A DNA stretch of 64,000 nucleotides, taken from contig NZ_DASSES010000105.1 in the NCBI RefSeq assembly GCF_035695185.1, forward strand, positions 1,107-65,106, written 5' to 3'. The notes beneath the pieces are model-generated. The model made no database searches, was not told the origin of the DNA, and saw only the letters and a list, made by a program, of their open reading frames with translations. Both the position numbers and the translations under genes were made by a program. How positions within the stretch are numbered: the first letter of the stretch is position 1; each line of letters starts with the position of its first letter. Positions 1 through 64,000 of this stretch are shown here, one piece after another. The DNA is from Frateuria sp. (GTDB lineage: Bacteria; Pseudomonadota; Gammaproteobacteria; Xanthomonadales; Rhodanobacteraceae).

Positions 1-1093
1 GATAGGCGTAACGGAGCTGTTCCAGGCGGATGTCCCGTTGGGGCGCCAGTGCGACGGCGGCCATGGTCCCCTTGTCTTCCGGCAGCAGCAGATCGCGATG
101 GATCGCATCCAGGGCGGCCGAGGAGAACTTCAGCTTGGCGAATCCGCGATACATGATCTGTGCCGAGGGAAGCATCCGGTAGGCGGCGAAGCCGTACAGG
201 CCGAGCGCGGGCAGGACGTGGGCGATGTCGCCACTCTGCAGCATCAGCAGCAGTGCGATGACGATCAGGCCGCTGTAGCCGACGGCTTCCACCAGGTACA
301 GGGGCGACTGGCTGAGGGTGTCGCTGGCGGCGAGGTGGCGCGAATACAGGCGGGAGGCGTCGTTGAATTTCTGCTGGTACGCCGTCGCCGAATGGGTGAT
401 CTTGACGTCCTTGATCCCGCCTAGCGCCTCGTTGCAGGACTGGAACCGCTGGCCGTTCGCGATCTGCCGCTCCTTGCCGATGCGCGCGAGGTGCCGGCGC
501 ACCAGCCCGTAGATCGCCCCGTACAGGAGCCCGACCACCAGCACGATCGCGAGGGCGGTGAGCGGGTTGTAGAGGAAGATCAGCAACAGCATGGCCAACA
601 CCACCGTGCCCTGGGCGATCAGTTGCGACAGCGGCTGGATCAGGTTGAACAGGAGCTGGTCGACTTCCGAGAGCACGTTCTGGCCCAGCACGGACGAGTT
701 GTGGGACAGGAAATACTCGTACGGCTGGTGCAGGTAGCGGGAAAGCAGGCGCGCACTGATGGAGTGGCGCAGCAGATGCACGAACCGGTTCACCAGGTGC
801 AGCGTGACCGCCTTGAACGCCGAAGAGGCAAGCACGATGGCGATCGAGGCAAGCCCCATGGCGGTGATGAACGCGCGCAGGTCGTGGAAGTGCAATGCAC
901 TGTAGGTTGCGTGCAGCCAGGGGTTTTCGTGGATGACGGCCGGCCGGCCCAGCACGGACAGGAACGGCATGATCGACAGGACACTCCCGGTCTCGGCCAC
1001 GGCCATCAGGATCACCAGAACCATCATCCATACGGACCTGCGCCGCTCGGGCCGCGTGAAGATGCCCCAGATTTTCTTCAGGTCACCCAGCAT
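1..1093 (-). CDS. ABC exporter with fused transmembrane and ATPase domains (PglK/MsbA-like). Only the N-terminal transmembrane part is present; the 3' end lies beyond the window edge.
   Basis: Absent from the ORF track because the window truncates it. Reverse translation from ATG 1093..1091 gives MLGDLKKIWGIFTRPERRRSVWMMVLVILMAVAETGSVLSIMPFLSVL...YEYFLSHNSSVLGQNVLSEVDQL...LYGFAAYRMLPSAQIM, an open frame down to position 1. The layout is that of a type-I exporter TMD, as in glycan/lipid flippases. Confidence 0.8.
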   Translation of the reverse strand, partial: MLGDLKKIWGIFTRPERRRSVWMMVLVILMAVAETGSVLSIMPFLSVLGRPAVIHENPWLHATYSALHFHDLRAFITAMGLASIAIVLASSAFKAVTLHLVNRFVHLLRHSISARLLSRYLHQPYEYFLSHNSSVLGQNVLSEVDQLLFNLIQPLSQLIAQGTVVLAMLLLIFLYNPLTALAIVLVVGLLYGAIYGLVRRHLARIGKERQIANGQRFQSCNEALGGIKDVKITHSATAYQQKFNDASRLYSRHLAASDTLSQSPLYLVEAVGYSGLIVIALLLMLQSGDIAHVLPALGLYGFAAYRMLPSAQIMYRGFAKLKFSSAALDAIHRDLLLPEDKGTMAAVALAPQRDIRLEQLRYAY

Positions 1094-1147
1094 GGTGCGT
1101 GCTCGTGGCGGTGGGACGGTGGCTGTCGATACCGGTTGGCCGCGCGG

Positions 1148-3112
1148 TCACTGGCTTGCCGATGCATCGAGGCCGCCGAGCTGTGCCTGGAGGCGGTGGA
1201 TCGTGTCGTCCAGCCGCCCGGCCAGGTTCAATATCTGCAGCCCGCCCAGCGCCCGCAGGGCCTCGTGCTTCTGGTCGAGCGCAATCAGCATGCGAACCAG
1301 CGTGATGCGGTAGGCGGGCTCGCTCGGGGCGGCCTCGACCGCAGCCTGCGTCATGCGCAGCCCGAGCGCGTGGTCGTCCAGGACGTTCCATGCGTAATTC
1401 CCGTAGGACGCCAGCAGCCGCGCGCTCGGATCGGGATGAGACAGCGCGGCGAGGAACGCTTCGACCATCCGGTCCTTGGGCAGGTCGCAGAGCTGCTCAC
1501 GTGCGCAGTCGGTGAGCGCGCCCAGCGAGCTTTCGTCCTGCACGCCGGGCTTCTTCGCCTTGAGCTTGGCGACCATGGAATCCCACCACGCATCCTTGAG
1601 CGGAAGGTGCATGCGGGCGTTCATGAAGATCAGCGCCTGCTGCGGCAGGATCGACGACTTGGGCAACGCCGCCGCGCGTTCAAGCGGCGCGTAGGCCAGG
1701 TGGGTGAAGCGCGAGGCCGGGTCGTAGTGCGAGTAGATGATGTAGGTGCGGCCGAGCTCGTACTGGGCACGCGGGGACTGGGGCGCACGGGCCGCAAGTT
1801 CCTTGGCCAGGTGCAGCGGATCGCCCCAGGCGATCGCGGTGGTGGCCGTCATTCCGATCCACCAGACCGCAAGGGCGGCCAGCAGCGCCCGGCGGGGCAG
1901 GGCGAACATCGGCGCATCGGTGGATCCCAATGCGGCGAGCGGCGGGACGATGGCCAGCAGGAGCCCGAAGCTGGCGAAATAGTTCCGGTGTTCGTACACC
2001 AGTTCCAGTCGGAGGATGGTCCCGGTCAGCAGGTGGCAGCCGAGGAATAGCAGGATGCCCAGGGCGACCAGCGGCCTGCGCCGCCTGAGCCACAGCGCCA
2101 GCGCAAGCAGCACGGCGAGGGCAAGCAGGCCAGCGAAGGTCGACCAGGGCTGGAACAGTCCCGAGGAGACGACGAAATCGTCGTGGTAGAACGACAGCGC
2201 CCCGGGCGTGGGCAGCAGCGTCCAGGCCACGTAGTCGCTGACGATCCTCGCCTCGCTCAGCAAACGGGTGTGCAGAGTGAAATCACGCTGGGCCCAGGTC
2301 TCGGGGCGAAGCAACCCCGGCAGCAGCCAGGCCAGCCCCGTGACAAGCGGCAAGACCAGCACGGCCAGGAACAGCCCGATCACGCGCAAGTCGCGCTTTC
2401 CCGCACGGGTGCGGAAGCCGAAGAGCACCCATTCGATGGTGGCGGCATACAGCGGCAACATGACCGCCGTTTCCTTCGCCAGCACCCCGACGGCGGTCGG
2501 AAGGACCAGGCTCGCGAGGCAGACCAGGAAATACCGGTTGGCCGGCGAGGGCCTGTCCTCCCGCGGATCGGCGAGCATGCGGCAACGGCCCTCGACATAG
2601 CCGAGCAGGCCCAGCAGCACGAACAGGTTGGCCATGCTCTCCATGCGCTGGACCACGTACAGCACGGCGGTGAGGTTGATGGGTAGCAGCAGCCAGCCTG
2701 CGGCGATCAGCGCGGCGACACGCCCGGCGGTTCCTTCATCGCCGTAGCTGGCCGGCGCTGCCAGCCGCAGGATCCGCTTGGCCAGCAGGAAAAGCACCAG
2801 GCCGTTGAGCAGGTGGATGACCAGGTTGGTCAGCTTCATCCAGTAGGGGTCCAGCCCTGAGGCCAGGTAATTGGCGGCGAAGCTCAAGGACGCGAGAGGT
2901 CGCTTGAACTCGCTGGAAGGCGAGGACAGCGCGGCGCGTGCCAGCGAGCCCAGGTCGGCGTGTTCCGGCTGTACCCCGTGGTTGTCGACGATGTTGGGGT
3001 AGTCGTCGAAGATGTAAGCGCCGGAGAGCCCGGGCCAGTACACCACGCAGGTGACGACCAGGGCGGCGAGCAACCACCACCAGCCATGGGTCCTGCGCGT
3101 GGTCTGGTTCAT
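1148..3112 (-). CDS. Polytopic membrane protein with a C-terminal TPR-like domain. TMTC/PMT-like GT-C glycosyltransferase candidate (paralog 2).
   Basis: 654-aa ORF. The N-terminus is a TM helix followed by YWPGLSGAYIFDDYPNIVDN, an acidic DD motif in the first extracytoplasmic loop as in GT-C enzymes. About 10 or more hydrophobic segments follow, then a helical-repeat C-terminal third. Its ATG overlaps the upstream paralog's stop (ATGA at 3109..3112). Confidence 0.75.
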   Translation of the reverse strand: MNQTTRRTHGWWWLLAALVVTCVVYWPGLSGAYIFDDYPNIVDNHGVQPEHADLGSLARAALSSPSSEFKRPLASLSFAANYLASGLDPYWMKLTNLVIHLLNGLVLFLLAKRILRLAAPASYGDEGTAGRVAALIAAGWLLLPINLTAVLYVVQRMESMANLFVLLGLLGYVEGRCRMLADPREDRPSPANRYFLVCLASLVLPTAVGVLAKETAVMLPLYAATIEWVLFGFRTRAGKRDLRVIGLFLAVLVLPLVTGLAWLLPGLLRPETWAQRDFTLHTRLLSEARIVSDYVAWTLLPTPGALSFYHDDFVVSSGLFQPWSTFAGLLALAVLLALALWLRRRRPLVALGILLFLGCHLLTGTILRLELVYEHRNYFASFGLLLAIVPPLAALGSTDAPMFALPRRALLAALAVWWIGMTATTAIAWGDPLHLAKELAARAPQSPRAQYELGRTYIIYSHYDPASRFTHLAYAPLERAAALPKSSILPQQALIFMNARMHLPLKDAWWDSMVAKLKAKKPGVQDESSLGALTDCAREQLCDLPKDRMVEAFLAALSHPDPSARLLASYGNYAWNVLDDHALGLRMTQAAVEAAPSEPAYRITLVRMLIALDQKHEALRALGGLQILNLAGRLDDTIHRLQAQLGGLDASASQ

Positions 3113-5187
3113 GCGGGATCTGCTCTCTTCGCTCGCTGATCAGCCATGAGTGTATTGCGAAGCCTGGCCAACTCCCTATCCCAGTAATGCTGGTGTCGCA
3201 TGACCCATGCATGGAGGCGTGGCATGCCGGCGGCAGGGGCTTCTTCCTGCTTGCGGACAAGCTCGTAATGGTCGAGATGGGCCAGCGCCTCGGCAGGGTA
3301 CCCGGCCGCGCCGAGCAGGGAGGCCTGCTGGAGGGCGGCCGTGGTGCGCGCCTGCTGGTCGAGCGCGCGGTTGAAATCCGCCAGGGCCTCGTCCGGCCTG
3401 CCCTGCATCAGGTCGATGCGCCCCTGCAGGTGGTAGATGTCCTGACGGCGCCCGGCGCTGGACATGAGTCGGGGGCTGGTGCGCGCCGTCTCCAGCAGCT
3501 TGCCGATCGCTGCCATGGTCATTTCCGGACAGGCGGGGTGTTCGGTCTGTTTCAAGGCGCGTTCGAACCAGTGCTCGAGCAGACTGCCGGGATTCCGGGT
3601 GGTGCGCAGCGCCTCTTCCGCCGCCTGCCAGGTCCCTGCACGGATGTGGCCCATCTGGCACTCCGCCCCGACCAGGTTGAAGGCCAGTTGCACCTGCTCC
3701 GGCGCAGCGGCGAGGGCCGGCCTCAAGCGCGCCGCGGCCCCGGCCGGGTTGCCCGCATTCATTTCGGCTTGCGCGGCATTGGCCTGCGCACGGGGCGAGG
3801 CCGGGTTGAGCTTCGCCCACAGCAGGGCCTGGTCGTGGGTGTTGCCCCACAAGGACGTGCGCGCCAGGGTCAGTCCGGCCAGGCCGGCGAGCAGCACGAG
3901 GGCCAGGCTGGCCTTCAGTCGACGCCGGGTTTCCGGCTGGAGGCTGTTCGGCGGCTGCCGGTTGGCGACGGCGCGGACGCCTTGCGGCACGTCGCACAGC
4001 CACAAGGCCAGCGGCCAGAACATCATTACTGCGGGAAGGTAATTGCGGTGCTCGAAGTAAAGCTCCAGCGAGATCGTGCTCGACTCGATCGCTTGCCCCA
4101 CCAGGAAGAACAGGATGGCCAGTGCGACGGCCGGCAGGCGCTTGCGCAAAACAATGGCGGCCCCTACCAGCGCGATGATCGCCACTATCGCCGGCAGCGT
4201 GCCCGGCGGCGACCAGAGGCCCGTCGAGACCACGATGTGATCGTTGAACAATCCGGGCGTGAAAGGCCGTGGCAGCCAGAGCAGCCCCAGGTAGTCGACC
4301 AGGATGCGTGGCTCGGTGAGCATGCGCTGGGCGAGCGTCCACGGACGTGTTGCGGAAATGTCGTGGGCGAGGCCGTGCCAGCCCCGGTAGATCAGGTAGA
4401 CGGCCACCAGCACGGAAGGGACCCCTGCAAACACGGCCATCAGGTGACGGAAGCGCAGCCGGGTTTCCTTCCCCGGGAGGGGGCGAACAGGCGCTACCTG
4501 GTGCAGGAACGTGAACTCGATGGCGAACGCCAGTGCCGGGAGCAGCACGCCGTTGGCCTTGCTGAGGACGGCCAGTACGGTACAGCCGCCCAACCCCGCT
4601 GCCATGTAGAGCGTTCCCGCGCGGGTATTGCCCGACTGGAACGCGCGTCGGCCCCGCAGCCATAGCAACAGGCCGGCCAGCGTCCACAGCAGCGGAAGCA
4701 TGGCCTCGCGCTGGACGATGTAGAGGGTGGTCGAAACGAAAAGGGGATGCAGCAGCCAGAACGATGCCCCGAGTACGGCGGCCCAGTCGGCGCGCATGGC
4801 AGCGCGTTTGCGCATGGCCTCGTCGGCCAGCTCGCCGGGAAGCCAGGCTTGCCCCAACTGGCGCAGCAACAGCGCGAGCAGGGCGCCGTTGAGCAGGTGC
4901 AGCAGCAGGTTGGTGCGCTTGAAGGGCCCGGGCGCGGCAGGCCAGTCGTGCGCGTCGACCAGGAACGAGAGCAGCGCGAGCGGCCGGCCGGTCGGATCGG
5001 CGGTGCCCGAGGTCACGTAGCGCCAGAACGCGGCGCCATTGTCGATGGGACCCAGCGCCCCCAGCGCGGGGAGGTTCGCGTAGTCGTCGAACAGGAAGCC
5101 GCCCTTCAATCCGGGCAGGTAGGCGAACCAGGTCAGGAGCAGGACGGCCAGCATCCCGATCCAGGGCCACCGCGAGGCTTTCGGCAT
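3109..5187 (-). CDS. Polytopic membrane protein with a C-terminal TPR-like domain. TMTC/PMT-like GT-C glycosyltransferase candidate (paralog 1).
   Basis: 692-aa ORF. The N-terminus reads WFAYLPGLKGGFLFDDYANLPAL, the same FDDY motif as the neighbour. It has many TM segments and a TPR-like tail (DIYHLQGRIDLMQGRPDEALADFNRALD). It is translationally coupled to the next gene. Confidence 0.75.
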   Translation of the reverse strand: MPKASRWPWIGMLAVLLLTWFAYLPGLKGGFLFDDYANLPALGALGPIDNGAAFWRYVTSGTADPTGRPLALLSFLVDAHDWPAAPGPFKRTNLLLHLLNGALLALLLRQLGQAWLPGELADEAMRKRAAMRADWAAVLGASFWLLHPLFVSTTLYIVQREAMLPLLWTLAGLLLWLRGRRAFQSGNTRAGTLYMAAGLGGCTVLAVLSKANGVLLPALAFAIEFTFLHQVAPVRPLPGKETRLRFRHLMAVFAGVPSVLVAVYLIYRGWHGLAHDISATRPWTLAQRMLTEPRILVDYLGLLWLPRPFTPGLFNDHIVVSTGLWSPPGTLPAIVAIIALVGAAIVLRKRLPAVALAILFFLVGQAIESSTISLELYFEHRNYLPAVMMFWPLALWLCDVPQGVRAVANRQPPNSLQPETRRRLKASLALVLLAGLAGLTLARTSLWGNTHDQALLWAKLNPASPRAQANAAQAEMNAGNPAGAAARLRPALAAAPEQVQLAFNLVGAECQMGHIRAGTWQAAEEALRTTRNPGSLLEHWFERALKQTEHPACPEMTMAAIGKLLETARTSPRLMSSAGRRQDIYHLQGRIDLMQGRPDEALADFNRALDQQARTTAALQQASLLGAAGYPAEALAHLDHYELVRKQEEAPAAGMPRLHAWVMRHQHYWDRELARLRNTLMADQRAKRADPA

Positions 5188-5195
5188 CAGCTACT

Positions 5196-5228
5196 CCAAA
5201 ACAAGAAGGGCCGCCCGTGGCGGCCCTT
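5196..5228 (-). terminator. Rho-independent terminator downstream of pilin gene 1
   Basis: The plus strand reads aagggccgcc-cgt-ggcggccctt (stem 5206..5228). On the minus strand the hairpin is followed by TTCTTGTTTTGG. It lies between the pilin stop (5249) and the next start (5187). Confidence 0.6.
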
Positions 5229-5248
5229 CGATGCAGACGTCGTGCGGA

Positions 5249-5686
5249 TTAGCGGCAGGACGAAGGCATGTACTTGGGGGACAAGGTCGTGCTCTTGCAG
5301 CGCCATTCCACGCTGCCCGGATGGGTGATCGGCGACAGCAGCAGGGTCGAGGTGGTCTTGAGGGCCTTGTTCGCCTTCGGGCCACCGTAAGCCGCCGTGA
5401 TGATACCGCCGGTGCCGACAGTCACGCTGCTGACGTACTGACCCCTGATGTCGGTGTTGGTGGCAAGACCTGCCGACCCGTTGGACTCCGGCAGCCTGCC
5501 CGTGGTGGTGTAGAACTCGCCGACGGCCGTCTTGGAGCCATCAGCCAGGGCCAGGCCCTCGGACACCTGCGAGCGGATGGTGTAGTCCTGGTAGGCCGGG
5601 ATGGCGATGGCCGCCAGGATCGCGATGATCGCGACCACGATCATCAGCTCGATCAGGGTGAAGCCCTTCTGCAGATTCTTGTTCAT
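5249..5686 (-). CDS. pilA: Type IVa major pilin (prepilin)
   Basis: MNKNLQKG|[27 protein letters not shown] is a class III signal peptide with a Gly-Phe cleavage site and Glu5. A C-terminal Cys...Cys loop is present ([15 protein letters not shown]). A good SD (AGAGGA) lies upstream. Confidence 0.95.
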
Positions 5687-5813
5687 GGTGGTTCCTCTTT
5701 GCTGGTTAGCTAACCGTTTTTGATGCCCCCTGAGCCCCGGTCCCGGATCCCCCTAGGCGGAATCGGACCCCACATGCTGCGGTCAGGAACGACCAGGAAG
5801 CTCGCGGTGTTCG

Positions 5814-5830
5814 AAGCAGTTTGCGTGCCA
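5814..5830 (-). promoter_or_regulatory. Candidate sigma-54 (-24/-12) promoter for pilin gene 1
   Basis: The minus strand reads TGGCACGCAAACTGCTT. The GG-N10-GC spacing is exact against the consensus TGGCAC-N5-TTGCW. It sits about 130 nt upstream of the pilin ATG. pilA is sigma-54/PilR dependent in Pseudomonas and relatives. Confidence 0.45.
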
Positions 5831-6021
5831 CGCCCACTGCCTCTTTATTGCCGCATAGCTGCAGGCCGGGCGATTGTGCACGTCGTCACGAATGTCTACA
5901 ACCTGTGTTCCAGCCGTGGAGCCCGGTTGGGGAAGCGTGATCCCTGCAACATCCTGCCGGCATGCCGCAAGGGGGCAGCTACTGCCCAAGTTTGTCAGTG
6001 CCGCCCCAATAAGGCCGTGCG

Positions 6022-6462
6022 TCAGCGGCAGGTCGAGGGCAGGTACTTGTCGGGCAGCGTCGTGCTGGAACCGTTGCAGGTCCATGCGATGCTGCCGCTG
6101 TGGGTAATCGGCGAAAGGGCGAGCGTGACGTCGTGGATCTGGACGTTCGCCTTCGGGCCCTTGAAGGCGACCAGGACCTTGCCGCCCGACACGTCCACGC
6201 TCGAGACATAGCTGCCCTTGATATCGTTGGCGTCGGCCAGTCCGGCGGACTGGTTGTTGGAGGGAAAGTGACCGTTGTTCGACACGTAGTCCCACACGGC
6301 CGCCTTGGCGCCAGTCGACAGACTCATGCCTTCGATGACCTGGCCGCGTATGGCGTAATCCTGGTAGGCAGGGATGGCGATGGCCGCCAGGATGGCGATG
6401 ATCGCCACCACGATCATCAGTTCGATAAGCGTGAAGCCCTTACTGGCGTACTTGGCGCACAT
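6022..6462 (-). CDS. Type IVa pilin paralog (prepilin)
   Basis: MCAKYASKG|[27 protein letters not shown]. The N-terminal helix and its DNA are nearly identical to pilin 1, while the C-terminal globular part diverges and carries the Cys loop CNGSSTTLPDKYLPSTC. No obvious SD lies upstream. Confidence 0.9.
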   Translation of the reverse strand: MCAKYASKGFTLIELMIVVAIIAILAAIAIPAYQDYAIRGQVIEGMSLSTGAKAAVWDYVSNNGHFPSNNQSAGLADANDIKGSYVSSVDVSGGKVLVAFKGPKANVQIHDVTLALSPITHSGSIAWTCNGSSTTLPDKYLPSTCR

Positions 6463-6558
6463 GGGAAGGTCCGGTTAGGTAAATGGCATGGGTAGGCAAG
6501 CACGTCCCGTACCGTCCAGGTCGGTTTTTAACGCCACATCTTGCCCGCGTGATGAGGG

Positions 6559-7920
6559 TCACACCGGATCCATTCCGCTTGGGCGGGGTGGCAAGGCACG
6601 CCGGGTCGCGACCCAGTGCGCCACTCGCTGTAGCGCGTGCCACGCGAGCAGAATTTCCTGGCCGCGGAACGGAATTGAATACCGGGGTTCTGCTTGCAGG
6701 GTCGAATAGAGCAGGGTGACGTACAAGAACAGCAGGCCGGCGATCGGCGCAATGTGGGCATTCGGCGCCCGCCACAACACCCCAATGCAGCCCGCGAAGG
6801 CCAGCAGCATCAGCAGCGGATTGAACCCATGGCAAACCGAGACCCACGCGCGTAGCAGTAGTTCCTGGTCGAGGGGGGAGTGGATCGTGGGGTAGACGTA
6901 GATATCGCCCTGTCCCATGCGGATGCTCCAGCCCCAGAGTAAGGCTGGTTTGCTTATGTACCACGCGAGGTAATGAAGAGGGGCGGCGGCCATGCGTTTG
7001 GCCATGAGACGAATCCCGCCGCGCGGATGGCTCAACATCACCCTCGATTCGGCTCCTATCGCATGCAGCGTGCGGGCAGCCTCGGGATTGCCTTGTACTG
7101 ACTGTAGGTACGCAGCGTGGTATTCGGGCCACGACCCCTGGACCAGATTGAGTAATGCTCGCCCGCTCGACGAAGCACCGGAAGTCAGCTGGGCATTGCG
7201 CACGCCCCAGGCAAGCGGCAAGACAAGGGCGCTTATGGCAAGTATGACCGCGAGGCGCGGTGGGACGCGGCGTCTGAGGTAGAGGACGGCGGCGAGCAGC
7301 GCGGCGAAAGGAACGAGGACCGCGTTGGTCAGCGACGACATGCCGAAAATAAGTCCCGCTGCCGCGGTCCACGCCGCCTTTCCGCGTGCGAAAGCCTCGC
7401 GTGCGAGGTACAACGCCACAGCGCACAGAAAGCCAAAAAGTGTCTCGGTAAGCAGGAAACTGTCGATAGTGATGCTATGAGGCCAGGCCGCCATGAGCAG
7501 GCCGGCGCCGATCAACCACTTGTCGGGAATCCAGCCACGCGCGGCCAGCATCGAGAACGTAACGGTAAGCGAACCGAGCAAGGCCTGCGCCAGTAGCACC
7601 GCTGCGTACCAGCGGGGAAAGCTGTCGAACAGCTTCATCCAGAACGCGAGGAAAATGGGATAACCGGGATCCCTGAAGCTGTCGCCGACCACCTGCCCGC
7701 TGCCTGGGCCGGCCTTGGAGAAGACGCCGTGGTGGACGAGGTTCCAAGCATATGCATGATACTGGACAGCGTCGCCACGCACCGGTTGGTAGACTTGGGC
7801 GTGGCACAGGTAGTACCAACGCAGCCCGAAGGCCGTGACCGTAATTGCGGTGAGTACGAATATCCACGGCAATCGCCCAAACTTCCCATTGCTTGGGACG
7901 GTTCTTGCCTCAAGTTCCAT
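6559..7920 (-). CDS. ArnT/PMT_2-like (GT39/GT83-type) polytopic membrane glycosyltransferase candidate
   Basis: 453-aa ORF, MELEARTVPSNGKFGRLPWIFVLTAITVTAFGLRWYYL...PVRGDAVQYHAYAWNLVHHGVF. About 11 hydrophobic segments and no soluble domain. The first-loop acidic/aromatic motif resembles the ArnT/PMT_2 family. G+C is lower than in the flanks. Confidence 0.6.
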   Translation of the reverse strand: MELEARTVPSNGKFGRLPWIFVLTAITVTAFGLRWYYLCHAQVYQPVRGDAVQYHAYAWNLVHHGVFSKAGPGSGQVVGDSFRDPGYPIFLAFWMKLFDSFPRWYAAVLLAQALLGSLTVTFSMLAARGWIPDKWLIGAGLLMAAWPHSITIDSFLLTETLFGFLCAVALYLAREAFARGKAAWTAAAGLIFGMSSLTNAVLVPFAALLAAVLYLRRRVPPRLAVILAISALVLPLAWGVRNAQLTSGASSSGRALLNLVQGSWPEYHAAYLQSVQGNPEAARTLHAIGAESRVMLSHPRGGIRLMAKRMAAAPLHYLAWYISKPALLWGWSIRMGQGDIYVYPTIHSPLDQELLLRAWVSVCHGFNPLLMLLAFAGCIGVLWRAPNAHIAPIAGLLFLYVTLLYSTLQAEPRYSIPFRGQEILLAWHALQRVAHWVATRRALPPRPSGMDPV

Positions 7921-8052
7921 CGACCTTCCCCCCTAACTTGGCTGGTCGGAAGATACGCGCTCCGCCTTCGGTTGACGAGGACGCGACCTGGCTTGCGCCG
8001 GCGCGGTGACACCGCGTACCGTCACCGGCTACGTCAGCGTTCGAGGGAACCC

Positions 8053-10143
8053 ATGAAAGCTTTGCTCGCAGCACTTGCCGTGGCTCTGGTTTCGATGCCG
8101 GCCGTGGCGGTCGACCTGGAAACCCATACCCCCCACCCGTTCAACGTGCGCGACCTGGTGATGATGGACCGGGTCAGCGACCCGCAGCTGTCGCCCGACG
8201 GCCGTTACGCCGCGTTCGGCGTGCGCAGCACCGACTACGCCGCCAACAAGGGCGTCAATGCGATCTACGTGCTGGACCTGAAGAAGGGCGGCGACCCGGT
8301 GAAGGTGGTGGAGAAGGGCGGTTCGGCGCGCTGGGCGCCCGACGGGCACGCGCTCTATTACGTGGCCCCGGCCGATGGCGTGGCGCAGTTGTGGCGGGTG
8401 GACCTGGGCAGCGGCGGCAGCCTGGACCTGGCCGGGCACCCGGCCGCGGTGCAGGTCAGCCACGGCGTGCTTGACCTGGGTGGCTACAAGCTCTCGCCGG
8501 ACGGCAAGAGCGCGCTGCTCTCCTACGAGGTCTACACCGATTGCGCGGACCTGGCCTGCACCAAGGAGCGCATCGATGGCCGCGAGAAGAACAAGGCGAC
8601 CGGCACGGTCTACCACAAGCTGTTCGTGCGCCACTGGGACACCTGGGCCAATGGCCGCCGCAACCAGCTGTTCGTCGCCCGCTTCGACGGCCAGGGCATG
8701 CTGCCGGCCGAGCCGACCCTGCTCAGCCGCGGCATCGACGGCGACATCCCGAGCAAGCCTTTCGGGGATGAAAGCGAGTTCGCGTTCTCGCCCGACGGCC
8801 GCACGGTCTACTTCGACGTGCGCATCGCCGGCACCAGCGAGCCCTGGTCGACCAACTTCGACCTCTACCGCGTGCCGGCCGACGGCTCGGCCGCGCCGCA
8901 GAACCTGACCGCGGCGAACAAGGCCTGGGACGCCTATCCGGTGCCCTCGCCGGACGGCCGTACGCTCTACTACCTGGCGATGAAGGAACCTGGCTTCGAG
9001 GCCGACCGCTTCGCCATCATGGCGATGGACCTGCAGAGCGGATCGACGCGCGAGATCGATCCGCAGTGGGACCGTTCACCGGGCGCGCTCACCATCGCGC
9101 AGGACGGCAAGACCCTCTATGCCACCGCCGACGACGAAGGCCAGCACCCGCTGTTCGCCATCGATGCCGCCAGCGGCAAGGTCACCAAGCTGGTCGGCGA
9201 CGGTGCGGTGGGCGGCTACTCGCTCCAGGACGGCAAGCTGCTGCTGGCGCGCGATGATCTCAGGCACCCGGTCGACCTGTACCTGGCCAATGCCCGTGGC
9301 CGCGGCCTGAAGCAGGTCACCCACTTCAACGCCGAGCGGCTGAAGAACGCGAAGACTGGTGATTTCGAGTTCTTCACCTTCAAGGGCTGGAACAACGACA
9401 CGGTGCAGGGTTACGTGGTCAAGCCGGTCGGCTACAAGCGCGGCCAGAAGTACCCGGTCGCCTTCATCATCCACGGTGGTCCGCAGGGCGCGATGACCAA
9501 CGACTGGAGCTACCGCTGGAACCCGCAGACCTACGCGGGCCAGGGCTTCGCGGTGGTGACCATCAACTTCCATGGCTCGACCGGATACGGCCAGGCCTTC
9601 ACCGACTCGATCTCTGGCGACTGGGGCGGCAAGCCGCTGGAGGATCTCAAGGCCGGCTGGAAAGCCGCGCTGGACAAGTACAGCTTCCTCGACGGCGACA
9701 ATGCCTGCGCGCTGGGCGCCAGCTACGGCGGCTACATGACCTACTGGATCGCCGGCGTGTGGAACCAGCCCTGGAAGTGCCTGGTCGACCACGACGGCGT
9801 GTTCGACGCACGCATGATGTACTACGCCACCGAGGAGCTCTGGTTCGAGGAGAAGGAGAACGGCGGCACGCAGTTCGATCATCCGGAAAACTACGAGCGC
9901 TTCAACCCGATCGACCACGTCAAGGACTGGCGCGTGCCGATGCTGGTGGTGCACAGCGGGAACGATTTCCGCATCCCCATCACCCAGGGCCTGGGCGCGT
10001 TCACCGCGCTGCAGCGCCGCGGGATTCCCAGCGAGTTCCTCACTTTCCCGGAAGAGAACCACTGGGTGCTCAAGCCGCAGAACAGCGTGATGTGGCATGA
10101 GACGGTGAATGCGTGGTTGAAGCGGTGGACGTCCAGGCACTGA
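8053..10143 (+). CDS. S9 family serine peptidase (prolyl oligopeptidase/acylaminoacyl-peptidase type), secreted
   Basis: The true start is at ATG 8053 (MKALLAALAVALVSMPAVA, a signal peptide) inside track ORF 7729..10143. A beta-propeller region is followed by GASYGGYM (GxSxGG nucleophile elbow), HSGNDFRIP and ENHWV (Asp/His). Confidence 0.9.
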   Translation: MKALLAALAVALVSMPAVAVDLETHTPHPFNVRDLVMMDRVSDPQLSPDGRYAAFGVRSTDYAANKGVNAIYVLDLKKGGDPVKVVEKGGSARWAPDGHALYYVAPADGVAQLWRVDLGSGGSLDLAGHPAAVQVSHGVLDLGGYKLSPDGKSALLSYEVYTDCADLACTKERIDGREKNKATGTVYHKLFVRHWDTWANGRRNQLFVARFDGQGMLPAEPTLLSRGIDGDIPSKPFGDESEFAFSPDGRTVYFDVRIAGTSEPWSTNFDLYRVPADGSAAPQNLTAANKAWDAYPVPSPDGRTLYYLAMKEPGFEADRFAIMAMDLQSGSTREIDPQWDRSPGALTIAQDGKTLYATADDEGQHPLFAIDAASGKVTKLVGDGAVGGYSLQDGKLLLARDDLRHPVDLYLANARGRGLKQVTHFNAERLKNAKTGDFEFFTFKGWNNDTVQGYVVKPVGYKRGQKYPVAFIIHGGPQGAMTNDWSYRWNPQTYAGQGFAVVTINFHGSTGYGQAFTDSISGDWGGKPLEDLKAGWKAALDKYSFLDGDNACALGASYGGYMTYWIAGVWNQPWKCLVDHDGVFDARMMYYATEELWFEEKENGGTQFDHPENYERFNPIDHVKDWRVPMLVVHSGNDFRIPITQGLGAFTALQRRGIPSEFLTFPEENHWVLKPQNSVMWHETVNAWLKRWTSRH

Positions 10144-10150
10144 AGAGCAC

Positions 10151-10235
10151 CCCCCCAGCCCTCCCCTGCAAGCAGGGGAGGGAGTACGTGACTTGGCCCA
10201 TCCCCGCATTTGCCTCCCCTGCAAGCAGGGGCGGG
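10151..10235. repeat. Two REP-like type-A hairpins (CCCTCCCCTGCAAGCAGGGGAGGG)
   Basis: A perfect palindrome lies at 10159..10182 and a variant at 10212..10235. The same 24-mer recurs at 14109..14132 and three times in 15799..15901. Confidence 0.85.
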
Positions 10236-10271
10236 AGTACGTGGTGACCAGCTTCGGCCTGCCGGAGGTTG

Positions 10272-10311
10272 CTCCTCCCCCTGCTCGCAGGGGGAGGTTG
10301 GGAGGGGGTAG
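10272..10311 (+). repeat. REP-like type-B element ending in GTAG
   Basis: ctcctccccctgctcgcagggggaggttgggagggggtag. Related copies lie at 10725..10760, 14171..14210 and 15729..15766. A terminal GTAG is characteristic of REP/SMAG-type elements. Confidence 0.75.
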
Positions 10312-10328
10312 CTTTTCCTCTCCCCAGG

Positions 10329-10682
10329 ATGTGGAAGTCGGGCGTGGAGCTCAGATGGGAACGTGCGCGCAAGTTGCGCAACCATGCCACCGATGCCGAG
10401 CGCCGCTTGTGGCATTACCTGCGGCGCGAGCAACTGGCTGGCTGGAAGTTCCGCCGCCAGTATCCGGTCGCCAGGTTCATCGTGGATTTCGCCTGCGTGC
10501 CTCCCCGCCTGGCCATCGAGCTCGATGGCGGACAACACGCCGACAAGTGCCGCTACGACGCCAGCCGCACCCGCCTGATCGAGGCCGAGGGCTATCGGGT
10601 GTTGCGCTTCTGGAACGACGACGTGCTGTTGCGGGTGGATACCGTGCTGGAGGAGATCCTGCGGTATCTCGGCGAGGTGTAA
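10329..10682 (+). CDS. DUF559 (Vsr/restriction-endonuclease-like) domain protein
   Basis: MWKSGVELRWERARKLRNHATDAERRLWHYLRREQLAGWKFRRQYPVARFIVDFACVPPRLAIELDGGQHAD...YRVLRFWNDDV is the typical DUF559 signature (D...ELDG). The track ORF start at 10269 reads through the REP element, so ATG 10329 is preferred. Confidence 0.85.
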   Translation: MWKSGVELRWERARKLRNHATDAERRLWHYLRREQLAGWKFRRQYPVARFIVDFACVPPRLAIELDGGQHADKCRYDASRTRLIEAEGYRVLRFWNDDVLLRVDTVLEEILRYLGEV

Positions 10683-10724
10683 CCGAGGCTCCAAAGGGGA
10701 GGTCGTTCACTCGTCTGGCTTCCG

Positions 10725-10760
10725 GCTCCTCCGCCTGTTTGCAGGCAGGGTGAGAGGGTA
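10725..10760 (+). repeat. REP-like type-B element (variant)
   Basis: gctcctccgcctgtttgcaggcagggtgagagggta has the same architecture and orientation as 10272..10311. It lies immediately downstream of the DUF559 gene. Confidence 0.65.
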
Positions 10761-10764
10761 TGCC

Positions 10765-11784
10765 CTACAGCCACTTCACCCGCTTGAGCCAGGTGTAGAT
10801 GCCCCCCACCACACCCGCCACCACCACGATCACCAGCGGATACGCCCAGGGCCGGTCCAGCTCGGGCATGTGGGTGAAGTTCATGCCGTACCAGCTGGTG
10901 ATCAGCGTGGGTGCGGCCAGCAGCGCGGCGTAGCCTGCCAGGCGCTTCATCACCTCGTTCTGCCCGAAGGTGACCAGCGAAAGGTTCACGTTGATCGCCG
11001 CAGCGAGCATCTCGCGCATGGCGGCGATCGATTCATTGACGCGGAACACATGGTCGTAGACGTCGCGGAAGTAGGGGCGCAGGTCGTCCGGGATCAGCTG
11101 CGGGTGCATGCGCACCAGCTGGTTGGTGATGTCCTGCAGAGGCGCGACGGCCAGGCGCAAGGTGGTCAGGTCGCGTTGCATGTCGTACAGCCGGCGCACC
11201 GTGCTGCGCTTGAAGGTCTCGGCGAAGATGTCCGCCTCGAGCCGGTGCAGCTCCTCACGGAAGTCGCGGACGATCGGCAACATGTTGTCGACGATGAAGT
11301 CCAGCACGCCGTACAGCCCGTAGCTGGGACCGTTGCGCATCAGCTCGTGTGCCTGCTCGCAGCTGCGCCGCGCCGGCGCGTAGGACAGCGAGGCGCCGTG
11401 GCGGACGGTCACCAGGTAGCGCTCGCCGAAGAAGATCTGCGTCTCGCCGAAGGCCAGGTTGCCGTCGACCACCTGCGCCGTCTGCACCACCAGGAACAGC
11501 GAGTCGCCATAGGCCTCCAGCTTGGTGCGCTGGTGTGCCTTGTGCGCGTCCTCCACGGCCAGGTCGTGCAGGTCGAACTCCTCCTGCAGCTTCAGCAGCA
11601 AGGGGGCGTCCGGCTCGTGCAGGCCGACCCAAACGAAGGTGCCGGGCTCCCGCAGGACGTCGCTGATCGCGTCAAGGCTGACGTCGCCGATGCGGGTGCC
11701 GTCGCCACGGTAGGCGATGCAGTTGACGACCATGCCGTTGGCCGGTGTCGGCGAGTCCGGTCCGTGCGAGCTGGCGGATGTCAT
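10765..11784 (-). CDS. corA: Magnesium/cobalt transporter CorA
   Basis: Start at ATG 11784 (MTSASSHGPDSPTPANGMVVNCIAYRGDG...) inside track ORF 10765..12054. The C-terminus has two TM helices and the WYGMNF (GMN) motif. Confidence 0.9.
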   Translation of the reverse strand: MTSASSHGPDSPTPANGMVVNCIAYRGDGTRIGDVSLDAISDVLREPGTFVWVGLHEPDAPLLLKLQEEFDLHDLAVEDAHKAHQRTKLEAYGDSLFLVVQTAQVVDGNLAFGETQIFFGERYLVTVRHGASLSYAPARRSCEQAHELMRNGPSYGLYGVLDFIVDNMLPIVRDFREELHRLEADIFAETFKRSTVRRLYDMQRDLTTLRLAVAPLQDITNQLVRMHPQLIPDDLRPYFRDVYDHVFRVNESIAAMREMLAAAINVNLSLVTFGQNEVMKRLAGYAALLAAPTLITSWYGMNFTHMPELDRPWAYPLVIVVVAGVVGGIYTWLKRVKWL

Positions 11785-11893
11785 CGGCGCATGATGCGCG
11801 GCAGCCGGGCGCGAGGCAATCGGTAGCAGGAGCGCACCGTCTGCGCGACCGGCATGGCTCGCGCGCAGCCCGCGGTCGCGCTCCGGTGCGTGT

Positions 11894-13168
11894 CTACAGG
11901 GAATGCCTCGCGCGCATGCCCCAGGCCAGCGCCAGCCACACCGGCATCGCGAACAGCAGCCAGGGCTGGTTCTGTTGCACGGTGCCGGGGAGCAGGTGCA
12001 GCAGCACCGCGGCCAGCAGGGCGAACAGCTGCAGCAGGAGCACGGCATCGGCAAGGCGCGAGGCGGGCAACCGGCGCCTGGCGCGCCACGCGGAGGGAAG
12101 CAGCGCGAGCGCGAGCGGATTGAACAAGAGCAGGTTGGCGTTGGCCCAGGCGGCGTGGTGGGTTGTCAGCAGCCACAGGATGAGCAGGCCGATGCCGGCC
12201 AGTCCCGCGAACAGCAGGTAGAAGCTGCCGAGGAGGGCGAAGCCGCTGGGCCAGAAGCGGCGGGCGAGCAGCAATACCGCAGCCGCGGCCAGCCCGGCCA
12301 GGGCGAGCGGAAGGCGCAGGTCGGGAGGCGTGGCCGGGGGCGTTTCCAGGCGGTTGGGCGAGACCAGCTCGGTGCCGGTCACCAGGGGATGCATGCCCTG
12401 CGGGCCGGCCACGCGTGCGGTCGACAGTTCCCGCGCCAGCACGGCGGGCAGGAAGCTCTCCTGCCATGCGTCGAGCGGCTGGTCCGCGTAGGGTCCCAGC
12501 CCGAGGTCGAGCAGCAGCATCAGCCACGGCTGCGCGCTCATCAGGCGGACGGTCTGCTGGCGGTAGGTCATGCCGCCCGGGCGGGCGGTGAGCTGGGCCT
12601 GGAGCACCCCGCCGAGCGCGCGGTCCAGTGCGTCGCGCACGCGCGTGGTGCAGTTGTCGACGTAGTAGTCGTAATCGTAGCGCGCGTTTTCCGGGCGCAG
12701 GTTCCACAGCAGGAAGTCGCGCAGTGCGGCGGCCTGTGCCGGCGTGAAATCGAGCCGTTGGCGGGTGACGGAACGGCCGGCCTGGATGTACCAGTCCTCG
12801 TCCAGCGTCGCGGGCGCGGCATCCATCAGGTAGTGCATGCGCCCGCGCGCAAAGTTGAGCAGGAACCCGCGCTCGTCGAAGTCGAACACGCCGTAGTTGA
12901 AGTTGTAGGCCTCGCCACTGACCGTGTCGCGCACCTCGATGGCGTCGTGGCCGAACCGTTCCCAGTAGGTCTCGCCGGGTCCGTAGGTGATCAGCGAGAC
13001 CTCGAGGTTTGCCCCCGGGGCATTGGCGACGCCGGCGTGGGCGCGCGGGACCAGGACGAGCGCGAGGAGCAGGCAAAGCCAGGCGCGCCCCAGGCAGGAG
13101 CGCACCTTGTGTGCGACGGGGCTGGCGGGACGATGGCGGCCACCGCGCACGAGGTGTGCTTCAGGCAT
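11894..13168 (-). CDS. DUF4105 (Lnb N-terminal periplasmic domain) membrane protein
   Basis: Signal/TM segment followed by LITYGPGETYWERFGHDAIEV...NFNYGVFDF...ARYDYDYYVDNCTTRVRDALD, the DUF4105 signature as I recall it. The C-terminal third has 4-5 TM helices. The start overlaps the corC stop by 8 nt. Confidence 0.8.
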   Translation of the reverse strand: MPEAHLVRGGRHRPASPVAHKVRSCLGRAWLCLLLALVLVPRAHAGVANAPGANLEVSLITYGPGETYWERFGHDAIEVRDTVSGEAYNFNYGVFDFDERGFLLNFARGRMHYLMDAAPATLDEDWYIQAGRSVTRQRLDFTPAQAAALRDFLLWNLRPENARYDYDYYVDNCTTRVRDALDRALGGVLQAQLTARPGGMTYRQQTVRLMSAQPWLMLLLDLGLGPYADQPLDAWQESFLPAVLARELSTARVAGPQGMHPLVTGTELVSPNRLETPPATPPDLRLPLALAGLAAAAVLLLARRFWPSGFALLGSFYLLFAGLAGIGLLILWLLTTHHAAWANANLLLFNPLALALLPSAWRARRRLPASRLADAVLLLQLFALLAAVLLHLLPGTVQQNQPWLLFAMPVWLALAWGMRARHSL

Positions 13169-14015
13169 CGAGCGCCTGCCGGGTCACGTGGAACTGCTGC
13201 ACGCGTCGGTCGTCGGCTTCGGTGACGATGAACAGGTAGCCGCCGAACACCACTTCCTCGCCCGCCTCGGGCAGGTGGCCGAACTCGGCGGTCGCCATGC
13301 CGCCCACGGTGTCGAACTCCTCGTCGGAGAAGGTCGCGCCGGTCTGCTCGTTGAAGTCGGCGATGGGGGTCAGCGCGCTGACCATCCAGCCGCCGCCGGG
13401 CAGTTCGTGCATCAGGCTCGGCTCGTCCTCGTCGTCGTGCTCGTCGTCGATTTCGCCGACGATCTGCTCCAGCACATCCTCGATGGTGATCAGGCCGGCA
13501 ACGCCGCCGTACTCGTCCACCACCAGCGCCATGTGGTTGCGCGAGCGGCGGAATTCCGCCAGCAGCACGTTCAGGCGCATCGATTCGGGAATCAGGACCG
13601 CCGGGCGCAGCAACAGGCCCAGGTCGAAGCCCTCGCCGTCGCCGAAATACTTGAGCAGGTCCTTGGCCAGCAGGATCCCGACGATCTCGTCCTTGTCCTC
13701 GCCATGCACGGGAAAGCGCGAGTGGCCCGATTCGACCACCTTGGCGAGGATTTCCGGCAGCGAGGCATCCGCCGCGATCATCACGATCTGCGCGCGCGGG
13801 ACCATGACGTCGTCCACGCTGAGCTCGGTGACCTTGAGCGCACCCTCCACCATGGTGAGGGTGTCGTTGGACAACAGGCCGTTGGCCTGGGCGGCGCGCA
13901 ATTCCTCGATCAGTTCGTCGCGGTTGCGCGGTTCGCCGGAAAACAGGTGGCCCAGACGATCCCACCAGGAGCGGTGGGGGGCCGGGCCGTTGGTACTGCC
14001 AGGGTCGTCGTTCAT
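13161..14015 (-). CDS. corC: CBS-pair/CorC_HlyC domain protein (magnesium/cobalt efflux-related CorC/YbeX)
   Basis: MNDDPGST...WWDRLGHLFSGEPRNRDELIEELR, then a CBS pair and a C-terminal transporter-associated domain. It sits in conserved synteny after ybeY. Confidence 0.9.
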   Translation of the reverse strand: MNDDPGSTNGPAPHRSWWDRLGHLFSGEPRNRDELIEELRAAQANGLLSNDTLTMVEGALKVTELSVDDVMVPRAQIVMIAADASLPEILAKVVESGHSRFPVHGEDKDEIVGILLAKDLLKYFGDGEGFDLGLLLRPAVLIPESMRLNVLLAEFRRSRNHMALVVDEYGGVAGLITIEDVLEQIVGEIDDEHDDEDEPSLMHELPGGGWMVSALTPIADFNEQTGATFSDEEFDTVGGMATAEFGHLPEAGEEVVFGGYLFIVTEADDRRVQQFHVTRQALDA

Positions 14016-14100
14016 CAACTCGGGAGGGAGCGCCCCGTGGAAGGGCGGAAAGCCGGAGTCTAACGGAAAAAACGTGGAGATTCAGGGCACAAGCGGGTCT

Positions 14101-14210
14101 CTCCCCAGCCCTCCCCTGCAAGCAGGGGAGGGCGCCGATGCAAGCGGGGGCGATCGCGCAAGGTGCCGGGCTCCTCCCCCTGCCTGCAGCGGGAGGCCGG
14201 GAAGGGGTAG
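14101..14210. repeat. REP-like pair: type-A hairpin plus type-B element ending in GTAG
   Basis: Type A lies at 14109..14132 (ccctcccctgcaagcaggggaggg). Type B lies at 14171..14210 (ctcctccccctgcctgcagcgggaggccgggaaggggtag). Both are in the corC-ybeY spacer. Confidence 0.8.
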
Positions 14211-14213
14211 TTC

Positions 14214-14708
14214 TCAGGCGTAGGGATCGGCGATGCCCAGCCCGGCCAGGATGCGCCGTTCCAGCGCTTCCATCGCCTCGGCGTCGGCCTCCTCGATATG
14301 GTCATAGCCAAGCAGGTGCAGCGTGCCGTGCACGGTCAGGTGCGCCCAGTGGTCGCGTGGCTTCTTGCCCTGTTCGGCCGCTTCGCGGGCGACCACCGGC
14401 GCGCAGATGGCCAGATCGCCGATCAGCGGCAGGTCGACGCCAGGCGGCAGCTCGGCAGGAAAGGAAAGCACGTTGGTGGCGTAGTCCTTGCCGCGGTAGT
14501 CGCGGTTGAGCGCCCGGCCTTCCTCGGCGTCGACGATACGGACGGCGACCTCGGCCGGCTTGCGCCGCCGGGCTCCCCGCAGCGCCGCCGCCACCCACTG
14601 GCGGAAGCTGGCCGGTGCGGGCACGCCTGTGCGGGGGACCGCATAGCTCACGGCAGTCTGGGGAGCGGGCGGCGTTTCCGCCTGGGCGCGCCGGGCCTTG
14701 CCAGTCAC
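14214..14708 (-). CDS. ybeY: rRNA maturation endoribonuclease YbeY
   Basis: [15 protein letters not shown] zinc-binding motif. The GTG start overlaps the phoH stop (GTGA). Confidence 0.92.
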
Positions 14709-15712
14709 GCGGGGCCGCCCTTCTTTCCCGCGCCGGGCTCCTCGCTCGCCTGCTCGAATGCCTCGTACGCCCGCACGATCTTGGCGACCAGCGGATGGCG
14801 CACCACGTCGCGCGAGGTGAAGAAGGTGAAGCTGATGCCGTCGACGCCCCGCAGCACCTCGATCGCGTGGCGCAGGCCCGAACGGATGTGCCGCGGCAGG
14901 TCGATCTGGCTGACGTCGCCGGTGATCACCGCCACCGAGCCGAAGCCGATGCGGGTCAGGAACATCTTCATCTGCTCGACCGTGGTGTTCTGGGCTTCGT
15001 CGAGGATCACGTAGGAATCGTTGAGCGTGCGTCCGCGCATGTAGGCCAGCGGCGCGATCTCGATGACGTTGCGCTCGATCAGCTTGGCGACCTTCTCGAA
15101 GCCGAGCATTTCGTAGAGCGCGTCGTACAGCGGACGCAGATAGGGATCGACCTTCTGGCTCAGGTCGCCGGGCAGGAAACCGAGCTTCTCGCCGGCCTCC
15201 ACCGCCGGGCGCACCAGCAACAGGCGCTGCACGCGGTTGGCTTCCAGCGCCTCGACCGCGCTGGCCACCGCCAGGTAGGTCTTGCCGGTACCGGCCGGGC
15301 CCACGCCGAAATTGATGTCATGGGTGGCGATCGCGTGCAGGTAACGCGCCTGGCTGGGACCGCGGCCCTTGATCACGCCGCGCTTGACCTTGATCACCAC
15401 GTCCTGCGCGCCCTCGGCGGCCTCGTCGACCATCGCGTCGATGCCCGACTCGGCCAGCTGCAGGTTGATTTGGGCGCCGGTGAGCGTTTCGCTTTCGGTG
15501 GCGGCGTAGAGCGCGCGCAACACCCGCTCGGCGGCACGGGCGGGCACTTCTTCGCCGATCACCTTGAACAGGTTGCCGCGATGGTCGATCTCCACGCCCA
15601 GGCGCAACTCGACCTGGCGCAGGTGTTCGTCGAACGGCCCGCACAGGTTCGCCAGCCGAGCGTTGTCTTCCGGGTCGAGGGTGAAGTCGCGTTCGTTGAG
15701 GCCGTTGGTCAT
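14705..15712 (-). CDS. ybeZ: PhoH-like ATPase (YbeZ)
   Basis: Start at ATG 15712 ([17 protein letters not shown]...). The track ORF extends to 15811 through REP repeats. Walker A is [11 protein letters not shown], and the gene sits in conserved synteny. Confidence 0.92.
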
Positions 15713-15728
15713 GGGGCTCCGTGAGTTG

Positions 15729-15915
15729 GCTCCTCTCCCTGCTTGCAGGGGGAGGCCGGGAGGGGGCTCTGATGTCGCCAAGGGCGACCCCTCCCCAGCC
15801 CTCCCCTGCAAGCAGGGGAGGGGGTTGAATCTCTAGAGCCCTCCCCTGCAAGCAGGGGAGGGGGTTGAATCTCTAGAACCCTCCCTGCAAGCAGGGGAGG
15901 GGGTTGAGTCTCTAG
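15729..15915. repeat. REP cluster: one type-B element plus a 3 x 40-bp tandem array of type-A hairpins
   Basis: Type B lies at 15729..15766. The unit ccctcccctgcaagcaggggagggggttgaatctctagag is then repeated with a 40-bp period from 15799, and the third copy has a 1-nt deletion. The last unit supplies the miaB stop codon (cta at 15912..15914). Confidence 0.9.
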
Positions 15916-17258
15916 GCGACGACGGCTTCCTCGGCCAGGTGCACCCGCCCGCGCAGCGAGTTGGTCATGGCCTCGGTGATTTCGACGTCGATGAACTGGC
16001 CGATCAAACGTGCGTTGCCGGGGAAGTTCACGAAGCGCATGTTTTCGGTGCGACCGGTGAGCTCGTCCGGGTTCTTGCGGCTGGGCTTCTCCACCAGCAC
16101 GCGCTGTACGGTGCCGACCATCGCTTCATTGATGATCCGCGCGTTGTCGTTGATCTTCGCCTGCAGCTGCGACAGGCGTGCGTGCTTGACCTCGGAGGGC
16201 GTGTCGTCGGCGAGGTTCGCCGCCGGCGTGCCGGGGCGGGCGGAGAAGATGAAGGAGAAGCTCTGGTCGAAACCGACGTCCTCGATCAGCTTCATCGTCT
16301 TCTGGAAATCGTCCTCGGTCTCGCCGGGAAAGCCGACGATGAAGTCCGAGCTGATGCAGATGTCCGGGCGCACCGTGCGCAGCTTGCGGATCTTCTGCTT
16401 GAACTCGAGCGTGGTGTAGCCGCGCTTCATCGCCGCCAGGATGCGGTCGGAGCCGGCCTGCACCGGCAGGTGCAGGAAGTTGGCGAGCTTGGGCACGCTG
16501 GCGTAGGCCTCGATCAGCGAGTCGGAAAACTCCAGCGGGTGCGAGGTGGTGAAGCGGATGCGGCCGATCGGCTCGATCTGGGCGATCGCATGGATCAGCA
16601 CGGCCAGGTCCGCGGTGCCGCCGTCATGCGTCGGGCCCTGGTAGGCATTGACGTTCTGCCCCAGCAGGGTGACCTCGCGCACGCCCTGCTCGGCCAGCTG
16701 CGCCACTTCCACCAGCACGTCGTCGAACGGGCGGCTGATCTCGGTGCCGCGCGTATAGGGCACCACGCAATAGCTGCAGTATTTGGAGCACCCTTCCATG
16801 ATCGAGACGAAGGCGGTGGGGCCTTCGGCGCGCGGCTCGGGCAGGCGATCGAACTTCTCGATCTCGGGGAAGGAGATGTCCACCTGCGGCTTGCCGCTCT
16901 CGCGCTTGGCGTCGATCAGCTCGGGCAGGCGGTGCAGCGTCTGCGGGCCGAACACGAGGTCCACGAACGGCGCGCGCTTGATGATCGCCTCGCCCTCCTG
17001 GCTGGCCACGCAGCCGCCGACCCCGATCAGCACCGGCTTGCCGCCCTGCTTGAACTCCTTCCAGCGGCCGAGCTGGCTGAACACCTTCTCCTGCGCCTTT
17101 TCGCGGATCGAGCAGGTGTTGATCAGGATCACGTCCGCCTCGGACTCGTCCTGGGTCAGTTCCAGGCCGTGCGAGGCCTTGAGCACGTCGGCCATCTTGG
17201 CCGAGTCGTACTCGTTCATCTGGCAGCCGTGGGTCTTGATGAAGAGTTTGCCGCTCAT
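15912..17258 (-). CDS. miaB: tRNA-2-methylthio-N6-dimethylallyladenosine synthase MiaB
   Basis: Start at ATG 17258 ([19 protein letters not shown]), well inside track ORF 15912..17720. Radical-SAM motif CSKYCSYC and a C-terminal TRAM domain are present. Confidence 0.95.
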
Positions 17259-17529
17259 GGGCTGGGGTACCGTTTGCCTGAGGCGCCAGCGGATGGGCGC
17301 CGAACCGCACAGTTTACGCGGGTGGGTGAGCGGGTTCCAGTTTCCGGGGTGAATCAGGCACTTGCGGTCGGGGCGGCGGTCTCCGGCCGTCCGGTCACGA
17401 CCGGACGGCTCCCGCTGCGCTTCTGCGCCTTTGCGCGAGGCCTCGGAAGTCCAGACCAAAGCTTGCCATTGCGCACGGAACCGCGGGGCGGTGCTGGCTT
17501 CCGCCCCGCCATGGGGGCAAACTCCGCGC

Positions 17530-18579
17530 ATGTTTGCCGCCGCACGCCATGGGGAGAGCGCCGGCGCGGTTTCCGCTGCTTTCCCAGGTCGCACGATCCT
17601 GCGAAGGATCGCGCTCGCATGTGTGCTGTCGGCGGGTTTGCTCTGGTTGCCCAGGGCCCATGCCGGTGCGCTGTACCAGTGCACTGGGTCCGGCGGGGAA
17701 ACGGTGTACAGCAGCACCACCGCCGGCTACGGCGGCTGCCGCAAGGTGGCGTCCTTCGCCGACGCGCCGCGCCGCAGGCCCCGGGCGCCCGCACGCAAGC
17801 GGGTCGCCTCGCTGGCGGGCGTGCACGGCTGGGTACAGACCACGGCGCGGCCGGTATCGCTGGCCGAGGTCGAGGGCTCGGTGCAGACCACGGCGCGGAC
17901 CGTCGACCCCGGCAAGTGGACCTATCGCGAGGATGCCGACCGCATGGCCGCCGCGCCGGCACCCGCGAACCGGGTGCTGCGCGGCGCGGTGTACCGGGTG
18001 GAGAAGGCCGACGGCTCGGTCGAGTACACCAACCTCCGGCCGGGCGGCGGCAAGGGCCGCGCGGTCACCACGCTGTTCACGTACATCGCCACCTGCGTTG
18101 CCTGCAACCTGCACTCGACCATCGACTGGAGCCGGGTGCGGCTGAACCTCACCGCGTACGCCGCGGCCATCCGCGCGGCCAGCGCGGAATCGGGTGTGAA
18201 CGAGGCCTTCCTGCGCGCCGTGATCCACGCCGAGAGCGCATTCAACCCCAACGCGCTCTCGCTCAAGGGCGCGCAGGGCCTGATGCAGCTGATGCCCGCC
18301 ACTGCCAGTGACATGGGCGTGCTCGATGCCTTCGATGCCGCCCAGAACATCCGCGGCGGCGCCCGCTACCTTGCGCAGCTGCTGCGGACCTTCGGCGGTG
18401 ACGAGCAGCTCGCCGCGGCGGCCTACAATGCCGGACCGGGGGCCGTGCAGCGTTACAACGGCGTGCCGCCCTTCGCGGAGACCCGGGTCTACGTGAAACG
18501 CGTCGGCGAGCTGCGCCGGCGCTATGGCACGGCGCTGCATGGGCCGATGGCCGCGATGCGCAGCAGCGGCGCGCCCTGA
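17530..18579 (+). CDS. Lytic transglycosylase (SLT domain) with an N-terminal DUF4124-like region
   Basis: ATG 17530 (MFAAARHG...[27 protein letters not shown]) is the preferred start. SLT motifs are [27 protein letters not shown] and [10 protein letters not shown]. Confidence 0.85.
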
Positions 18580-18671
18580 TCCGTTTCCCTTAGGATGGTG
18601 CCACCCGTGTGCCATCCGGACCGGGCGTTTGCGCGCGGCCATCCGTCCCAACCACGGGCCAGTCATCGACC

Positions 18672-19568
18672 ATGGACCTACCGTCTCTTCCGCTGCCCGA
18701 AGGTGCGCGGCGCGGCAGCCTCGCCTGCGTCGGCCTGGGCATGACCCTGGGCTCCCACCTCACGCCGCTGGCGCGCAGCCACATCGAGCAGGCGGATGTC
18801 GTGTTCGCCGGGCTCTCCGACGGCATCGTGGAGCTGTGGTTGCAGCGCATGCACCCGGACGTGCGCAGCCTCCAGCCGTACTACGCGGAAGGCAAGTCGC
18901 GCCTGGAAACCTACCGGGAATGGGTCGGGCTGATGATGGCCCAGGTGCGTGCGGGCAAGCGGGTCTGCGGTGTGTTCTACGGCCACCCGGGCATCTTTGC
19001 CTGGTCGCCCCACAAGGCTGTCGCCACGGCGCGGGCGGAGGGGTTCGAGGCACACATGGAGCCGGGGGTTTCGGCGGAGGATTGCCTTTACGCGGACCTG
19101 GGCATCGACCCGGGGCGCTTCGGTTGCCAACACTACGAGGCCAGCCAGCTGCTGCTGTTCGAGCGGCGCATCGATCCGACGGCCTACCTGGTGCTGTGGC
19201 AGGTCGGGCTGGTCGGGGATCGCTCGCTGACCCGCTTCCAGACCGGACCGGCCTATCGCCAGGTGCTGGTCGACCTGCTGAGCCGGGACTACCCGCTGGA
19301 CCACCGGCTGATCGTCTACCGGGCCGCCACGCTGCCGATCGAGAAGCCGCGCATCCGCCGACTGGCCCTGCGCGACCTGCCGCGGGTGCCATTGACCGCC
19401 GAGGAGACGGTGGTGCTGCCGCCGCTGCGGCCGATGCAGCCGAACCTGGCGATTCGGGAGCGCCTGGCCGAGCTGGATCGGGCAAGCCTGCTGGACCGGA
19501 ACGCCGCGGAGGCGTCCTTCGGCGCCCAGGCGGCGGCGAGGCCAGCCACCGACCCGGCAAATGGCTAG
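18672..19568 (+). CDS. Tetrapyrrole-methylase-fold SAM methyltransferase of the borosin (OphMA/SonM-like) peptide alpha-N-methyltransferase type
   Basis: Ordered motifs match what I recall of OphMA/SonM: GSLACVGLGM, YYAEGKSRLETYREW, VCGVFYGHPGIF, MEPGVSAEDCLYADLGIDPG, HYEASQLL, LVLWQVGLVGD, LIVYRAATLP. There are no cob/cys/hem neighbours. ATG 18672 is preferred over the track start 18609. Confidence 0.75.
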   Translation: MDLPSLPLPEGARRGSLACVGLGMTLGSHLTPLARSHIEQADVVFAGLSDGIVELWLQRMHPDVRSLQPYYAEGKSRLETYREWVGLMMAQVRAGKRVCGVFYGHPGIFAWSPHKAVATARAEGFEAHMEPGVSAEDCLYADLGIDPGRFGCQHYEASQLLLFERRIDPTAYLVLWQVGLVGDRSLTRFQTGPAYRQVLVDLLSRDYPLDHRLIVYRAATLPIEKPRIRRLALRDLPRVPLTAEETVVLPPLRPMQPNLAIRERLAELDRASLLDRNAAEASFGAQAAARPATDPANG

Positions 19569-19613
19569 ACTAGCCGCGGCGCGGCAGCCAGGCAGCGCAG
19601 GGAAGGGGGACCG

Positions 19614-19907
19614 ATGTCAGACACGATTGATCTGCTCGAGGCGATCGGCCGCGACGCCTCGCTTCGTCATGCCCCGGCGCATGAACTCCAGCAACGGCTG
19701 CAGGAAGCAGGGGCATCGGGCGCGCTGAAGGCGGCCGCGTCGTCCGGTGACGCCTCGCGGCTGGCCGTCGAGTTCGGCCCCAAGGCCATGTACAGCCCGC
19801 AGACGTCGCAGACTTTCCACGAAGACGAAGGGCTGGGGGAAGAGGAGGGGCCGCCGCCCTTGCCGTCGCCCGACCCCGACTCCGATCACGCTCCCCCCCA
19901 GCCCTAG
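19614..19907 (+). CDS. 97-aa candidate split-borosin precursor peptide
   Basis: Starts 45 nt after the methyltransferase stop, with an SD (AAGGGGGA). The N-terminal helical region TIDLLEAIGRDASLRH...LKAAASSGDASRLAVEF resembles the SonA leader/borosin-binding domain as I recall it. The tail is GPKAMYSPQTSQTFHEDEGLGEEEGPPPLPSPDPDSDHAPPQP. Confidence 0.6.
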   Translation: MSDTIDLLEAIGRDASLRHAPAHELQQRLQEAGASGALKAAASSGDASRLAVEFGPKAMYSPQTSQTFHEDEGLGEEEGPPPLPSPDPDSDHAPPQP

Positions 19908-19917
19908 CGCCATCGAC

Positions 19918-21696
19918 ATGGCCAGGTGGTGGTGCCAGAGTGCGCGACCCGCGCTGGCGGGCCTGTTCCTGTGCACGCTCGCGCATGCCGTCCACGCCGA
20001 TGCCCCGATCGGCGACCCGTCGGCCTTTCTCCAGCAGACCGAGCAGGTACGCACCCGCGACAACGCGCGTTACGTACGGATGCTCGAACAGATCCACCGC
20101 CAGGCTCCGCATCTGACCCCCGCCGAGCAATGGCGGCTGCGTTATCTCGACGCGTGGCAGACGGCTTACCGGGGCGACTACGCCCAGGCCGAGCCGGTGC
20201 TCCGGGATGTCATCGCCCACTCCGGCGACCGCGCCCTGGCCGCCAAGGCATCCGCGCTGCTGATGAGCAACCTGGCGATCAACAGTCGCTACGAGGAGGC
20301 CTTCGCGCTGGCCAACCGGTTGGCCAGTGAACTTCCCGGGATCACCGACAGGCTGGCCCGTTTCATCGTGCTGGCCAATCTGTCGCAGGCGATGAACCTG
20401 GCCGGCGAGCAGGATCTCGCGCTCCGCTACGCCCGCATGATGGAGCAGCGGCTTCCGCCGGGCGAGACGCTGTGCAGTCCGCGCAACATGCAGGCCGCTG
20501 CGCTCGACCAGGCCGGGCGACTGCACAGCGCCAGCCCCGAGCTGACGCGGGCGATCGACACCTGCCTGGCCGCCGGCCAGCCGGTGCTGGCCAACACCAT
20601 GCGACTGGTCAAGGTGCGCCTCTATCGCAACGAGGGCCACCCGCGCGAGGCCCTGGCCTTGCTTATGCGGATCGGTCCGAGCATCCGGGCCAGTCGCTAC
20701 TTCAGCCACCTTCGCGGCGCGCAGTCGGAACTGGCGCTGACCTACGAGAAGCTGGGCGAGGATGACCAGGCCCGCAAGGCAGCGCTGGCCGTGGTGGCGA
20801 TGAGTTCACCGGGCGACGCCAACACGTGGCTGCAGGAGGCCTACGAGCTGCTCTATCGGATCGCCAGGAAGAAAGGCGACACCGCCGCGGCGCTGGACTA
20901 CTACGAGCATGCCGTCGCCCAGGACCGACTCAACCTGAACGACGTCGGTGCGCGGGCGCATGCCTACCAGGTGGTGCAGCAGCACCTCCTGACCCGGAAG
21001 CTGGAGACCGAAGCGCTCAGCAGGCAGAACAACATCCTCAGGCTGCAGCAGGCCCTGGCCACCAAGGCCGCCGAGACAGGCCGTCTGTACAACCTGCTGC
21101 TGCTGGTGGTGCTCGCCTCGATCGTCTTCTGGCTCTTGCGGCTCAAGCGCTCCCAACTGCGCTTCAAGAAGCTGGCCCAGCGTGACAGTCTCACCGGCAT
21201 CCTCAACCACCAGCACTTCATCAGGGAAGCCGAGCGCAACCTGCAGCTGCTGGACAAGCGTGTCGGCCATGCCTGCCTGGTCGTGCTCGACCTGGACCAC
21301 TTCAAGTCGATCAACGACACCCACGGCCATGCGGTGGGCGACATGGTGCTCAAGCGCACGGTCGCCGCCTGCCAGCGACAGTTGCGGCCGGCCGACGTGT
21401 TCGGCCGGCTCGGGGGCGAGGAGTTCGGCATTCTGCTGCACGAGTGCTCCCGCGAGCAGGGGATGGACATCGCCAACCGCATCCGCCTGGCCATCGCCGA
21501 GGCGCCCGACGGGGAGGAGGGGGGCGATGTCGCGGTGTCGGCCAGCGTCGGCCTGGCATCCACCGCCACCTCCGGCTACGGCGTGCAGCGGCTTTGCAGG
21601 GAAGCCGATGCGGCGCTCTATCGCGCCAAGCGCGCGGGGCGCGATTGCGTCATGGGCGATGTCGAGATGGCGAGCGCCCTGGTCCAGGCCCGCTGA
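19918..21696 (+). CDS. Diguanylate cyclase: signal peptide, about 400-aa periplasmic TPR-like sensor, TM helix and GGDEF domain
   Basis: Start at ATG 19918 (MARWWCQSARPALAGLFLCTLAHAVHA). TM helix is LYNLLLLVVLASIVFWLL. The GGDEF domain has RPADVFGRLGGEEFGILL, that is, an RxxD I-site plus GGEEF. Confidence 0.9.
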   Translation: MARWWCQSARPALAGLFLCTLAHAVHADAPIGDPSAFLQQTEQVRTRDNARYVRMLEQIHRQAPHLTPAEQWRLRYLDAWQTAYRGDYAQAEPVLRDVIAHSGDRALAAKASALLMSNLAINSRYEEAFALANRLASELPGITDRLARFIVLANLSQAMNLAGEQDLALRYARMMEQRLPPGETLCSPRNMQAAALDQAGRLHSASPELTRAIDTCLAAGQPVLANTMRLVKVRLYRNEGHPREALALLMRIGPSIRASRYFSHLRGAQSELALTYEKLGEDDQARKAALAVVAMSSPGDANTWLQEAYELLYRIARKKGDTAAALDYYEHAVAQDRLNLNDVGARAHAYQVVQQHLLTRKLETEALSRQNNILRLQQALATKAAETGRLYNLLLLVVLASIVFWLLRLKRSQLRFKKLAQRDSLTGILNHQHFIREAERNLQLLDKRVGHACLVVLDLDHFKSINDTHGHAVGDMVLKRTVAACQRQLRPADVFGRLGGEEFGILLHECSREQGMDIANRIRLAIAEAPDGEEGGDVAVSASVGLASTATSGYGVQRLCREADAALYRAKRAGRDCVMGDVEMASALVQAR

Positions 21697-21733
21697 CTGG
21701 GGCCTTCGTCCGGTCTGGCGCGGGACGTGGCGC

Positions 21734-22621
21734 CTACCGGCGCGTCGCCAGCACCCCATCCAGCGCCAGTCGGGTGTTGAAGCCGGCGTTCTCCAGTCGA
21801 CGCGCGACTTCGCGCGGCACGTCGCGGCCGCTGGTGAGCTTGTTCGGGCTGCCGGTGTAGTGGAACAGGCGGCCACCCCGGCGCAGCACGCGGGCGAGCT
21901 GATCGTAGAACGCCTGCGCATACAGTTCGCCGGCGATGCCGAAGCGCGGCGGGTCGTGCAGCAGGGCATCGACCGAGGCGTCGGCCACCTGCCGGATCGC
22001 CGCGGTCACGTCGGCGTGGGTCAGTTGCAGACGGCCACCGGTCGCTGCGGCGTCGGGGTCGGGCGACCACGGGTTGAGGGTGCGCAGCCACAACACGTCG
22101 GGGTTCTTCTCGAACGAGTGGATGCGCACCACACCGGCCTCCAGGCAGCAGCCGGCGAAGTAGCCCAGCCCGCCGCAGGTGTCGAGCACCACCTTGCCGC
22201 GCGGCTCGATGAGGGCCACCTTGCGCCGCGCGTCCTCGACCGGCGAGTCCTTGGCGGTGGGCAGCATCTTGATGCCGTCGATCTCGAAGGTCGGCGCCCC
22301 CCACCCGGTCGGCACCAGCTTGATCAGCGAGCCGGAGAAGCGCGACACCGGTGCGAATGCCTCGCCGTCCCAGTAGTAGACGGTGCGGTCCTTGAGCCGG
22401 GCCGGGTACGGGTAGGACCGGTCCTGCCATCGCCATGCATCCGCGAGCAGTGCCACGTCGGCGCGCGAGCGGTCCAGGTCCAGCGACCCGTGCCATGCGC
22501 CGCTGCCGGCTTCGCGCGCGGCAGCCAGCGAGTCGGCGACCGGGCGGGTGAGCAGTGGACCGGGGTAGTGCGACACGGAGGGCGATTTCCTTGGTGGGGG
22601 CGCGTGCGGGAGCGCGACCAT
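21734..22621 (-). CDS. Class I SAM-dependent methyltransferase
   Basis: VVLDTCGGLGYFAGCCLEAG (SAM motif I) and LLHDPPRFG (the DPPxF/Y motif of N- and nucleic-acid methyltransferases). ATG 22621 is the preferred start; the track ORF begins at 22711. Confidence 0.7.
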   Translation of the reverse strand: MVALPHAPPPRKSPSVSHYPGPLLTRPVADSLAAAREAGSGAWHGSLDLDRSRADVALLADAWRWQDRSYPYPARLKDRTVYYWDGEAFAPVSRFSGSLIKLVPTGWGAPTFEIDGIKMLPTAKDSPVEDARRKVALIEPRGKVVLDTCGGLGYFAGCCLEAGVVRIHSFEKNPDVLWLRTLNPWSPDPDAAATGGRLQLTHADVTAAIRQVADASVDALLHDPPRFGIAGELYAQAFYDQLARVLRRGGRLFHYTGSPNKLTSGRDVPREVARRLENAGFNTRLALDGVLATRR

Positions 22622-22741
22622 AGCGAATCGGCGCCCGGCCGGCCATTCCCGACGGCCAGCCGTCCGTAGGAGTGCACCTGCGCGCGACCGGGATGCCGCT
22701 CCGGGCGACACCGGACATGGCGGTCGCGTTCGGATGAGCTC

Positions 22742-23887
22742 CTACAGGGGATCGGCGGACGCCTGGCTGGACAGCCATCCGTCCGGCGCGAGGCTCGTCG
22801 CCAGCATGACCTCGTTGATGTCCCGATGTGCGGTCCAGGAGAACGCGGCGCGGTTGGCCGGTTCCAGCCAGAACCGGTTGATCGCCGCGCGCAGCGGCAC
22901 CTGCGCGCGCAGGGCGTCGACCGCCGGTCGCAGGCGCCGGTCGTCGGTGGCCAGGCGCTCGATCGCCGCCAGGCCGATGGCCAGGCCCAGTTCCCTGAAT
23001 CCCAGGCGCGCGTCGGCGGGTGCGTAGAGCGGCAACTGGCAGTGGGGCAGGCTGGCCGCCGCGCTTTCGAGGATGTGGCCGAGCAACGCCCGGCAGTGCT
23101 CCGCGCCCGCGCGCACGAGCCGTTCCAGGCGCAATGCGTCCATCAGCAGGCCGCCCAGGCCAAGCGGGTCGCCGGTGGCCAGCGGGCTGGCTTCCAGCAT
23201 GGCGGTGTAGTCCGCAACGGCCTCGTTGAGGGGCGGCGCCGGCGCCTGCAGCGAGGCTGCGGTGGCGCGCAGGACCAGGGTGGTGACCAGCCCGTCGAGC
23301 GCATCGTGCTGGCCCATCGACGCGACCAGCGGACGCGAGAGGTCGGTGCTCATCTTCCAGTACAGGCGCCGATGGCCGTGCACCGCTGCGTGGGTAAAGG
23401 CGCGATGGGCGGTGTCCGCCAGCTCGCATGCCCAGCGGCTTGCTTGAGGTTCGCGGCGGCACCGGGCGGCCAGGTCGAGGGCCTGCATCCAACGGGTCAG
23501 GTAGTGGAAGTACTGGCCGTCGCGCTCCCACTCCAGGCGCTCGTCGACGGGTTCGTCCGGACGGCGCTCGGGCAGCGGCTTGCCGATGCGCAGGCCGGCG
23601 CGGGTCGGGTGGTCATCGCTGGCCTGTCCGCAGCGGCCGGCGAGCCAGCCGCGGCGACTGTCGTCGGCGCGGAAATGGCCCAGCACCGCGTGCACCTGGT
23701 GGATGAGGCGCTGCGCGAGCGCGTCGAATCCGGGCCCCGCGCCGTCCCGCGCCAGGCCGAGGAAATTGCCGACCGCGAAGGCGTCGGTCCACAGGTAGCG
23801 CACCGGCGCCATGTCGGCCGCAAGGCCCGTGCGACGCGCGAACTGCGCCATGAGTTCGATCGCGGCGAGGGTGTCCGGGGCGGGCAT
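22742..23887 (-). CDS. Uncharacterised conserved protein (381 aa), all-helical, family not recognised
   Basis: A coherent ORF from ATG 23887 (MPAPDTLAAIELMAQFARRTG...RYLWTDAFAVGNFLGL...GQYFHYLTRWMQAL...). The codon pattern is consistent with coding. It is on the same strand as, and 120 nt upstream of, the methyltransferase. Confidence 0.6.
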   Translation of the reverse strand: MPAPDTLAAIELMAQFARRTGLAADMAPVRYLWTDAFAVGNFLGLARDGAGPGFDALAQRLIHQVHAVLGHFRADDSRRGWLAGRCGQASDDHPTRAGLRIGKPLPERRPDEPVDERLEWERDGQYFHYLTRWMQALDLAARCRREPQASRWACELADTAHRAFTHAAVHGHRRLYWKMSTDLSRPLVASMGQHDALDGLVTTLVLRATAASLQAPAPPLNEAVADYTAMLEASPLATGDPLGLGGLLMDALRLERLVRAGAEHCRALLGHILESAAASLPHCQLPLYAPADARLGFRELGLAIGLAAIERLATDDRRLRPAVDALRAQVPLRAAINRFWLEPANRAAFSWTAHRDINEVMLATSLAPDGWLSSQASADPL

Positions 23888-24026
23888 GGCGCAAGCCTTG
23901 TCCCGGCCCCCCGAAGGGGGCGTGAAGCCCGGCGGGTGCCGCGACCGGCTTGCCGGGATGGGACGCACCGCAAGAACCGCCCCTCGCCCGCTGTGCCGCA
24001 TGCGGGCAAGGGCCCACAGCCTTCAG

Positions 24027-24065
24027 CTCCCTCTCCCCGTCGAGAGAGGATCGGGGTGTGAGGGG
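24027..24065. repeat. REP-like element (third variant)
   Basis: ctccctctccccgtcgagagaggatcggggtgtgagggg is an imperfect palindrome related to the type-B elements. It lies in the spacer before ligD. Confidence 0.45.
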
Positions 24066-24140
24066 CCGGGGCTCGCCGGGACCCGCAGCGATGTCGGATG
24101 CGTGCTCTCCGGCTCCCACGCGCCTCGTCAGGCAGAAGAT

Positions 24141-26696
24141 TCACTCCCCGCCCAGCTTCCCGATCACGTTCTCCAGGCTCTGCCGGACCTCGTCGATGCC
24201 CGCCCACGGATCCTTGCGCAACCGTTTCAGCCGCGCCGGCACGCTGCGGATGTCGAACTGCGCGCCGCTCTTGATCCTGCCCAGTTCCTCCCAGCGCAGC
24301 GGCACCGCCACCGGCGCGCCTGGCCGCCCGCGCAATGAATAGGACGCCACCGCCGTGGCGCCGCGCCCGTTGCGCAGGTAGTCGACGAAGATCTTCCGGT
24401 TGCGTATCGACTTGGTGCTGACCGCCACGAACTCCAGCGGATGGATGCCCGCCAGTGCACCGGCGAAGCCCTGCGCGAACTGCTTGACCGTACCCCAGTC
24501 CGACGGCGGATCGAGCGGTACCACCACGTGCAGCCCCTTGCCGCCGGTGGTGCGCAGGAACGACTGGAGATCGAGGTCCGCGAGCAGCTTGCGCACCAGC
24601 CGCGCGGCGGCGACCACGCGTGACCATGCCACGTCGGGCCCGGGGTCCAGGTCGAACACCACCCGGTCGGCGAGGTCCGGCGTGTCGACCCTGGCGCCCC
24701 AGGGGTGGAATTCCAGCGTGCCGTACTGCACCAGCTCCATCACCGAATCGGCGGATTGCGGGTAGAGGTAGACCGCCGACGCGCCCGTCTCTTCCTTCAA
24801 CTTCACGCTGCCGACGAACTTCAGGCCGCCGGAGGGAATGTGTTTCTGGAAGAACGAGGGTTTGTCGATCCCCTCGGGGAAACGGATGATCGAGGTCGGC
24901 CGGTTGATCACGCCGGGCAGGAACCAGTCCATCACCGCGCGGTAGTAATCGGCCACGTCCTGCTTGGTGTAGCCGTCGGCCGGATAGACCACGCGTTCGG
25001 GGTGGGTGAGGGTGATGCCCGTGGACCCGGCGGCCGCGGATTTGCGCGTGGAGGGCCTGCGCCTGGCGGCGGTGGCTGTGGGCGCGGCGCGGTCGCTGTC
25101 GCGCAGGTCGGCCGGGCTCTTGTCCGGGCGCATGGCCTTCAGGCTCGGCTGGCGCAGCAGGCCCTGGTTGCCGATGCCGCGGTAGTTCACCTCCGCCACC
25201 GCGGTGGGCTCGATCCAGGTGACACCGCGCCCCGCGTCCTCGGGGTTGCGCACGGTCGGCTTGCTGCTCCCGCCGGTGGCCAGCGTGCGGCTCAGGTCGA
25301 GCAGTTGCCGATGGCTGAAACCGCTGCCGACCTGGCCCATGAAGTGCCAGCCGCCGTCCGGTGCCGGCCTGGCGAGCAGCAGTGCGCCGAAGCCCTTGCG
25401 CCCGCCCTTGGGCGCGGTGTAGCCGACTACCGCGAATTCGTCGGACTCCACGCGCTTGATCTTCAGCCAGTCGTCGCCACGGCCGGCGCGGTAGGGAGAG
25501 TCCACGCGCTTGCTGAGGATGCCCTCGAGCTTCTGCGCGCTGGCCATGGTGAACACCTGGTCGCCGTTGCCCACCACGTGGCTGCTGTAGGAAAGGTGCG
25601 CCGGCGCATCCTCCAGCAATACCTCGAGGATCGCCTTGCGCACGTGCAACGGCGTGTTGGAGAGGTCGTAGCCCTCCAGGTACGGCAGGTCGAACAGCAT
25701 GTAGGCCAGTGGCGCGTTGGCCTCGCCCGAGAGGGTTTTCTGCAGGGCATTGAAATCCGCCTGGCCGTCTGCGCTCAGGGCGATCAGCTCACCGTCCAGG
25801 CGTGCCGACCCGATACCGAGCGATTCGATCGCCTGGCGGATGTCGGGGATCTTGTCCGACCACGTCAGCCCGTTGCGCGACCACAGCTCGACCCGGCCAT
25901 CGGCCACGGTGGCGAGAATGCGGTAGCCGTCCCACTTCACCTCGTGCAGCCACTGCTCGCCGGCGGGCGGGTTCTCGCGCAGGATCGCCAGCTCCGGCTT
26001 GAAGAACTCACCGCTGGGCCTGGCCTTCCTCGCGCCCTGCGCCGCGGCGGCCAGTTTGCCGGCCTTGCTGGCGCGGTGGCCGGCGGCCGGCACCTGCTTG
26101 CGCTTGCGCGTGTCCAGCGTCGCGGCGACCTCCTTCGCGCCGCCGGAGCGGCCGGCGGCGGCGCGGGTGCTGGCGATCATGCGCTCGTCGAGCAGGTCGT
26201 CCGCCTCCACGTCGCCGGCGTAGGCGTCCTTGTCGTGCATCAGGAACCACTGCGGCTGCCTGGCCGGCTTGCCGCTGCGCACCAGGTGCCAGCTGCCCTT
26301 GAGCCGGGTGCCGAACAGCTCGAAGCGCAGGTGGCCTTTCTCCAGCTGCGCCTCCGGATCGTACGGAGTGGACCACACACCGGTGTCGAAGGTGTCGACG
26401 TGGCCACCGCCGTAGGCGCCGGCCGGAATGTCGCCCTGGAACGTGGCGTAGGAAATCGGGTGGTCTTCCACCTCCACAGCCAGGCGCTTGACCTCCGGGT
26501 CGTAGCTCGGCCCCTTGGGGCAGGCCCAGGACTTCAGCGTATCGCCCACCTGCAGCCGGAAGTCGTAGTGCCGGCGACTGGCGTGATGCAGTTGCACCAC
26601 GAAGATGGGTCGCCCGCCCTGCGCCGCCGAGCCCTCCGAACGTGGTTCGGGCGTGGTGTCGAAGCGTCGCTTGCGATCGTATTCCCTGAGGCTCAA
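24141..26696 (-). CDS. ligD: Multidomain NHEJ DNA ligase LigD (phosphoesterase-ligase-polymerase)
   Basis: 851 aa. The N-terminal PE domain has FVVQLHHASRRHYDFRLQ. The ligase adenylation motif is EVKWDGYR. The C-terminal primase-polymerase domain has VVFDLDPGPD. Confidence 0.93.
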   Translation of the reverse strand: MSLREYDRKRRFDTTPEPRSEGSAAQGGRPIFVVQLHHASRRHYDFRLQVGDTLKSWACPKGPSYDPEVKRLAVEVEDHPISYATFQGDIPAGAYGGGHVDTFDTGVWSTPYDPEAQLEKGHLRFELFGTRLKGSWHLVRSGKPARQPQWFLMHDKDAYAGDVEADDLLDERMIASTRAAAGRSGGAKEVAATLDTRKRKQVPAAGHRASKAGKLAAAAQGARKARPSGEFFKPELAILRENPPAGEQWLHEVKWDGYRILATVADGRVELWSRNGLTWSDKIPDIRQAIESLGIGSARLDGELIALSADGQADFNALQKTLSGEANAPLAYMLFDLPYLEGYDLSNTPLHVRKAILEVLLEDAPAHLSYSSHVVGNGDQVFTMASAQKLEGILSKRVDSPYRAGRGDDWLKIKRVESDEFAVVGYTAPKGGRKGFGALLLARPAPDGGWHFMGQVGSGFSHRQLLDLSRTLATGGSSKPTVRNPEDAGRGVTWIEPTAVAEVNYRGIGNQGLLRQPSLKAMRPDKSPADLRDSDRAAPTATAARRRPSTRKSAAAGSTGITLTHPERVVYPADGYTKQDVADYYRAVMDWFLPGVINRPTSIIRFPEGIDKPSFFQKHIPSGGLKFVGSVKLKEETGASAVYLYPQSADSVMELVQYGTLEFHPWGARVDTPDLADRVVFDLDPGPDVAWSRVVAAARLVRKLLADLDLQSFLRTTGGKGLHVVVPLDPPSDWGTVKQFAQGFAGALAGIHPLEFVAVSTKSIRNRKIFVDYLRNGRGATAVASYSLRGRPGAPVAVPLRWEELGRIKSGAQFDIRSVPARLKRLRKDPWAGIDEVRQSLENVIGKLGGE

Positions 26697-26879
26697 CCGG
26701 TGGCTCCGCGAAGGCTACCGGCTTGTTGTGGCACCGGGATCGTGAACCCCGGGTGGAATGGCCGACGCCGGCCGGGGTGCGCGAGGGGCCGCCGCTGTCC
26801 GGCGGGCACGACCAACGGCACTTCTGGCCGGACGCGGAGCGGGACAGAGTGCCGCTCCCTTCATCCAGGTGGATCCGCC

Positions 26880-27920
26880 ATGCGTTCGCTGCTCGTTGCC
26901 CTCGCCTTCTTCCTCGGCCTGTCCGTCGTGCCGCTGCGCGCACAGGCCGGCGAGGCCCGGCACGATGCCGTGATCAACGGCGTACGCCTGGCCTACTGGA
27001 CCTCGCGGCCGATCGGGCGGACCGACGTGCCGGTGCTGTTCCTGCACGGCGGGCCGGGCTACAACTCCTACAGCTTCCGCATGACGGCGGGGCAGGCGCT
27101 GGATGCGCGTTACCCGATGGTCTACCTGGACGAACGCGGCAGCGGCGAAAGCGAGCGGCCCTGGCGCGGCGACTATGCACTGCCCACCCTGGTCGAGGAC
27201 ATCGAGGGTCTGCGCCGGCGGCTGGGAGTCCGGCGGATGGTGGTCGCCGGGCACAGCTTTGGAGGCACCCTGGCGGTGGAATACGCGCAGACGCATCCGG
27301 AGCACGTGGCACGTTTGATCCTGATCGATGCCGCGGTGGACCTGCCGGGCGCGATGGAAAGCTGGGTGCACACGCTGGCCACGCAGTTCCCCGCGGCGTA
27401 CGCGGCGGCCGAGCGCTCGGCCGCCGGCAAGGCCTTGCGTGCCGTGCCGCCCGGCGACACCTGTGCGCTGGCACGCGCCCGCATGGCCTTCGTCGGCGCC
27501 GGCACGGCCACCCTGCCGCGGGGGCGCGTGTTCCACGATCGCCAGCAGTTCCACGAGCCGGCCGCGAAGGCGGAGCAGGAGCGGCTGGACGCGCAGAGCG
27601 GTTTGCGCAACACGGGCGAGATCGGCGCGGCGTTGATGGCCCCGGGCTCGGGCTTCATCTGCTATTCGGTCACCCATCCGGAGCGGCTGCGCATGCCCAC
27701 GCTGGTCCTGGTAGGCGCGCACGACCGGGCGGTGGGCGTCGCGCCGCAGCGCGCGCTGGCCAATCGCCTGGCGGATGCGACGCTGGTGGTTTTCCCCGAC
27801 AGCGCGCACTTCCCCTACCAGGAGGAACCGGCGGCGTTCCTGCAGGCGGTGGACCGGTTCATGGGGCGGGGTGCGTCAGTGGCGTCGAAGCCGGATCACG
27901 TGCCGATGCGCCGCCGCTAA
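26880..27920 (+). CDS. Secreted alpha/beta hydrolase (proline iminopeptidase-like)
   Basis: Start at ATG 26880 (MRSLLVALAFFLGLSVVPLRAQA) at the end of the giant shadow ORF 24705..27920. Motifs are FLHGGPG and the nucleophile elbow AGHSFGG. Confidence 0.85.
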   Translation: MRSLLVALAFFLGLSVVPLRAQAGEARHDAVINGVRLAYWTSRPIGRTDVPVLFLHGGPGYNSYSFRMTAGQALDARYPMVYLDERGSGESERPWRGDYALPTLVEDIEGLRRRLGVRRMVVAGHSFGGTLAVEYAQTHPEHVARLILIDAAVDLPGAMESWVHTLATQFPAAYAAAERSAAGKALRAVPPGDTCALARARMAFVGAGTATLPRGRVFHDRQQFHEPAAKAEQERLDAQSGLRNTGEIGAALMAPGSGFICYSVTHPERLRMPTLVLVGAHDRAVGVAPQRALANRLADATLVVFPDSAHFPYQEEPAAFLQAVDRFMGRGASVASKPDHVPMRRR

Positions 27921-28014
27921 CGCGCACTTTCCTAGCCTGTCGGCGTGGCCTGCGGGACCCACCGGATTCCCGTCCGGCCACGCCACGACCATCCGGTCTG
28001 CGACAGGAGAACCC

Positions 28015-28194
28015 ATGCGCCCCGACCACCAGAAATTGAACGCACAGCACAAGGAAGGCCTGAAAAACGACGCCAAGGACATCGAGAACCGTCGCCAGCC
28101 CCAGGCGGCCTCCAGGCAGGGCTACCACGAGCAGGGCAGCGGGCAGGGCCTGGTCCGCCGCCACGACGGCGACCGGGACAACAAGCGCGGCTAG
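28015..28194 (+). CDS. Small hydrophilic protein (59 aa), hypothetical
   Basis: An AGGAGA SD lies 5 nt upstream of ATG 28015. The sequence is MRPDHQKLNAQHKEGLKNDAKDIENRRQPQAASRQGYHEQGSGQGLVRRHDGDRDNKRG. Confidence 0.5.
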   Translation: MRPDHQKLNAQHKEGLKNDAKDIENRRQPQAASRQGYHEQGSGQGLVRRHDGDRDNKRG

Positions 28195-28224
28195 CCCCGC
28201 GAGACAGCCGGGCCGTTCCGTCGG

Positions 28225-28887
28225 TCAGTCCCGATCGGGTGCGCCGAGCGGGAAGTAGGCGCGATAGGGGCGGCCTTCGTCCACCGCGCGTGCGACCGAC
28301 GGGCGGGCCAGCAGGCGCGCGCGGTAGGCGAGCACGTTGGCGAACGCGCGGTCGATCGGATGCGTCCAGTCGGCGTAGAACAGGAAGGGTGCCGCGGCGC
28401 AGTCGGCCAGGCTGAAACCGTCGCCGGCGGCCCACTCGCGACCGGCCATGTGCCGGTCCAGCCAGGCGTAGGCCGTCTCCAGCATGGACCTGGCCTCGGT
28501 CACGCCGTAGGCGTCGCGGACGCTTTCCGGACGCAGGCTGTCGAACACCACCTTCTGCACCGGCGTGGATACGTAGTTGTCGAACACGCGGTCGAGCATG
28601 CGCACCTCCAGCGCCGCTCCGGCGTCCGCGGGAATCAGCCGCACCGGTCCGGGATGGTGCAGCTGGAGGTGTTCGACGATGCAGCTGGCTTCCAGGATCG
28701 TCCGGCCATGGTCGACCAGCAGCGGAAAGCGCCGCATCGGCCACAGTGCCGCCAGTTCCTCGTTCGCCTCGGGCTGTTCCAGCGAGCGGTATTCGAATGC
28801 GGTGCCGTTCTCGTAGAGGGCGACGAGCACCTTCTGCGAGTAGGAAGAAAACGGGTGGGCGTAGAGGCGGGGCAGGCTCGCGGGCAT
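28225..28887 (-). CDS. Glutathione S-transferase
   Basis: Start at ATG 28887 (MPASLPRLYAHPFSSYSQKVLVAL...). It has an N-terminal thioredoxin-like domain and a C-terminal helical GST domain. Confidence 0.85.
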   Translation of the reverse strand: MPASLPRLYAHPFSSYSQKVLVALYENGTAFEYRSLEQPEANEELAALWPMRRFPLLVDHGRTILEASCIVEHLQLHHPGPVRLIPADAGAALEVRMLDRVFDNYVSTPVQKVVFDSLRPESVRDAYGVTEARSMLETAYAWLDRHMAGREWAAGDGFSLADCAAAPFLFYADWTHPIDRAFANVLAYRARLLARPSVARAVDEGRPYRAYFPLGAPDRD

Positions 28888-28963
28888 GGTGGGCTCCAGG
28901 TGGTCTGCCTCCACGACGAACCGCCGCCGCGGGATTCGACACGCGGGCGTTGCACCCGATGCG

Positions 28964-29512
28964 TCAGTCGCGCACGCGTGCCGGGTTGCCGACCACGGTG
29001 GCGCCTTCGGGTACGTCACGGGTGACCACGCTGCCCGCGCCAACCAGCGCGTCGTCTCCCACGCTGACCCCGGGCAGGATCAGCGCGCCGGCACCGATCC
29101 AGACGTTGCTGCCGATCCGCACCGGCCGGCCGAACTCCAGGCCGGTCGCGCGCCTGGCCGGGTCACGCGGGTGGTCGGCGGCAAGGATCTGCACGCCCGG
29201 GCCGATCTGCGTGCGCTCGCCGATCCGCACGTCGACCACGTCCAGGATGACGCAATGGAAGTTCAGGAAGGCGCCGGCCCCCAGGTGGATGTTGAAGCCG
29301 TAGTCGCAGTGGAAAGGCGGGCGGATCACCGCCCCGTCGCCCACCGTGGCGAGGCGTTCCCTGAGCAGGGCGTGCCAGCGCACGGGGCCATCGGCCAGCG
29401 CGGCGTTGTAGCGGGCCAGCCAGCGGTGGTTGGCGGCCAGTTCCGCCTGCAGCTCCGGTGCGCTGGCGTCATAGAGCTCGCCTGCCAGCATCTTCTGCCT
29501 TTCGCTGCGCAC
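28964..29512 (-). CDS. Sugar O-acetyltransferase (maltose/galactoside acetyltransferase-like, left-handed beta-helix)
   Basis: MLAGELYDASAPEL Mac N-terminal motif. Hexapeptide repeats are NVWIGAGALILPGVSVGDDALVGAGSVV. Confidence 0.85.
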   Translation of the reverse strand: MRSERQKMLAGELYDASAPELQAELAANHRWLARYNAALADGPVRWHALLRERLATVGDGAVIRPPFHCDYGFNIHLGAGAFLNFHCVILDVVDVRIGERTQIGPGVQILAADHPRDPARRATGLEFGRPVRIGSNVWIGAGALILPGVSVGDDALVGAGSVVTRDVPEGATVVGNPARVRD

Positions 29513-29519
29513 GCGCCGG

Positions 29520-29816
29520 TCAGTCCTTCAGCGCGCCTTCCTTCGGATCGCTCGCGGCGTACACCGAGTCCGGGTACTCGGCGGCGTGCGGGTGTTTCAG
29601 GGCCTGGCGCACGGCCTGCGGCAGGTGGTCGACGTCCAGGATCACCTTGCCTTCGTGCACTTCGCGGATGGCGTCAGCCGGCAGCGTGAAGTCGCCGCCG
29701 TTCTCGATGTTGACGACCAGTTCCCTGCTGTCGGCATGGACTTCGCGCACGGCGCCCACGCCCAGTTCGCCGTCGGCGACGAACACCATGAAGCCCGGTT
29801 CGATCGGTTCTTGCAT
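29520..29816 (-). CDS. Small hypothetical protein (98 aa)
   Basis: MQEPIEPGFMVFVADGELGVGAVREVHADSRELVVNIENGGDFTLPADAIREVHEGKVILD. The track ORF starts at GTG 29843. The family was not recognised with confidence. Confidence 0.5.
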   Translation of the reverse strand: MQEPIEPGFMVFVADGELGVGAVREVHADSRELVVNIENGGDFTLPADAIREVHEGKVILDVDHLPQAVRQALKHPHAAEYPDSVYAASDPKEGALKD

Positions 29817-29881
29817 GAGACTGACCTCGCTGGGGGAGACCACCCCAGTGTGGCGCCCCGGCTGTGCGGGCCGGGTGACGG

Positions 29882-30397
29882 TCAGGGCGCCACCTCGCGC
29901 ACCAGCAACGCGGCGAGTGCGCGCCTGTGCGGCACGCCAATGCCGTTGGGCTCGCCGCGCACGTAGTGGGTCACGTGCGGCACGGGGTCGGCGAAGGCCT
30001 GGCCCAGCTGGCCGGCAAGTTCGTCGCGGAAGGCGTGCATCGCGGGCAGGTCCAGGTACTCGATCAGCGACCAGCTGTCGGGTGTGCCGGCATCACCGGA
30101 GCCGGCCTTGTGCAGCAGGGCATAGCGGCCGCTGCGCCGCGGCCTCCAGGACAGCGATTCGTACAGCGCTCGCAGCCTTGCCACGCCCAGTCCGGCGGCC
30201 GCGGCGCGGGACATCTCCTGGCTCAGCACGGTGGCGTGGAATTCGGCCTTGCGTCGAAGCCGCACTCCGTCGAATTCGCAGGCATCCCCGAAGGGCGTGG
30301 CCATCCGCGCGGCCGGCAGCGGCAGCACGAACGCACGCTCCGGCGAGAATCCGGGCCAGGGAAGGGCGGGAAGGCGGGCTTCGTCCATGCGGCGCAT
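29882..30397 (-). CDS. Hypothetical protein with two HxT motifs (possible 2H phosphoesterase superfamily)
   Basis: 171 aa. Contains FHATVL and PHVTHY about 90 residues apart, the spacing and pattern of the 2H (LigT/CPDase) fold. The start could be 30397 or 30388. Confidence 0.45.
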
Positions 30398-30518
30398 GCT
30401 CGGGTGGCAGGCGTCGAGGATGGGCGAACGCAGGCCCGTTGTCGCCTCGCCGGGGCGGGGACTCAGGCTGCCGGCATCCTGTACGCTCAGCGCATTTCAG
30501 GTCGACCTGCCAGGAACC

Positions 30519-31793
30519 ATGGACCCCAACGCCCCCGCGCACATCGGCATCATCGGACTGGGATACGTCGGCCTGCCGCTGGCGGTGGAGTTCGGGCGGC
30601 GCTTCGACACGCTCGGCTACGACATCGACGCCGCGCGCGTGGCGGAACTGCGCGACGGCAACGACCACACGCTGGAGACCTCGCCCGACCAGTTGCGCGC
30701 CGCCACGCGCCTGTCGTTCACCGGGCGCGCCGCGGACCTCGCGCCGTGCAACGTGTACATCGTCACCGTGCCCACGCCCATCGACGAGGCGCAGCGGCCG
30801 GACCTCAAGCCCCTGGAGGCGGCCTGCCGCATGCTCGGCCCGCTGCTGAAGCGCGGCGACCTGGTGGTGTTCGAGTCGACCGTGTACCCGGGCACCACCG
30901 AGGAAGTCTGCGTGCCGCTGCTGGCCGAGGGATCGGGCCTGGCCTTCAATAACGACTTCTTCTGCGGCTACAGCCCGGAGCGGATCAACCCGGGCGATCA
31001 CGCGCGGCGGGTGACCGACATCGTCAAGCTCACCTCCGGCTCGACGCCGGCCGCGGCCGAGCGGGTGGACGCGCTTTACCGCACGATCATCCGCGCGGGC
31101 ACGCACAAGACCTCATCGATTCGCGTGGCCGAGTCGGCCAAGGTGATCGAGAACGTGCAGCGCGACGTCAACATCGCCCTGGTCAACGAGCTGGCGCTGA
31201 TCTTCCACCGGCTGGGCATCGATACCGAGGAAGTGCTCGCCGCCGCGGGCACCAAATGGAACTTCCTGCCGTTCCGGCCGGGCCTGGTCGGCGGTCACTG
31301 CATCGGCGTGGACCCGTACTACCTGACCCACAAGGCCGAGATCACCGGTTACCACCCCGAGCTGATCCTGGCCGCGCGGCGCATCAACAGCCGCATGGGC
31401 AGCTACGTGGCCGACCGGGTGATCCGCCTGATGAGCGAGCGGCGCCTGCACATCGTCGATGCGCGCGTGCTGGTGCTGGGCTTCGCCTTCAAGGAGAACT
31501 GCCCGGACCTGCGCAACACGCGGGTGATCGACATCGTGCGCGAGCTGGAATCCTCCGCCGCCCAGGTGGACGTGTACGACCCCTGGGTGGACGCGGCCGA
31601 AGCCGAGCGGGCCTACCGCGTGCGGCTGGTGGAACAGCCGGGCGAGGGCTACGACGCGATCATCGTGGCGGTGGCGCACCGGCAGTTCCAGGAGCTTGGC
31701 GCCGAACGCATCCGCGCGCTGGGCAAGCCGGGGGCGGTGATCTACGACGTCAAGTCGGTGCTGCCGCAGCAAGCTGTCGACGGCCGGTTGTAA
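30519..31793 (+). CDS. Nucleotide-sugar dehydrogenase (UDP-glucose/GDP-mannose dehydrogenase family)
   Basis: Start at ATG 30519 ([25 protein letters not shown]), a Rossmann GxGxxG motif. The catalytic Cys region is [16 protein letters not shown]. Confidence 0.9.
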
Positions 31794-31908
31794 GCCGCCG
31801 ACCCCGCACCCGGGCCGTTCCGCCGCGGCGAAAGGACCGGTTCAGTCCGGTTGACCTTGAATCGTCTAATCCGTACCATTTTGGTCTGGATTCGACGAGG
31901 CTTTCCCC

Positions 31909-32360
31909 TTGCTTCGCGTCAGTCGCCTCACCGATTACGCCACGGTGGTGATGACCTGCATTGCCGCCCATCCGCACGACGTGCTCAGCACGGCGCAGAT
32001 CGCCGACGAGACGCGGCTGGAAGGGCCGACCGTGAGCAAGCTGCTGAAGTCGCTGGGCCATGCCGGCCTGGTCGAATCGTTCCGCGGCGTCAACGGCGGC
32101 TACCGGCTGGCGCGACCGGCGCGCGAGATCAGCCTGGCGCAGATCGTCGAGGCGATGGAAGGGCCGATCGGCATGACCGAATGCAGCGTCGAAGGGCAGT
32201 GTGGCCGCGAGTCGCAATGCGGCGTGCGCGGCAGCTGGCGGCGCATCAGCAGCGTGCTGGACAACGCGCTGCGCGCGGTCAGCCTGGCCGACATGCTGCA
32301 ACCGCCGCGCCCGGCGGTGGCCACCGTGGCGCTGAGCGAACTGAAGGGCAGGACCCACGC

Positions 32361-32364
<4 letters not shown>
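31909..32364 (+). CDS. Rrf2-family transcriptional regulator (IscR-like, SUF regulator)
   Basis: TTG start. The HTH is [15 protein letters not shown]...[22 protein letters not shown]. The Cys cluster [13 protein letters not shown] has C-x5-C-x5-C spacing, as in the IscR cluster ligands. It overlaps the sufB start. Confidence 0.85.
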
Positions 32365-33835
<1,471 letters not shown>

Positions 33836-33839
<4 letters not shown>

Positions 33840-34255
33840 CCACGGCCGCGACCAGCACGCACCCCGGCGGCACCGACCTGCAGGCCTTGCTGGCGGGACT
33901 GAACCCGCGCCTGCATCCGATGCCGCGGCGGTTCCTGTTCGTTTCGCACGAGAAGGCCGCCGCGCGCCTGCATGAAGCGCTGATGATGTTCCGCGAGGAC
34001 GAGGGCGTCACGCTGATCGTCGACCACGACCTGGAAGGCGCCGAAGTGGTCGCCGACCGCCTGCTGTGGGCGCAGATCACGCTCGGCGTCGAATCCAGTC
34101 TCGACGCGGTCGGCATGATGGCCGCCGTCTCCGCCGCGCTCGCCGCGCGCGGCATCTCCTGCAACCCGGTTTCCGCGTTCCTGCACGACCACGTGTTCGT
34201 GCCCTGGGACCGTCGCGAGGACGCGCTCGACGCGCTCGCGCACCTCTCCGCCTGA
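33836..34255 (+). CDS. ACT-domain protein (ACT_7/DUF2241-like) inserted between sufB and sufC
   Basis: ATG 33836 overlaps the sufB stop (ATGA). The sequence reads ...[14 protein letters not shown]...[46 protein letters not shown]. Confidence 0.7.
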
Positions 34256-34265
34256 TGGAAAGACC

Positions 34266-35029
<764 letters not shown>

Positions 35030-35033
<4 letters not shown>

Positions 35034-36331
35034 ACCAGCCGGCCCGCCCGCCGTTCGTCGCCGCCCTGGCCGACGCGCCGCTGCCGGCCAGCGGCATCGC
35101 CTGGCTGGACCAGGCGCGCCGCGAGAACCTCGACGCTTTTGTCGCCGCCGGCCTGCCGGACACGCGGGTGGAGGCATGGAAGTACACCGCGCTGCGCGCG
35201 CTGGCGCAGCGCAGTTTCGTTGCCGGCGATGGGCAGGCGGCCGGGCGTCCGGTCGATCGGGCCGCCCTGGCGCTTCCCGGCGTCGACGGACCCACGCTGG
35301 TGTTCGTCAACGGCGCGTTCCGGGCGGATCTTTCAGCACTCGATGCCCTGCCGGAAGGGGTGAGCCTGCTACCGCTGTCGCGTGCGCTGACCGAGGATCC
35401 GGAAACGTTGCGCTTCGCCTTGTCGCGGCATTACCGCGAGCCGGGCGACGCGTTCGCGCGGATCAATGGTGCTTTTGCCGCCGACGGTGCGGTGCTGCGC
35501 GTTGCCGACCGGGCCAGGATCGCCACGCCGTTGCGCCTGGTGTTCGTCGGCGCCGCAGCCGATCACGACCTGGCCTGGCACGTGCGCAACCTCGTCGAGG
35601 TGGGCGAGGGCGCCGAGATCACGCTGGTCGAGCAGCACCTGGATGCCGGCGGGCAAGCGCACCTGGGAACCCAGCTTGCCGAACTCACCCTGCGCGCCGA
35701 TGCGGTCCTGCACCACGTGGTGCTGCAACAGGCGGGCGCCAGCAGCCTGGTCCGGCGCAGCCACTACCGGCTGGACACGCGCACCCGGGCGCACCTGCAC
35801 GTGCTGGAGCTCGGTGGTGCATTGGCCCGGCATGACCTGTGGGCGGAGCTGGTCGGTGATGCGGCCGCCTTCCACACGCATGGCGCCTTCCTGCCCGACG
35901 GCCGCCAGCACGTGGACACCCAGCTGGCGATCCACCACCGCGCGCGCGACACCGTGTCGTCCTCGACCTGGCGCGGCGTGGCCAGCGGCCGCGGGCGTGG
36001 CGTGTTCCGTGGCGCGATCGTGGTGAACGCCGGTGCCGATGGGGCCGACGCCTCGCTCAACAACAAGAACCTGCTGCTCTCGCCACAGGCCGAGATCGAC
36101 ACCAAGCCGGAGCTGGAGATCTACGCCGACGAGGTGAAGGCCGCGCACGGCGCCACGGTCGGCCAGCTCGACGAGCGTGCGCTCTTCTACCTGCGCTCGC
36201 GCGGCATTCCCGGCGCGCAGGCGCGCACGTTGCTGACCTCCGCGTTCGCCCGCGCCCCGTTCGAGTCGCTGCCGCACCAGGCGCTGCGCGAGCATATCGA
36301 CCAGCTGCTGCTGTCCCGGCTTCCCGCGTGA
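35030..36331 (+). CDS. sufD: Fe-S cluster assembly protein SufD
   Basis: 433 aa. Overlaps the sufC stop. The C-terminal beta-helix has IYADEVKAAHGATVGQLDERALFYLRSRGI. Confidence 0.93.
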
Positions 36332-36463
36332 CTCTGCCTTCCCCGCCGGGCAGCGGACCGCGTCGCGGGCGGGGCCGGGCATGATCCCCTCGCGGGCAAA
36401 CCGAACTTTTCTTCACATCCGGCAGGCTAAAACCTCGTGATCCCTTCACAAAACGAGCCACCG

Positions 36464-37717
36464 ATGTCCGCTACCGCCGCCCACGCACATCCGGCGCCTG
36501 CCCTCGACCTCGAGCGGATCCGCGCCGACTTCCCGCTGCTCGCCCGCAGCGTGCATGGCAAGCCGCTGGTCTACCTGGACAACGCCAATACCAGCCAGAA
36601 GCCCGCGGCCGTGATCGAAGCGGTCGATGCGCACTACCGCCTGCACAACGCCAACGTCTCCCGCGCCGTGCACCAGCTGGGCGAGGAGGCGACCCTCGCC
36701 TACGAGGGCGCGCGCGACAAGCTGGCCCGCTTCATCAATGCGCCCTCGCGCAACGAGCTGGTGCTCACCTCCGGCACGACCCAGGCGATCAACCTGGTCG
36801 CCTACAGCTACGCGCTGCCGCAGCTGCAGCCCGGCGACGCCATCCTCACCACGCTGATGGAGCATCACGCCAACATCGTGCCGTGGCAGCTGGTGGCCGG
36901 GCGCAGTGGCGCCACGGTGAAGTTCGCCCCGATCGACGAACGCGGCCAGCTGGACGTGGAGCGCTACGTCGCGATGCTGACCCCCGAGGTGAAGCTGGCC
37001 TGCGTGGCGCACGTGTCGAACGTACTCGGCACCGTGAACCCGGTGCGCGAGATCGCCCGCGAGTGTGCGCGCCGCGGCATCCCGCTGCTGGTCGACGGTT
37101 CGCAGGCGGTGCCGCACCGTCCGGTCGACGTGCAGGCGCTGGGCTGCGACTTCTACGCCTTCACCGGGCACAAGATGCTCGGCCCGACCGGCACCGGCGC
37201 ACTCTGGGCGCGCCGTGCGCACCTGGATGCGATGCCGCCGTTCTTCGGCGGCGGCGACATGATCCGGCAGGTGCGCGTGGATGGCACCACCTTCGCCGAT
37301 CCGCCGCACAAGTTCGAGGCCGGTACGCCCAACATCGCCGGCTTCGTCGGCCTGGGCGCGGCGGTGGACTACTACCACTCGCTGGACCTGGGTGCGATCC
37401 ACGCCTGGGAGCAGGAGCTGCTTGCCTACGCCACCGCGCGCCTGCGCGAGGTACCGGGGCTGCGGCTGTTCGGGGAGGCGGCGGAGAAGGAGCCGGTGAT
37501 CTCGTTCCTGGTCGAGGGGACGCAGTCGACCGATCTGGCCACGCTGCTGGACCTGGAAGGGGTGGCCGTGCGCTCCGGTCACCACTGCGCCCATCCGCTG
37601 ATGCAGCACTATGGCGTGCCGGCCACGCTGCGCGCCTCGCTGGCCTTCTACAACACCATGGACGAGGTCGACGTGTTCGTCGCGGCGCTGCAGAAGGTGC
37701 GCAAGCTGCTGATGTAG
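36464..37717 (+). CDS. sufS: Cysteine desulfurase SufS (group II)
   Basis: PLVYLDNANTSQKP, PLP-Lys FTGHKMLGPTGTG and catalytic Cys RSGHHCAHPL. ATG 36464 is preferred; GTG 36437 is possible. Confidence 0.93.
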   Translation: MSATAAHAHPAPALDLERIRADFPLLARSVHGKPLVYLDNANTSQKPAAVIEAVDAHYRLHNANVSRAVHQLGEEATLAYEGARDKLARFINAPSRNELVLTSGTTQAINLVAYSYALPQLQPGDAILTTLMEHHANIVPWQLVAGRSGATVKFAPIDERGQLDVERYVAMLTPEVKLACVAHVSNVLGTVNPVREIARECARRGIPLLVDGSQAVPHRPVDVQALGCDFYAFTGHKMLGPTGTGALWARRAHLDAMPPFFGGGDMIRQVRVDGTTFADPPHKFEAGTPNIAGFVGLGAAVDYYHSLDLGAIHAWEQELLAYATARLREVPGLRLFGEAAEKEPVISFLVEGTQSTDLATLLDLEGVAVRSGHHCAHPLMQHYGVPATLRASLAFYNTMDEVDVFVAALQKVRKLLM

Positions 37718-37757
37718 GCCGGGCCCATCGTCGGCGTGATCGGCGGTGGGCTCACGT

Positions 37758-39074
37758 CTATGGATGTGCCGGGGCCACCCGCCAGACGGTATTGCCCACG
37801 TCATCGGCGACCAGCAGCGCACCATCCCGCGCCACCGCCACGCCAACCGGACGCCCCTGTGCGTGCCCATCGTGGTCGACGAAGCCCGTCAGCACGTCCT
37901 GCGGCGGGCCGGCGGGCCGGCCGTCGGCGAACGGCACGAAGATCACCCGGTATCCGCTCCGCGGCTTGCGGTTCCATGAGCCGTGCTGGCCGACGAAGGC
38001 ACCGTTGCGGTACCGCGGCATCGACGGGGCGTCGTAGAACGCCAGGCCGAGCGGGGCGGTGTGGGCGCCCAGTGCGTAGTCGGGTACCACGGCCCGGGCG
38101 ACCCGTGCCGGGTCCTGCGGGCGCACGCGTTCATCCACGTGTGCGCCGTAGTAGCTGTAGGGCCAGCCGTAGAAGGCGCCCCGGCGCACGGCGGTCATGT
38201 AGTCGGGCACCAGGTCGCTGCCCAGCTCGTCGCGTTCGTTGACCGCCACCCACAGCGCACCGCTCTGCGGCTGCCAGGCCATGCCGACCGGGTTGCGCAG
38301 GCCGGTGGCGTAGGCGCGCGTGGCGCCGGTGGCCGGGTCGATTTCGAGGATGCGCGCGCGATCCCGTTCCACGGCCAGGCCGTTCTCGCCCGCGTTGCTG
38401 TTGGAGCCCACGCTGACGTACAGCCGCCTGCCGTCGGGGCTGGCGACCACGTTCTTGGTCCAGTGGTGATTGATCGCTCCGGCGGGCAGGTCGGCGACCT
38501 TGGCGCCGGCAGCGCCGATGCGCGTCTGGCCTTCGCGGTAGGGGAAGCGCAGGAGCGCGTCGGTGTCGGCCACGTACAGCACCTTCCCGACCAGTGCCAT
38601 GCCGAAGGGCGAATGCAGGTGGTCGAGCAGCACGCTGCGGGTCTCGGCCACGCCATCGCCGTCGGCGTCGCGCAGCAGGGTGATGCGGTCGGCGCTGGGC
38701 ACGCCGGCACCCGCGCGCCGCTGGATCCGGCGCATGGCCCAGCCCTTCAGTCCCCTGGCGTCTTCCGGTCGCGGCGGCGCGTTGGTCTCGGCCACCAGCA
38801 CGTCGCCGTCGGGCAGCACATAGAGCCAGCGCGGATGGTCCAGGTCGCGCGCGAAGGCCCGCACCGTCAGGCCGGGCGCGGCGATGGGCCGGGCACCCGG
38901 TCGCCAGCCCCGGGCCGGAGCGATATTCACCGTGGGAAGCAGCGAACGGGCGGGCGGTGGCAGCACCGGGTCGGGACCGATGCCCGCCGCCAGCGGCAGG
39001 CGCGCGCGGACGCCGCAGGCGGTCAGCATCAGCAGGCAGGGAAACAGCCACAGCGGGCGGTGGATCGGTGGCAT
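37758..39074 (-). CDS. PQQ-dependent sugar dehydrogenase (sorbosone/soluble aldose dehydrogenase family), periplasmic
   Basis: Start at ATG 39074 ([21 protein letters not shown], a lipobox). A beta-propeller with [12 protein letters not shown] and GWPYSYYG. The track ORF extends to 39476. Confidence 0.85.
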
Positions 39075-39184
39075 CCGGGAAACCTCCAGGGAGGCCCAGT
39101 GGAAGCATTCCGGGAGCAAGCCGGCGTGAACCGCGGCCTGTCCCAGGTCATCGTCCCTAGCGTGCCCGTCGCTATCATGTACGC

Positions 39185-39733
39185 ATGACCACGTCTTCCC
39201 AGCCCACCTACCGCATGGCCACCGCGGCCGACATTCCCGCCATCGTCGCCCTGGTCGAATCGGCCTATCGCGGGGAGTCGGGCCGACGCGGATGGACCAC
39301 CGAATCGGACCTCCTGGACGGCCAGCGCACCGACGCGGCCGGCGTCGCCGACGCCTTGTCCCGCCCCGGCAGTTGCATCCTGCTGCTGGAGCACGACGGG
39401 CAACCGCTCGCCAGTTGCCAGCTCGAGCGCAAGGGCGAGGCCGCGTACTTCGGGATGTTCGCGGTCGATCCCGCACGGCAGGCCGGGGGCTTGGGCAAGC
39501 GGCTGCTGGGCGAAGCCGAGCGGCTCGCGCGGGAGGATTGGGGGTGCCGCCTGATGGAAATGACCGTCATCGTGCAGCGCGAGGAACTGATCGCCTGGTA
39601 TGAACGCCGCGGCTATCGGCGTACCGGCCAGTTCGCGCCGTTCCCCTACGGCGACGAGCGTTTCGGCATCCCGCGTCGCGGCGACCTGCGCTTCGAGGTG
39701 CTGGTGAAGCGACTGGCCGGGGAGGCGGCATGA
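39185..39733 (+). CDS. GNAT family N-acetyltransferase
   Basis: [20 protein letters not shown] matches the acetyl-CoA binding Q/RxxGxG motif. Confidence 0.85.
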
Positions 39734-40056
39734 GTCCGGCGGCCGGGGGCTGGGTCCGCGTGTGCCGGCAGGGCGAGTTGCTGCCGGGCGAGTTCAAGCT
39801 GGTCTTCGACGGCGACACGCCGATCGCGGTCTACAACATCGATGGGGCTTACTACGCGATCGAGGACACCTGCACCCATGACGGCGGCGACCTCGCCGGT
39901 GGCGAGGTGTTCGGCTTCGAGGTCGAATGTCCCCGGCATGGTGCTCGCTTCGACGTGCGCACCGGCGCCGTGACCCGTCCGCCGGCGTACGAACCGATCG
40001 CCAGCTTCCCGGTGCGCGAGGACGAAGGCGCCATCTGGACCCGCGACGACCGCTGA
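39730..40056 (+). CDS. Rieske [2Fe-2S] ferredoxin-like protein
   Basis: CTHDGGDL (CxH) and CPRHGARF (CxxH). Its start overlaps the GNAT stop by 4 nt. Confidence 0.9.
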   Translation: MSPAAGGWVRVCRQGELLPGEFKLVFDGDTPIAVYNIDGAYYAIEDTCTHDGGDLAGGEVFGFEVECPRHGARFDVRTGAVTRPPAYEPIASFPVREDEGAIWTRDDR

Positions 40057-40195
40057 AACGCGCCGCGATTCGAACCTCCTTTCCTCCGCAGGGGGGGCGG
40101 TTTCACGCCCGGCCGGTAGCGAGGACGGGCCAGCGGGCACGGGGCCGGTGCCGGCCCGCGCCGGTTGCAGGAGCCCCCGGATACCGGTCCGCTGG

Positions 40196-41671
40196 CTAGT
40201 CCTCTTCCACCTCGGGCAGCGGCACGGCGAGGTGGCAGGTCAGGCCGCTTTCGCGGTAGTCGATGCTCACCGCGCCGTTGCGCGACGGATTGAGGCTGCG
40301 TTCGATCAGCCGGGTGCCGAAGCCCTTGTGGGTCGGCGGCTGGACCGGCGGGCCGTCGTGTTCGATCCAGTCCAGATGCAGGATGCGCCGGCCGTTCGTC
40401 TCGCCGACGCGCCAGTGGATGCGCACGCCGCCGCCGCATTCCCCCAGGGCGCCGTACTTGATCGCGTTGGTGGCCAGTTCGTGCAGCGCCAGCGCGAAGG
40501 ACAACGCGTTCTGTGGCGACAGCCGCACGGGTGGCCCCTCGATCTCGAAGCGCTCGCTGCCCCGGAAGTTGTGCGACTGGGCCATCTGCTCGACCAGGTC
40601 GCCCAGCAGGGCGCTGTGCCAGTGCTCGCGGGTGAGCACGTCGTGCGCATGCGAGAGCGAGATCAGGCGCGCGTTGAACACCTCGGCCGCGGCCTCCACC
40701 GAGTCCGCGTTGCTGAACGACTGCGCGGCCAGGGACTGCACGATCGCCAGGGTGTTTTTCACCCGGTGGTTGAGCTCGTTGATCATGATCCGCTGTTGTT
40801 GCTCGGCCAGTTTTCGCTCGTGCACGTCCACGATCAGGCCGGCGAAATAGGTCGGTCGGCCGTCCGCCCCGCGTTGGCAGCGCCCGGAGCCTTCCACCCA
40901 GAGGTACTCGTCGCCGGATCTTTGAATGCGGTACTGGCAGCGGTAGGGCAGGCCGCGGCTGACCGTCTCGTGCACGCGCACCTCGACCTCAGGCAGGTCA
41001 TGCGGATGGATGCGCTCGAAGAAGCGCTCGATCGGCAGGCCGGCGGCGGCCTCCACCGGGTCGACTGCGAAGATGCGCGCAAGGCGGTGGTCGACGACGA
41101 CCCGGTCGTTCGGCACGTCCCACATCCAGGTACCGAGGACGGCGCCGGCGTCCAGCGCCAGCTCGACCTGCTCGCGTGCGCGATGGTAGGCGCGCTCGGC
41201 CTTCACGCGCGCGGTGGTTTCCACCACGGTGGCGAGGAACCCGCGCGGCACCCCCGCGGCGTCGCGCAGCGGGGTGTAGTCCAGGTCGAGCCAGACGTCC
41301 TCGGCATGGCCGTTGCGGAACAGGACCAGCGGCTGGTCCTTGTAGGACAGCGCCTGCCCCGCCAGGGTGGCGGCCAGCACGTGCTGGTTGAACTCCGCTA
41401 CTTCCGGCCAGGCCGCCAGCACGTTCAGCCCCAGCAGGTAGGGGTGTCGCCCGCCGGCGAATTCCGCATAGGCGTCGTTGTAGATCAACTGCGCATCCGG
41501 GCCCCACACCATCACCATCGGCAGGTTGGACGACAGGATGAGGTCGACCATGGTGCGCAACGGCTGGGGCCAGGTCGCGATCGGGCCCAGTGCGGTGGCG
41601 CCCCAGTCATGGAGGCGTACCCGTTCTTTCATGCCTGGTTCGTTCGGCGTCCGTTCGCTTTGCTCTTCCAT
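40196..41671 (-). CDS. PAS-domain sensor histidine kinase of the HWE/HisKA_2 type (cytoplasmic, orphan)
   Basis: Two PAS-like regions are followed by the H-box INELNHRVKNTLAIVQSLAAQS and the ATPase region HELATNAIKYGAL...GFGTRLIE. The start is taken at ATG 41671, which is uncertain. Confidence 0.85.
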   Translation of the reverse strand: MEEQSERTPNEPGMKERVRLHDWGATALGPIATWPQPLRTMVDLILSSNLPMVMVWGPDAQLIYNDAYAEFAGGRHPYLLGLNVLAAWPEVAEFNQHVLAATLAGQALSYKDQPLVLFRNGHAEDVWLDLDYTPLRDAAGVPRGFLATVVETTARVKAERAYHRAREQVELALDAGAVLGTWMWDVPNDRVVVDHRLARIFAVDPVEAAAGLPIERFFERIHPHDLPEVEVRVHETVSRGLPYRCQYRIQRSGDEYLWVEGSGRCQRGADGRPTYFAGLIVDVHERKLAEQQQRIMINELNHRVKNTLAIVQSLAAQSFSNADSVEAAAEVFNARLISLSHAHDVLTREHWHSALLGDLVEQMAQSHNFRGSERFEIEGPPVRLSPQNALSFALALHELATNAIKYGALGECGGGVRIHWRVGETNGRRILHLDWIEHDGPPVQPPTHKGFGTRLIERSLNPSRNGAVSIDYRESGLTCHLAVPLPEVEED

Positions 41672-41827
41672 GGGGTGGCTTTGTTGTTGGTCTTCCACGT
41701 AAGGCGCGCCCGATGCATGGCATGGTTGCGGCCGCCCGGGGGCGCCGGCGGAGGGTCCGCACTGCAAAGCTTAGTGCCCCGGCGCGGCCGTGCGGTTCCC
41801 CGCTGCCGGGAATGTGATGTGGCCGGC

Positions 41828-43708
<1,881 letters not shown>

Positions 43709-43805
43709 TCATCCCGTGAGACTGGCGTTTGCGATACTCGGAAAGCACCGGGCGGGTGTAAGCCGCCCGTCGTGCTGTCCGTTCTTCCGCTGGAGCCCCA
43801 CCCGC

Positions 43806-45083
43806 ATGACCCGACGATCCGGAAGCGCCGACCTGCCGCTGCATGGCGGGCGCGTGCCGCGCTGGCTGGCAGACCGGATGACCCGGTTGGGCGCACTGAT
43901 GGCCGAGGCGATCGTGCGCGAGTACGGCCGCGACGAGTTCCTGCGCCGCCTGGCGCATCCGTTCTGGTTCCAGTCCTTCGGTGCGGTGATGGGAATGGAC
44001 TGGCATTCCTCCGGCATCACCACCAGCGTGATCGGCGCGCTCAAGCGCGGCCTGGCGCCGCTGGCGAACGAGCTGGGCATCCACGTCTGCGGCGGGCGCG
44101 GCAAGCATTCGCGTGCCACGCCGGGCGAGCTGGTGGCGATCGGCGAGAAGGTCGGCTTCGATGGTGCCGCGCTGGCGGGCGCGAGCCGCCTGGTGGCCAA
44201 GGTGGACAGCGCCGCGGTGCAGGACGGGTTCGACCTCTACCTGCACGGCTTCGTGGTGACCGACGATGGCCGGTGGGTGGTGATCCAGCAGGGCATGAAC
44301 GGCGAGCGCCGGCAGGCGCGGCGCTACCACTGGCTGTCGGAGAACCTGAAGAGCTTCGTCGACGACCCGCACGCGGCGGTCGACGGGCCTGCACAGGGGC
44401 AGATCGTCAACCTGGCCGACCACCGCGCGCAGGCCTCGCGCCTGGCGCAACTGGAGCTGCTGCAGACGCTCGGACCGGACGGCATCGCACGCGAGTTCGT
44501 GCAGATCGAAGGCAAGGCGGCGCCCGTGCCGCCGGTCGAGGCCCCCCTGCAACTCGGCCTGCTGCCGCATCTGTCGATGCCCGACCACCACGACGTGCGC
44601 GGCAGCGACGTCGTCGCACGCCGCCTGCATGGTGCGCTCGCCGCCGCGGCCGAAAACGGACCGCGCGATTTCACCGAACTGCTGCAGGTGCCGGGCATCG
44701 GCGCGCGCACCGTGCGCGCGCTGGCGATGGTGGCCGAGGTGGTCCACGGCGCGCCCTGCCGTTTCAGCGATCCGGCGCGTTTTTCGCTGGCGCACGGCGG
44801 CAAGGACCGCCACCCGTTCCCGGTCCCCACGCGCGTCTACGACCACACCATCGGCGTGCTCAGGTCCGCGGTGGAGAACGCCAGGCTCGGCCGCGACGAA
44901 CAACTGGCGGCAGTCAAGCGGCTCGACGAGCAGGCGCGGCGGCTGGAGCGGTACGCCAGCGGCCCGTCGGTCGAGCAGTACATCGCCGGGGAACGCCTGC
45001 GCTCGCACGAGTATGGCGGGCGCAGCGTGTTCGGTTGGGAGCCTCCCGCGGCAGTGCCGGTCGCCCGGAAAAAGGCATCCTGA
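43806..45083 (+). CDS. DUF763 domain protein
   Basis: Start at ATG 43806 (MTRRSGSADLPLHGGRVPRWLADRMTRLG...FQSFGAVMGMDWHSSGITTSV...). The sequence pattern is that of DUF763, as I recall it. Confidence 0.7.
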   Translation: MTRRSGSADLPLHGGRVPRWLADRMTRLGALMAEAIVREYGRDEFLRRLAHPFWFQSFGAVMGMDWHSSGITTSVIGALKRGLAPLANELGIHVCGGRGKHSRATPGELVAIGEKVGFDGAALAGASRLVAKVDSAAVQDGFDLYLHGFVVTDDGRWVVIQQGMNGERRQARRYHWLSENLKSFVDDPHAAVDGPAQGQIVNLADHRAQASRLAQLELLQTLGPDGIAREFVQIEGKAAPVPPVEAPLQLGLLPHLSMPDHHDVRGSDVVARRLHGALAAAAENGPRDFTELLQVPGIGARTVRALAMVAEVVHGAPCRFSDPARFSLAHGGKDRHPFPVPTRVYDHTIGVLRSAVENARLGRDEQLAAVKRLDEQARRLERYASGPSVEQYIAGERLRSHEYGGRSVFGWEPPAAVPVARKKAS

Positions 45084-45290
45084 CGCCTGCGCAGGGCTCG
45101 GGGTCGGCCTTGCCGATTCACATGCCCGGCGACATACGCCGGTGGTTCGGCAGCACCGGTGGCCGTGTGGTCATCATGGAGACGGGCACGAGCGAGCGGC
45201 TGCCGGCCGCGAGGCCTGCGCGTGCGTCGTTTCGGTACGGCTCCGCCCAGGTCGTGGCGCTGGAGGCGCCGGCCTCCGCGCCGCCGGGCA

Positions 45291-45464
45291 TCAGTCCCGG
45301 TTCCTGGGCGCGTCGCTGTCGTAGCGGCGCTGCAGGCGATGCGTTTCCTGATCGAGCTCGGTTTCCACCTCGTCGCCCCGCGCGGTCTTCGCCTGGCCTG
45401 TCCGATCGCGATCCAGCTCGCGGCGTGCGTCGGTGTCCCGCGGCGGCTGCTTGTTCTGGCTCAT
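45291..45464 (-). CDS. Small highly charged protein (57 aa), hypothetical
   Basis: A strong SD (GGAGGAGA) lies 6 nt upstream of ATG 45464. The sequence is MSQNKQPPRDTDARRELDRDRTGQAKTARGDEVETELDQETHRLQRRYDSDAPRNRD. Confidence 0.55.
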   Translation of the reverse strand: MSQNKQPPRDTDARRELDRDRTGQAKTARGDEVETELDQETHRLQRRYDSDAPRNRD

Positions 45465-45534
45465 CACGTGTCTCCTCCGGTTGCAGGAAACCGTTGTACC
45501 GCCACGTGCGTCGGCCGCCCGTGGAGGCTCGGGC

Positions 45535-46650
45535 TCAGCCGCGCGGGGATTGCGCCAGGCAGCGCCGGTAGCGCCCGTCGACGCGCCTGGCGAACCATGC
45601 GGTGGTGAGCTTGCGGGTGATCTTCGGGCTTTCCAGCCGGATGCGCGGCAGCATGGCGCGCGGCAGCGGCTTGCGCGCGGTGGCTTCAGCCAGGGCGAAC
45701 ACGCGCGCGTACAGGTCCGTGCGGGTGAAGTCCGGGGACTCGCCTTCGGCCAGCGCATCATGGATGTCGCCCGGCTCCAGCTCCAGGCGCCCGGCGAGGG
45801 TGCGCGCGGCCCGTTCGGTGGCCCCGAGCCCGCCGTCATAGCGGATCAGGTCGCCGTCGAAATCCAGCGGAATGCCGGAGGCCGTGCTCAGCGCCTGCTG
45901 GAACGCCGCGTTGCGGCTGGCATACCAGCCGGCGTTGTAGTCGGCGAAGCGGTAGAGCATCTGCGGGTAATCGGCCGGGTAGGCGAGCAGGTGGGCGATG
46001 CCGAAGTACAGACCGCCGCGCCGGCTGAACACCTCGTGGCGGATCGAACCGTCGAGCGCGTAGGGGTAGGGGTGCCGGTTCGCGTAATCCTCGGCGAAGG
46101 CCACGCTCACCTGCATCGGACCGCCGGTGTGTATCGGGTTGTCGTCGCCGAGCAGGCGGCGCCCGAGCGGCACCATGCCGATGAAGTCCTCGTACAGGCG
46201 GCTCAGTTCGCGTTCGGTGCGGACGGCAGCCAGGCGGTCGCCGTAGCTCCTGCCGTCCGGTGACTTCAGCGCCAGCGCCGCACGGACCAGGAATTGCGGG
46301 ACGTGGTGCTGCGCGGCGCGGCGGTCGATCTCCTTGCGCGCGATCCGGCCCAGGCCGGGCACCACCGGGTCGGCGTGATAGCCGGATTCCTGCGCGGCGA
46401 CGGCGAGGGTCGCGCAGAGATTGCTGGCGGTCGGCGGCATGTCCAGCGCGGAAAACGCGGCGTAGATGTCGGTCGCCCAGCCCTGGCGGTCCGCGGTATC
46501 GGCGGGCAGCAGGTGCACGATCTGCGCGCGCACCTCGTCGGGGCGGCGCTGCGGTGCCTCCACCCGCGGGCGTGCGCAGCCGGCGAGCAGGGCCAGCAGC
46601 GCAAGCAGGACGACGGAGCGGGAGGGGGGTCGCAGTCGCATTCCGGCCAT
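45535..46650 (-). CDS. DUF1615 lipoprotein
   Basis: The lipobox is LLALLAGC. The sequence reads ...CATLAVAAQESGYHADPVVPGL...PIHTGGPMQVSVAFAE...YRFADYNAGWYASRNAAFQ. The start is 46650 or 46641. Confidence 0.75.
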   Translation of the reverse strand: MAGMRLRPPSRSVVLLALLALLAGCARPRVEAPQRRPDEVRAQIVHLLPADTADRQGWATDIYAAFSALDMPPTASNLCATLAVAAQESGYHADPVVPGLGRIARKEIDRRAAQHHVPQFLVRAALALKSPDGRSYGDRLAAVRTERELSRLYEDFIGMVPLGRRLLGDDNPIHTGGPMQVSVAFAEDYANRHPYPYALDGSIRHEVFSRRGGLYFGIAHLLAYPADYPQMLYRFADYNAGWYASRNAAFQQALSTASGIPLDFDGDLIRYDGGLGATERAARTLAGRLELEPGDIHDALAEGESPDFTRTDLYARVFALAEATARKPLPRAMLPRIRLESPKITRKLTTAWFARRVDGRYRRCLAQSPRG

Positions 46651-46746
46651 TCTGCGGTAGCGCCCGCCAATGGTGACTGAAGCCCTCGGCGGCGCCCGAC
46701 CCGTGACGCCGGGCGGACGGCCCTGCACGCATGGCCCGGAGCGACC

Positions 46747-47067
46747 CTATGATGGCCGGTCGGCCTGGCGCCTGCGTCGTTTCCAGCGCAGCCACTGGCG
46801 TTCGAGCGCGACCAGCGACCAGCGCGTCGGGCGGCGCAGGAACGGCAGATCCTGGGCAAGCAGCAGTACGCCCAGCGGCAACATCCACAGTCCCAGCAGC
46901 GGCAGGAAGCTGAACAGTCCGGCCACGATCAGCAACAGGCCCACCGGGATGCGCACCCAGCGGGACGAGGGCGCGCGCAACCATCGCAGCGGGCCCGCGA
47001 TCCAGCGGGGCAGGCGACGCTCGAAGCGATCCAGATGGTGGTTGAGGCGGTCGGCGTCTTTGATCAC
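46747..47067 (-). CDS. Small two-TM membrane protein (possibly PGPGW-like)
   Basis: 106 aa. VRIPVGLLLIVAGLFSFLPLLGLWMLPLGVLLLAQDLPFLRR is flanked by basic termini. Confidence 0.55.
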   Translation of the reverse strand: MIKDADRLNHHLDRFERRLPRWIAGPLRWLRAPSSRWVRIPVGLLLIVAGLFSFLPLLGLWMLPLGVLLLAQDLPFLRRPTRWSLVALERQWLRWKRRRRQADRPS

Positions 47068-47143
47068 CCAAGGCTCCGGTGCAGGCTGCCGGCCATTCGA
47101 CTACGCGCCGGGGGGAAAGGCCAGCGTGGCGGCGGTCGATGGT

Positions 47144-47302
47144 TCAGCGTCGGCCGCGCATGAGGCGGATCATCCAGCCCATGCCCGCGATGCCCACGAC
47201 CAGGCCGACGCCGGTGCCCCACAGGGCGCCGGCCGTGCCGTTGACGGCGTAGCCGATACCGAAGCCCAGCAGGAAGAACAGCGGAACGGGAAGGCAGCCC
47301 AT
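47144..47302 (-). CDS. 52-aa Gly-rich two-TM mini-protein (below the ORF-track length cutoff)
   Basis: Hand translation gives MGCLPVPLFFLLGFGIGYAVNGTAGALWGTGVGLVVGIAGMGWMIRLMRGRR*. It occupies an otherwise empty spacer. No clear SD was seen. Confidence 0.4.
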   Translation of the reverse strand: MGCLPVPLFFLLGFGIGYAVNGTAGALWGTGVGLVVGIAGMGWMIRLMRGRR

Positions 47303-47502
47303 GGGGTCAAGAGGTGGGCGCGGCCGACGCCGTCTTCAACCGCGCTGATCCTCTCGGGGGGCTGGCCGGACCCGGCCCCCGGGCAGCCCGGCGAGAACCG
47401 CCCACGCGGCGGGCATGCCAAACAGTTCACACGGGCGTGGGTGGCGATCCGGGCAGGCGCCCGGTTTGGTTAGTATCGGACTACTTTGCGGGGAGACGTG
47501 CC

Positions 47503-49203
47503 ATGAAACGCCTGCTGGTCGGATCGATCGTCGTCGTGCTGGGCCTGATCGTGCTGGCCGTGGCCGCGCTGCTGCTGGTGGACGCCAACCACTTCCGCCC
47601 GCAGATCCAGGCCTCGCTCGGCAAGGCGCTGGGGCGCGAGGTGAGCATCGGCCAGTTGCACCTGACGGTGTGGTCGGGGTCGCTGCAGGCCGACCAGCTG
47701 CGCATCGGCGAGGACCCTGCCTTCGGCAGGCAGCCCTTCGTCAGCGCCCGGTCGCTGGAAGTCGGGGTCCGGATGTGGCCCTTGCTGCTCCATCGCGAAT
47801 TGCACATCACCGCCCTCACGCTCGACCAGCCGGTGGTGCGCCTGCTGCAGAACCGCAAGGGTGGCTGGAACTTCGCCGGGCTCGGCGGCGGCGGGGCCTC
47901 GCCCCCGGGGCATGAGGCCGCGCCGGCCGGGCTCACCGTCGACCGGTTGCGTATCGACGATGGACGCATCGAGCTCACGCGCGCGGCCGGCGATCGCAAG
48001 GTCTACGACCACGTGCAGCTGAGCGCCGACCACGTCGACATGGGGGCGGCGTTCCCGTTCGAGCTGAAGGCGGACATCGCCGGCGGCGGCTCGCTCGCAC
48101 TGGACGGCACGCTTGGCCCCTGGCACGCCGGTAACGCAGTTCTGACGCCGCTGGACGCGCACCTGGCGATGCGCGACCTGGACCTGGTCGGTGCGGGCCT
48201 GATGGCGCACGAAAGCGGTGTCGGCGGGGTGCTCGACCTGGATACGAAGATCGCTTCGGCCCAGGGCGTGCTGCGCTCCAACGGCCGCATCGACGCGCGC
48301 AAGCTGCAACTGGTCGCCTCCGGGTCGCCGTCGCCGCAGCCGCTGCGGATCGACTACACGGCGAGCTACCGGCTGGATGCCGGCACCGGCCGGATCGCCG
48401 ACTCCGTGCTCCATGCGGGCGCCGCCCGGCTGGCCATCGCGGGCAGTTTCGACAACCGGCCCGCCGTGATGCGGCTGGACCTCAAGGTGAAGGGCCAGCG
48501 GCAGCCGGTCGACGACCTGCAGCCATTGTTGCCGGTGTTCGGCGTGATCCTGCCGAAGGACTCGCGGTTGGCCGGCGGCGTCGCCAGCATGGACCTCACC
48601 GTGCGTGGGCCGCTCGATGCGTTGGTGATCCATGGGCCGGTCTCCCTGGACGACACGCGCCTGGCCGGCTACAGCCTGGGGGCCAAGCTGGGCGGCGCGT
48701 TGGCGCTGGCTGGCGTCAGCGCGCCGAAGGACACCGTGATCCGCCATGCCGAGGCCATGCTGACCATCTCGCCCAAGGGCATCGAGGCCGATCCGGCCAA
48801 GGCGCAGATCGCGCAGCTGGGCGGTTTCACCGGCAAGGGCCGCATGGCCGCCGACGGCGCGCTCGATTTCCGCATGCTGGTCAAGCTCGACGCGGGTGTG
48901 ACCGGGGCGGGGCAGGCCGGCCAGGGGATCGCAGGCCTGCTGGGCGGCTCGAAGGCGGGCGGCGCGCTCGGCGGCCTGATCAAGGGCATGAGCACCAACG
49001 GGGTAGGTGTGCGCATCGGCGGCACGGCCAGCGCCCCCAGCTTCAAGCTCGACCCGCGCGCGGCGGCCGGCCTGCTGGATGCCGGTACGCAAGGCAACAG
49101 CGGCAAACCGGCCACGAAGCAGCCCTCCGGCAACCAGAAGGATGTGCTCAAGAGCCTGTTGCAGGACGCGCTCAAGCCCAAGCAGCCGGCCACCGGCCAC
49201 TGA
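47503..49203 (+). CDS. AsmA family protein
   Basis: Start at ATG 47503 (MKRLLVGSIVVVLGLIVLAVAALLLVDANHFRPQIQASLGKALGREV), the N-terminal anchor plus AsmA domain. The remainder is beta-rich. Confidence 0.85.
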   Translation: MKRLLVGSIVVVLGLIVLAVAALLLVDANHFRPQIQASLGKALGREVSIGQLHLTVWSGSLQADQLRIGEDPAFGRQPFVSARSLEVGVRMWPLLLHRELHITALTLDQPVVRLLQNRKGGWNFAGLGGGGASPPGHEAAPAGLTVDRLRIDDGRIELTRAAGDRKVYDHVQLSADHVDMGAAFPFELKADIAGGGSLALDGTLGPWHAGNAVLTPLDAHLAMRDLDLVGAGLMAHESGVGGVLDLDTKIASAQGVLRSNGRIDARKLQLVASGSPSPQPLRIDYTASYRLDAGTGRIADSVLHAGAARLAIAGSFDNRPAVMRLDLKVKGQRQPVDDLQPLLPVFGVILPKDSRLAGGVASMDLTVRGPLDALVIHGPVSLDDTRLAGYSLGAKLGGALALAGVSAPKDTVIRHAEAMLTISPKGIEADPAKAQIAQLGGFTGKGRMAADGALDFRMLVKLDAGVTGAGQAGQGIAGLLGGSKAGGALGGLIKGMSTNGVGVRIGGTASAPSFKLDPRAAAGLLDAGTQGNSGKPATKQPSGNQKDVLKSLLQDALKPKQPATGH

Positions 49204-49205
49204 GC

Positions 49206-50801
49206 ATGGGCAACGAGGAGAGCGCCGATTTCATCGTGGTCGGCGCCGGCCCCGCCGGCTGCGCCGTGGCGGCCCGGCTGGCCGATGCGCCCGGCCGCCC
49301 GGGCGTCGTCCTCGTCGAGACCGGGCCGGCCAAGCCCTCGTGGCTGAGCCGGATGCCGATGGGTATCGCGGCGCTCGTGCCATTCCGCAGCCGCCACAAC
49401 TACGCCTACCAGACGGTGCCGCAGGCGCAGCTCGGCGGGCGCCGCGGCTACGTGCCGCGCGGGCGCGGCCTCGGCGGCAGCAGCCTGATCAACGCGATGA
49501 TCTGCACCCGCGGCCAACCCGAGGACTACGACGGCTGGGCCGCGCGCGGCTGCGGCGGCTGGGGCTGGCAGGACGTGCTGCCGGTGTTCCGCCACATCGA
49601 GGACAACCAGCGCGGCGCCGATGCCTGGCACGGTACCGGCGGTCCGCTGCCGGTGAGCGACCTGCGCTCGCCCAGCCCCTTGAGCCGCGCCTTCGTGGAG
49701 GCCGCGGTGCAATGTGGCTATCCGCGCAACGACGATTTCAACGGCCCGCGCCAGGAGGGCGTGGGCCTGTACCAGGTGTTCCAGCGCGACGGTCAGCGCG
49801 TCGATGCGGGCAGCGCCTACCTTGGCGATGGCAAGGCCCGTCCCAACCTGCGCGTGCTGACCGGACGGCCGGTACAGCGCATCCTGTTCGAGGGACGACG
49901 TGCGAGCGGGGTGCTGGTCGGCGGGCGGCCTCTGCGGGCGCGCCGGGAGGTGGTCCTCTGTGCCGGCGCGATCGCCTCGCCGCAACTGCTGATGCTCTCC
50001 GGCATCGGCCCGGCGGGGCACCTGCAGGCGCTGGACATTCCGGTGCTGCACGACGCTCCCGGCGTGGGCGAAAACCTGCAGGACCATATCGACTACACCG
50101 CCAACGTGCGGGTCCGCGCCCCCGGCCTGTTCGGCATGAATCCGGCGACCCTCGCGCGCATGGCCGCGGGGGCGCGGGCCTACCGCCGGCGCGGCGAGGG
50201 CATGCTCACCAGCAACGCGGCCGAAGCCGGCGCCTTCCTGCGCAGTCGCCCGGATGTCGAGCGTCCCGACCTTCAGCTGCACTTCTGCATCGGCATGGTG
50301 GACGACCACAACCGCCGCATGCATCTGGCGACCGGGCTGGCCCTGCACGTGTGCGTGCTGCGCCCGGCCAGCCGCGGGAGTGTGCGCCTGGCGGGGCCGG
50401 AGGTGACGACCCCGCCGCTGATCGATCCGGCCTTCCTGTCCGCCCCGCAGGACATGGAACTGCTGCTCGCAGGGGCGCACATCGTCCGCCGCATCCTGGC
50501 CGCGCCCGCCCTGGCGGCCTATGGCGGGCGGCCGCTGTACGGCACGGGCGCCGAGGACGACGAGGGGCTGCGTGGGCTGATCCGCGCCCACGCCGACACC
50601 ATCTACCACCCGGTCGGCACCTGCCGCATGGGTGCCGATGCGGGCTCGGTGGTCGATCCTCAGTTGCGCGTGCGGGGCACGCAGGGCCTGCGCGTGGCCG
50701 ACGCGTCGATCATGCCCACGCTGATCAGCGGCAACACCGAGGCGCCCTCGGCGATGATCGGCGAGATGGCCGCCACCTTCGTGCTTGCCGACCAGTCCTA
50801 G
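49206..50801 (+). CDS. GMC family FAD oxidoreductase (choline dehydrogenase-like)
   Basis: [19 protein letters not shown] (FAD GxGxxG), GGSSLINAM and the C-terminal HPVGTCRMG motif. Confidence 0.92.
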
Positions 50802-50924
50802 CGACTTTCCGTGGTACGCGCATCGGCGTCGTGGCTCCGGCGCTCGCGCGTTATCGAGGCGCTACCCTTCCCGCCGGGGCGGGGCCGTTCCGCCATCACG
50901 TGCGGCAGCGCACTTGCGCGCACC

Positions 50925-51165
50925 GCCATCCTCGCCACGAGCAGTGGGCGGCCATTGCGGCAACGCTTCCGCTCCAGCGCCGGGTCGCGCGCAGGCGCGC
51001 CGATGCAACGATGCAGAGGGGCAATCCGGGAGCTCGGTGCGACGCGCCGTTGGCGCCTCACGTGGAGGAGCGCACTCGTGTGCGACCCCCATCCGAGGCA
51101 TGAGCAATGGCTTGATCGCGGCACCGCCTCCACTCCTGCGCCCGGTCGCACGCAGGCGCGCTCCC
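50925..51165. repeat. Imperfect direct repeat (about 78 nt, period about 161 nt) in a 400-bp non-coding spacer
   Basis: 50925..51003 (ccgccatcctcgccacgagcagtgggcggccattgcggcaacgcttccgctccagcgccgggtcgcgcgcaggcgcgcc) matches 51086..51163 (cccccatccgaggcatgagcaatggcttgatcgcggcaccgcctccactcctgcgcccggtcgcacgcaggcgcgct). By eye this is about 70-75% identity with small indels. Confidence 0.5.
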
Positions 51166-51205
51166 AGACCCACGCAGGGGGAGCTTGGCAGCTCCGCCGA
51201 CACTC

Positions 51206-51742
51206 TCACTTCGCGGTAATCGCCTGTGCCCGCCGCAGGTGCTCGCGCAGCAAGGGCAGGCCTTCCTTCGCCAGTTGACGCAGCTTCGCATCCTGGCTGT
51301 CCTTCGCGGCCTGCTCGTACAGCGGAATGATCTTCTGGTGTTCCGCCACCATCATCCCCGCGAAAGCCTGGTCCAGGGCCGCGCCCTGCAATCGCTGCAG
51401 GCGCAGCTTGTCTTCGGTGACGTCCTTCGACGGCAGGCCGTGGGCCTGGCCGTGTGCCTTCCTGGCGACCGAGAAGGCCGTGAACTTGCGGTTCAGCGCC
51501 TTGTGGTCGTCGATGATGCGCCTGGCCAGTTCACGCACCTGTGGCGAGGTGGATCGCTCGCCCGCGACCTTGGCCAGTTCGATCTGCATCGAGTTGTCGG
51601 CGGTGGCCTTCGCGACGAAGGCCTGCTCCTGCTTGTCCAGCGTGGGCGGGATGTCCACGGCGCCGGCGGACAGTGCGGGCAAGGCGAGGCCGAGGCAGAG
51701 CAGGCCGCGGGCCAGGAAGGACGGGAGAGAGGGCAGCGTCAT
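51206..51742 (-). CDS. DUF4142 periplasmic protein
   Basis: Start at ATG 51742 with a signal peptide (MTLPSLPSFLARGLLCLGLALPALSAGA). Two ferritin-like repeats are present (FVAKATADNSMQIELAKVA..., AFAGMMVAEHQKII...). Confidence 0.8.
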   Translation of the reverse strand: MTLPSLPSFLARGLLCLGLALPALSAGAVDIPPTLDKQEQAFVAKATADNSMQIELAKVAGERSTSPQVRELARRIIDDHKALNRKFTAFSVARKAHGQAHGLPSKDVTEDKLRLQRLQGAALDQAFAGMMVAEHQKIIPLYEQAAKDSQDAKLRQLAKEGLPLLREHLRRAQAITAK

Positions 51743-51904
51743 GGGCGGATCCGGAACGGTGTGGAAGCCCGACGCTAACCCCGGCGCCGGCAATGGCTGC
51801 TCTAGGGCCCGTGAATACGCGGGTAACGGCGGCCCTCGGGGACGGGCTTGTGCGCTTGCCGCCGGAACCGATACGGTCGCGCTTTCCATGTCCCGGAAGC
51901 TGCC

Positions 51905-52354
51905 ATGCCCGTCCAGGTTCGCCAGGCCACCGTCCATGACCTCTCCACGCTGGTGCCGCTGTTCGACGGCTACCGGCAGTTTTACGGCCAGCGGTCCGAT
52001 CCGGAGGGCGTGCGCGCCTTTCTCGGTGCGCGCTTCGCGCACCACCAATCGGTGATCCTGCTGGCGTCGGACGGCCGGGGTGAGGGGCTGGGCTTTACCC
52101 AGCTCTACCCGCTGTTCTCGTCGGTGCGGATGGTGCGTACCTACCTGCTCAACGATCTGTTCGTGGCGCCCGAGGCGCGTCGCCACGGCGTGGCGGCGGC
52201 GCTGCTGCACGAAGCGGCGGCCCATGCACGTGCGTTGGGCGCGGCCAGCCTGTCGTTGTCTACCGCGCTGGACAACGTGCCGGCGCAGGCGCTGTACGAA
52301 TCGCTGGGCTGGCAGCGCGACCGCCAGTTCTGCGAATACACGCTTGCCCTGTGA
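51905..52354 (+). CDS. GNAT family N-acetyltransferase
   Basis: [28 protein letters not shown]...[17 protein letters not shown]. Confidence 0.85.
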
Positions 52355-52359
52355 CGGCC

Positions 52360-52932
52360 ATGCTCTATCTGGCTTCGCAATCGCCACGACGGCGCGAGCT
52401 GCTGCGGCAACTCGGGGTCGAGTACAGGGCGCTGGACGTGGACGTGCCCGAAATGCGCGCCCCCGGCGAACCGCCGGAGGAGTACGTCAGCCGCGTCGCG
52501 CTCGAGAAAGCACAGGCTGGCCTCGCTCTGCTGGAAAGCGCGGAGGAAGCTGTCGTGCTCGGCTCGGACACCGAAGTGGTGCTGGACGGCGAGGTGTTCG
52601 GCAAGCCGGCCGATGCCGGCCAGGCGAGGGCCATGCTGCAGCGCCTCTCCGGTCGGACCCACACCGTGGTCTCCGCCGTGTGGGCGGCCAGTGCCGCGCA
52701 CACCGGCCAGGAGGTGTGCGTCTCGAAGGTGCGCTTCGCGCCGCTGGAGGAGGCAGCCATTGCGGCCTACGTCGCCACCGGCGAGCCCTTCGGCAAGGCC
52801 GGCGGCTACGCGATCCAGGGGCGTGGCGCCGCCCTGGTGGAACACCTCGAGGGGAGCTATTCGGGGGTGATGGGGCTGCCACTGTTCGAGACGGCGCGGC
52901 TTTTGCGGCGCTTCGGCCTCCTGCCGGCGTAG
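52360..52932 (+). CDS. maf: Maf-like nucleoside triphosphate pyrophosphatase
   Basis: [20 protein letters not shown]...[13 protein letters not shown] 52351 is an alternative start. Confidence 0.9.
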
Positions 52933-52938
52933 GGCCGC

Positions 52939-53511
52939 CTACGGCTGCAGTACGAGGTATTCGCCATGACGCCCGGCCCGGCGGGGGGTGGGGCCGATGC
53001 GCGCGCACAGCGCCTGGCTGTCCGGACAGCGCACCAGCGCGCCCGAGCCTACGGCTCGGCGCAGGTCGTCGCTCCACGCCGCGCCGCGCAGTCCGTGCCA
53101 TGCGAGGTAGCCGCTGCCGCACGCTGCCAGTAGCGATCCCAGAAGCAACGCGCGCAGGCTCCTGCGGACCAGCGCACGCTGGGCCGCGGTGAGCAGCTTG
53201 CGCTGCTCCGCCAGTGCGTCCGCCGCCCACTTCGCGGCCTCGGCGCTCCGGTGCAGCTGCGCATCCAGCGGCGCGAGAGCCTGGCGGGCCGTGGTGGCGA
53301 TCCCGTCGCGCGCCTGCGTGCCGAGCATCTCCATCAGCTTGCGCGAGAAGTCCTCCCCACCTTCCGTCCAGTGCCGGGTACTGCGGTCGAGTGACGCCAC
53401 GCTGGCGTCGATGCGCTGCAAGGCGCCACGGCTACGCGTGTCGAGCTGCTCGGCAATGACCGCGAGCTTCACCAGCAGTTGCTTGACCTCGTCGATGTTG
53501 CCGCCGTCCAT
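52939..53511 (-). CDS. Coiled-coil protein with one C-proximal TM helix (190 aa), third gene of the phospholipase island
   Basis: ATG 53511 is preceded by a GGAGGAA SD and lies 14 nt after the phospholipase stop. The sequence is MDGGNIDEVKQLLVKLAVIAEQLD... followed by RSLRALLLGSLLAACGSGYLAW. The track ORF extends to 53634. Confidence 0.65.
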   Translation of the reverse strand: MDGGNIDEVKQLLVKLAVIAEQLDTRSRGALQRIDASVASLDRSTRHWTEGGEDFSRKLMEMLGTQARDGIATTARQALAPLDAQLHRSAEAAKWAADALAEQRKLLTAAQRALVRRSLRALLLGSLLAACGSGYLAWHGLRGAAWSDDLRRAVGSGALVRCPDSQALCARIGPTPRRAGRHGEYLVLQP

Positions 53512-53525
53512 GGCAGTTCCTCCGG

Positions 53526-54968
53526 TCAATGCTGCGCGACGGTGGTCAGTGCAGTCGCCGCGGCCTGTTCGTGGTAGGTGAGCGCAGGCGCCGGAACCTG
53601 CATCTCCTGGCTGTACTGCTGGACCTCGCGCCACCAGGCGGTGCCCTGGGGTGACTGCAGGTAGTCGCCCGCCACGGCGTCCATGGCGTGGTCGTCCTGG
53701 TCGAGCGCGGCGCGGTACAACCGCTCGATCATCGCGTCGACCGGATCCGGCGTGGCGACAGGAGCGGGCACGGGGTGCCGGGCCGTCTCCCGGGCGCCGG
53801 GCGCCGGGGCGATCGCCACGGCACGGAAATCAAAGAGGCTGCTCAAGGCCTCGTCGCGCGGTTCGGCGTTGTAGGGATCGCCCACCACGCGATAACCGTG
53901 ATGGTGGTGCCTGGGGACTTCCAGCGTGTTGTAGCCGTCCGGCTGGAGCCGGTCGACCTTGTGCCAGACGCGATAGAGCAGCAGGCCTTCGGTCGAGCGG
54001 TGCACGACGTTGAGGCGCGGGTCGGTGGGCTCGGGCGACTTTTCGAGGAACGGACGGTCGCTGAGCGCATTGAGGTAATCCACCATCAGGTTGCCGCTGC
54101 GGATGCTCAGGCCGTCACGCAGGTAGCCGCCCCCCACGTCCGAGTGCGCACCGGGCACCAGCACGCCAAGGAAGCGGCCATCCGGCGTCACGCCCGGATC
54201 GATGATGTGGTCGGACTTGAACAGGCCGCGATGTTCGTCCCTGGAGAAGATCTGCAGGCCCGAGATGACCGACGGCGGCAGCCGCCGGTCATAGTCATTC
54301 ATCGGCACCCCGGTACCCACCGGGTCGAACAAGCCCACGGCCTGGGCCACCTTGCCCGGCCCGACCAGCGGCGGCTTGGTGTAGTGCACGTGGGTGATGT
54401 CGCCGTGGAGGTTGCGGGTGTAGATGGCGCCACTGACGTCCTGGATGCCGCGTTCATGCACCAAGCGAGCGAAGCTCGCGGCTTCCTCCCCACCACGACT
54501 AAAGCCGATATCAACCAAGCGGATCTGCGCATGCGGGTCTTGCCTGAGCCACTCCGCGGCCTGCTGAATGAATAGCTGGTACATCTTTTCGACACGTGCT
54601 TCATGCGTGTATCCAATAGCACCGTCAAAGGTGCGGGCGACTAACCCATCCTGAGTGCCGGGGCCAGGAACGTACCCTTCGGCAATTTGCAAGTTTCCTG
54701 CGGATGAGAGTGCAGACACCTGATTGTCAATTAAGGCGACATTTGTGGCATGCAAAGGGTCCTTGTACTTGTCATCGCCAGTTCCATCAAAAGCGGATAT
54801 ATAGAGCCTCTCGTGTGGGATGAGTTGGTGAACAAGGACTGGTACTTTGAATTGCTCCAGCGCTAAGTCTGCCTTGTTATACAAGGCCATATCGCTGGCG
54901 CTAGCGGTATAGGTAGGGACGTCGTCATCCAGAAGCCTATCCTTAAGCGGTTTGTTATTGCTGGCCAT
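53526..54968 (-). CDS. DUF2235 / Tle1-like alpha/beta-hydrolase phospholipase
   Basis: 480 aa. Contains LYISAFDGTGDD, VDIGFSRGGEEAASFA (GxSxG) and VPGAHSDVGGGY, the three signature blocks of DUF2235 (T6SS lipase effector Tle1 family). Confidence 0.8.
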   Translation of the reverse strand: MASNNKPLKDRLLDDDVPTYTASASDMALYNKADLALEQFKVPVLVHQLIPHERLYISAFDGTGDDKYKDPLHATNVALIDNQVSALSSAGNLQIAEGYVPGPGTQDGLVARTFDGAIGYTHEARVEKMYQLFIQQAAEWLRQDPHAQIRLVDIGFSRGGEEAASFARLVHERGIQDVSGAIYTRNLHGDITHVHYTKPPLVGPGKVAQAVGLFDPVGTGVPMNDYDRRLPPSVISGLQIFSRDEHRGLFKSDHIIDPGVTPDGRFLGVLVPGAHSDVGGGYLRDGLSIRSGNLMVDYLNALSDRPFLEKSPEPTDPRLNVVHRSTEGLLLYRVWHKVDRLQPDGYNTLEVPRHHHHGYRVVGDPYNAEPRDEALSSLFDFRAVAIAPAPGARETARHPVPAPVATPDPVDAMIERLYRAALDQDDHAMDAVAGDYLQSPQGTAWWREVQQYSQEMQVPAPALTYHEQAAATALTTVAQH

Positions 54969-54992
54969 TTCCCTGGCACTCGATCATGAGGA

Positions 54993-55598
54993 TTAGTACG
55001 TCTTGTTCCAGACGGGAATGAGATCGGCTCTGTAGTAGCTGTTCTTGTTTCCAGGTTCCTGCTCGGTCTTGGTTGGAATGAGCGTTTTGGTGAAAACGCT
55101 AATCGTTCGGTTGTTCACCTCAAGAAAGATGCTCGGGTCTGCTGCGGGGCCTGGGCCCGGGAAAATGCCAGCTCTTATTTCATCGTTTGGTACGCGGTAG
55201 AGGATCAGCTCGTCTTTGAAGATCGCTCCGATATCCACTTCGGCGGCGTGAGAGGCCCCGTCCAGCGACTTCCACCTAACCAGCGCGGGGGGTGGAAAAT
55301 TCGGAATGCCACCGTAGGACGCGAAACCCCACTTGTCCCGATAATCCGCCGACGCAGGCGGCGGGCTTATGACGTTCCCGGAGCGGAGTCGGGTGAAGTT
55401 GTAATTAGCGTAAATCACCTCGCACCCGATCGTGTTGTAACAGTAGGCGCGGAAATCGTGCCGCTTGAACTTCAACGGAAAGTGGTTCGGTGCCAGGTGT
55501 TGACTCGAACTATCCGAAGAAAACGCCATGGCCGAAAGACTCCCTGTCAGCGCGGTAAGGAACAGCAAGGCGAGAAGGGCAAAACGGGCGTGTCGCAT
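54993..55598 (-). CDS. Secreted protein (201 aa), candidate cognate periplasmic immunity/partner protein
   Basis: The signal peptide is MRHARFALLALLFLTALTGSLSA. G+C is low. It lies 24 nt upstream of the phospholipase gene on the same strand. The family was not recognised with confidence. Confidence 0.65.
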   Translation of the reverse strand: MRHARFALLALLFLTALTGSLSAMAFSSDSSSQHLAPNHFPLKFKRHDFRAYCYNTIGCEVIYANYNFTRLRSGNVISPPPASADYRDKWGFASYGGIPNFPPPALVRWKSLDGASHAAEVDIGAIFKDELILYRVPNDEIRAGIFPGPGPAADPSIFLEVNNRTISVFTKTLIPTKTEQEPGNKNSYYRADLIPVWNKTY

Positions 55599-55706
55599 GC
55601 TCGGGCGTCCTGCTCGATGCGGAAACGAGGAAGACCGAATCTAGGCCACGCGGCTGGAACCGGGCAATGGACGATTCCCTACTTTCGGGACGGGGATCGC
55701 TGATTC

Positions 55707-56504
55707 TCAGCGAGCAACGGAGGACGCGACGAACCAGGCCGTCACCGCCAGCAGGTTGTTGACGCCGTGCGCCACCACCGCGGGCCACAGCGAGCCAGAG
55801 CGCAGGCGCAGCCAGGCCAGCGCGGCCGCCAGCAGGACCAGATTGGGCACCGCATACCAGAGGAAGCCCAGATCGGGCAGGTGCACGCAGGCGAACAGGA
55901 GTGAACTGATGGCGACCGCCCAAGCAGCCGGCATGCGCCGCAGCAGCGCCGAGAGCAGCGCGCCGCGGAAGAGCAGCTCTTCCACCAGCGGCCCCAGCGT
56001 GACCACTACCAGCGCCAGCGGCAGCCGCAGCGCCAGCGACGCGGCGCCGCCGATCTGCTTGACGTCCTGGGTGACCTGGTGGCCCTGGGCCACCCAGCGG
56101 GTGAGCCAGCCACCTGCGATCGGAAGAGCCAGGCCGAGCACGATCGCGGCCAGGTAGAACAACGGCCGGCCGGGCCGGGTCAGGCCAAGGCCCGGCGGTG
56201 CGCCATGCGACCAGGCCGCCGGCCAGAGGCGCCTGACCAGCACGATGGTGACGCTCGCAGCCAGCAACAGGGTCAGGATCACCATCATCGCGTTGGTGTC
56301 CGGCTGTGCCAGCACCGTGCGGATGCGTGCGGTCAGGCCCGCCGCCGGCGCCCCTGAGGCGCCCAGGGCGAAGCCCAGCCCGACGCCGACCAGGCCGCTG
56401 GCCAGGAACTGCAGTGCGAAGTACAGGATGATCACGCCGACCGCGCTGCCCAGGTGTGGCAGCCGCGCGTCGTGCAGCGAGGGATGGAGCGGGCGGGAGG
56501 GCAT
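55707..56504 (-). CDS. CPBP family intramembrane glutamic endopeptidase (CAAX/Abi)
   Basis: Motifs are LVEELLFRGALL, FACVHL and HGVNNLLAV. ATG 56504 is the preferred start. Confidence 0.85.
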   Translation of the reverse strand: MPSRPLHPSLHDARLPHLGSAVGVIILYFALQFLASGLVGVGLGFALGASGAPAAGLTARIRTVLAQPDTNAMMVILTLLLAASVTIVLVRRLWPAAWSHGAPPGLGLTRPGRPLFYLAAIVLGLALPIAGGWLTRWVAQGHQVTQDVKQIGGAASLALRLPLALVVVTLGPLVEELLFRGALLSALLRRMPAAWAVAISSLLFACVHLPDLGFLWYAVPNLVLLAAALAWLRLRSGSLWPAVVAHGVNNLLAVTAWFVASSVAR

Positions 56505-56597
56505 CGGCCGGAAGCAACCTGCGAGGAAGGGACGGACGTGCGCGGCCCGGGCGCCCACGCTAGCCGTGGGACGAGGGTCGCGCAATCCGGTGGCCGC

Positions 56598-56993
56598 TCA
56601 GCCGGCCAGCATGGCGCGACCGAGGCCGGCCAGCGCCATCAGCAACGTGGCCATCCAGGCGACCATGCCGAGTGCGAAACCACCGCCGCGCCTGGCCGCT
56701 TCCCGCAGGTAGGCCAGCGCGTACCAGGTCCGCGCCGCGATCCACACCAATCCGGCGATGCCTGCCCAGAACGCGAAGCCGTAGTGCGCGGCCAACCAGA
56801 GCGTCGGCAGGAACAGCAGCGTCGCCTCGAGCGTGTTCATCTGCACGCGGAAGGCGCGCTCGAACGCCGGGTGGCCACTGGTCGCCGGAGCCTGGATGCC
56901 ATAGCGCCCGCGTGCGAGGCCGACCGCGAAGGCCGTGCCGAACATCAACAGGATGGTGAGCAGGGTAACCAGGGCGGGCAGGTGTTCTGTCAT
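56598..56993 (-). CDS. MAPEG family membrane protein
   Basis: 131 aa with four TM segments. Contains RAFRVQMNTLEATLLFLP and YALAYLR. Confidence 0.75.
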   Translation of the reverse strand: MTEHLPALVTLLTILLMFGTAFAVGLARGRYGIQAPATSGHPAFERAFRVQMNTLEATLLFLPTLWLAAHYGFAFWAGIAGLVWIAARTWYALAYLREAARRGGGFALGMVAWMATLLMALAGLGRAMLAG

Positions 56994-57105
56994 GGCATCT
57001 GGGCAGTTGAACGGTGGCCTACTGTAGCGGCAACGTCTACGCCTGGGCGACGTACCGCCGGGTAGGTTCGCCGAAGCGCGCTGTGGCGCATGCGAGGTGG
57101 GCGGG

Positions 57106-57969
57106 ATGGACTGGCAAAAGGGCGAGCGCAGCCGCAACGTGGAGGTCGACAGCGGCCGCGGGGGCGGTGGTGGCTTCGGTTTCGGCGGTGGCCGTGGCCT
57201 GGGCATCGGCGGCCTGATCGTGCTGGCGATCCTGGGCTGGGTGTTCTTCAAGGACCCCACCGCGTTGCTCGATCAGGGCGGAACCGCGGGCCCGACCGCA
57301 CCGGTGAGCGAGCCGGCGCAGGTCGATCCGCAGCAACGCGACTTCGTCAGCGCGATCCTCGGTTCCACCGAGAAAACCTGGGGCGACATCTTCGCCGCCG
57401 GCGGGCGGCAGTACACCGACCCGAGGCTCGACCTGTTCAGCGGTGGCGTGCGCACCGCCTGCGGCCTGGCCTCCACGGCGGTGGGGCCGTTCTACTGTCC
57501 CGGGGACGAGAAGGTGTATCTGGACCTGTCCTTCTTCCGGGAGCTGCAGGACCGCTTCGGCGCCGCTGGCGACTTCGCCCGCGCCTACGTGATTGCTCAC
57601 GAAGTCGGCCATCACGTGCAGAAGCTGTTGGGCGTGTTCGACCGGGTGCAGCAGGCGCGCGAGCGGGGCGCCCCGATGGAAGGGGCCAATGGTCTGTCGG
57701 TGCGGCAGGAACTGCAGGCCGACTGCTTCGCCGGCGTGTGGGCCAACCGTAGCGAGCAGCGGCTGCACTGGCTGGAGGCGGGCGACGTGGAGGAGGCGCT
57801 CAACGCCGCCAGCCAGATCGGTGACGACACGCTGCAACGCGAAAGCCGGGGCGCGGTGGTGCCGGACTCGTTCACCCACGGTACCTCGGCCCAGCGCGTG
57901 AAATGGTTCAAGACCGGACTGGAAAGTGGGAAGGTGTCCAGCTGCGACACCTTCTCGGGTGATATCTGA
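57106..57969 (+). CDS. Neutral zinc metallopeptidase (YpfJ family)
   Basis: A Gly-rich N-terminus plus a TM helix, then FYCPGDEKVYLD and YVIAHEVGHHVQ (HExxH). Confidence 0.88.
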   Translation: MDWQKGERSRNVEVDSGRGGGGGFGFGGGRGLGIGGLIVLAILGWVFFKDPTALLDQGGTAGPTAPVSEPAQVDPQQRDFVSAILGSTEKTWGDIFAAGGRQYTDPRLDLFSGGVRTACGLASTAVGPFYCPGDEKVYLDLSFFRELQDRFGAAGDFARAYVIAHEVGHHVQKLLGVFDRVQQARERGAPMEGANGLSVRQELQADCFAGVWANRSEQRLHWLEAGDVEEALNAASQIGDDTLQRESRGAVVPDSFTHGTSAQRVKWFKTGLESGKVSSCDTFSGDI

Positions 57970-58169
57970 GGGCCGCCACAGGCGACGCGAATGGCCGACG
58001 CAGGGCGGAGCCGGGAAGCGCCCATCGAGCCTTGCGCTCCAAACCGACTGCGCGATAAACGTCTGCCTCCAAAGAGTTTTCCCGCACCCGCCACCCATCT
58101 TCCGCCGGGCCGCGCCACGCCCTAGAATCCGCGCGCCGCGCGCCAGGGGGTGCGCCTTCCGTTCGTCCC

Positions 58170-58556
58170 ATGGCCCATCCCTGCCTGAGTTGCGGCGCGT
58201 GCTGCGCCTTCTTCCGCATCGCCTTCCACTGGTCCGAGACCGATCCTTTCCTCGGTGGCACGGTGCCGGTCGAACTCACCGAGCAACTCGATCCGCACCG
58301 CGTGGTGATGCGCGGCACGCAATCCAGGCAGCCGCGCTGCGTGGCGCTGCAGGGAACCATCGGCGAGGCGGCCCACTGCGGCATCCATCCGATCAAGCCG
58401 TCGGTCTGCCGCGAGGTGGAGCCCTCGTGGGAGTTCGGCCGGCACAGCCCGCAGTGCGACAAGGGCCGCATCGCCCATGGCCTGCGGCCGTTGACGCCGG
58501 AAGACTGGCTCGATCCGTCCGGCGACAGCGCCCCGCCGCTGCCGCAGAGCGCCTGA
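58170..58556 (+). CDS. YkgJ family cysteine-cluster protein
   Basis: MAHPCLSCGACCAFFRIAF...CVALQG...HCGIHPIKPSVCREV. Confidence 0.8.
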   Translation: MAHPCLSCGACCAFFRIAFHWSETDPFLGGTVPVELTEQLDPHRVVMRGTQSRQPRCVALQGTIGEAAHCGIHPIKPSVCREVEPSWEFGRHSPQCDKGRIAHGLRPLTPEDWLDPSGDSAPPLPQSA

Positions 58557-58562
58557 GGCGCA

Positions 58563-59372
58563 TCAGGCGGGCTGCAGCCCGCCCCGCGCCCCATCGAAGC
58601 GGTAGATGTCCATCGCCAGGATGCCGTGGTCGATGCCGGCATCGATACGCCGTGCGCGCGGTTGCGCGCCGGCAGCGCCGAGCGCCACGAACAGCGGCAG
58701 CAGGTGCTCGTCGGTCGGATGCGCGCGCTGGGCAAACGGGGCCTGGCGGCGGTAGTCGAGCAGCGCGCGCACGTCGCCGGCGGCCAGGCGCGCCTCGACC
58801 CAGGCAATGAACGGGCGCACGTAAGGCGCCTCACGCCCGGGTCCGTAGCCCATGCGCAGGTCGCCCAGGTTATGGGTGATGCTTCCCGAACCGATGACCA
58901 GCACGCCTTCGTCGCGCAAGGGCGCCAGCGCGCGGCCGACCGCCAGGTGATGCGCCGGATCGCGGTCCGGCTGGATCGAGATCGGCACCACCGGGATGTC
59001 CGCTTCCGGATAAAGCAGGCGCAGCGGAACCCAGACGCCGTGGTCCAGGCCCTGTTGCGGATCGAGCACGGGCTCCAGATCCGCCTGCGCGAGCAGGCCC
59101 TGCACGCGCTCGGCGAGGGCCGGGGCGCCCGGTGCGGGGTAGCGGATCTCGTACAGCGCGGCGGGAAAGCCGAAGAAGTCGTGCACCGTTTCCGGTTGCG
59201 CCGCGCCGCCCACCCGGGGCCGCGAGCCCAGCCAATGGGCGGTGGCGATCACGATCGCTCGAGGGCGCGGCAATGCGGCGGCCAGTTCGGCCAGGCGCTC
59301 GCGCACGGAACCGGGCTGCAGCGCGGTCATCGGGGAGCCGTGAGAGATGTAGAGGCTGGGCAGGGCGGTCAT
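58563..59372 (-). CDS. ygiD: 4,5-DOPA dioxygenase extradiol family protein (YgiD-like)
   Basis: Start at ATG 59372 (MTALPSLYISHGSPM...ATAHW...DHGVWVPL...GSGSITHNL). Confidence 0.8.
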   Translation of the reverse strand: MTALPSLYISHGSPMTALQPGSVRERLAELAAALPRPRAIVIATAHWLGSRPRVGGAAQPETVHDFFGFPAALYEIRYPAPGAPALAERVQGLLAQADLEPVLDPQQGLDHGVWVPLRLLYPEADIPVVPISIQPDRDPAHHLAVGRALAPLRDEGVLVIGSGSITHNLGDLRMGYGPGREAPYVRPFIAWVEARLAAGDVRALLDYRRQAPFAQRAHPTDEHLLPLFVALGAAGAQPRARRIDAGIDHGILAMDIYRFDGARGGLQPA

Positions 59373-59450
59373 GTTCGTACCTCGCGAAGCCCGCTCGCGG
59401 GCCATGGTCTGCGCAGAGATCGGGGCGCACCCGCCGGCCGCAAGCGGCTG

Positions 59451-61073
59451 CTACAGGGACCGCTCCGCCAACGGCCGCCCCAGGCCAAGCCGCAGCGGAT
59501 CGAGCAGCCGGCCGTAGCGTTCGGCACGCGCGGTGTCGCGGTCGAGCGGCTGGCGCACCTGCGCGGCACTGGGCGTGCGGATCGCGCGCATGGTGCGGTG
59601 GAACGCCAGGCACGCGGCATCGAACGGCAGCTCGCAGAAGTCCAGCAGGGCGCGGATCTCGCCTTCCAGATCGGCGAGCAGGGCTTCGTAGCCCTGGGTG
59701 CGGATGCGTTCCGGCACGGCGGCCCGCCACCGGTCCAGCGCCGCCTCGTAATCGCGCACGTAGGCGGCGATGTCGGTCAGCGTGCAGGCGAAATGCGGCA
59801 GCCGGTAGAACTGCTGCTTGAAGCACGACCAGCCCGCCTCCAGCGCGTCGCGCCGCACGTCGACGATGCGCGCGCCCGGCAGCATCGCGCCCAGTATGCC
59901 GGCGTAGAGCCAGTTCTCCGGCAGCTTGTCGGTAAAGCGCGGGCGCTGCCTGCGCCACCGGGCGGTCCGCTCGAGATAGCGCAGGCCCAGGCGCTGCCAG
60001 TCCGGTGCGGTCGCCGCCGGCACCCAGCGCGGGAACGGCTGGCCGCGCCGGACCGATTCCTCCACCAGCACCTCGCCCAGGTCCGGCAGCTCGCTGGCAC
60101 CTTCCACCTGCGGGTGCGCGGCGAGGATCTGCTCGAACAGGGTCGAGCCGGAGCGCGGCAGGCCGACGATGAAGATCGCTTCCTCGCCCAGCCGGGGCGC
60201 GACCGGCGCCGGCAGCTTCGTGCCGGCGTCGACCACCGAATCGACGAAGGCATGGAAGCCGCCGGCGTGCCAGGGGGCCATGCGACGCTGGCGCGCGTTG
60301 GCGTCGCTCAGGGCGGCGAAGGCATCCTCGTAGCGGCCCTGGTCCTCATTGACCTTGCCCAGCGCGAAGCCGATCGCGATGCGATCGGCTTCGCCGAGGT
60401 CACTGCGCCCGAGCAGGCCGGCGAGGCGCGAGCGGTCCTCGTCCGAAAGCGGCCGCGTCTTGATGTTGGCCAAGCCACGCCAGGCGTCCCCGCAGGCCGG
60501 GTGGAGCGCGAGCGCGACGCGGTAGCGGCGGTCCGCCTCGTCGAAGCGTCCCAGGTGGACCAGGGCATCACCCAGCAGGACATGGGCGGGCAGCAGCGTC
60601 GGTTCCAGGGCACAGGCGCGTTCGAGCGCCTCCACGGCAGGCTCGGTGTGGCCGAGCACCTGCAGGTTGCGCCCGAGGTTGAACCAGCCCATGGGATAGT
60701 CCGGCGCCAGCGCGCAGGCCTCTCGCCAGTGCGCCAGCGCGGCGTCGACATCGCCGGCCGCTTGCTCGGCATTGGCCAGGTCGGTGAGCGCCAGCGGGTC
60801 GTCCGGCCACTGCCGCAGGGCTTCGCCCAGCGTGTCGCGCGCGGCCCCGTACTGCCGCCCGCGGGTATGCAGGATGCCGAGCAGGCGGAGCGCTTCGGGG
60901 TGTGCGGGCGCCTCCGCCAGTACGGCGTCGAGCACCTGCCGTGCCGGTGCCAGCGCACCGTCGCGGATGGACCGGGCGGCCATCTCGAGCTGCTGGCGCA
61001 GTCCCGGCGACAGGCCCGCGGCACGGGTGGCCATGTCGGTCGGATGCTCGGGGCGGGGCCAGGAAGCGGGCAT
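59451..61073 (-). CDS. TPR-repeat protein fused to a PAPS-dependent sulfotransferase domain
   Basis: The N-terminal half has TPR repeats (EALRLLGILHTRGRQYGAARDTLGEAL...). The C-terminal half has the 5'-PSB loop IFIVGLPRSGSTLFEQIL and later sulfotransferase blocks (VDVRRDALEAGWSCFKQ). ATG 61073 or 61034 is the start. Confidence 0.85.
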   Translation of the reverse strand: MPASWPRPEHPTDMATRAAGLSPGLRQQLEMAARSIRDGALAPARQVLDAVLAEAPAHPEALRLLGILHTRGRQYGAARDTLGEALRQWPDDPLALTDLANAEQAAGDVDAALAHWREACALAPDYPMGWFNLGRNLQVLGHTEPAVEALERACALEPTLLPAHVLLGDALVHLGRFDEADRRYRVALALHPACGDAWRGLANIKTRPLSDEDRSRLAGLLGRSDLGEADRIAIGFALGKVNEDQGRYEDAFAALSDANARQRRMAPWHAGGFHAFVDSVVDAGTKLPAPVAPRLGEEAIFIVGLPRSGSTLFEQILAAHPQVEGASELPDLGEVLVEESVRRGQPFPRWVPAATAPDWQRLGLRYLERTARWRRQRPRFTDKLPENWLYAGILGAMLPGARIVDVRRDALEAGWSCFKQQFYRLPHFACTLTDIAAYVRDYEAALDRWRAAVPERIRTQGYEALLADLEGEIRALLDFCELPFDAACLAFHRTMRAIRTPSAAQVRQPLDRDTARAERYGRLLDPLRLGLGRPLAERSL

Positions 61074-61242
61074 GGCAGGCCTTGAGGACGAAAACGCCGA
61101 TGGTACGTGCAGGAACCGGTCCCGTGCGTGATGCCCCCGGGGCGGCCGTCCCGCGCCGCACATGTCCCATGCGCAGGCTGGCGCAAGTCTGCTAGCTTGT
61201 CCGCTTCGCCCGCGCCGCGCGGGCCAGGAACATGCCCGTCCG

Positions 61243-62145
61243 ATGCAACGCCTGTCCCACCTCGACGATCTGGAAGCGGAGAGCATCCAGATACTTCGTG
61301 AAGTGTTCGCCTGTTTCGACCGTCCGGTGATGCTCTATTCCATCGGCAAGGACTCCACGGTGCTGCTGCACCTGCTGCGCAAGGCCAGCCGTCCGGCGCG
61401 TCCGCCGCTGCCGCTGCTGCACGTGGACACCACCTGGAAGTTCCGCGAGATGATCGCCTTTCGTGATCGCGTGGCGGCCGCAGGCGACGTCGAGATGCTG
61501 GTGCACGTGAACCAGGAGGGCGTGCGCCAGGGCATCTCGCCGCTGACCCATGGCTCGGCGGTGCACACCGATGTGATGAAGACCCAGGCGCTGAAGCAGG
61601 CGCTGGATCACTACCGGTTCGACGCGGCGATCGGTGGCGCCCGCCGCGACGAGGAAAAGTCGCGCGCCAAGGAGCGCGTCTTTTCGTTCCGCAGCGCGCA
61701 GCATCGCTGGGACCCGAAGCAGCAGCGGCCCGAGCTGTGGCGCAGCTGGAACACCCGGATCCGCCAGGGCGAGAGCGTGCGGGTGTTTCCGCTGTCGAAC
61801 TGGACCGAACTGGACGTGTGGGAATACATCCGCCGCGAGAAGATCGACGTGGTGCCGCTGTATTTCGCGAAGGAGCGGCCGGTGGTGCAGCGCGACGGCG
61901 CGCTGATCATGGTGGACGACGAGCGCTTCGTGCTGCGCGAAGGCGAGCGCGTCGAGCGGCGGCGGGTGCGATTCCGCACGCTGGGCTGTTATCCCCTCAC
62001 CGGCGCGATCGAGTCGGAGGCCGACTCGCTGGACGCGATCATCGAGGAGATGCGCGCCTCGCGCAGTTCCGAGCGGCAGGGGCGCATCATCGACCACGAC
62101 GGCGGCAGCTCGATGGAGCGCAAGAAGCAGGAGGGCTACTTCTGA
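61243..62145 (+). CDS. cysD: Sulfate adenylyltransferase subunit 2
   Basis: Start at ATG 61243 ([21 protein letters not shown]...[15 protein letters not shown]), a PP-loop SxGxDS motif. Confidence 0.95.
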
Positions 62146-63974
62146 TGGCCGAGGGCCTGCTTCGCTTCATTACCTGCGGCAGCGTCGACGACGGCAAGAG
62201 CACGCTGCTCGGCCGCCTGCTGTACGACGCCGGCATGCTCGCCGACGACCAGCTCGACGCGCTGCGCCGCGACAGCCGCAAGCGCGGGGGCGAGGCGCTG
62301 GATTTCGCCCTGGTGACCGATGGGCTGGACGCCGAGCGCGAGCAGGGCATCACCATCGACGTGGCCTGGCGTTATTTCCACACCGCCCGGCGCAGCTTCA
62401 TCGTCGGCGATTGTCCGGGCCACGAGCAGTACACCCGCAACATGGCCACCGGCGCCTCGCAGGTGGACCTGGCGGTAGTGCTGGTCGATGCCCGCAAGGG
62501 GTTGCTGCCGCAGACCCGCCGGCACACCTACATCTGCGCACTGTTGGGCATTCGCCGGGTCATCCTGGCGGTCAACAAGATGGATCTGGTCGGGCTCGAT
62601 GCTGGCGTCTACGCCTCCATCGTGGAGCCCTACCACGCGCTGGCCGCGTCGCTGGGCATCGAGTCGGTCAACGCGCTGCCCGTGGTGGCGCCCGACGGCG
62701 ACAACGTGGGCCTGCGCTCGACCCGGATGCCCTGGTACCAGGGGCCGAGTCTGCTCGAGCTGCTCGACACTTTAGACGCCAGGGCGGAGCCGCCCACGCG
62801 GTTCCGCCTGCCGGTGCAGTGGGTCAACCGCCCGGACCAGCACTTCCGCGGCTACGCCGGCACGGTCTGTGGCGGGCGCGTGGCGGTGGGCGAGGAGGTG
62901 CTGGTCCAGCCGGGTGGGCAGCGCGCGCGGGTCGAGCGCATCGTCGGGCCGTCGGCCGAGCTTGCGCAGGCATCGGCCGGACAGGCCGTCACCCTGTGCC
63001 TGGATCGCGAACTGGACATCAGCCGGGGTGACGTGATCAGTGCCGCCGCGCAGCCGGCGCCGGTCGCCGACCAGTTCGGCTGCCACCTGGTCTGGTTTGG
63101 CGATGCGCCACTGCTGCCCGGCCGCAGCTATCTGCTGCGCCTGGGCACGGCGACGGTCAACGCGCGGGTCACCACGATCAAGCACAAGATCGACATCAAC
63201 ACGCAGGCGCCGCTGGCCGCACGACGGTTGCTGCTGAACGAGGTCGGCTACTGCAACATCGATCTCGACCGGCCGGTCGCGTTCGAACGCTACGCGGACA
63301 ACCGCACGCTGGGCGGCTTCATCCTCATCGACCGCCAGAGCCAGGCGACGGTCGCCTGCGGCATGCTCGACTTCGCCCTGCACCGCGCGACCAACATCCA
63401 CTGGCAGCACACCGACGTGGACAAGTCCACGCGCGCGCTGGCCAAGGGGCAGCAGCCGATCTGCCTGTGGTTCACGGGCCTGTCCGGCGCGGGCAAGTCG
63501 ACCATCGCGAACCTGGTCGAACGGAAGCTGGCCGCGCAGGGCTTCCATACCTACCTGCTGGACGGCGACAACCTGCGCCACGGGCTCAACGTGGACCTGG
63601 GCTTCACCGCCGAGGCGCGCGTGGAGAACGTGCGCCGCGTCGCCGAAGTGGCGCACCTGATGGTCGATGCCGGGCTGGTGGTGCTGGTTTGCGTGATCTC
63701 GCCGTTTGCCGGCGAGCGCGAGTTCGCACGCAGGCGCTTCGCCGAGGGTGAGTTCATCGAAGTGTTCGTGGACACGCCGCTGGCCGAATGCGAGCAGCGC
63801 GATCCCAAGGGACTCTACGCCAAGGCGCGTGCCGGCAGGATCAGCAATTTCACCGGCATCGACTCGCCCTACGAACGGCCGACGGCGGCGGAGCTGCACC
63901 TGCAGGCGGCAGGGCAGCGCGCCGAGCAGCTCGCCGAGCAGGTGCTGGCGTACCTGCAGGAGCGGTTGGGCTAG
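62145..63974 (+). CDS. cysN: Bifunctional sulfate adenylyltransferase subunit 1 / adenylylsulfate kinase (CysN-CysC fusion)
   Basis: The ATG overlaps the cysD stop. GTPase motifs are [14 protein letters not shown] and NKMD. The C-terminal APS kinase has the P-loop [13 protein letters not shown]. Confidence 0.95.
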
Positions 63975-64000
63975 CGCGGGCTGGCGCGTGCCGCTTGCCG

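Follow-up and report, generated by a model that had tools for sequence, protein, structure and literature searches.

The locus at the beginning of this stretch of Frateuria sp. DNA raises the question of whether the large membrane proteins encoded next to two type IV pilin genes may modify the pilins. Six ORFs lie on the minus strand within positions 1-7920 of the window (the whole stretch that was analysed, 64 kb), and the coordinates listed for them in a preliminary description were all verified. Predicted from its genes alone, the locus is probably a pilin O-glycosylation island, a variant of the system of the glycosyltransferase TfpW; we assign a probability of about 60% to the reading, mechanism included, that it forms the pilA-proximal part of such an island.

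Both pilins (pilin 1, 145 aa, 5249..5686; pilin 2, 146 aa, 6022..6462; minus strand) belong to type IVa, pilin 1 being of the major-pilin type and pilin 2 its paralog. They match the Pfam families Pilin (E 7e-24 and 2e-22, respectively) and N_methyl (E 1e-10 and 8e-10), and have a short leader ending in G, the FTLIELM segment with Glu5, a globular domain and a C-terminal disulfide loop. In pilin 1, the leader MNKNLQKG precedes FTLIELM and the loop spans C129-C144. Its ribosome-binding site is good (AGAGGA), while that of pilin 2 is weak; tandem pilins are also found in most related loci. The C-terminal loops reported previously, one of 15 residues and the other CNGSSTTLPDKYLPSTC, were found as given when the sequence was read, and they had been proposed as acceptor sites. 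A better-supported candidate is Ser63 of pilin 1, located in NGSAGLA and matched at the same aligned position by the serine of NQSAGLA in pilin 2; the serine of this S-A-G-L-A motif is present in 87 of the 133 linked pilins. Ser63 may be favoured over the loops by analogy, because it occupies what we take to be the position of the known Ser63 glycosylation site of Neisseria PilE and adjoins Thr64 and Thr66, the main target sites in TfpW-modified pilin (bioRxiv 10.1101/2020.04.19.049825).

Pilin 1 is separated from the next gene, encoding protein A, by a hairpin resembling an intrinsic terminator (5205..5229, minus strand), with an 11-bp stem containing 9 G-C pairs, followed by TTGTTTTGG, and a folding energy of -29.8 kcal/mol (z -3.35). 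Downstream of the hairpin, a GGAG ribosome-binding site precedes the ATG of A, which begins 61 nt downstream of pilin 1. The same GAAGGGCCGC...GCGGCCCTTC hairpin with a T-run occurs at the equivalent position in 39 of 60 related loci under a strict rule. When judged by eye, a hairpin and T-run can be recognised in further related loci. About 130 nt upstream of pilin 1, TGGCACGCAAACTGCT (5815..5830, minus strand) differs by one mismatch from the consensus TGGCAY-N5-TTGCW and is, by this match, a weak candidate for a sigma-54 promoter; four sites with at most one mismatch occur in the 64 kb, and the overall number of matches is not above chance.

The genes of protein A (692 aa, 3109..5187) and protein B (654 aa, 1148..3112), both on the minus strand, overlap by 4 nt (3109-3112), and their products share 34% identity over 472 residues (E 1e-35; hhalign probability 100). 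An FDDY motif lies straight after the first helix in each (residues 33-36 of A and 35-38 of B), as noted earlier for these two paralogs. Its DD is kept without exception by both families, as are R-P, K, H, Y-x-x-Q-R, a further K, E and E-x-x-x-E-H-R-N-Y. Orthologs of B are 52-69% identical in the 80 closest genomes listed.

Neither A nor B matched a glycosyltransferase family of Pfam or NCBIfam at E <= 0.01, and profile searches of both against the PDB found TPR proteins alone. The GT-C fold was checked by structure prediction, as had been proposed for these membrane proteins. The AF2 model of A (pLDDT 84, pTM 0.84) comprises, as far as residue 447, some 11 membrane helices and then 14 TPR-type helices; the membrane topology given here is inferred. 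When the membrane domain (residues 1-448) was modelled (AF2, pLDDT 81.5, pTM 0.88) and searched with Foldseek, the first seven matches were all STT3 proteins (STT3B, STT3A, Stt3), ArnT or Pmt1-Pmt2 (6p25_B), with probabilities of 0.89-1.00 and TM scores of 0.32-0.43, albeit weak E-values (best 4.7e-3, TM 0.43). The matches below rank 7 had probabilities of at most 0.30, most of them under 0.17. The membrane domain of A is thus modelled as having a GT-C fold. A TPR-like C-terminal domain, ascribed earlier to both paralogs, is well founded for A (residues 450-688), in which it is detected by Pfam (TPR_14, E 2e-5), by a profile match to consensus TPR proteins of the PDB (E 1e-13) and by Foldseek. 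For B the statement stands in part only: after a membrane domain assigned by homology to A, its C-terminal helical domain of about 200 aa shows a single TPR unit, around residues 434-467, which could be recognised in 8 of 12 orthologs, and this domain did not align with its counterpart in A.

A pair of TPR-bearing GT-C proteins next to pilins had been regarded as undescribed, which has to be corrected, since TfpW has that architecture and position. TfpW, carried by Pseudomonas aeruginosa group IV strains Pa5196 and PA7, is a pilin arabinofuranosyltransferase/oligosaccharyltransferase of the GT-C class that uses polyprenyl-phosphate D-arabinofuranose. It has 646 residues and N-in topology, with 11 TM segments predicted, a DDX motif in periplasmic loop 1 that is essential, and a large periplasmic TPR domain at the C-terminus; its best structural template is ArnT, and its gene lies immediately downstream of pilA (bioRxiv 10.1101/2020.04.19.049825). 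Compared by its published description, TfpW (AAM52060.1) resembles A in post-pilin position, size, GT-C architecture, DD motif and TPR domain; as modelled, A would share with it a length of the ~650-aa class (692 aa), an N-in polytopic domain and a periplasmic TPR domain. TfpW is a single enzyme, whereas a pair of paralogs is present here, of which one co-varies with the pilin while the other is conserved; a gene resembling TfpX did not come to notice in passing after A and B. A plasmid search bearing on homology to TfpW gave no match. The TfpW motif YX6PFX7P had no exact match, by regular expression, in A, B, all 144 locus proteins or the 150 best library representatives, and in its place the A and B families have an invariant D-Y-x6-P-x-P. 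TfpW is also tied to D-Araf genes, the P. aeruginosa pathway consisting of DprE1, DprE2, DPPR synthase and GtrA, with the genes of the first three unlinked to tfpW (bioRxiv 10.1101/2020.04.19.049825), whereas the neighbours in relatives of the present locus are GT2/GT4/Wzx/ABC clusters of the oligosaccharide type. The families of DprE1, DprE2 and DPPR synthase were absent from the annotated flanks and from the 25 commonest families downstream of B, a search confined to the loci, while these genes are unlinked in P. aeruginosa.

Other known systems share some of these properties. The tfpO gene, too, follows pilA directly, with a terminator in front of it, as part of a variable pilin cassette (bioRxiv 10.1101/2020.04.19.049825; PMC11841053). 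TfpO/PilO, PglL, PglS and TfpM are enzymes of the Wzy_C type, which move lipid-linked glycans to Ser/Thr of pilin in the periplasm. Unlike this group, A and B contain a TPR domain, match STT3, ArnT and PMT in fold and not WaaL, and, like the 453-aa protein encoded upstream of the pilins, have no Wzy_C domain in Pfam; nevertheless, a relaxed-glycan, en-bloc role like that of the TfpO/PglL group would fit a conserved B beside varying clusters. Eukaryotic TMTC1-4, which like the PMT enzymes are GT-C protein O-mannosyltransferases (GT105/GT39), have C-terminal TPR repeats behind a GT-C domain whose loop 1 bears an acidic motif, as A does, and Pmt1-Pmt2, found among the fold matches of A, is a heterodimer of paralogs. 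In contrast to TMTC and PMT enzymes, A and B have no match to Pfam PMT, PMT_2 or DUF1736, no MIR domain and a bacterial periplasmic setting.

The flanks of the pilin genes were compared among related strains, as the preliminary description had suggested, and the linkage is conserved: 63 of 67 related loci have pilin genes no more than 4.5 kb upstream of B, an arrangement far beyond chance, and the linkage is retained across about 60 species. The order in relatives is S9 peptidase - [GT39] - pilA pilA - A - B - variable glycan cluster - pilB pilC, and in 28 of 51 loci the genes of A and B share 4 nt or 1 nt, suggesting that their expression is coupled. A similar arrangement recurs in other bacteria. 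In Acinetobacter proteolyticus the order is pilin - GT-C/TPR - GT2 - fused ABC - GT4 and so on, the GT-C/TPR protein matching A over its full length with 33% identity (E 2e-98), and in Methylomonas it is pilin - GT-C/TPR - Wzm - Wzt. The view of the locus as a candidate for pilin glycosylation is thus borne out by the pilin linkage, by the combination of GT-C, DD and TPR features in A, and by the glycan genes of the relatives.

The two paralogs differ in their relation to the pilin. Variation of the gene in the A position goes hand in hand with that of the neighbouring pilin (rho 0.82, partial 0.81, permutation p 0.001), and this co-variation supports an exchange of pilin and A together as a cassette. 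For B, rho is 0.20 with the pilin as against 0.48 with the flanking S9 peptidase. A is the variable, pilin-cognate position, and B is the conserved member of the pair. In two loci (L034, L040) the pilin is followed directly by B, without A, and in three MAG contigs (L043, L063, L075) B occurs without pilins or A, although glycan or ABC genes are still near it in L043 and L063; on account of these three contigs, B may have an acceptor other than pilin.

Between B and pilB-pilC, the relatives carry genes of GT2 and GT4 transferases, Wzx, aminotransferases, methyltransferases and sugar dehydratases. In the one fully annotated cluster (L005) there is no initiating phosphoglycosyltransferase, and the donor pathway is therefore incomplete as read. 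The island's own glycan genes fall outside the window, apart from which only the N-terminal transmembrane half of a fused ABC exporter is seen after B (2..1093, minus strand, 364 aa, cut at the window edge; Pfam ABC_membrane, E 7e-16). The best NCBIfam model for this fragment is PglK, with 120 bits against a cut-off of 1000 and with 364 aa only inside the window. Orthologs of 63-75% identity lie directly after B in nine loci and a few kb downstream in two more; one of them (L025, 71% identical) is a 600-aa fused TMD+NBD protein, and the exporter of an Acinetobacter pilin locus (L085) is 41% identical. The genes pilB and pilC were not found anywhere in the 64-kb window, as the preliminary description had noted for the pilus neighbours of its context. 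In about 17-18 related loci they are situated just past the glycan cluster, so their absence here is likely an effect of the window edge, and by analogy they probably lie beyond coordinate 1.

On the other side, the pilins are preceded by the gene of a 453-aa membrane protein (6559..7920, minus strand), which lacks the TPR domain. This protein had no Pfam match of its own at E <= 0.01 and a weak NCBIfam match to WsfD (E 0.005), and it is regarded as an ArnT/GT39-like glycosyltransferase because PF13231 (PMT_2) is found in many of its homologs (48-70% identity), which bear the names ArnT family or GT39. The nearest known systems for it are ArnT and the three-component periplasmic glycosylation of the GtrA/GtrB/GtrC type; in Rhodanobacter denitrificans, the homologous gene is preceded by GT2, methyltransferase and GtrA-like flippase genes, whereas GT2 and GtrA genes are not adjacent to it in the window. 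Some 13 of the 80 closest loci scanned have a GT39-like gene in this position, and it is an accessory, variably present component. The island is bordered by a gene of the S9 prolyl-oligopeptidase family (8047..10143, plus strand; Pfam Peptidase_S9, E 1e-59), which marks the same boundary in most related loci and is a conserved housekeeping border outside the system. A lower G+C content of the pilin and ArnT-like genes had been taken as a sign of an exchanged locus. The drop is real (0.62-0.635 as against 0.691 for the whole window), but codon usage supports exchange for the GT39-like gene only, the sole gene with a lowered GC3 (0.73 compared with 0.85-0.91 in its neighbours); in the pilins, low G+C is due to codon position 1 and the GC3 of 0.87-0.90 is native.

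Another explanation could be that A and/or B are general glycosyltransferases of periplasmic proteins or envelope glycans, of a TMTC/PMT-like or LPS/EPS-modifying kind, for which pilin is not the substrate, or not the main one, and that they became its neighbours through a shared hypervariable surface-antigen island. The family is indeed very large (6,144 representatives at E <= 1e-30), with many members labelled 'protein O-mannosyl-transferase' by JGI; the downstream clusters resemble those for O-antigen units, B follows the housekeeping flank and not the pilin, and the three MAG contigs retain B without pilins. We nevertheless consider this explanation unlikely, given the pilins upstream of B in nearly all loci, the tight co-variation of A with the pilin, the same adjacency in Acinetobacter and Methylomonas, the position of the island within the pilA...pilB-pilC locus, and the precedent of TfpW. 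Slightly less probable again is that only A glycosylates pilin, as a TfpW-like, single-sugar or processive enzyme using a polyprenyl-monophosphate sugar, while B and the cluster belong to a separate O-antigen or capsule pathway that just happens to border the pilin cassette. The PMT-, ArnT- and TMTC-type GT-C enzymes do use monophosphate single-sugar donors, co-variation with the pilin is seen for A and not for B, the MAG contigs keep B without pilin or A, and in Acinetobacter and Methylomonas the pilin is followed by just one GT-C/TPR gene; yet even these single-enzyme loci have an exporter and a glycosyltransferase cluster right after the enzyme, A and B frequently overlap, and in two loci B directly follows the pilin without A. 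That A and B are non-enzymatic factors of pilus assembly or stability, similar to TfpY/TfpZ or to the TPR lipoprotein PilF and binding pilin via the TPR, is very improbable in view of the GT-C fold matches, of the invariant acidic and basic residues that both families have in periplasmic loops and of the linkage to glycan synthesis and export genes, even though the TPR domains resemble PilF in Foldseek and non-enzymatic accessory genes after pilA are known (PMC11841053).

In the pilin O-glycosylation mechanism that we infer, including its catalytic steps, the form of the donor lipid, the acceptor site and any interaction of A with B, the island would be inserted between the S9 peptidase gene and pilB-pilC beyond coordinate 1, by analogy with relatives. 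The pilins would be strongly transcribed, and the conserved terminator after pilin 1 would let part of the transcripts through into A and B, whose translation would be coupled. These two might be TfpW-like proteins with an N-in polytopic GT-C domain, a periplasmic Asp-Asp after TM1 and a periplasmic C-terminal helical or TPR domain. The downstream variable cluster of GT2, GT4 and sugar-modifying enzymes would build a lipid-linked glycan in the cytoplasm, and the fused ABC exporter, or Wzx or Wzm/Wzt in other strains, would take it to the periplasmic face. There, A and/or B may transfer sugar to Ser/Thr of the membrane-anchored pilin ahead of its assembly, most likely to Ser63 of the alpha-beta loop, with the TPR domain gripping the pilin. 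A would be the pilin-cognate partner, exchanged with the pilin, and B the conserved one, the two possibly acting as a heterodimer or sequentially. The GT39-like enzyme might use an undecaprenyl-phosphate sugar as donor and attach one sugar residue to the glycan or to pilin.

A more specific and tentative version, which we hold to be possible though rather doubtful, is that A and B represent a third class of pilin O-oligosaccharyltransferase: a heterodimer like Pmt1-Pmt2, in which A would serve for the acceptor and B for whatever lipid-linked glycan is available, with transfer en bloc to Ser63. The swappable cluster might then supply an oligosaccharide or polymer, and by analogy with archaeal AglJ/AglB the glycan might be carried on undecaprenyl monophosphate, starting with the conserved GT2.

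Pilin glycosylation affects pilus function, immune recognition and resistance to pilus-specific phages, and its enzymes serve in glycoconjugate vaccine production. To our knowledge, almost all pilin O-transferases known so far are of the Wzy_C type, the GT-C/TPR type being known from one P. aeruginosa system with one unusual sugar. Judging from this locus and its relatives, roughly 60 in number, many environmental Gammaproteobacteria may carry GT-C/TPR enzymes in their pilA-pilB locus, beside highly variable glycan clusters, with the pilin-enzyme cassette swapped as a unit. If true, TfpW-like enzymes would have a broader range of substrates, the paired paralogs would offer a natural system in which acceptor specificity of GT-C enzymes can be told apart from donor specificity, and cultured, tractable test organisms would be at hand (Frateuria, Rhodanobacter, Dyella and Fulvimonas). 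Carriers in culture include Frateuria terrea, Fulvimonas yonginensis and Rhodanobacter denitrificans. Should A and B indeed form a third class, the TfpW type would extend from arabinofuranose to a general diversification of pilin glycans in Xanthomonadales (Rhodanobacteraceae, Luteimonas, Dokdonella), Nevskiales, Acinetobacter and methanotrophs.

Six minus-strand genes reported in the preliminary description were all recovered by ORF listing with unchanged limits: the gene of a 453-aa ArnT/GT39 (PMT_2)-like membrane protein (6559-7920; GT39-like gene below), two type IVa pilin genes (pilin 2, 6022-6462, and pilin 1, 5249-5686), the genes of the GT-C/TPR candidate A (692 aa, 3109-5187) and its paralog B (654 aa, 1148-3112), the stop of A sharing 4 nt with the start of B, and a fragment of a fused ABC exporter (2-1093). 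Both pilins have strong matches to the Pfam families Pilin and N_methyl, and carry a processing site between the first two residues of GFTLIELM. The exporter fragment matches Pfam ABC_membrane, and its top NCBIfam model is PglK, at 120 bits against a curated cut-off of 1000. A and B are 34% identical across their first ~470 residues (E 1e-35) and have no glycosyltransferase match in Pfam or NCBIfam. An Rfam search of positions 1-12 kb of the window gave nothing meaningful.

An AlphaFold2 model of A, built from 35 homologs (pLDDT 84, pTM 0.84), shows about 11 membrane helices as far as residue 447, followed by 14 paired helices. Since TPR proteins (PilF, OGT, consensus TPR) dominated the Foldseek matches of the full-length model, with STT3 ranking behind them, the membrane domain (residues 1-448) was modelled separately (pLDDT 81.5, pTM 0.88). 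Its matches at ranks 1-7 were human, canine and yeast STT3, ArnT (5f15) and Pmt1-Pmt2 (6p25), with a probability of 0.89-1.00 and TM of 0.32-0.43, all later matches having a probability of 0.30 or lower. Because the E-values were modest, the GT-C fold of A, which the preliminary description had left to structure prediction, is regarded as supported rather than proven. Among PDB sequences, phmmer and profile searches with A and B matched TPR proteins only, and the 453-aa protein had no match. Residues invariant in the A and B families comprise DD after TM1, R-P, K, H, Y-x-x-Q-R, K, E and E-x-x-x-E-H-R-N-Y. When profiles of the two families were compared, only the membrane domain aligned (probability 100, columns 16-446); for the C-terminal domains no alignment was obtained. 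The TPR-like C-terminal domain claimed for both proteins thus holds for A, but only in part for B, where one TPR unit (~434-467) was detectable in 8 of 12 orthologs. As other identities, PilY-type factors are ruled out by the lack of any similarity, and O-antigen polymerases or ligases by the absence of a Wzy_C domain and by a fold that matches GT-C. The cyanobacterial Ogt encoded beside pilA was also considered as a relative and rejected, being an unrelated cytoplasmic GT41 enzyme.

A has thousands of homologs, with a concentration in Rhodanobacteraceae. When one genome per species was scanned, at least 537 relatives were found, and the best 80, which were examined, are all orthologs of B (52-69% identity) from Rhodanobacter, Dyella, Frateuria, Fulvimonas, Luteibacter, Oleiagrimonas, Luteimonas, Dokdonella, Solimonas, Stenotrophobium and Nevskiaceae. 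The recurring gene order begins with an S9 peptidase on the opposite strand, followed in some loci by the GT39-like gene; next come one to three pilins, a GT-C/TPR gene in the slot before B (position A), B itself and a variable glycan cluster. Of the 67 loci with enough flank, 63 have pilins no more than 4.5 kb upstream of B, and the linkage to pilins is thus kept in relatives; two loci have a lone pilin immediately 5' of B. The reading frames of A and B share 4 nt in 24 of 51 loci and 1 nt in four. B was found without a pilin or A on three MAG contigs (L043, L063 and L075), and may have a pilin-independent role. L043 and L075 have a 2OG-Fe(II) oxygenase as neighbour, L063 an H+-pyrophosphatase and L075 also an Asp-tRNA synthetase, and two of these contigs carry glycan or ABC genes nearby, an ABC exporter (L043) and a GT4 gene (L063).

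On its other side, the window encodes the S9 peptidase, DUF559, CorA, Lnb, CorC, YbeY, PhoH, MiaB, RsmI and a GGDEF protein, and this housekeeping flank is that of the relatives. Mechanical ORF calls run past the likely gene limits at 7729-10143 (+) and 10765-12054 (-). The former, the S9 peptidase, starts inside the GT39-like gene, its likely start being ATG 8047 (MKALLAALAV..., signal-peptide-like); the latter, the CorA ORF, overlaps the Lnb ORF and has 429 aa, compared with 329-340 aa in relatives. The small DUF559/REase-like ORF between them (10269-10682, +; Pfam E 6e-40) is not found at the corresponding site of the annotated relatives L001, L003, L004 and L088, and L003 (Rhodanobacter terrae) has a Y1 transposase close to the same boundary. 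In L003 (4716-5593), the S9 peptidase is also separated from the pilins by a nucleotidyltransferase/HepT-like toxin-antitoxin pair and an Acyl_transf_3-SGNH acyltransferase, possibly a glycan O-acetylase; the same kind of acyltransferase occurs in L001 outside the island, beyond CorA. The sole tRNA call of the window, tRNA-Ala(GGC) at 55958-56047 (-), is 90 nt, unusually long for a bacterial tRNA-Ala.

Position A is polymorphic. By motif search, which missed further types, 46 genes were assigned to the A type, and nine and seven genes to two other types of ~645-650 aa, while B forms one single cluster. Across 59 loci, the pilin beside position A co-varied strongly with the position-A protein (Spearman rho 0.82; partial, controlled for B, 0.81; Mantel permutation p 0.001), and hardly with B (rho 0.20, partial -0.12). 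Against the S9 flank (47 loci), rho was 0.48 for B, 0.12 for the pilin and 0.17 for the position-A protein. From this pattern, the pilin and the position-A enzyme are read as a cassette that is exchanged as a unit, and B as a vertically inherited core gene. The pilin/accessory-gene groups of Pseudomonas aeruginosa are likewise an exchangeable cassette. An additional pilin was observed between the position-A gene and B in L016, L026, L047 and L080, and directly after B in L057 (Luteimonas), so that the cassette has no fixed boundary.

The region 3' of B was surveyed by a Pfam census of 114 genes, together with annotated example loci. It encodes GT2 and GT1/GT4 glycosyltransferases, Wzx-type flippases, methyltransferases and DegT aminotransferases, as well as GDP-mannose and dTDP-sugar enzymes, UDP-galactopyranose mutase, or a fused ABC exporter of the window's type. 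The latter lies immediately 3' of B in nine loci and a few kb downstream in two more, with 63-75% identity to the window fragment. In the fully annotated cluster of Fulvimonas (L005), Wzx, a protein of no assigned family, a methyltransferase, two GT4 and one GT2 are followed by pilB. No initiating phosphoglycosyltransferase was found in this cluster, and the glycan may be either built on undecaprenyl monophosphate from GT2 or primed elsewhere. Many cluster genes, in L005 (11947-18382) and downstream of B in other loci, have lower G+C and GC3 than the flanks, which is consistent with horizontally exchanged glycan cassettes; the GC3-based gene caller missed these genes.

The T2SSE proteins of the census are PilB (T2SSE+MshEN), followed by PilC (T2SSF). 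By tblastn, pilB was located in the flanks of 18 loci, in 17 of them downstream of the glycan cluster, and in L036 upstream and divergent. The island therefore lies inside a classical pilA...pilB-pilC locus. The usual pilus neighbours had been described as absent; tblastn indeed found no pilB in the whole 64-kb window, but from the arrangement in relatives, pilB and pilC are expected just past coordinate 1.

A hypothetical protein of a Frateuria sp. MAG matches the 453-aa protein at 100% identity, which places the window in a Frateuria (Rhodanobacteraceae) genome. Homologs of the 453-aa protein are named ArnT family/GT39, many with PF13231, and they too are linked to pilins. The GT39-like gene lies between the S9 peptidase and a pilin in Dyella telluris; in Rhodanobacter denitrificans it is preceded by GT2, methyltransferase and GtrA-like genes and followed by two pilins, A and B. 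The R. denitrificans arrangement has the layout of a Gtr-type three-component system (undecaprenyl-phosphate-sugar synthase, flippase and GT-C transferase); in the window the GT39-like gene stands alone. By analogy with this layout, the enzyme would add a single side sugar. Its GC3 of 0.73, compared with 0.85-0.91 for the neighbouring genes, suggests a more recent acquisition by horizontal transfer. Low G+C as a sign of an exchanged locus is thus borne out for this gene, but not for the pilins, the GC3 of which is native and the low G+C of which stems from codon position 1 (amino-acid composition); a foreign origin of the pilin genes on this ground was rejected.

Pilin 1 and A are separated by a strong hairpin, whose 11-bp stem contains 9 G-C pairs (-29.8 kcal/mol, z -3.35), and by a T-run after it; the GGAG-ATG of A comes directly next. 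Under a strict rule, the same GAAGGGCCGC...GCGGCCCTTC terminator is present between pilin and A in 39 of 60 loci, and inspection by eye adds others. A terminator between pilA and the accessory gene is a conserved means of holding accessory expression low (PMC11841053). A sigma-54-like site upstream of pilin 1 (5815-5830) is a consensus match and is treated as a lead, because the count of this pattern equals chance; a sigma-70 scan found no promoter.

A full-library HMM search (E <= 1e-30) returned 6,144 cluster representatives, the best 150 of which are all full-length (630-710 aa). With a low-GC representative (P0349) as seed, a homolog search reached methanotrophs and Acinetobacter proteolyticus. 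The latter encodes, in order, a pilin, a 643-aa GT-C/TPR protein (33% identity to A end to end, E 2e-98), GT2, a fused ABC exporter (41% identity to that of the window), GT4, FkbM methyltransferase, GT4, ManC and GT4. In Methylomonas sp. LL1 (L086, 7479-17908), a pilin and a 635-aa GT-C/TPR protein are followed by Wzm, Wzt with Wzt_C, a nucleotidyltransferase, a phosphomutase, a racemase and a TagF-like glycerophosphotransferase, a set that resembles a teichoic-acid-like or capped-polymer pathway beside a pilin. No named TfpW, the GT-C pilin glycosyltransferase of P. aeruginosa, was reached by the P0349-seeded search or was present among the best 80 loci of the genome scan, and a plasmid tblastn aimed at it gave no match.

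The best template of TfpW is ArnT (Villela et al., bioRxiv 10.1101/2020.04.19.049825), and tfpW lies directly 3' of pilA, its homologs adjoining pilA in several genera (bioRxiv 10.1101/2020.04.19.049825). All these described features are matched by A, and the claim that TPR-bearing GT-C enzymes beside pilins are an undescribed system was overstated, because the architecture is that of TfpW. The published TfpW signature YX6PFX7P had no exact match in any protein examined; the A and B families have an invariant D-Y-x6-P-x-P. The present locus differs in having a paralog pair with divided evolutionary behaviour, and in neighbours that, with dedicated exporters among them, resemble genes for assembling a lipid-linked oligosaccharide or polymer, not for D-Araf synthesis. 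The island is regarded as working like TfpW, its membership of the TfpW family being unproven.

Both window pilins have Ser63 within N-G/Q-S-A-G-L-A, which corresponds in position to Ser63, the glycosylated residue of Neisseria PilE. Among the linked pilins, 87 of 133 have Ser in this column. The main TfpW sites, Thr64 and Thr66, are adjacent to the Ser63 position (bioRxiv 10.1101/2020.04.19.049825). We infer that Ser63 is a more likely putative acceptor site than the Ser/Thr-rich C-terminal loops proposed previously, which are also possible. Comparative genomics and fold prediction lend good support to the reading of the island as a candidate pilin glycosylation locus. It would be a widespread TfpW-like island for pilin glycosylation, situated inside the pilA-pilB locus and combining two enzymes with a swappable glycan cluster.

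Follow-up and report, generated by a model that had tools for sequence, protein, structure and literature searches.

Organization of the locus

The window, a 64,000-nucleotide stretch of DNA from the soil bacterium Frateuria, contains three co-oriented and tightly spaced genes on the + strand. The first (18672..19568) encodes a predicted borosin-type peptide alpha-N-methyltransferase (NMT) of 298 aa, counted from an ATG within an ORF that opens at GTG 18609. After a gap of 45 nt it is followed by a precursor peptide gene (19614..19907; 97 aa plus stop). The third gene (19918..21696) starts 10 nt past the precursor stop and encodes a diguanylate cyclase of 592 aa with a TPR-TM-GGDEF layout, assigned using Pfam, NCBIfam, TM and motif analysis, and synteny. 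The first two ORFs lie at the coordinates and on the strand given in the initial annotation, and all six NMT motif blocks and both precursor stretches quoted there were recovered in the translations. The Shine-Dalgarno sequence that it placed before the small ORF corresponds to a purine-rich run, GGGAAGGGGGA, read at 19600..19610 on the + strand, 3 nt before the precursor ATG. A promoter and terminator scan was uninformative. An Rfam search of the window gave no matches.

Identity of the methyltransferase

The NMT was compared with the PDB using phmmer, returning SonM at E 3.8e-77 and OphMA, dbOphMA, and MroMA at about 1e-48, versus E 0.033 for the best precorrin methyltransferase (all at least 0.03). 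SamM1 aligned with it without gaps over 254 aa at 60% identity (E 4e-114), and SonM is 48% identical. NMT residues 15-265 align to SonM residues 2-255, leaving a C-terminus of ∼33 low-complexity residues; the enzyme is thus of the stand-alone kind, with no fused borosin-binding domain (BBD). By residue mapping, the predicted catalytic residues Y71, R77, Y81, and Y103 correspond to SonM Y58, R67, Y71, and Y93. Mutational data identified Tyr58, Arg67, and Tyr71 of SonM as catalytic and Tyr93 as SAM-binding (PMC8429565). The lock residues F99, W166, and E146 are kept, and Q178 is replaced by Arg. The translation further contains VFYGHPGIF and AEDCLYADLG, matching YGHP and DCL(F/Y)AD, the signature motifs in the antiSMASH borosin rule (bioRxiv 10.1101/2021.12.24.474128).

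An ordinary tetrapyrrole (precorrin or siroheme) methylase lying next to an unrelated small ORF would also fit the sole Pfam match of the NMT, PF00590 (TP_methylase), and its weak NCBIfam matches to YabN (27.4 bits, cut-off 525) and precorrin-3B methyltransferase (20.7 bits, cut-off 391), the two top scores. However, scores for the tetrapyrrole models were 11-27 bits, far below their cut-offs (163-525 bits), borosin enzymes matched at E 1e-48 to 4e-114, the borosin-specific catalytic residues are present, and both the small ORF and the GGDEF gene accompany the NMT as conserved partners. For practical purposes this explanation is refuted, its probability being minute. Judged by sequence, 18672..19568 belongs to the borosin N-methyltransferase clade and not with CobA/CysG; methyl transfer itself is predicted. 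The sequence search against borosin and tetrapyrrole enzymes proposed in the initial annotation therefore came out in favor of its OphMA/SonM-like assignment, with no tetrapyrrole NCBIfam model near its cut-off.

The precursor gene

With the 97-aa precursor as query, 136 homologues were obtained at E ≤ 0.01. A homologue directly follows the NMT gene in 77 of 80 related loci, the outcome of a neighborhood survey such as the initial annotation called for. GC content by codon position is 0.76/0.52/0.81, resembling that of the neighboring genes, and within the family the length of the tail varies in frame.

GC-rich genomes yield many long spurious ORFs, several of which overlap the precursor region, and Pfam and NCBIfam searches returned no family for the 97-aa ORF; both points would suit a chance ORF that is no gene. 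That reading is contradicted by the 136 homologues, by the position and strand kept in 77/80 loci, by the in-frame variation of tail length, by domain-like conservation and coding-type GC3, and by a confident helical fold in the predicted structure together with homology to SonA. The chance ORF, now of negligible probability, was ruled out by the conservation data. From these comparisons, 19614..19907 is taken to be a real, conserved precursor gene; further evidence comes from a homologue in a published RODEO dataset (see below).

Domains of the precursor

Residues 1-55 (19614..19778, + strand) form a predicted five-helix bundle that would dock the precursor on the NMT. In the AF2 model, helices span residues 2-13, 15-18, 22-31, 36-44, and 48-54, with pLDDT 78-86. 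SonA chains came top in a Foldseek search of the PDB with this model, at a TM of about 0.58 by target but with weak E-values (1-3). By sequence, SonA went unmatched in the PDB even at E ≤ 10 when the query was the single precursor or the first family profile. Following the addition of verified intermediate sequences to the precursor profile, and only then, SonA was reached: the broadened profile A4 ranked it first in the PDB by sequence (E 0.028), and profile-profile comparison using hhalign aligned the precursor and SonA families with 89.8% probability (E 1.8e-6). The connection consists of collinear links from the precursor family to the L086 precursor (2.7e-12), from L086 to Dyella MBE1159848 (1.8e-13), and from MBE1159848 to SonA (1.7e-6). 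The resemblance between the precursor leader and SonA noted in the initial annotation thus fails in simple searches and holds by AF2, Foldseek, profile A4, and hhalign; the SonA sequence given there is an exact match to PDB 7ltc_B. Model, profiles, and column conservation together support residues 1-55 as a five-helix BBD homologous to that of SonA and predicted to bind the NMT. Against SamA1, hhalign aligned the first helix only (E 0.018), and homology of the window precursor and SamA1 cores is therefore not claimed. In sequence, the precursor is weakly similar to both SonA and SamA1.

The linker and predicted core, PKAMYSPQTSQTFH (residues 56-69; 19779..19820, + strand), carry the family motif P62-Q63-x-x-Q66-x-G/F68-H69, in which P62 is conserved at 85%, Q63 at 80%, and Q66 at 70% over 196 unique homologues. 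SonA is methylated at L63 and I65 (PMC10549244), and in a gapless alignment the precursor positions P62-Q66 coincide with these residues. Based on conservation and on this analogy, we infer that backbone N-methylation would fall within residues 56-69. The predicted core is a polar P/Q/S/T segment that replaces the hydrophobic patches that are methylated and cut in SamA1 (VFCVFF|P) and methylated in SonA (YLVIS).

Residues 70-97 (19821..19904, + strand) make up an acidic, proline-rich C-terminal tail, delimited by composition, conservation, and likeness to SamA1. The 29 residues from H69 on include nine Asp/Glu, nine Pro, and no Lys/Arg. Conserved across the precursor family are the E70-E73 run, P80, P84, and P86.

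The diguanylate cyclase

The cyclase consists of a signal-peptide-like N-terminus, a TPR-like sensor of ∼360 aa, one predicted TM helix (residues 387-412; nt 21076-21153), and a GGDEF domain (residues 420-576; nt 21175-21645), all on the + strand. Pfam gave GGDEF at 4e-38 plus TPR matches, and NCBIfam gave TIGR00254 at 2.4e-42. A GGEEF motif was read at nt 21412-21426 (+ strand), and the domain carries an RxxD I-site besides. The TPR-like sensor region would lie in the periplasm. Alignment with the cyclase of the son cluster was collinear over the full length (E 6e-34). Between the sensor domains alone of the window and Shewanella cyclases, similarity was insignificant (E 1.4), so shared architecture alone is claimed for the two proteins.

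Conservation of the three-gene module

The NMT, precursor, and cyclase genes are kept together in about 76-78 of 80 Rhodanobacteraceae loci. In 78 of the 80, the gene after the precursor encodes a cyclase homologue, and the flanks are variable. ORF clustering across the 80 loci revealed no conserved protease, exporter, or tailoring gene. Additional ORFs found there (peroxiredoxin-like, M61 peptidase, LysR, GH30) reflect genus-level synteny. A search for SamP, the protease of the closest characterized system, came up empty both in the 64-kb window and in the 80 loci; the GNAT had no match in the window and two weak, distant ones across the 80 loci. Among the best 120 of 246 SamP matches, the named homologues are nearly all from Alteromonadales and no named Rhodanobacteraceae homologue occurs. 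High-GC soil relatives with NMTs 65-66% identical to that of the window have clusters of the order pepsin-GNAT-NMT-precursor-GGDEF, and their precursors are acidic-tailed. Rhodanobacteraceae, then, inherit an NMT, a peptide, and a membrane diguanylate cyclase as a minimal unit, without the protease and acetyltransferase of these closer relatives. The locus is not a bare pair, since the initial annotation had overlooked the cyclase 10 nt past the precursor, a partner typical for clusters of this type; no protease, acetyltransferase, or exporter accompanies the module.

Co-divergence was assessed by a partial Mantel test on the 75 loci with a complete triplet, giving r 0.41 for precursor versus sensor. 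This value was judged non-specific, since the NMT, which evolves slowly, controls for phylogeny only coarsely; such a signal is expected of any co-inherited genes.

Very probably, these three genes make up a "split borosin" RiPP module (Type IV) like son and sam, and with it a further instance of a cluster type that genome mining has already catalogued. Among the domains that accompany split borosin clusters, GGDEF ranks first (56%; bioRxiv 10.1101/2021.12.24.474128). Mining has yielded over 2,500 borosin clusters from bacteria (bioRxiv 10.1101/2024.01.09.574750), so that such clusters are not genomically rare there, although the initial annotation had called backbone N-methylated RiPPs rare in bacteria.

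Proposed mechanism and fate of the peptide

The NMT, which is assumed from solved homologues to dimerize, would bind the five-helix N-terminal BBD of the precursor and, using S-adenosylmethionine, methylate one or two backbone amides within residues ∼60-68, around P62-Q63-x-x-Q66. Homology and position would place this step just before the acidic proline-rich tail. The methylated precursor would then probably be cut by a protease encoded elsewhere. The initial annotation considered the product of this locus unpredictable; SonA and SamA1 now provide precedent, so that the product of the window pair can be predicted. SamA1 receives a single methylation, after which cleavage frees an anionic, unmethylated tail (bioRxiv 10.1101/2024.01.09.574750). 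The most likely outcome for the window precursor, put forward tentatively and by analogy, may be a fate of this kind, in which an anionic proline-rich C-terminal peptide would be released and the methyl mark would serve as the cleavage signal. It is preferred because SamM1 is the nearest characterized enzyme to the NMT and because the tail is similar to that of SamA1; the pepsin-GNAT-NMT-precursor-GGDEF clusters of the high-GC soil relatives, with their acidic-tailed precursors, also speak for it.

Two other fates were weighed against the release of an anionic tail. The product could be a linear peptide that keeps its N-methylated residues, as shewanellamide A does, cut by housekeeping proteases from the region after the BBD and possibly including the acidic tail. 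The gene order is that of the son cluster, which is likewise protease-free (PMC10549244), SamP and the GNAT are absent at the window locus as they are in S. oneidensis, and the conserved PQxxQ aligns with the SonA methylation sites. Yet the NMT is nearer to SamM1 (60%) than to SonM (48%), the acidic tail is conserved in the window family and absent from SonA, and the core is polar where SonA has YLVIS; we regard this product as possible though somewhat unlikely. Alternatively, nothing would be secreted: the methylated 97-aa protein would stay intact in the cytoplasm and regulate the co-encoded diguanylate cyclase, directly or via the NMT. The module has no conserved protease or exporter alongside it, the NMT of Type X fusions sits at the end of the cyclase predicted to be cytoplasmic, the trio co-diverges, and the tail prolines are conserved as in a binding epitope they might be. 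Both characterized bacterial relatives are, however, proteolytically processed (PMC10549244), and the large sensor domain of the cyclase would be periplasmic and not cytoplasmic, which makes an intact cytoplasmic regulator improbable.

Proposed link to c-di-GMP signaling

Because the cyclase is inherited with the NMT-precursor pair and other bacteria have it fused to the NMT, the module would most likely provide input to c-di-GMP signaling, or be under its control, and would not be an antibiotic cluster. A complete peptide-to-c-di-GMP circuit, in which methylation permits the tail or a methylated peptide to be released and the TPR domain of the cyclase senses that peptide, or in which modulation is cytoplasmic, is a more speculative and rather doubtful proposal. 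Were it true, borosin chemistry would serve cell signaling across a bacterial family instead of antibiotic making. To our knowledge, a processed peptide is known for only two bacterial split-borosin systems, and a biological role for neither. Chemically, the window locus brings little of a new kind. Its polar PQxxQ core would, if methylation is confirmed, widen the known substrate range of borosin enzymes. Cultivable genera of the Rhodanobacteraceae include Dyella, Rhodanobacter, Luteibacter, and Frateuria, making the family practical for asking why borosin clusters are often tied to c-di-GMP enzymes.

Comparison with known systems

The enzyme of the SamM1/SamA1/SamP system of Shewanella amazonensis (bioRxiv 10.1101/2024.01.09.574750) is the closest characterized relative of the window NMT, and the sam cluster, to judge by primer names, also ends in a GGDEF gene. 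SamA1 and the window precursor share a helical N-terminal docking domain, a short methylated segment (predicted in the window precursor), and an acidic proline-containing tail; that of the window resembles the anionic tail released from SamA1 (bioRxiv 10.1101/2024.01.09.574750). In sequence, similarity of the two precursors is barely detectable. The methylated and cleaved region of SamA1 is hydrophobic (VFCVFF|PAEDEP), whereas the window precursor has the polar ..PQTSQTF|HEDEG..., and the pepsin-like SamP and GNAT acetyltransferase of the sam cluster have no counterparts near the window module.

The SonM/SonA/SO1480 system of Shewanella oneidensis, which yields shewanellamide A (PMC8429565, PMC10549244), has the same three-gene order, with products of 263/71/596 aa versus 298/97/592 aa in the window. 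The BBDs are homologous, all catalytic residues probed in SonM are kept, and neither cluster includes a protease. SonA, in contrast, stops right after its hydrophobic core YLVISHGNGD and lacks an acidic tail; the enzymes differ by a side clamp three residues longer in SonM and by Arg in the window NMT for SonM Q178, and the son cluster has an additional KefB-type transporter.

Type X borosins, TPR-TM-GGDEF-NMT fusions mostly from Xanthomonadales (bioRxiv 10.1101/2021.12.24.474128), combine the same three functional parts. Their NMT domain and the window NMT share about 50% identity, their N-terminal part is collinear with the window cyclase, and a BBD-type precursor adjoins the fusion gene. 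In the window, by contrast, cyclase and NMT are encoded separately and the precursor gene lies between the two; the true cyclase-NMT fusions that were located (P0187, P0188, P0192) lie outside it. The precursor of the Type X locus examined lies upstream and closely resembles SonA (47% identity).

The Dyella acidiphila precursor WP_192556624.1 (P0083; MSDTIELLETIGRDASLRH...PQGTLGPCHEEDEPDQDD...), known from mining only, is directly homologous to the window precursor and was rated a valid borosin precursor in the published RODEO dataset; it differs in that it belongs to another genus and is 47% identical. OphMA, the omphalotin enzyme, and other fused fungal borosins have a homologous methyltransferase fold and the same catalytic Tyr/Arg/Tyr logic. 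OphMA carries its core and a BBD-like clasp as fusions to the enzyme and is methylated at many residues, whereas the substrate in the window is encoded by a gene of its own.

Gene positions and enzyme identity

The NMT gene (18672-19568, + strand; 298 aa counted from the ATG, the ORF starting at a GTG at 18609) is followed after 45 nt by the precursor gene (19614-19907, + strand; 97 aa), and the purine run GGGAAGGGGGA (+ strand) ends 3 nt 5' of the latter. Both positions in the initial annotation agreed exactly with the ORF calls, and all motif blocks quoted there were found in the translations. An NCBI entry for a Frateuria sp. MAG matched the precursor protein at 100% identity, and synteny 3' of the module agreed with other Frateuria.

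Pfam returned the generic TP_methylase domain only. Identity as a tetrapyrrole methylase was rejected, the NCBIfam models scoring 11-27 bits against cut-offs of 163-525. Among solved structures (PDB), SonM ranked unambiguously first (E 3.8e-77); the fungal OphMA, dbOphMA and MroMA followed at about 1e-48, and precorrin methyltransferases reached 0.033 at best, which upholds the earlier assignment to the borosin type. SonM shares 48% identity with the enzyme. Its residues Y58, R67, Y71 and Y93, probed by mutagenesis (PMC8429565), are all kept, as are F99, E146 and W166; Q178 is replaced by Arg, and the side clamp is 3 residues shorter. Among characterised enzymes, SamM1 of Shewanella amazonensis (sequence from the supplement of bioRxiv 10.1101/2024.01.09.574750) comes closest, with 60% identity, gapless across 254 residues (E 4e-114). 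The family comprises 603 representative clusters at E<=1e-30.

The locus is correctly identified as a split borosin, a cluster type already catalogued. Large-scale mining has yielded >1,600 and later >2,500 split-borosin clusters (the latter in bioRxiv 10.1101/2024.01.09.574750), and Xanthomonadales made up 22.5% of early matches. A Dyella acidiphila homologue of the window precursor family is entered as a valid borosin precursor in the RODEO dataset. In the split-borosin literature, no paper naming Rhodanobacter, Frateuria or Luteibacter and no experimental study on any member of this precursor family was found.

Precursor and predicted methylation site

Judged by its sequence, the small ORF is a genuine gene: 136 homologues were found at E<=0.01, their tails differing in length, always in frame; GC by codon position is of coding type; and in 77 of 80 related Rhodanobacteraceae loci the ORF comes directly 3' of the NMT gene. 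Across 196 unique sequences, strongly conserved residues 1-55 are followed by a segment H/Q-K-P-M/N-x-x-P62-Q63-x-x-Q66-x-G-H69, an acidic run at positions 70-79 and a C-terminal tail with conserved prolines P80, P84 and P86. From H69 on, the window precursor has 9 acidic, 0 basic and 9 proline residues in 29.

Residues 1-55 are predicted to form a SonA-like borosin-binding domain (BBD). The proposed likeness to SonA was missed in the PDB at E<=10 by the single sequence and by a 46-member family profile, and a first hhalign of the family against SonA gave only 35-45% probability; modelling and more sensitive comparisons bore it out. An AlphaFold model (52-sequence alignment) contained five helices in residues 2-54 (pLDDT 78-86) with disorder beyond, in agreement with the five-helix SonA BBD (residues 1-53; PMC8429565). 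In a Foldseek search of 350,542 PDB chains, ranks 1-4 were SonA chains (TM by target about 0.58, rmsd 3.1-3.5 A over ~50 residues), with weak E-values (1-3), as is usual for a domain of this size. Intermediate sequences connected the family profile to the precursor of an NMT-GNAT cluster (97.6% probability, E 2.7e-12), the latter to a second Dyella precursor type (1.8e-13), and this type to SonA (1.7e-6), all alignments being collinear from residue 1. With a broadened profile built without SonA and its close relatives, SonA ranked first across the whole PDB (E 0.028). Profile-profile alignment of the precursor and SonA families gave 89.8% (E 1.8e-6), gapless over 1-59.

SonA is methylated at L63 and I65 (PMC10549244), which align gaplessly with Q63 and S65 within the conserved P62-Q63-x-x-Q66. 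In SamA1 the methylated residue is F52, two positions ahead of the acidic tail (bioRxiv 10.1101/2024.01.09.574750); by analogy the site would be T67/F68, just ahead of H69-E70. Both analogies place the predicted methylation within residues ~60-68. The unusual polarity of this core is of interest.

GGDEF cyclase and the three-gene unit

The locus had been described as bare; a 592-aa GGDEF cyclase gene (19918-21696) nevertheless starts 10 nt past the precursor stop. The protein opens with a signal-peptide-like N-terminus and a TPR-like stretch, about 360 aa long and presumably periplasmic; a single TM helix spans residues 387-412, and the GGDEF domain carries both a GGEEF motif and an RxxD I-site. 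A homologue lies 3' of the precursor in 78 of the 80 loci. Clustering of all ORFs of these loci yielded no other recurrent gene, whether for a protease, an exporter or a tailoring enzyme; the wider flanks (miaB, phoH, lytic transglycosylase) are not kept with the module.

In the Shewanella son locus the three genes follow in the same order and nearly match those here in length (263, 71 and 596 aa). The son cyclase aligns with residues 53-579 of the window cyclase (E 6e-34), similarity of the sensor parts alone not being significant. In Type X proteins (about 845 aa), TPR-TM-GGDEF is fused to an NMT ~50% identical to the window NMT, and a SonA-like precursor adjoins one such fusion gene. GGDEF is the commonest partner domain (56%), both separate and fused arrangements having been described (bioRxiv 10.1101/2021.12.24.474128). 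The minimal unit kept across the family and its probable tie to c-di-GMP signalling are of interest.

Neighbouring genes and module variants

In both Rhodanobacter (loci L029, L035, L053, L056, L058) and Frateuria (L025, L038, L042, L045, L052, L055, L057), the gene right next to the module encodes a class-I SAM methyltransferase (21734-22711 in the window, - strand; PDB 8vyd-like, E 6e-43). Several of the Rhodanobacter loci have it directly upstream and co-oriented, and the Frateuria loci have it downstream and convergent; such a pattern would arise if the module had been inverted at one chromosomal site. The ~1.4-kb gap between this gene and ligD is occupied by a 419-aa ORF of unassigned function (22742-24001, - strand; coding-type GC3 0.89) with no Pfam, NCBIfam or PDB match. 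Since the two flanking genes are adjacent in seven other Frateuria loci, the ORF looks like a strain-specific insertion. Elsewhere, a 90-nt tRNA-Ala(GGC) called by ARAGORN (55958-56047, - strand) is probably a false positive: Rfam gave no tRNA match at the gathering threshold, and for a 401-nt slice none at E<=1 either.

Frateuria sp. GZRR35 (L045:3157-7145) carries a multi-precursor variant, in which two methyltransferase genes are accompanied by eight precursor genes in tandem. Seven of these precursor genes encode 81-82 aa without the acidic tail and with '...Q(V/T)(M/I)WRE...' near the C-terminus. A contig labelled Candidatus Eremiobacteraeota (L012, CAJCJD010000072.1) has a Dyella-like module, with an NMT that shares 81% identity with the window enzyme and a precursor almost the same as that of Dyella lipolytica (L003); the contig was probably mis-binned in that MAG. 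Two copies per genome occur in Dyella humi (L004/L071), Dyella nitratireducens (L041/L075) and MAG MFD05537 (L006/L072). As all three genes differ between the copies in both Dyella species, duplication and divergence apparently involve the module as a whole. The second-type copies L071 and L075 have a His/Pro-rich tail 'HTHPRPPHHPF...'.

Peptide fate and relation to sam-type clusters

In S. amazonensis, a single methylation of SamA1 is needed before the pepsin-like protease SamP cuts, freeing an anionic, unmethylated tail (bioRxiv 10.1101/2024.01.09.574750). A similar release of the acidic tail from the window precursor can be suggested tentatively, as the most favoured of three fates. Neither SamP nor the GNAT was found in the 64-kb window; among the 80 loci SamP had no match and GNAT two weak, distant ones only, and named SamP homologues are nearly all from Alteromonadales (best 120 of 246 matches). 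That the product is instead a methylated peptide as in son seems rather unlikely. Retention of an uncleaved precursor acting as a regulator is improbable.

A further contig (L086:2721-8730, GCA_015665025.1) encodes a 452-aa NMT-GNAT fusion whose NMT part shares 67% identity with the window enzyme. Next come a 144-aa precursor (BBD, acidic Pro segment, long lysine-rich tail) and a GGDEF gene, and a gene of the S9 prolyl-oligopeptidase family is found two genes upstream. Complete sam-type clusters exist outside Shewanella in two soil metagenome contigs of 67-69% GC (L082:679-5519 and L083:441-5256), in the order pepsin-like A1 protease, GNAT, NMT, precursor and GGDEF. Their precursors (91-96 aa) have acidic tails, '...VLCFVA|PAENDEP...', and their NMTs are 65-66% identical to the window NMT. 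Given this layout with a related NMT, the window module looks like a sam-type cluster cut down to three genes, with a different, polar core.

Follow-up and report, generated by a model that had tools for sequence, protein, structure and literature searches.

Effectors of the bacteria-killing X-T4SS (X-Tfes) are currently found and defined by the canonical VirD4-binding XVIPCD and are paired with immunity proteins (X-Tfis) (Souza 2015; Sgro 2019, PMC6536674; Oka 2021, PMC8740702). DUF2235 is among the listed X-Tfe domains, and X-Tfis are described as lipoproteins that are encoded upstream and have an alternative Met close by (PMC6536674). A Gln-rich tail with an extreme C-terminus that is non-acidic, contains Arg, and is hydrophobic or small is the rule for X-Tfes and is needed for X-T4SS translocation (PMC8740702). 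X-T4SS effector homologues without an XVIPCD include XAC2247/XAC2246 (PMC10989847) and by Le1637/Le1636 of Lysobacter enzymogenes, for which a non-secreted defensive or regulatory role was proposed (Shen 2023, PMC10989847). The DUF2235 fold family also contains the T6SS lipases Tle1 of EAEC (PDB 6SJL/6SKI) and P. aeruginosa, which act in the periplasm and are paired with exported Tli1 immunity proteins.

Here we describe a three-gene locus of a DUF2235 lipase in the window, that is, the whole 64,000-nucleotide stretch of Frateuria sp. DNA that was analysed. It resembles X-Tfe/X-Tfi pairs in several respects. The catalytic domain of the lipase is homologous to, and 52–56% identical with, that of four proteins (P0057, P0099, P0107, and P0120) carrying an XVIPCD (PF20410) at the C-terminus. 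The immunity family is homologous, is encoded upstream, and has a lipobox with a nearby Met, although the window copy has Ser for the lipobox Cys. The lipase has a Gln-rich, non-acidic extreme C-terminus, both groups occur in the same taxa (Xanthomonadales plus Variovorax), and toxin domains are swapped in a modular manner on a constant C-terminal element. In contrast to those pairs, the lipase has a ~55-aa helical motif in the XVIPCD position, an extra gene for a membrane protein lies downstream, and cassettes with this tail are never found beside vir genes (40 loci). The locus shares with Le1637/Le1636 and XAC2247/XAC2246 the absence of the XVIPCD, an adjacent gene for a putative antidote (detoxifying and co-transcribed in those pairs), and a stand-alone chromosomal position. 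However, by the published description these are two-gene pairs, with no conserved C-terminal tail or third gene reported.

Organization of the locus and its putative lipase–immunity pair

The three genes lie on the minus strand (Table 1). The first-pass annotation had described them as an operon-like island between maf and a CPBP protease gene, with gaps of 24 and 14 nt, an exported immunity-type protein upstream of a lipase bearing the DUF2235 signature blocks, and a strong Shine-Dalgarno sequence ahead of a 190-aa coiled-coil/TM protein of no assignable family; all of this was borne out. The flanking genes match PF02545 (maf) and PF02517 (CPBP/Rce1-like protease), and the trio is a conserved unit that was found again at unrelated genomic sites in five genera (Frateuria, Rhodanobacter, Dyella, Lysobacter, and Variovorax). 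The order is the same in Frateuria edaphi (Rce1-like/201/479/190/Maf). The suggestion that the CPBP neighbour hints at toxin immunity was not supported: its position reflects ancestral synteny, and nothing ties it to the module.

Table 1. Positions of the genes, spacers, and predicted protein segments of the cassette in the window.
Feature	Positions	Strand	Basis
201-aa exported immunity-type protein, X-Tfi-like family, no Pfam	54993..55598	-	ORF + homologues
Signal-like segment of the 201-aa protein, residues 1-25, MRHARFALLALLFLTALTGSLSAMA	55524-55598	-	
24-nt spacer with AGGGAA, immunity-type gene/lipase	54969..54992	-	
480-aa lipase, whole ORF	53526-54968	-	ORF
Catalytic part of the DUF2235/Tle1-like alpha/beta-hydrolase lipase, residues 1-395	53784..54968	-	PF09994, motifs
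FDGTGDD, residues 60-66	54771-54791	-	
GFSRGG, residues 155-160, nucleophile Ser157	54489-54506	-	
GAHSDVGGGY, residues 273-282	54123-54152	-	
~55-aa helical tail motif, residues 405-459, ATPDPVDAMIERLYRAALDQDDHAMDAVAGDYLQSPQGTAWWREVQQYSQEMQVP	53592..53756	-	tail alignment
Gln/Ala-rich extreme C-terminus of the lipase, residues 460-480, ...APALTYHEQAAATALTTVAQH	53529..53591	-	
14-nt spacer with GGAGGA, lipase stop/partner start	53512..53525	-	
190-aa partner protein	52939..53511	-	ORF, SD, no family match
N-terminal ~115-aa helical hairpin of the partner, predicted cytoplasmic			model
Partner TM helix, about residues 118-138	53098-53160	-	model
Cys162 and Cys169 in the ~50-aa C-terminal unit of the partner, predicted periplasmic disulfide	53005-53028	-	

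The GC content is 0.48–0.56 across the 201-aa gene and the first ~150 codons of the lipase, compared with 0.69 for the window, and the host level is reached in the tail and the 190-aa gene. This gradient from a low 5′ to a high 3′ side is repeated in five relatives, indicating a family trait. A recent horizontal insertion was therefore ruled out, also by the synteny common to Frateuria edaphi. A tblastn search with two partner types against 72,556 plasmids gave no match. The sequencing runs containing this stretch are from soil and rhizosphere DNA only, with no RNA run among those listed. An anti-phage defence system was considered and rejected, since PADLOC gave only a weak coiled-coil match to ZorA (E = 0.014).

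The 480-aa protein matches PF09994 (T6SS_Tle1-like_cat) with 57.4 bits against a cutoff of 27 (Pfam). Besides the three blocks listed in Table 1, it has an FDP motif at residues 214–216 (within FDPVGTG), and D61, G62, S157, D215, H275, and D277 are invariant over 10 relatives. Judged from these residues, it is an intact Ser-Asp-His DUF2235 phospholipase. Its GFSRG (GxSxG), FDP, and GAHSD blocks align with those of the EAEC Tle1 structure 6SJL, with marginal overall sequence similarity (E about 4e-4 to 1e-3). The identity to its relatives, XVIPCD-bearing ones included, is 52–76%, and one class of relatives (491–535 aa) carries a divergent XVIPCD (hhalign 97.5%).

The 201-aa protein belongs to a family of which we collected 243 homologues (46–82% identical), located 0–25 nt upstream of nearly every lipase relative, irrespective of the XVIPCD or tail type. 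The first-pass annotation had placed it in the expected position of a Tli immunity protein, but profile searches found no family for it in Pfam, NCBIfam (Tli families included), or PADLOC. The model is confident (pLDDT 85) and beta-rich, and no fold match was found in the PDB. A lipobox (TGC) is present in 39 of 44 relatives, whereas the window copy reads TGS. Met24, four residues past the lipobox, is conserved (45 of 48) and follows a GGGAG; the family could also give a cytosolic form from this internal Met. The 201-aa protein appears to be the cognate exported immunity protein of the lipase, probably a lipoprotein in most relatives; the lipase would thus be the toxin and the 201-aa protein its antidote.

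The C-terminal tail and its membrane partner

The tail of the lipase sits where the XVIPCD is found in relatives. No XVIPCD was detected in the window lipase (no Pfam match at E up to 1), and a degenerate or split XVIPCD was ruled out by an hhalign probability of 0.2%. The extreme C-terminus was compared in four groups: tail lipases, tail non-lipase proteins, XVIPCD lipases, and background. In this order, the Gln fraction is 0.28, 0.31, 0.24, and 0.04; Arg occurs within the last six residues in 0.80, 0.95, 0.69, and 0.47; and the last six residues are free of Asp and Glu in 0.93, 0.92, 0.97, and 0.55. At the family level, and as far as composition can indicate, the tail-type proteins retain the C-terminal signature of X-T4SS substrates. 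The window lipase ends with TTVAQH, which has no acidic residue and also no Arg, whereas about 80% of the tail-type relatives have Arg in this end.

The longest ORF of the 190-aa partner opens at GTG 53634, but ATG 53511 was preferred because GGAGGA lies ahead of it and it agrees with the starts of all homologues. In the model of the partner, which is of modest confidence (pLDDT 69), a long helical hairpin is followed by one TM helix and by a small beta unit at the C-terminus. Cys162 and Cys169 are the only invariant residues in an alignment of 51 members, and their location after the TM helix fits an N-in/C-out topology with a periplasmic disulfide. The partner is thus predicted to be bitopic. 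No family match was found in Pfam, NCBIfam, or PADLOC and no fold match in the PDB; a search of its profile against PDB sequences returned generic helical bundles only. Three candidate identities were rejected. The match to HpsJ (NF038305/PF28006) is sub-threshold (13 bits, cutoff 60) and is regarded as compositional, a detached XVIPCD was ruled out (hhalign probability 0.5%), and a colicin-type lysis gene, which encodes a small lipoprotein, does not suit a protein that has no signal peptide or lipobox and consists of a long hairpin and the TM helix 118–138.

The occurrence of the partner follows the tail. Among 65 complete lipase genes from different species, 35 have the tail with the partner and one has the tail without it, whereas 24 have an XVIPCD without the partner and none has both (Fisher p = 7e-16). 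The partner gene starts 9–46 nt downstream of the tail-bearing toxin or slightly overlaps it. A profile of the tail matches 159 representative proteins, always near the C-terminus, and 62 of these have at least 250 aa and no DUF2235. Ten of the 62 were scanned with Pfam: the matches were Zeta_toxin, Lipase_3 (two proteins), PG_binding, and DUF6792, and five proteins had no match. Five non-DUF2235 tail toxins were examined in their genomic context (L090, L091, L093, L095, and L096), and each is followed after 9–42 nt by a gene of the 190-aa family (E 3e-18 to 1e-58). The genes upstream of these toxins are mutually unrelated; in cassette L093, with the Zeta toxin, and in cassette L096, with an unknown toxin, these candidate immunity genes encode no signal peptide. 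A metagenome scan with a narrower tail alignment found two loci only.

The third gene is therefore not specific to lipases but travels with a C-terminal tail found on many toxin families. By the domains assigned, at least six reuse the unit: DUF2235, Lipase_3, the Phospholipase-like PF26363, Zeta toxin, SLT with PG-binding, and one unknown. Mantel tests on 42 cassettes gave a rho of 0.53 between partner and tail divergence (partial 0.53) and 0.77 between immunity protein and catalytic domain, compared with 0.12 between catalytic domain and tail. The cassette consists of two co-diverging modules, the partner with the tail and the immunity protein with the catalytic domain, and the tail and partner have evolved as a unit that is probably also a physical one. 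In one protein, P0325, the tail motif precedes an XVIPCD and the partner is absent, and thus the tail may have a partner-independent role.

Possible routes of delivery

Homologues of virD4, virB4, and virB9–11 lie within 10 kb of 9 of 40 non-tail lipase loci, whereas virB/virD4 genes were found within this distance of none of 40 tail/partner-type loci (p = 0.002), indicating that physical linkage to the X-T4SS is absent. Verified tail cassettes occur in three genomes that are listed as carrying an X-T4SS, namely those of R. fulvus Jip2 (L035), Rhodanobacter sp. C06 (L030), and Dyella marensis UNC178MFTsu3.1 (L037).

We propose that the locus is an antibacterial effector–immunity cassette of the X-Tfe/X-Tfi lineage and not a T6SS Tle1–Tli pair, in which a tail has replaced the XVIPCD and is recognized by a dedicated partner in the membrane that probably serves as an adaptor for secretion. 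In our estimation, this proposal has an even chance of being correct. The ~55-aa helical tail, followed by the usual Gln-rich and non-acidic C-terminus, would have been swapped for the VirD4-binding XVIPCD. The predicted cytoplasmic hairpin of the partner would bind the tail at the inner membrane and present the toxin to a secretion machine, for which the X-T4SS coupling protein is the most likely candidate, so that the partner would act as a per-effector adaptor in place of the XVIPCD. The binding of tail and partner, the topology of the partner, the toxicity of the lipase and its neutralization, and the identity of the machine are inferred. The alternative offered by the first-pass annotation, a "different delivery or regulation logic (three components)", was the better half of its interpretation.

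Adaptors of this kind have been described for other T4SSs. MobA of R1162 is an adaptor-assisted substrate that works with the small protein MobB (Parker and Meyer 2007, as cited in PMC3297438), and the IcmSW/LvgA adaptors of Legionella are discussed in PMC8740702. In these cases, the coupling protein needs a substrate-specific small accessory protein to recognize internal or C-terminal transport signals, a possible analogy for the partner. However, they have no sequence or fold similarity to the partner and serve relaxases or eukaryote-directed effectors, and the adaptor role of the partner is our proposal only. Several features of the set count against the X-T4SS: the window lipase has no XVIPCD and ends without Arg, the lipobox Cys is missing from the 201-aa protein of the window, P0325 combines the tail and an XVIPCD with no partner, and the tail loci show no vir linkage.

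Alternatively, the partner might itself carry out export or release, for example as an oligomerizing holin-like or TatA-like single-TM device that recognizes the tail, by analogy with colicin operons that carry a release gene, and the cassette would then be independent of both the T4SS and the T6SS. One TM helix with a 115-aa cytoplasmic hairpin is unlike any known holin or release protein, and such a device accounts neither for passage through the outer membrane nor for entry into the target cell, which toxins acting in the cytoplasm need (the candidate immunity genes of L093 and L096 point to such toxins). It also gives no reason why the T4SS-type Gln-rich, Arg-containing C-terminus has been kept. 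We consider autonomous export unlikely, even though it is in line with the stand-alone position of the cassettes in varied housekeeping contexts away from virB/virD4, with the separate partner copy of every tail toxin, and with the absence of copies in the plasmid search.

A rather improbable explanation is that the lipase is a non-secreted "atypical T4E", an XVIPCD-less paralogue of an X-T4SS effector that is kept in the producer as a defensive or regulatory toxin/antidote pair, with the partner tethering or gating the toxin at the inner membrane. The sequence criteria of the published definition, a T4E homologue without the XVIPCD and a neighbouring putative detoxifying protein (PMC10989847), fit the locus, as do the distance from vir loci and the weakened C-terminal signature and lost lipobox of the window copy. 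However, the immunity family is exported, by a signal peptide or lipobox, implying that the toxin reaches a periplasm, and the secretion-type C-terminus has been kept across at least 100 tail proteins. Moreover, the published pairs have no third gene, and Le1638 is a gamma-glutamyltranspeptidase.

The first-pass annotation had framed the locus as Tle1–Tli while seeing no T6SS genes nearby, and only the latter observation stood, for the 20 largest ORFs: the links to Tle1 are the Pfam catalytic domain, which is named after it, and the marginal EAEC Tle1 match, whereas close relatives carry an XVIPCD. P. aeruginosa Tle3, Tli3, and Tla3 are a lipase, an immunity protein, and an adaptor, and this three-component arrangement is a precedent for an orphan T6SS cargo, for which the 190-aa protein would be a Tla-like adaptor and a VgrG or PAAR from another locus would supply the spike. 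We regard such a cargo as very improbable, because no T6SS domain was found in the 20 largest window ORFs (which also lack T4SS domains) or in eight Pfam-annotated contexts of relatives (vgrG, hcp, and PAAR included), close relatives with an XVIPCD lie in virB/virD4 loci, the 201-aa protein matches no Tli family in Pfam or NCBIfam, a signal-like tail at the C-terminus is what has been conserved and is not a T6SS mode of cargo recognition, and the partner is a membrane protein with a TM helix, whereas the T6SS adaptors known to us are soluble.

Significance of the tail–partner unit

In the literature searched, we found no description of a tail and membrane-partner unit. We suggest, at slightly less than an even chance, that the tail and the bitopic partner constitute a previously unrecognized portable module by which Xanthomonadales and some Burkholderiales deliver polymorphic antibacterial toxins, each toxin having its own gene for a membrane-anchored receptor. 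The module would either open a second, adaptor-dependent way into the X-T4SS alongside that of the XVIPCD or be an independent route of secretion or release. Should the partner be an adaptor, it would be the first of the per-effector kind to be reported for the bacteria-killing T4SS; otherwise, the cassette points to a new means of export.

The fold of the 201-aa protein has no solved relative by the PDB fold search of its model. The tail-bearing proteins without a Pfam match are candidate new toxin families, and their upstream genes are candidate immunity families. If the proposal is true, the tail profile and the partner family would provide a handle on the treatment of "atypical" effectors that lack the XVIPCD, and the tail and partner on lipases, Zeta toxins, peptidoglycan hydrolases, and unknown domains would mark a class of antibacterial toxins that searches for the XVIPCD have missed.

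A three-gene cassette around a DUF2235 lipase

The cassette comprises genes for a 201-aa immunity-type protein, a 480-aa lipase and a 190-aa membrane protein, hereafter the partner. The 480-aa protein matches PF09994 (57.4 bits in Pfam) and contains the FDGTGDD, GFSRGG and GAHSDVGGGY blocks, whose key residues are kept in its relatives; the three ORFs, the family match and the conserved blocks are all present, and the three-gene observation of the first-pass annotation is therefore correct. We consider the lipase shown to be intact. The intergenic spacers are 24 and 14 nt long, each with a Shine-Dalgarno-like element. No sigma-70-like promoter was found inside the cassette, and terminator-like matches occur at no higher rate than in shuffled sequence. 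The longest possible ORF of the 190-aa gene begins with GTG at 53634, and the ATG is the start in every homologue. The cassette is flanked by maf, which is convergent with stop codons only 6 nt apart, and by a CPBP/Rce1-like protease gene.

Features of the window and of related loci
Locus	Position	Strand	Feature
Window	52939-55598	minus	cassette, three co-oriented ORFs
Window	54993-55598	minus	201-aa ORF
Window	53526-54968	minus	480-aa ORF
Window	52939-53511	minus	190-aa ORF, ATG preceded by GGAGGA
Window	54500-55598		immunity gene and first ~150 lipase codons, GC 0.48-0.56
Window	1148-3112	minus	654-aa ORF, GC3 0.88
Window	3109-5187	minus	692-aa ORF, GC3 0.85
L002	4080-11349		XVIPCD-type lipase and immunity gene with neighbours
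L064 (Xanthomonas sp. LMG 31884)	10001-11476; 15194-16669		near-identical 491-aa XVIPCD-type lipase genes
L067 (Frateuria defendens DHo)	9935-11011		358-aa fusion ORF
L075	1490-4041		complete tail-type cassette
L081 (Luteimonas sp. XNQY3)	5728-7116		tail-bearing lipase
L094	4001-5845		P0325, beside a TrbL/VirB6 gene

The nearest relatives of the lipase are Frateuria proteins with 72-76% identity, and the synteny in Frateuria edaphi is identical (Rce1-like, 201, 479, 190, Maf). The stretch is also present in soil and rhizosphere metagenomes. A homologue search returned 851 relatives of the lipase, the named matches being mostly from Xanthomonadales (Frateuria, Rhodanobacter, Pseudoxanthomonas and Lysobacter); genome loci added Dyella, Stenotrophomonas, Xanthomonas, Luteibacter and Luteimonas, and the three-gene set was found in Variovorax too. 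Several longer relatives, with catalytic domains 52-56% identical, terminate in PF20410 (XVIPCD) or also bear PG_binding_1. XVIPCD is the secretion domain by which the effectors (X-Tfes) of the bacteria-killing Xanthomonadales T4SS (X-T4SS) bind VirD4, and DUF2235 is named among their N-terminal domains (PMC6536674; PMC8740702).

The 201-aa family (243 homologues, without a Pfam or NCBIfam match) is encoded 0-25 nt upstream of nearly all lipase relatives, whether of the XVIPCD type or not. Of 44 aligned members, 39 have a TGC lipobox; a Met stands four positions past the lipobox Cys in 45 of 48. The X-Tfi immunity proteins have the same layout, in which a cytosolic isoform is possible (Sgro et al., PMC6536674). 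The copy in the window has Ser in place of the lipobox Cys and retains the Met, with GGGAG in front. AlphaFold gives it a confident model (pLDDT 85, mature domain mostly >90), for which the PDB yielded no fold match. We regard it as shown that this is an exported protein from a family accompanying bona fide XVIPCD effectors.

Some loci are arranged differently. In L002 the genes for an XVIPCD-type lipase and its immunity protein have a MoxR-type AAA gene on one side and, on the other, a 318-aa gene and a TgpA transglutaminase gene; they appear to be an insertion within a conserved MoxR/TgpA gene set. The tandem lipase genes of L064 each have their own immunity gene; L029, L036, L046 and L073 are listed alongside it as tandem-duplicate loci. 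In several Dyella and Lysobacteraceae loci the complete cassette has a further lipase-like ORF, a partial one of 320-392 aa, immediately upstream.

The C-terminal tail and its partner gene

No XVIPCD was detected in the window lipase by Pfam, even at E = 1. Residues ~405-459 instead form a tail motif common to all relatives of ~470-510 aa, roughly D-h-x-x-h-h-D/E-x-h-h-x-A-A-x-x-x-D-x-x-A-h ... S/x-x-x-G-Q/R-x-h. It is followed by a Gln-rich stretch, and most members end like GPQR, AMQR, QGWQR or GPVMRM. Profile-profile comparison found the tail unrelated to XVIPCD (0.2%), and the same approach revealed a divergent XVIPCD in the 491-535-aa relatives missed by Pfam (97.5%, E 7e-12).

The third gene accompanies the tail and not the lipase as such. 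Among 65 complete lipase genes from genome loci, the partner was present beside 35 tail-type lipases and absent from 1, whereas it was absent from all 24 of the XVIPCD type (Fisher p = 7e-16); lipases with neither C-terminus detected had it in two cases and lacked it in three. The partner gene begins 13-46 nt past the lipase stop codon, or the two genes overlap slightly. The partner consists of an N-terminal helical hairpin, one TM helix and a ~50-aa C-terminal unit, in which Cys162 and Cys169 are the only residues invariant among 51 aligned members. The protein has no Pfam or NCBIfam family and no solved structural relative. Complete genomes with tail and partner include Frateuria edaphi CP088251, Rhodanobacter CP167872 and CP170721, and Dyella CP064029 and CP192735.

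Four loci depart from the rule. The tail-bearing lipase of L081 is without a detectable partner; the lipases of L044, L050 and L065 have no recognisable tail, XVIPCD or partner, and L065 still adjoins a virD4 homologue. The L067 ORF runs through the catalytic domain to about residue 325 and then directly into the C-terminal Cys motif of the partner (...DVTLCEGGRLCANVDAKGRRFGERRQYLPVVPR), which looks like a tail-type cassette fused and inactivated by deletion; another lipase of this strain, with 888 aa, is of the XVIPCD type (L068). Complete tail-type cassettes also occur in MAGs labelled Candidatus Saccharimonadales (L075, whose lipase additionally bears PG_binding_1) and Methylobacterium (L020). 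These labels are unlikely, and the contigs are probably mis-binned.

A tail-only profile searched against 1.84 billion representative proteins gave 159 matches with E values of 1e-3 or below, and in every one the motif lies 20-90 residues from the C-terminus. Sixty-two of them have at least 250 aa and lack DUF2235; a Pfam scan of ten returned Zeta_toxin, Lipase_3 (two proteins), PG_binding_1 and DUF6792 with XVIPCD, and left five without a family. Gene context was taken from six loci of such proteins only. Five encode an SLT-like toxin with PG binding (L091), a Lipase_3-like toxin (L090, partner cut by the contig end), a Zeta toxin (L093), a Phospholipase-like PF26363 toxin (L095) and a Rhodanobacter 751-aa toxin of unknown type (L096). 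Each is followed 9-42 nt downstream by a gene of the 190-aa family (E 3e-18 to 1e-58, from home-made HMMs and relating to small local databases). The genes upstream of these toxins have no relation to one another or to the 201-aa family, and some lack a signal peptide; some of these toxins therefore probably act in the cytoplasm. The sixth locus encodes P0325, a DUF6792/Phospholipase-like protein with the tail at residues 411-465 and a full XVIPCD right after it at 485-583; it is perhaps a recombinant of the two C-terminal architectures, or an intermediate between them. We consider it established that tail and partner form a portable unit that six or more toxin families have in common and that is mutually exclusive with XVIPCD.

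Pairwise divergences over 42 lipase cassettes show two modules. In Mantel tests, in which shared ancestry was handled by permutation alone, immunity protein and catalytic domain correlate with rho 0.77, partner and tail with rho 0.53 (still 0.53 controlling for the catalytic domain), and catalytic domain and tail with rho 0.12, which therefore places a recombination joint between toxin domain and tail. GC is 0.66-0.72 in tail, partner gene and host genome, well above that of the 5' part of the cassette. The same gradient occurs in L001, L005, L007, L010 and L035; because it recurs in distant relatives, the compositional histories of the two modules may differ.

Relation to type IV secretion

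One of two requirements of X-Tfes is a disordered Gln-rich C-terminal tail (Oka et al., PMC8740702). Its last six residues include Arg, contain no acidic residue and have an abundance of Met, Pro, Leu, Ala, Gly and Ser, and removal of these six abolishes translocation (PMC8740702). Compared at group level, the tail-type proteins retain exactly this signature.

C-terminal composition by group
Group	Gln fraction	Arg in last six	No Asp/Glu in last six
Tail lipases	0.28	0.80	0.93
Tail non-lipase proteins	0.31	0.95	0.92
XVIPCD lipases	0.24	0.69	0.97
Background ORFs, same loci	0.04	0.47	0.55

Tail cassettes were verified in R. fulvus Jip2, Rhodanobacter sp. C06 and Dyella marensis UNC178MFTsu3.1, all on the list of X-T4SS carriers given by Sgro et al. 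(PMC6536674). Frateuria terrea, also on that list (PMC6536674), has close homologues of the window lipase and the 201-aa protein.

Other observations count against a T4SS link. We searched 80 loci from different species with VirD4, VirB4, VirB8, VirB9, VirB10 and VirB11 of pXAC64. Homologues within 10 kb of the lipase occurred in nine loci, all with XVIPCD or long-form variants, that is, in 0/40 tail/partner-type loci versus 9/40 others (p = 0.002). Two further points on this side are the terminus of the window lipase, TTVAQH, which lacks Arg, and P0325, in which tail and XVIPCD occur together without a partner.

Proposed role of the partner

We infer, with about an even chance of being right, that the partner is an inner-membrane adaptor that hands the tail-bound toxin to a secretion machine. 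Placed in the inner membrane with the N-terminus in and the C-terminus out, it would use its cytoplasmic hairpin to bind the helical tail and would pass the toxin on, most likely to the coupling protein of the X-T4SS. In this model the Gln-rich C-terminus kept by the toxin would be the signal for translocation. MobB of R1162 is membrane-associated. T4SS substrates that depend on accessory proteins have precedents in R1162 MobA with MobB (reference in PMC3297438) and in the Legionella adaptors (discussed in PMC8740702).

A partner that acts autonomously in export or release is an unlikely alternative. The cassette could also be a non-secreted toxin/antidote pair of the 'atypical T4E' kind with the partner as a tether (PMC10989847), which we find distinctly improbable; the XVIPCD-less homologues in the literature searched are only such two-gene 'atypical T4Es'. 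Very unlikely is the first-pass proposal of an orphan T6SS cargo. The GFSRG and GAHSD blocks and an FDP motif align to EAEC Tle1 (6SJL), the sole solved relative, in a marginal match (E 4e-4 to 1e-3). The 20 largest ORFs of the window have housekeeping functions only (including LigD, SufB/D, CysN/C, PhoH, CorA, MiaB-like and AsmA) and no T4SS or T6SS domain. Elsewhere in the window, a pair of large neighbouring ORFs (654 and 692 aa) with gene-like GC3 gave no Pfam match at E up to 1e-5.

Nothing is new about the lipase, its family or the logic of effector and immunity protein. For the tail motif and the 190-aa partner family, no description was found in the literature searched, and there is a realistic chance that the cassette represents a new recruitment or delivery module.
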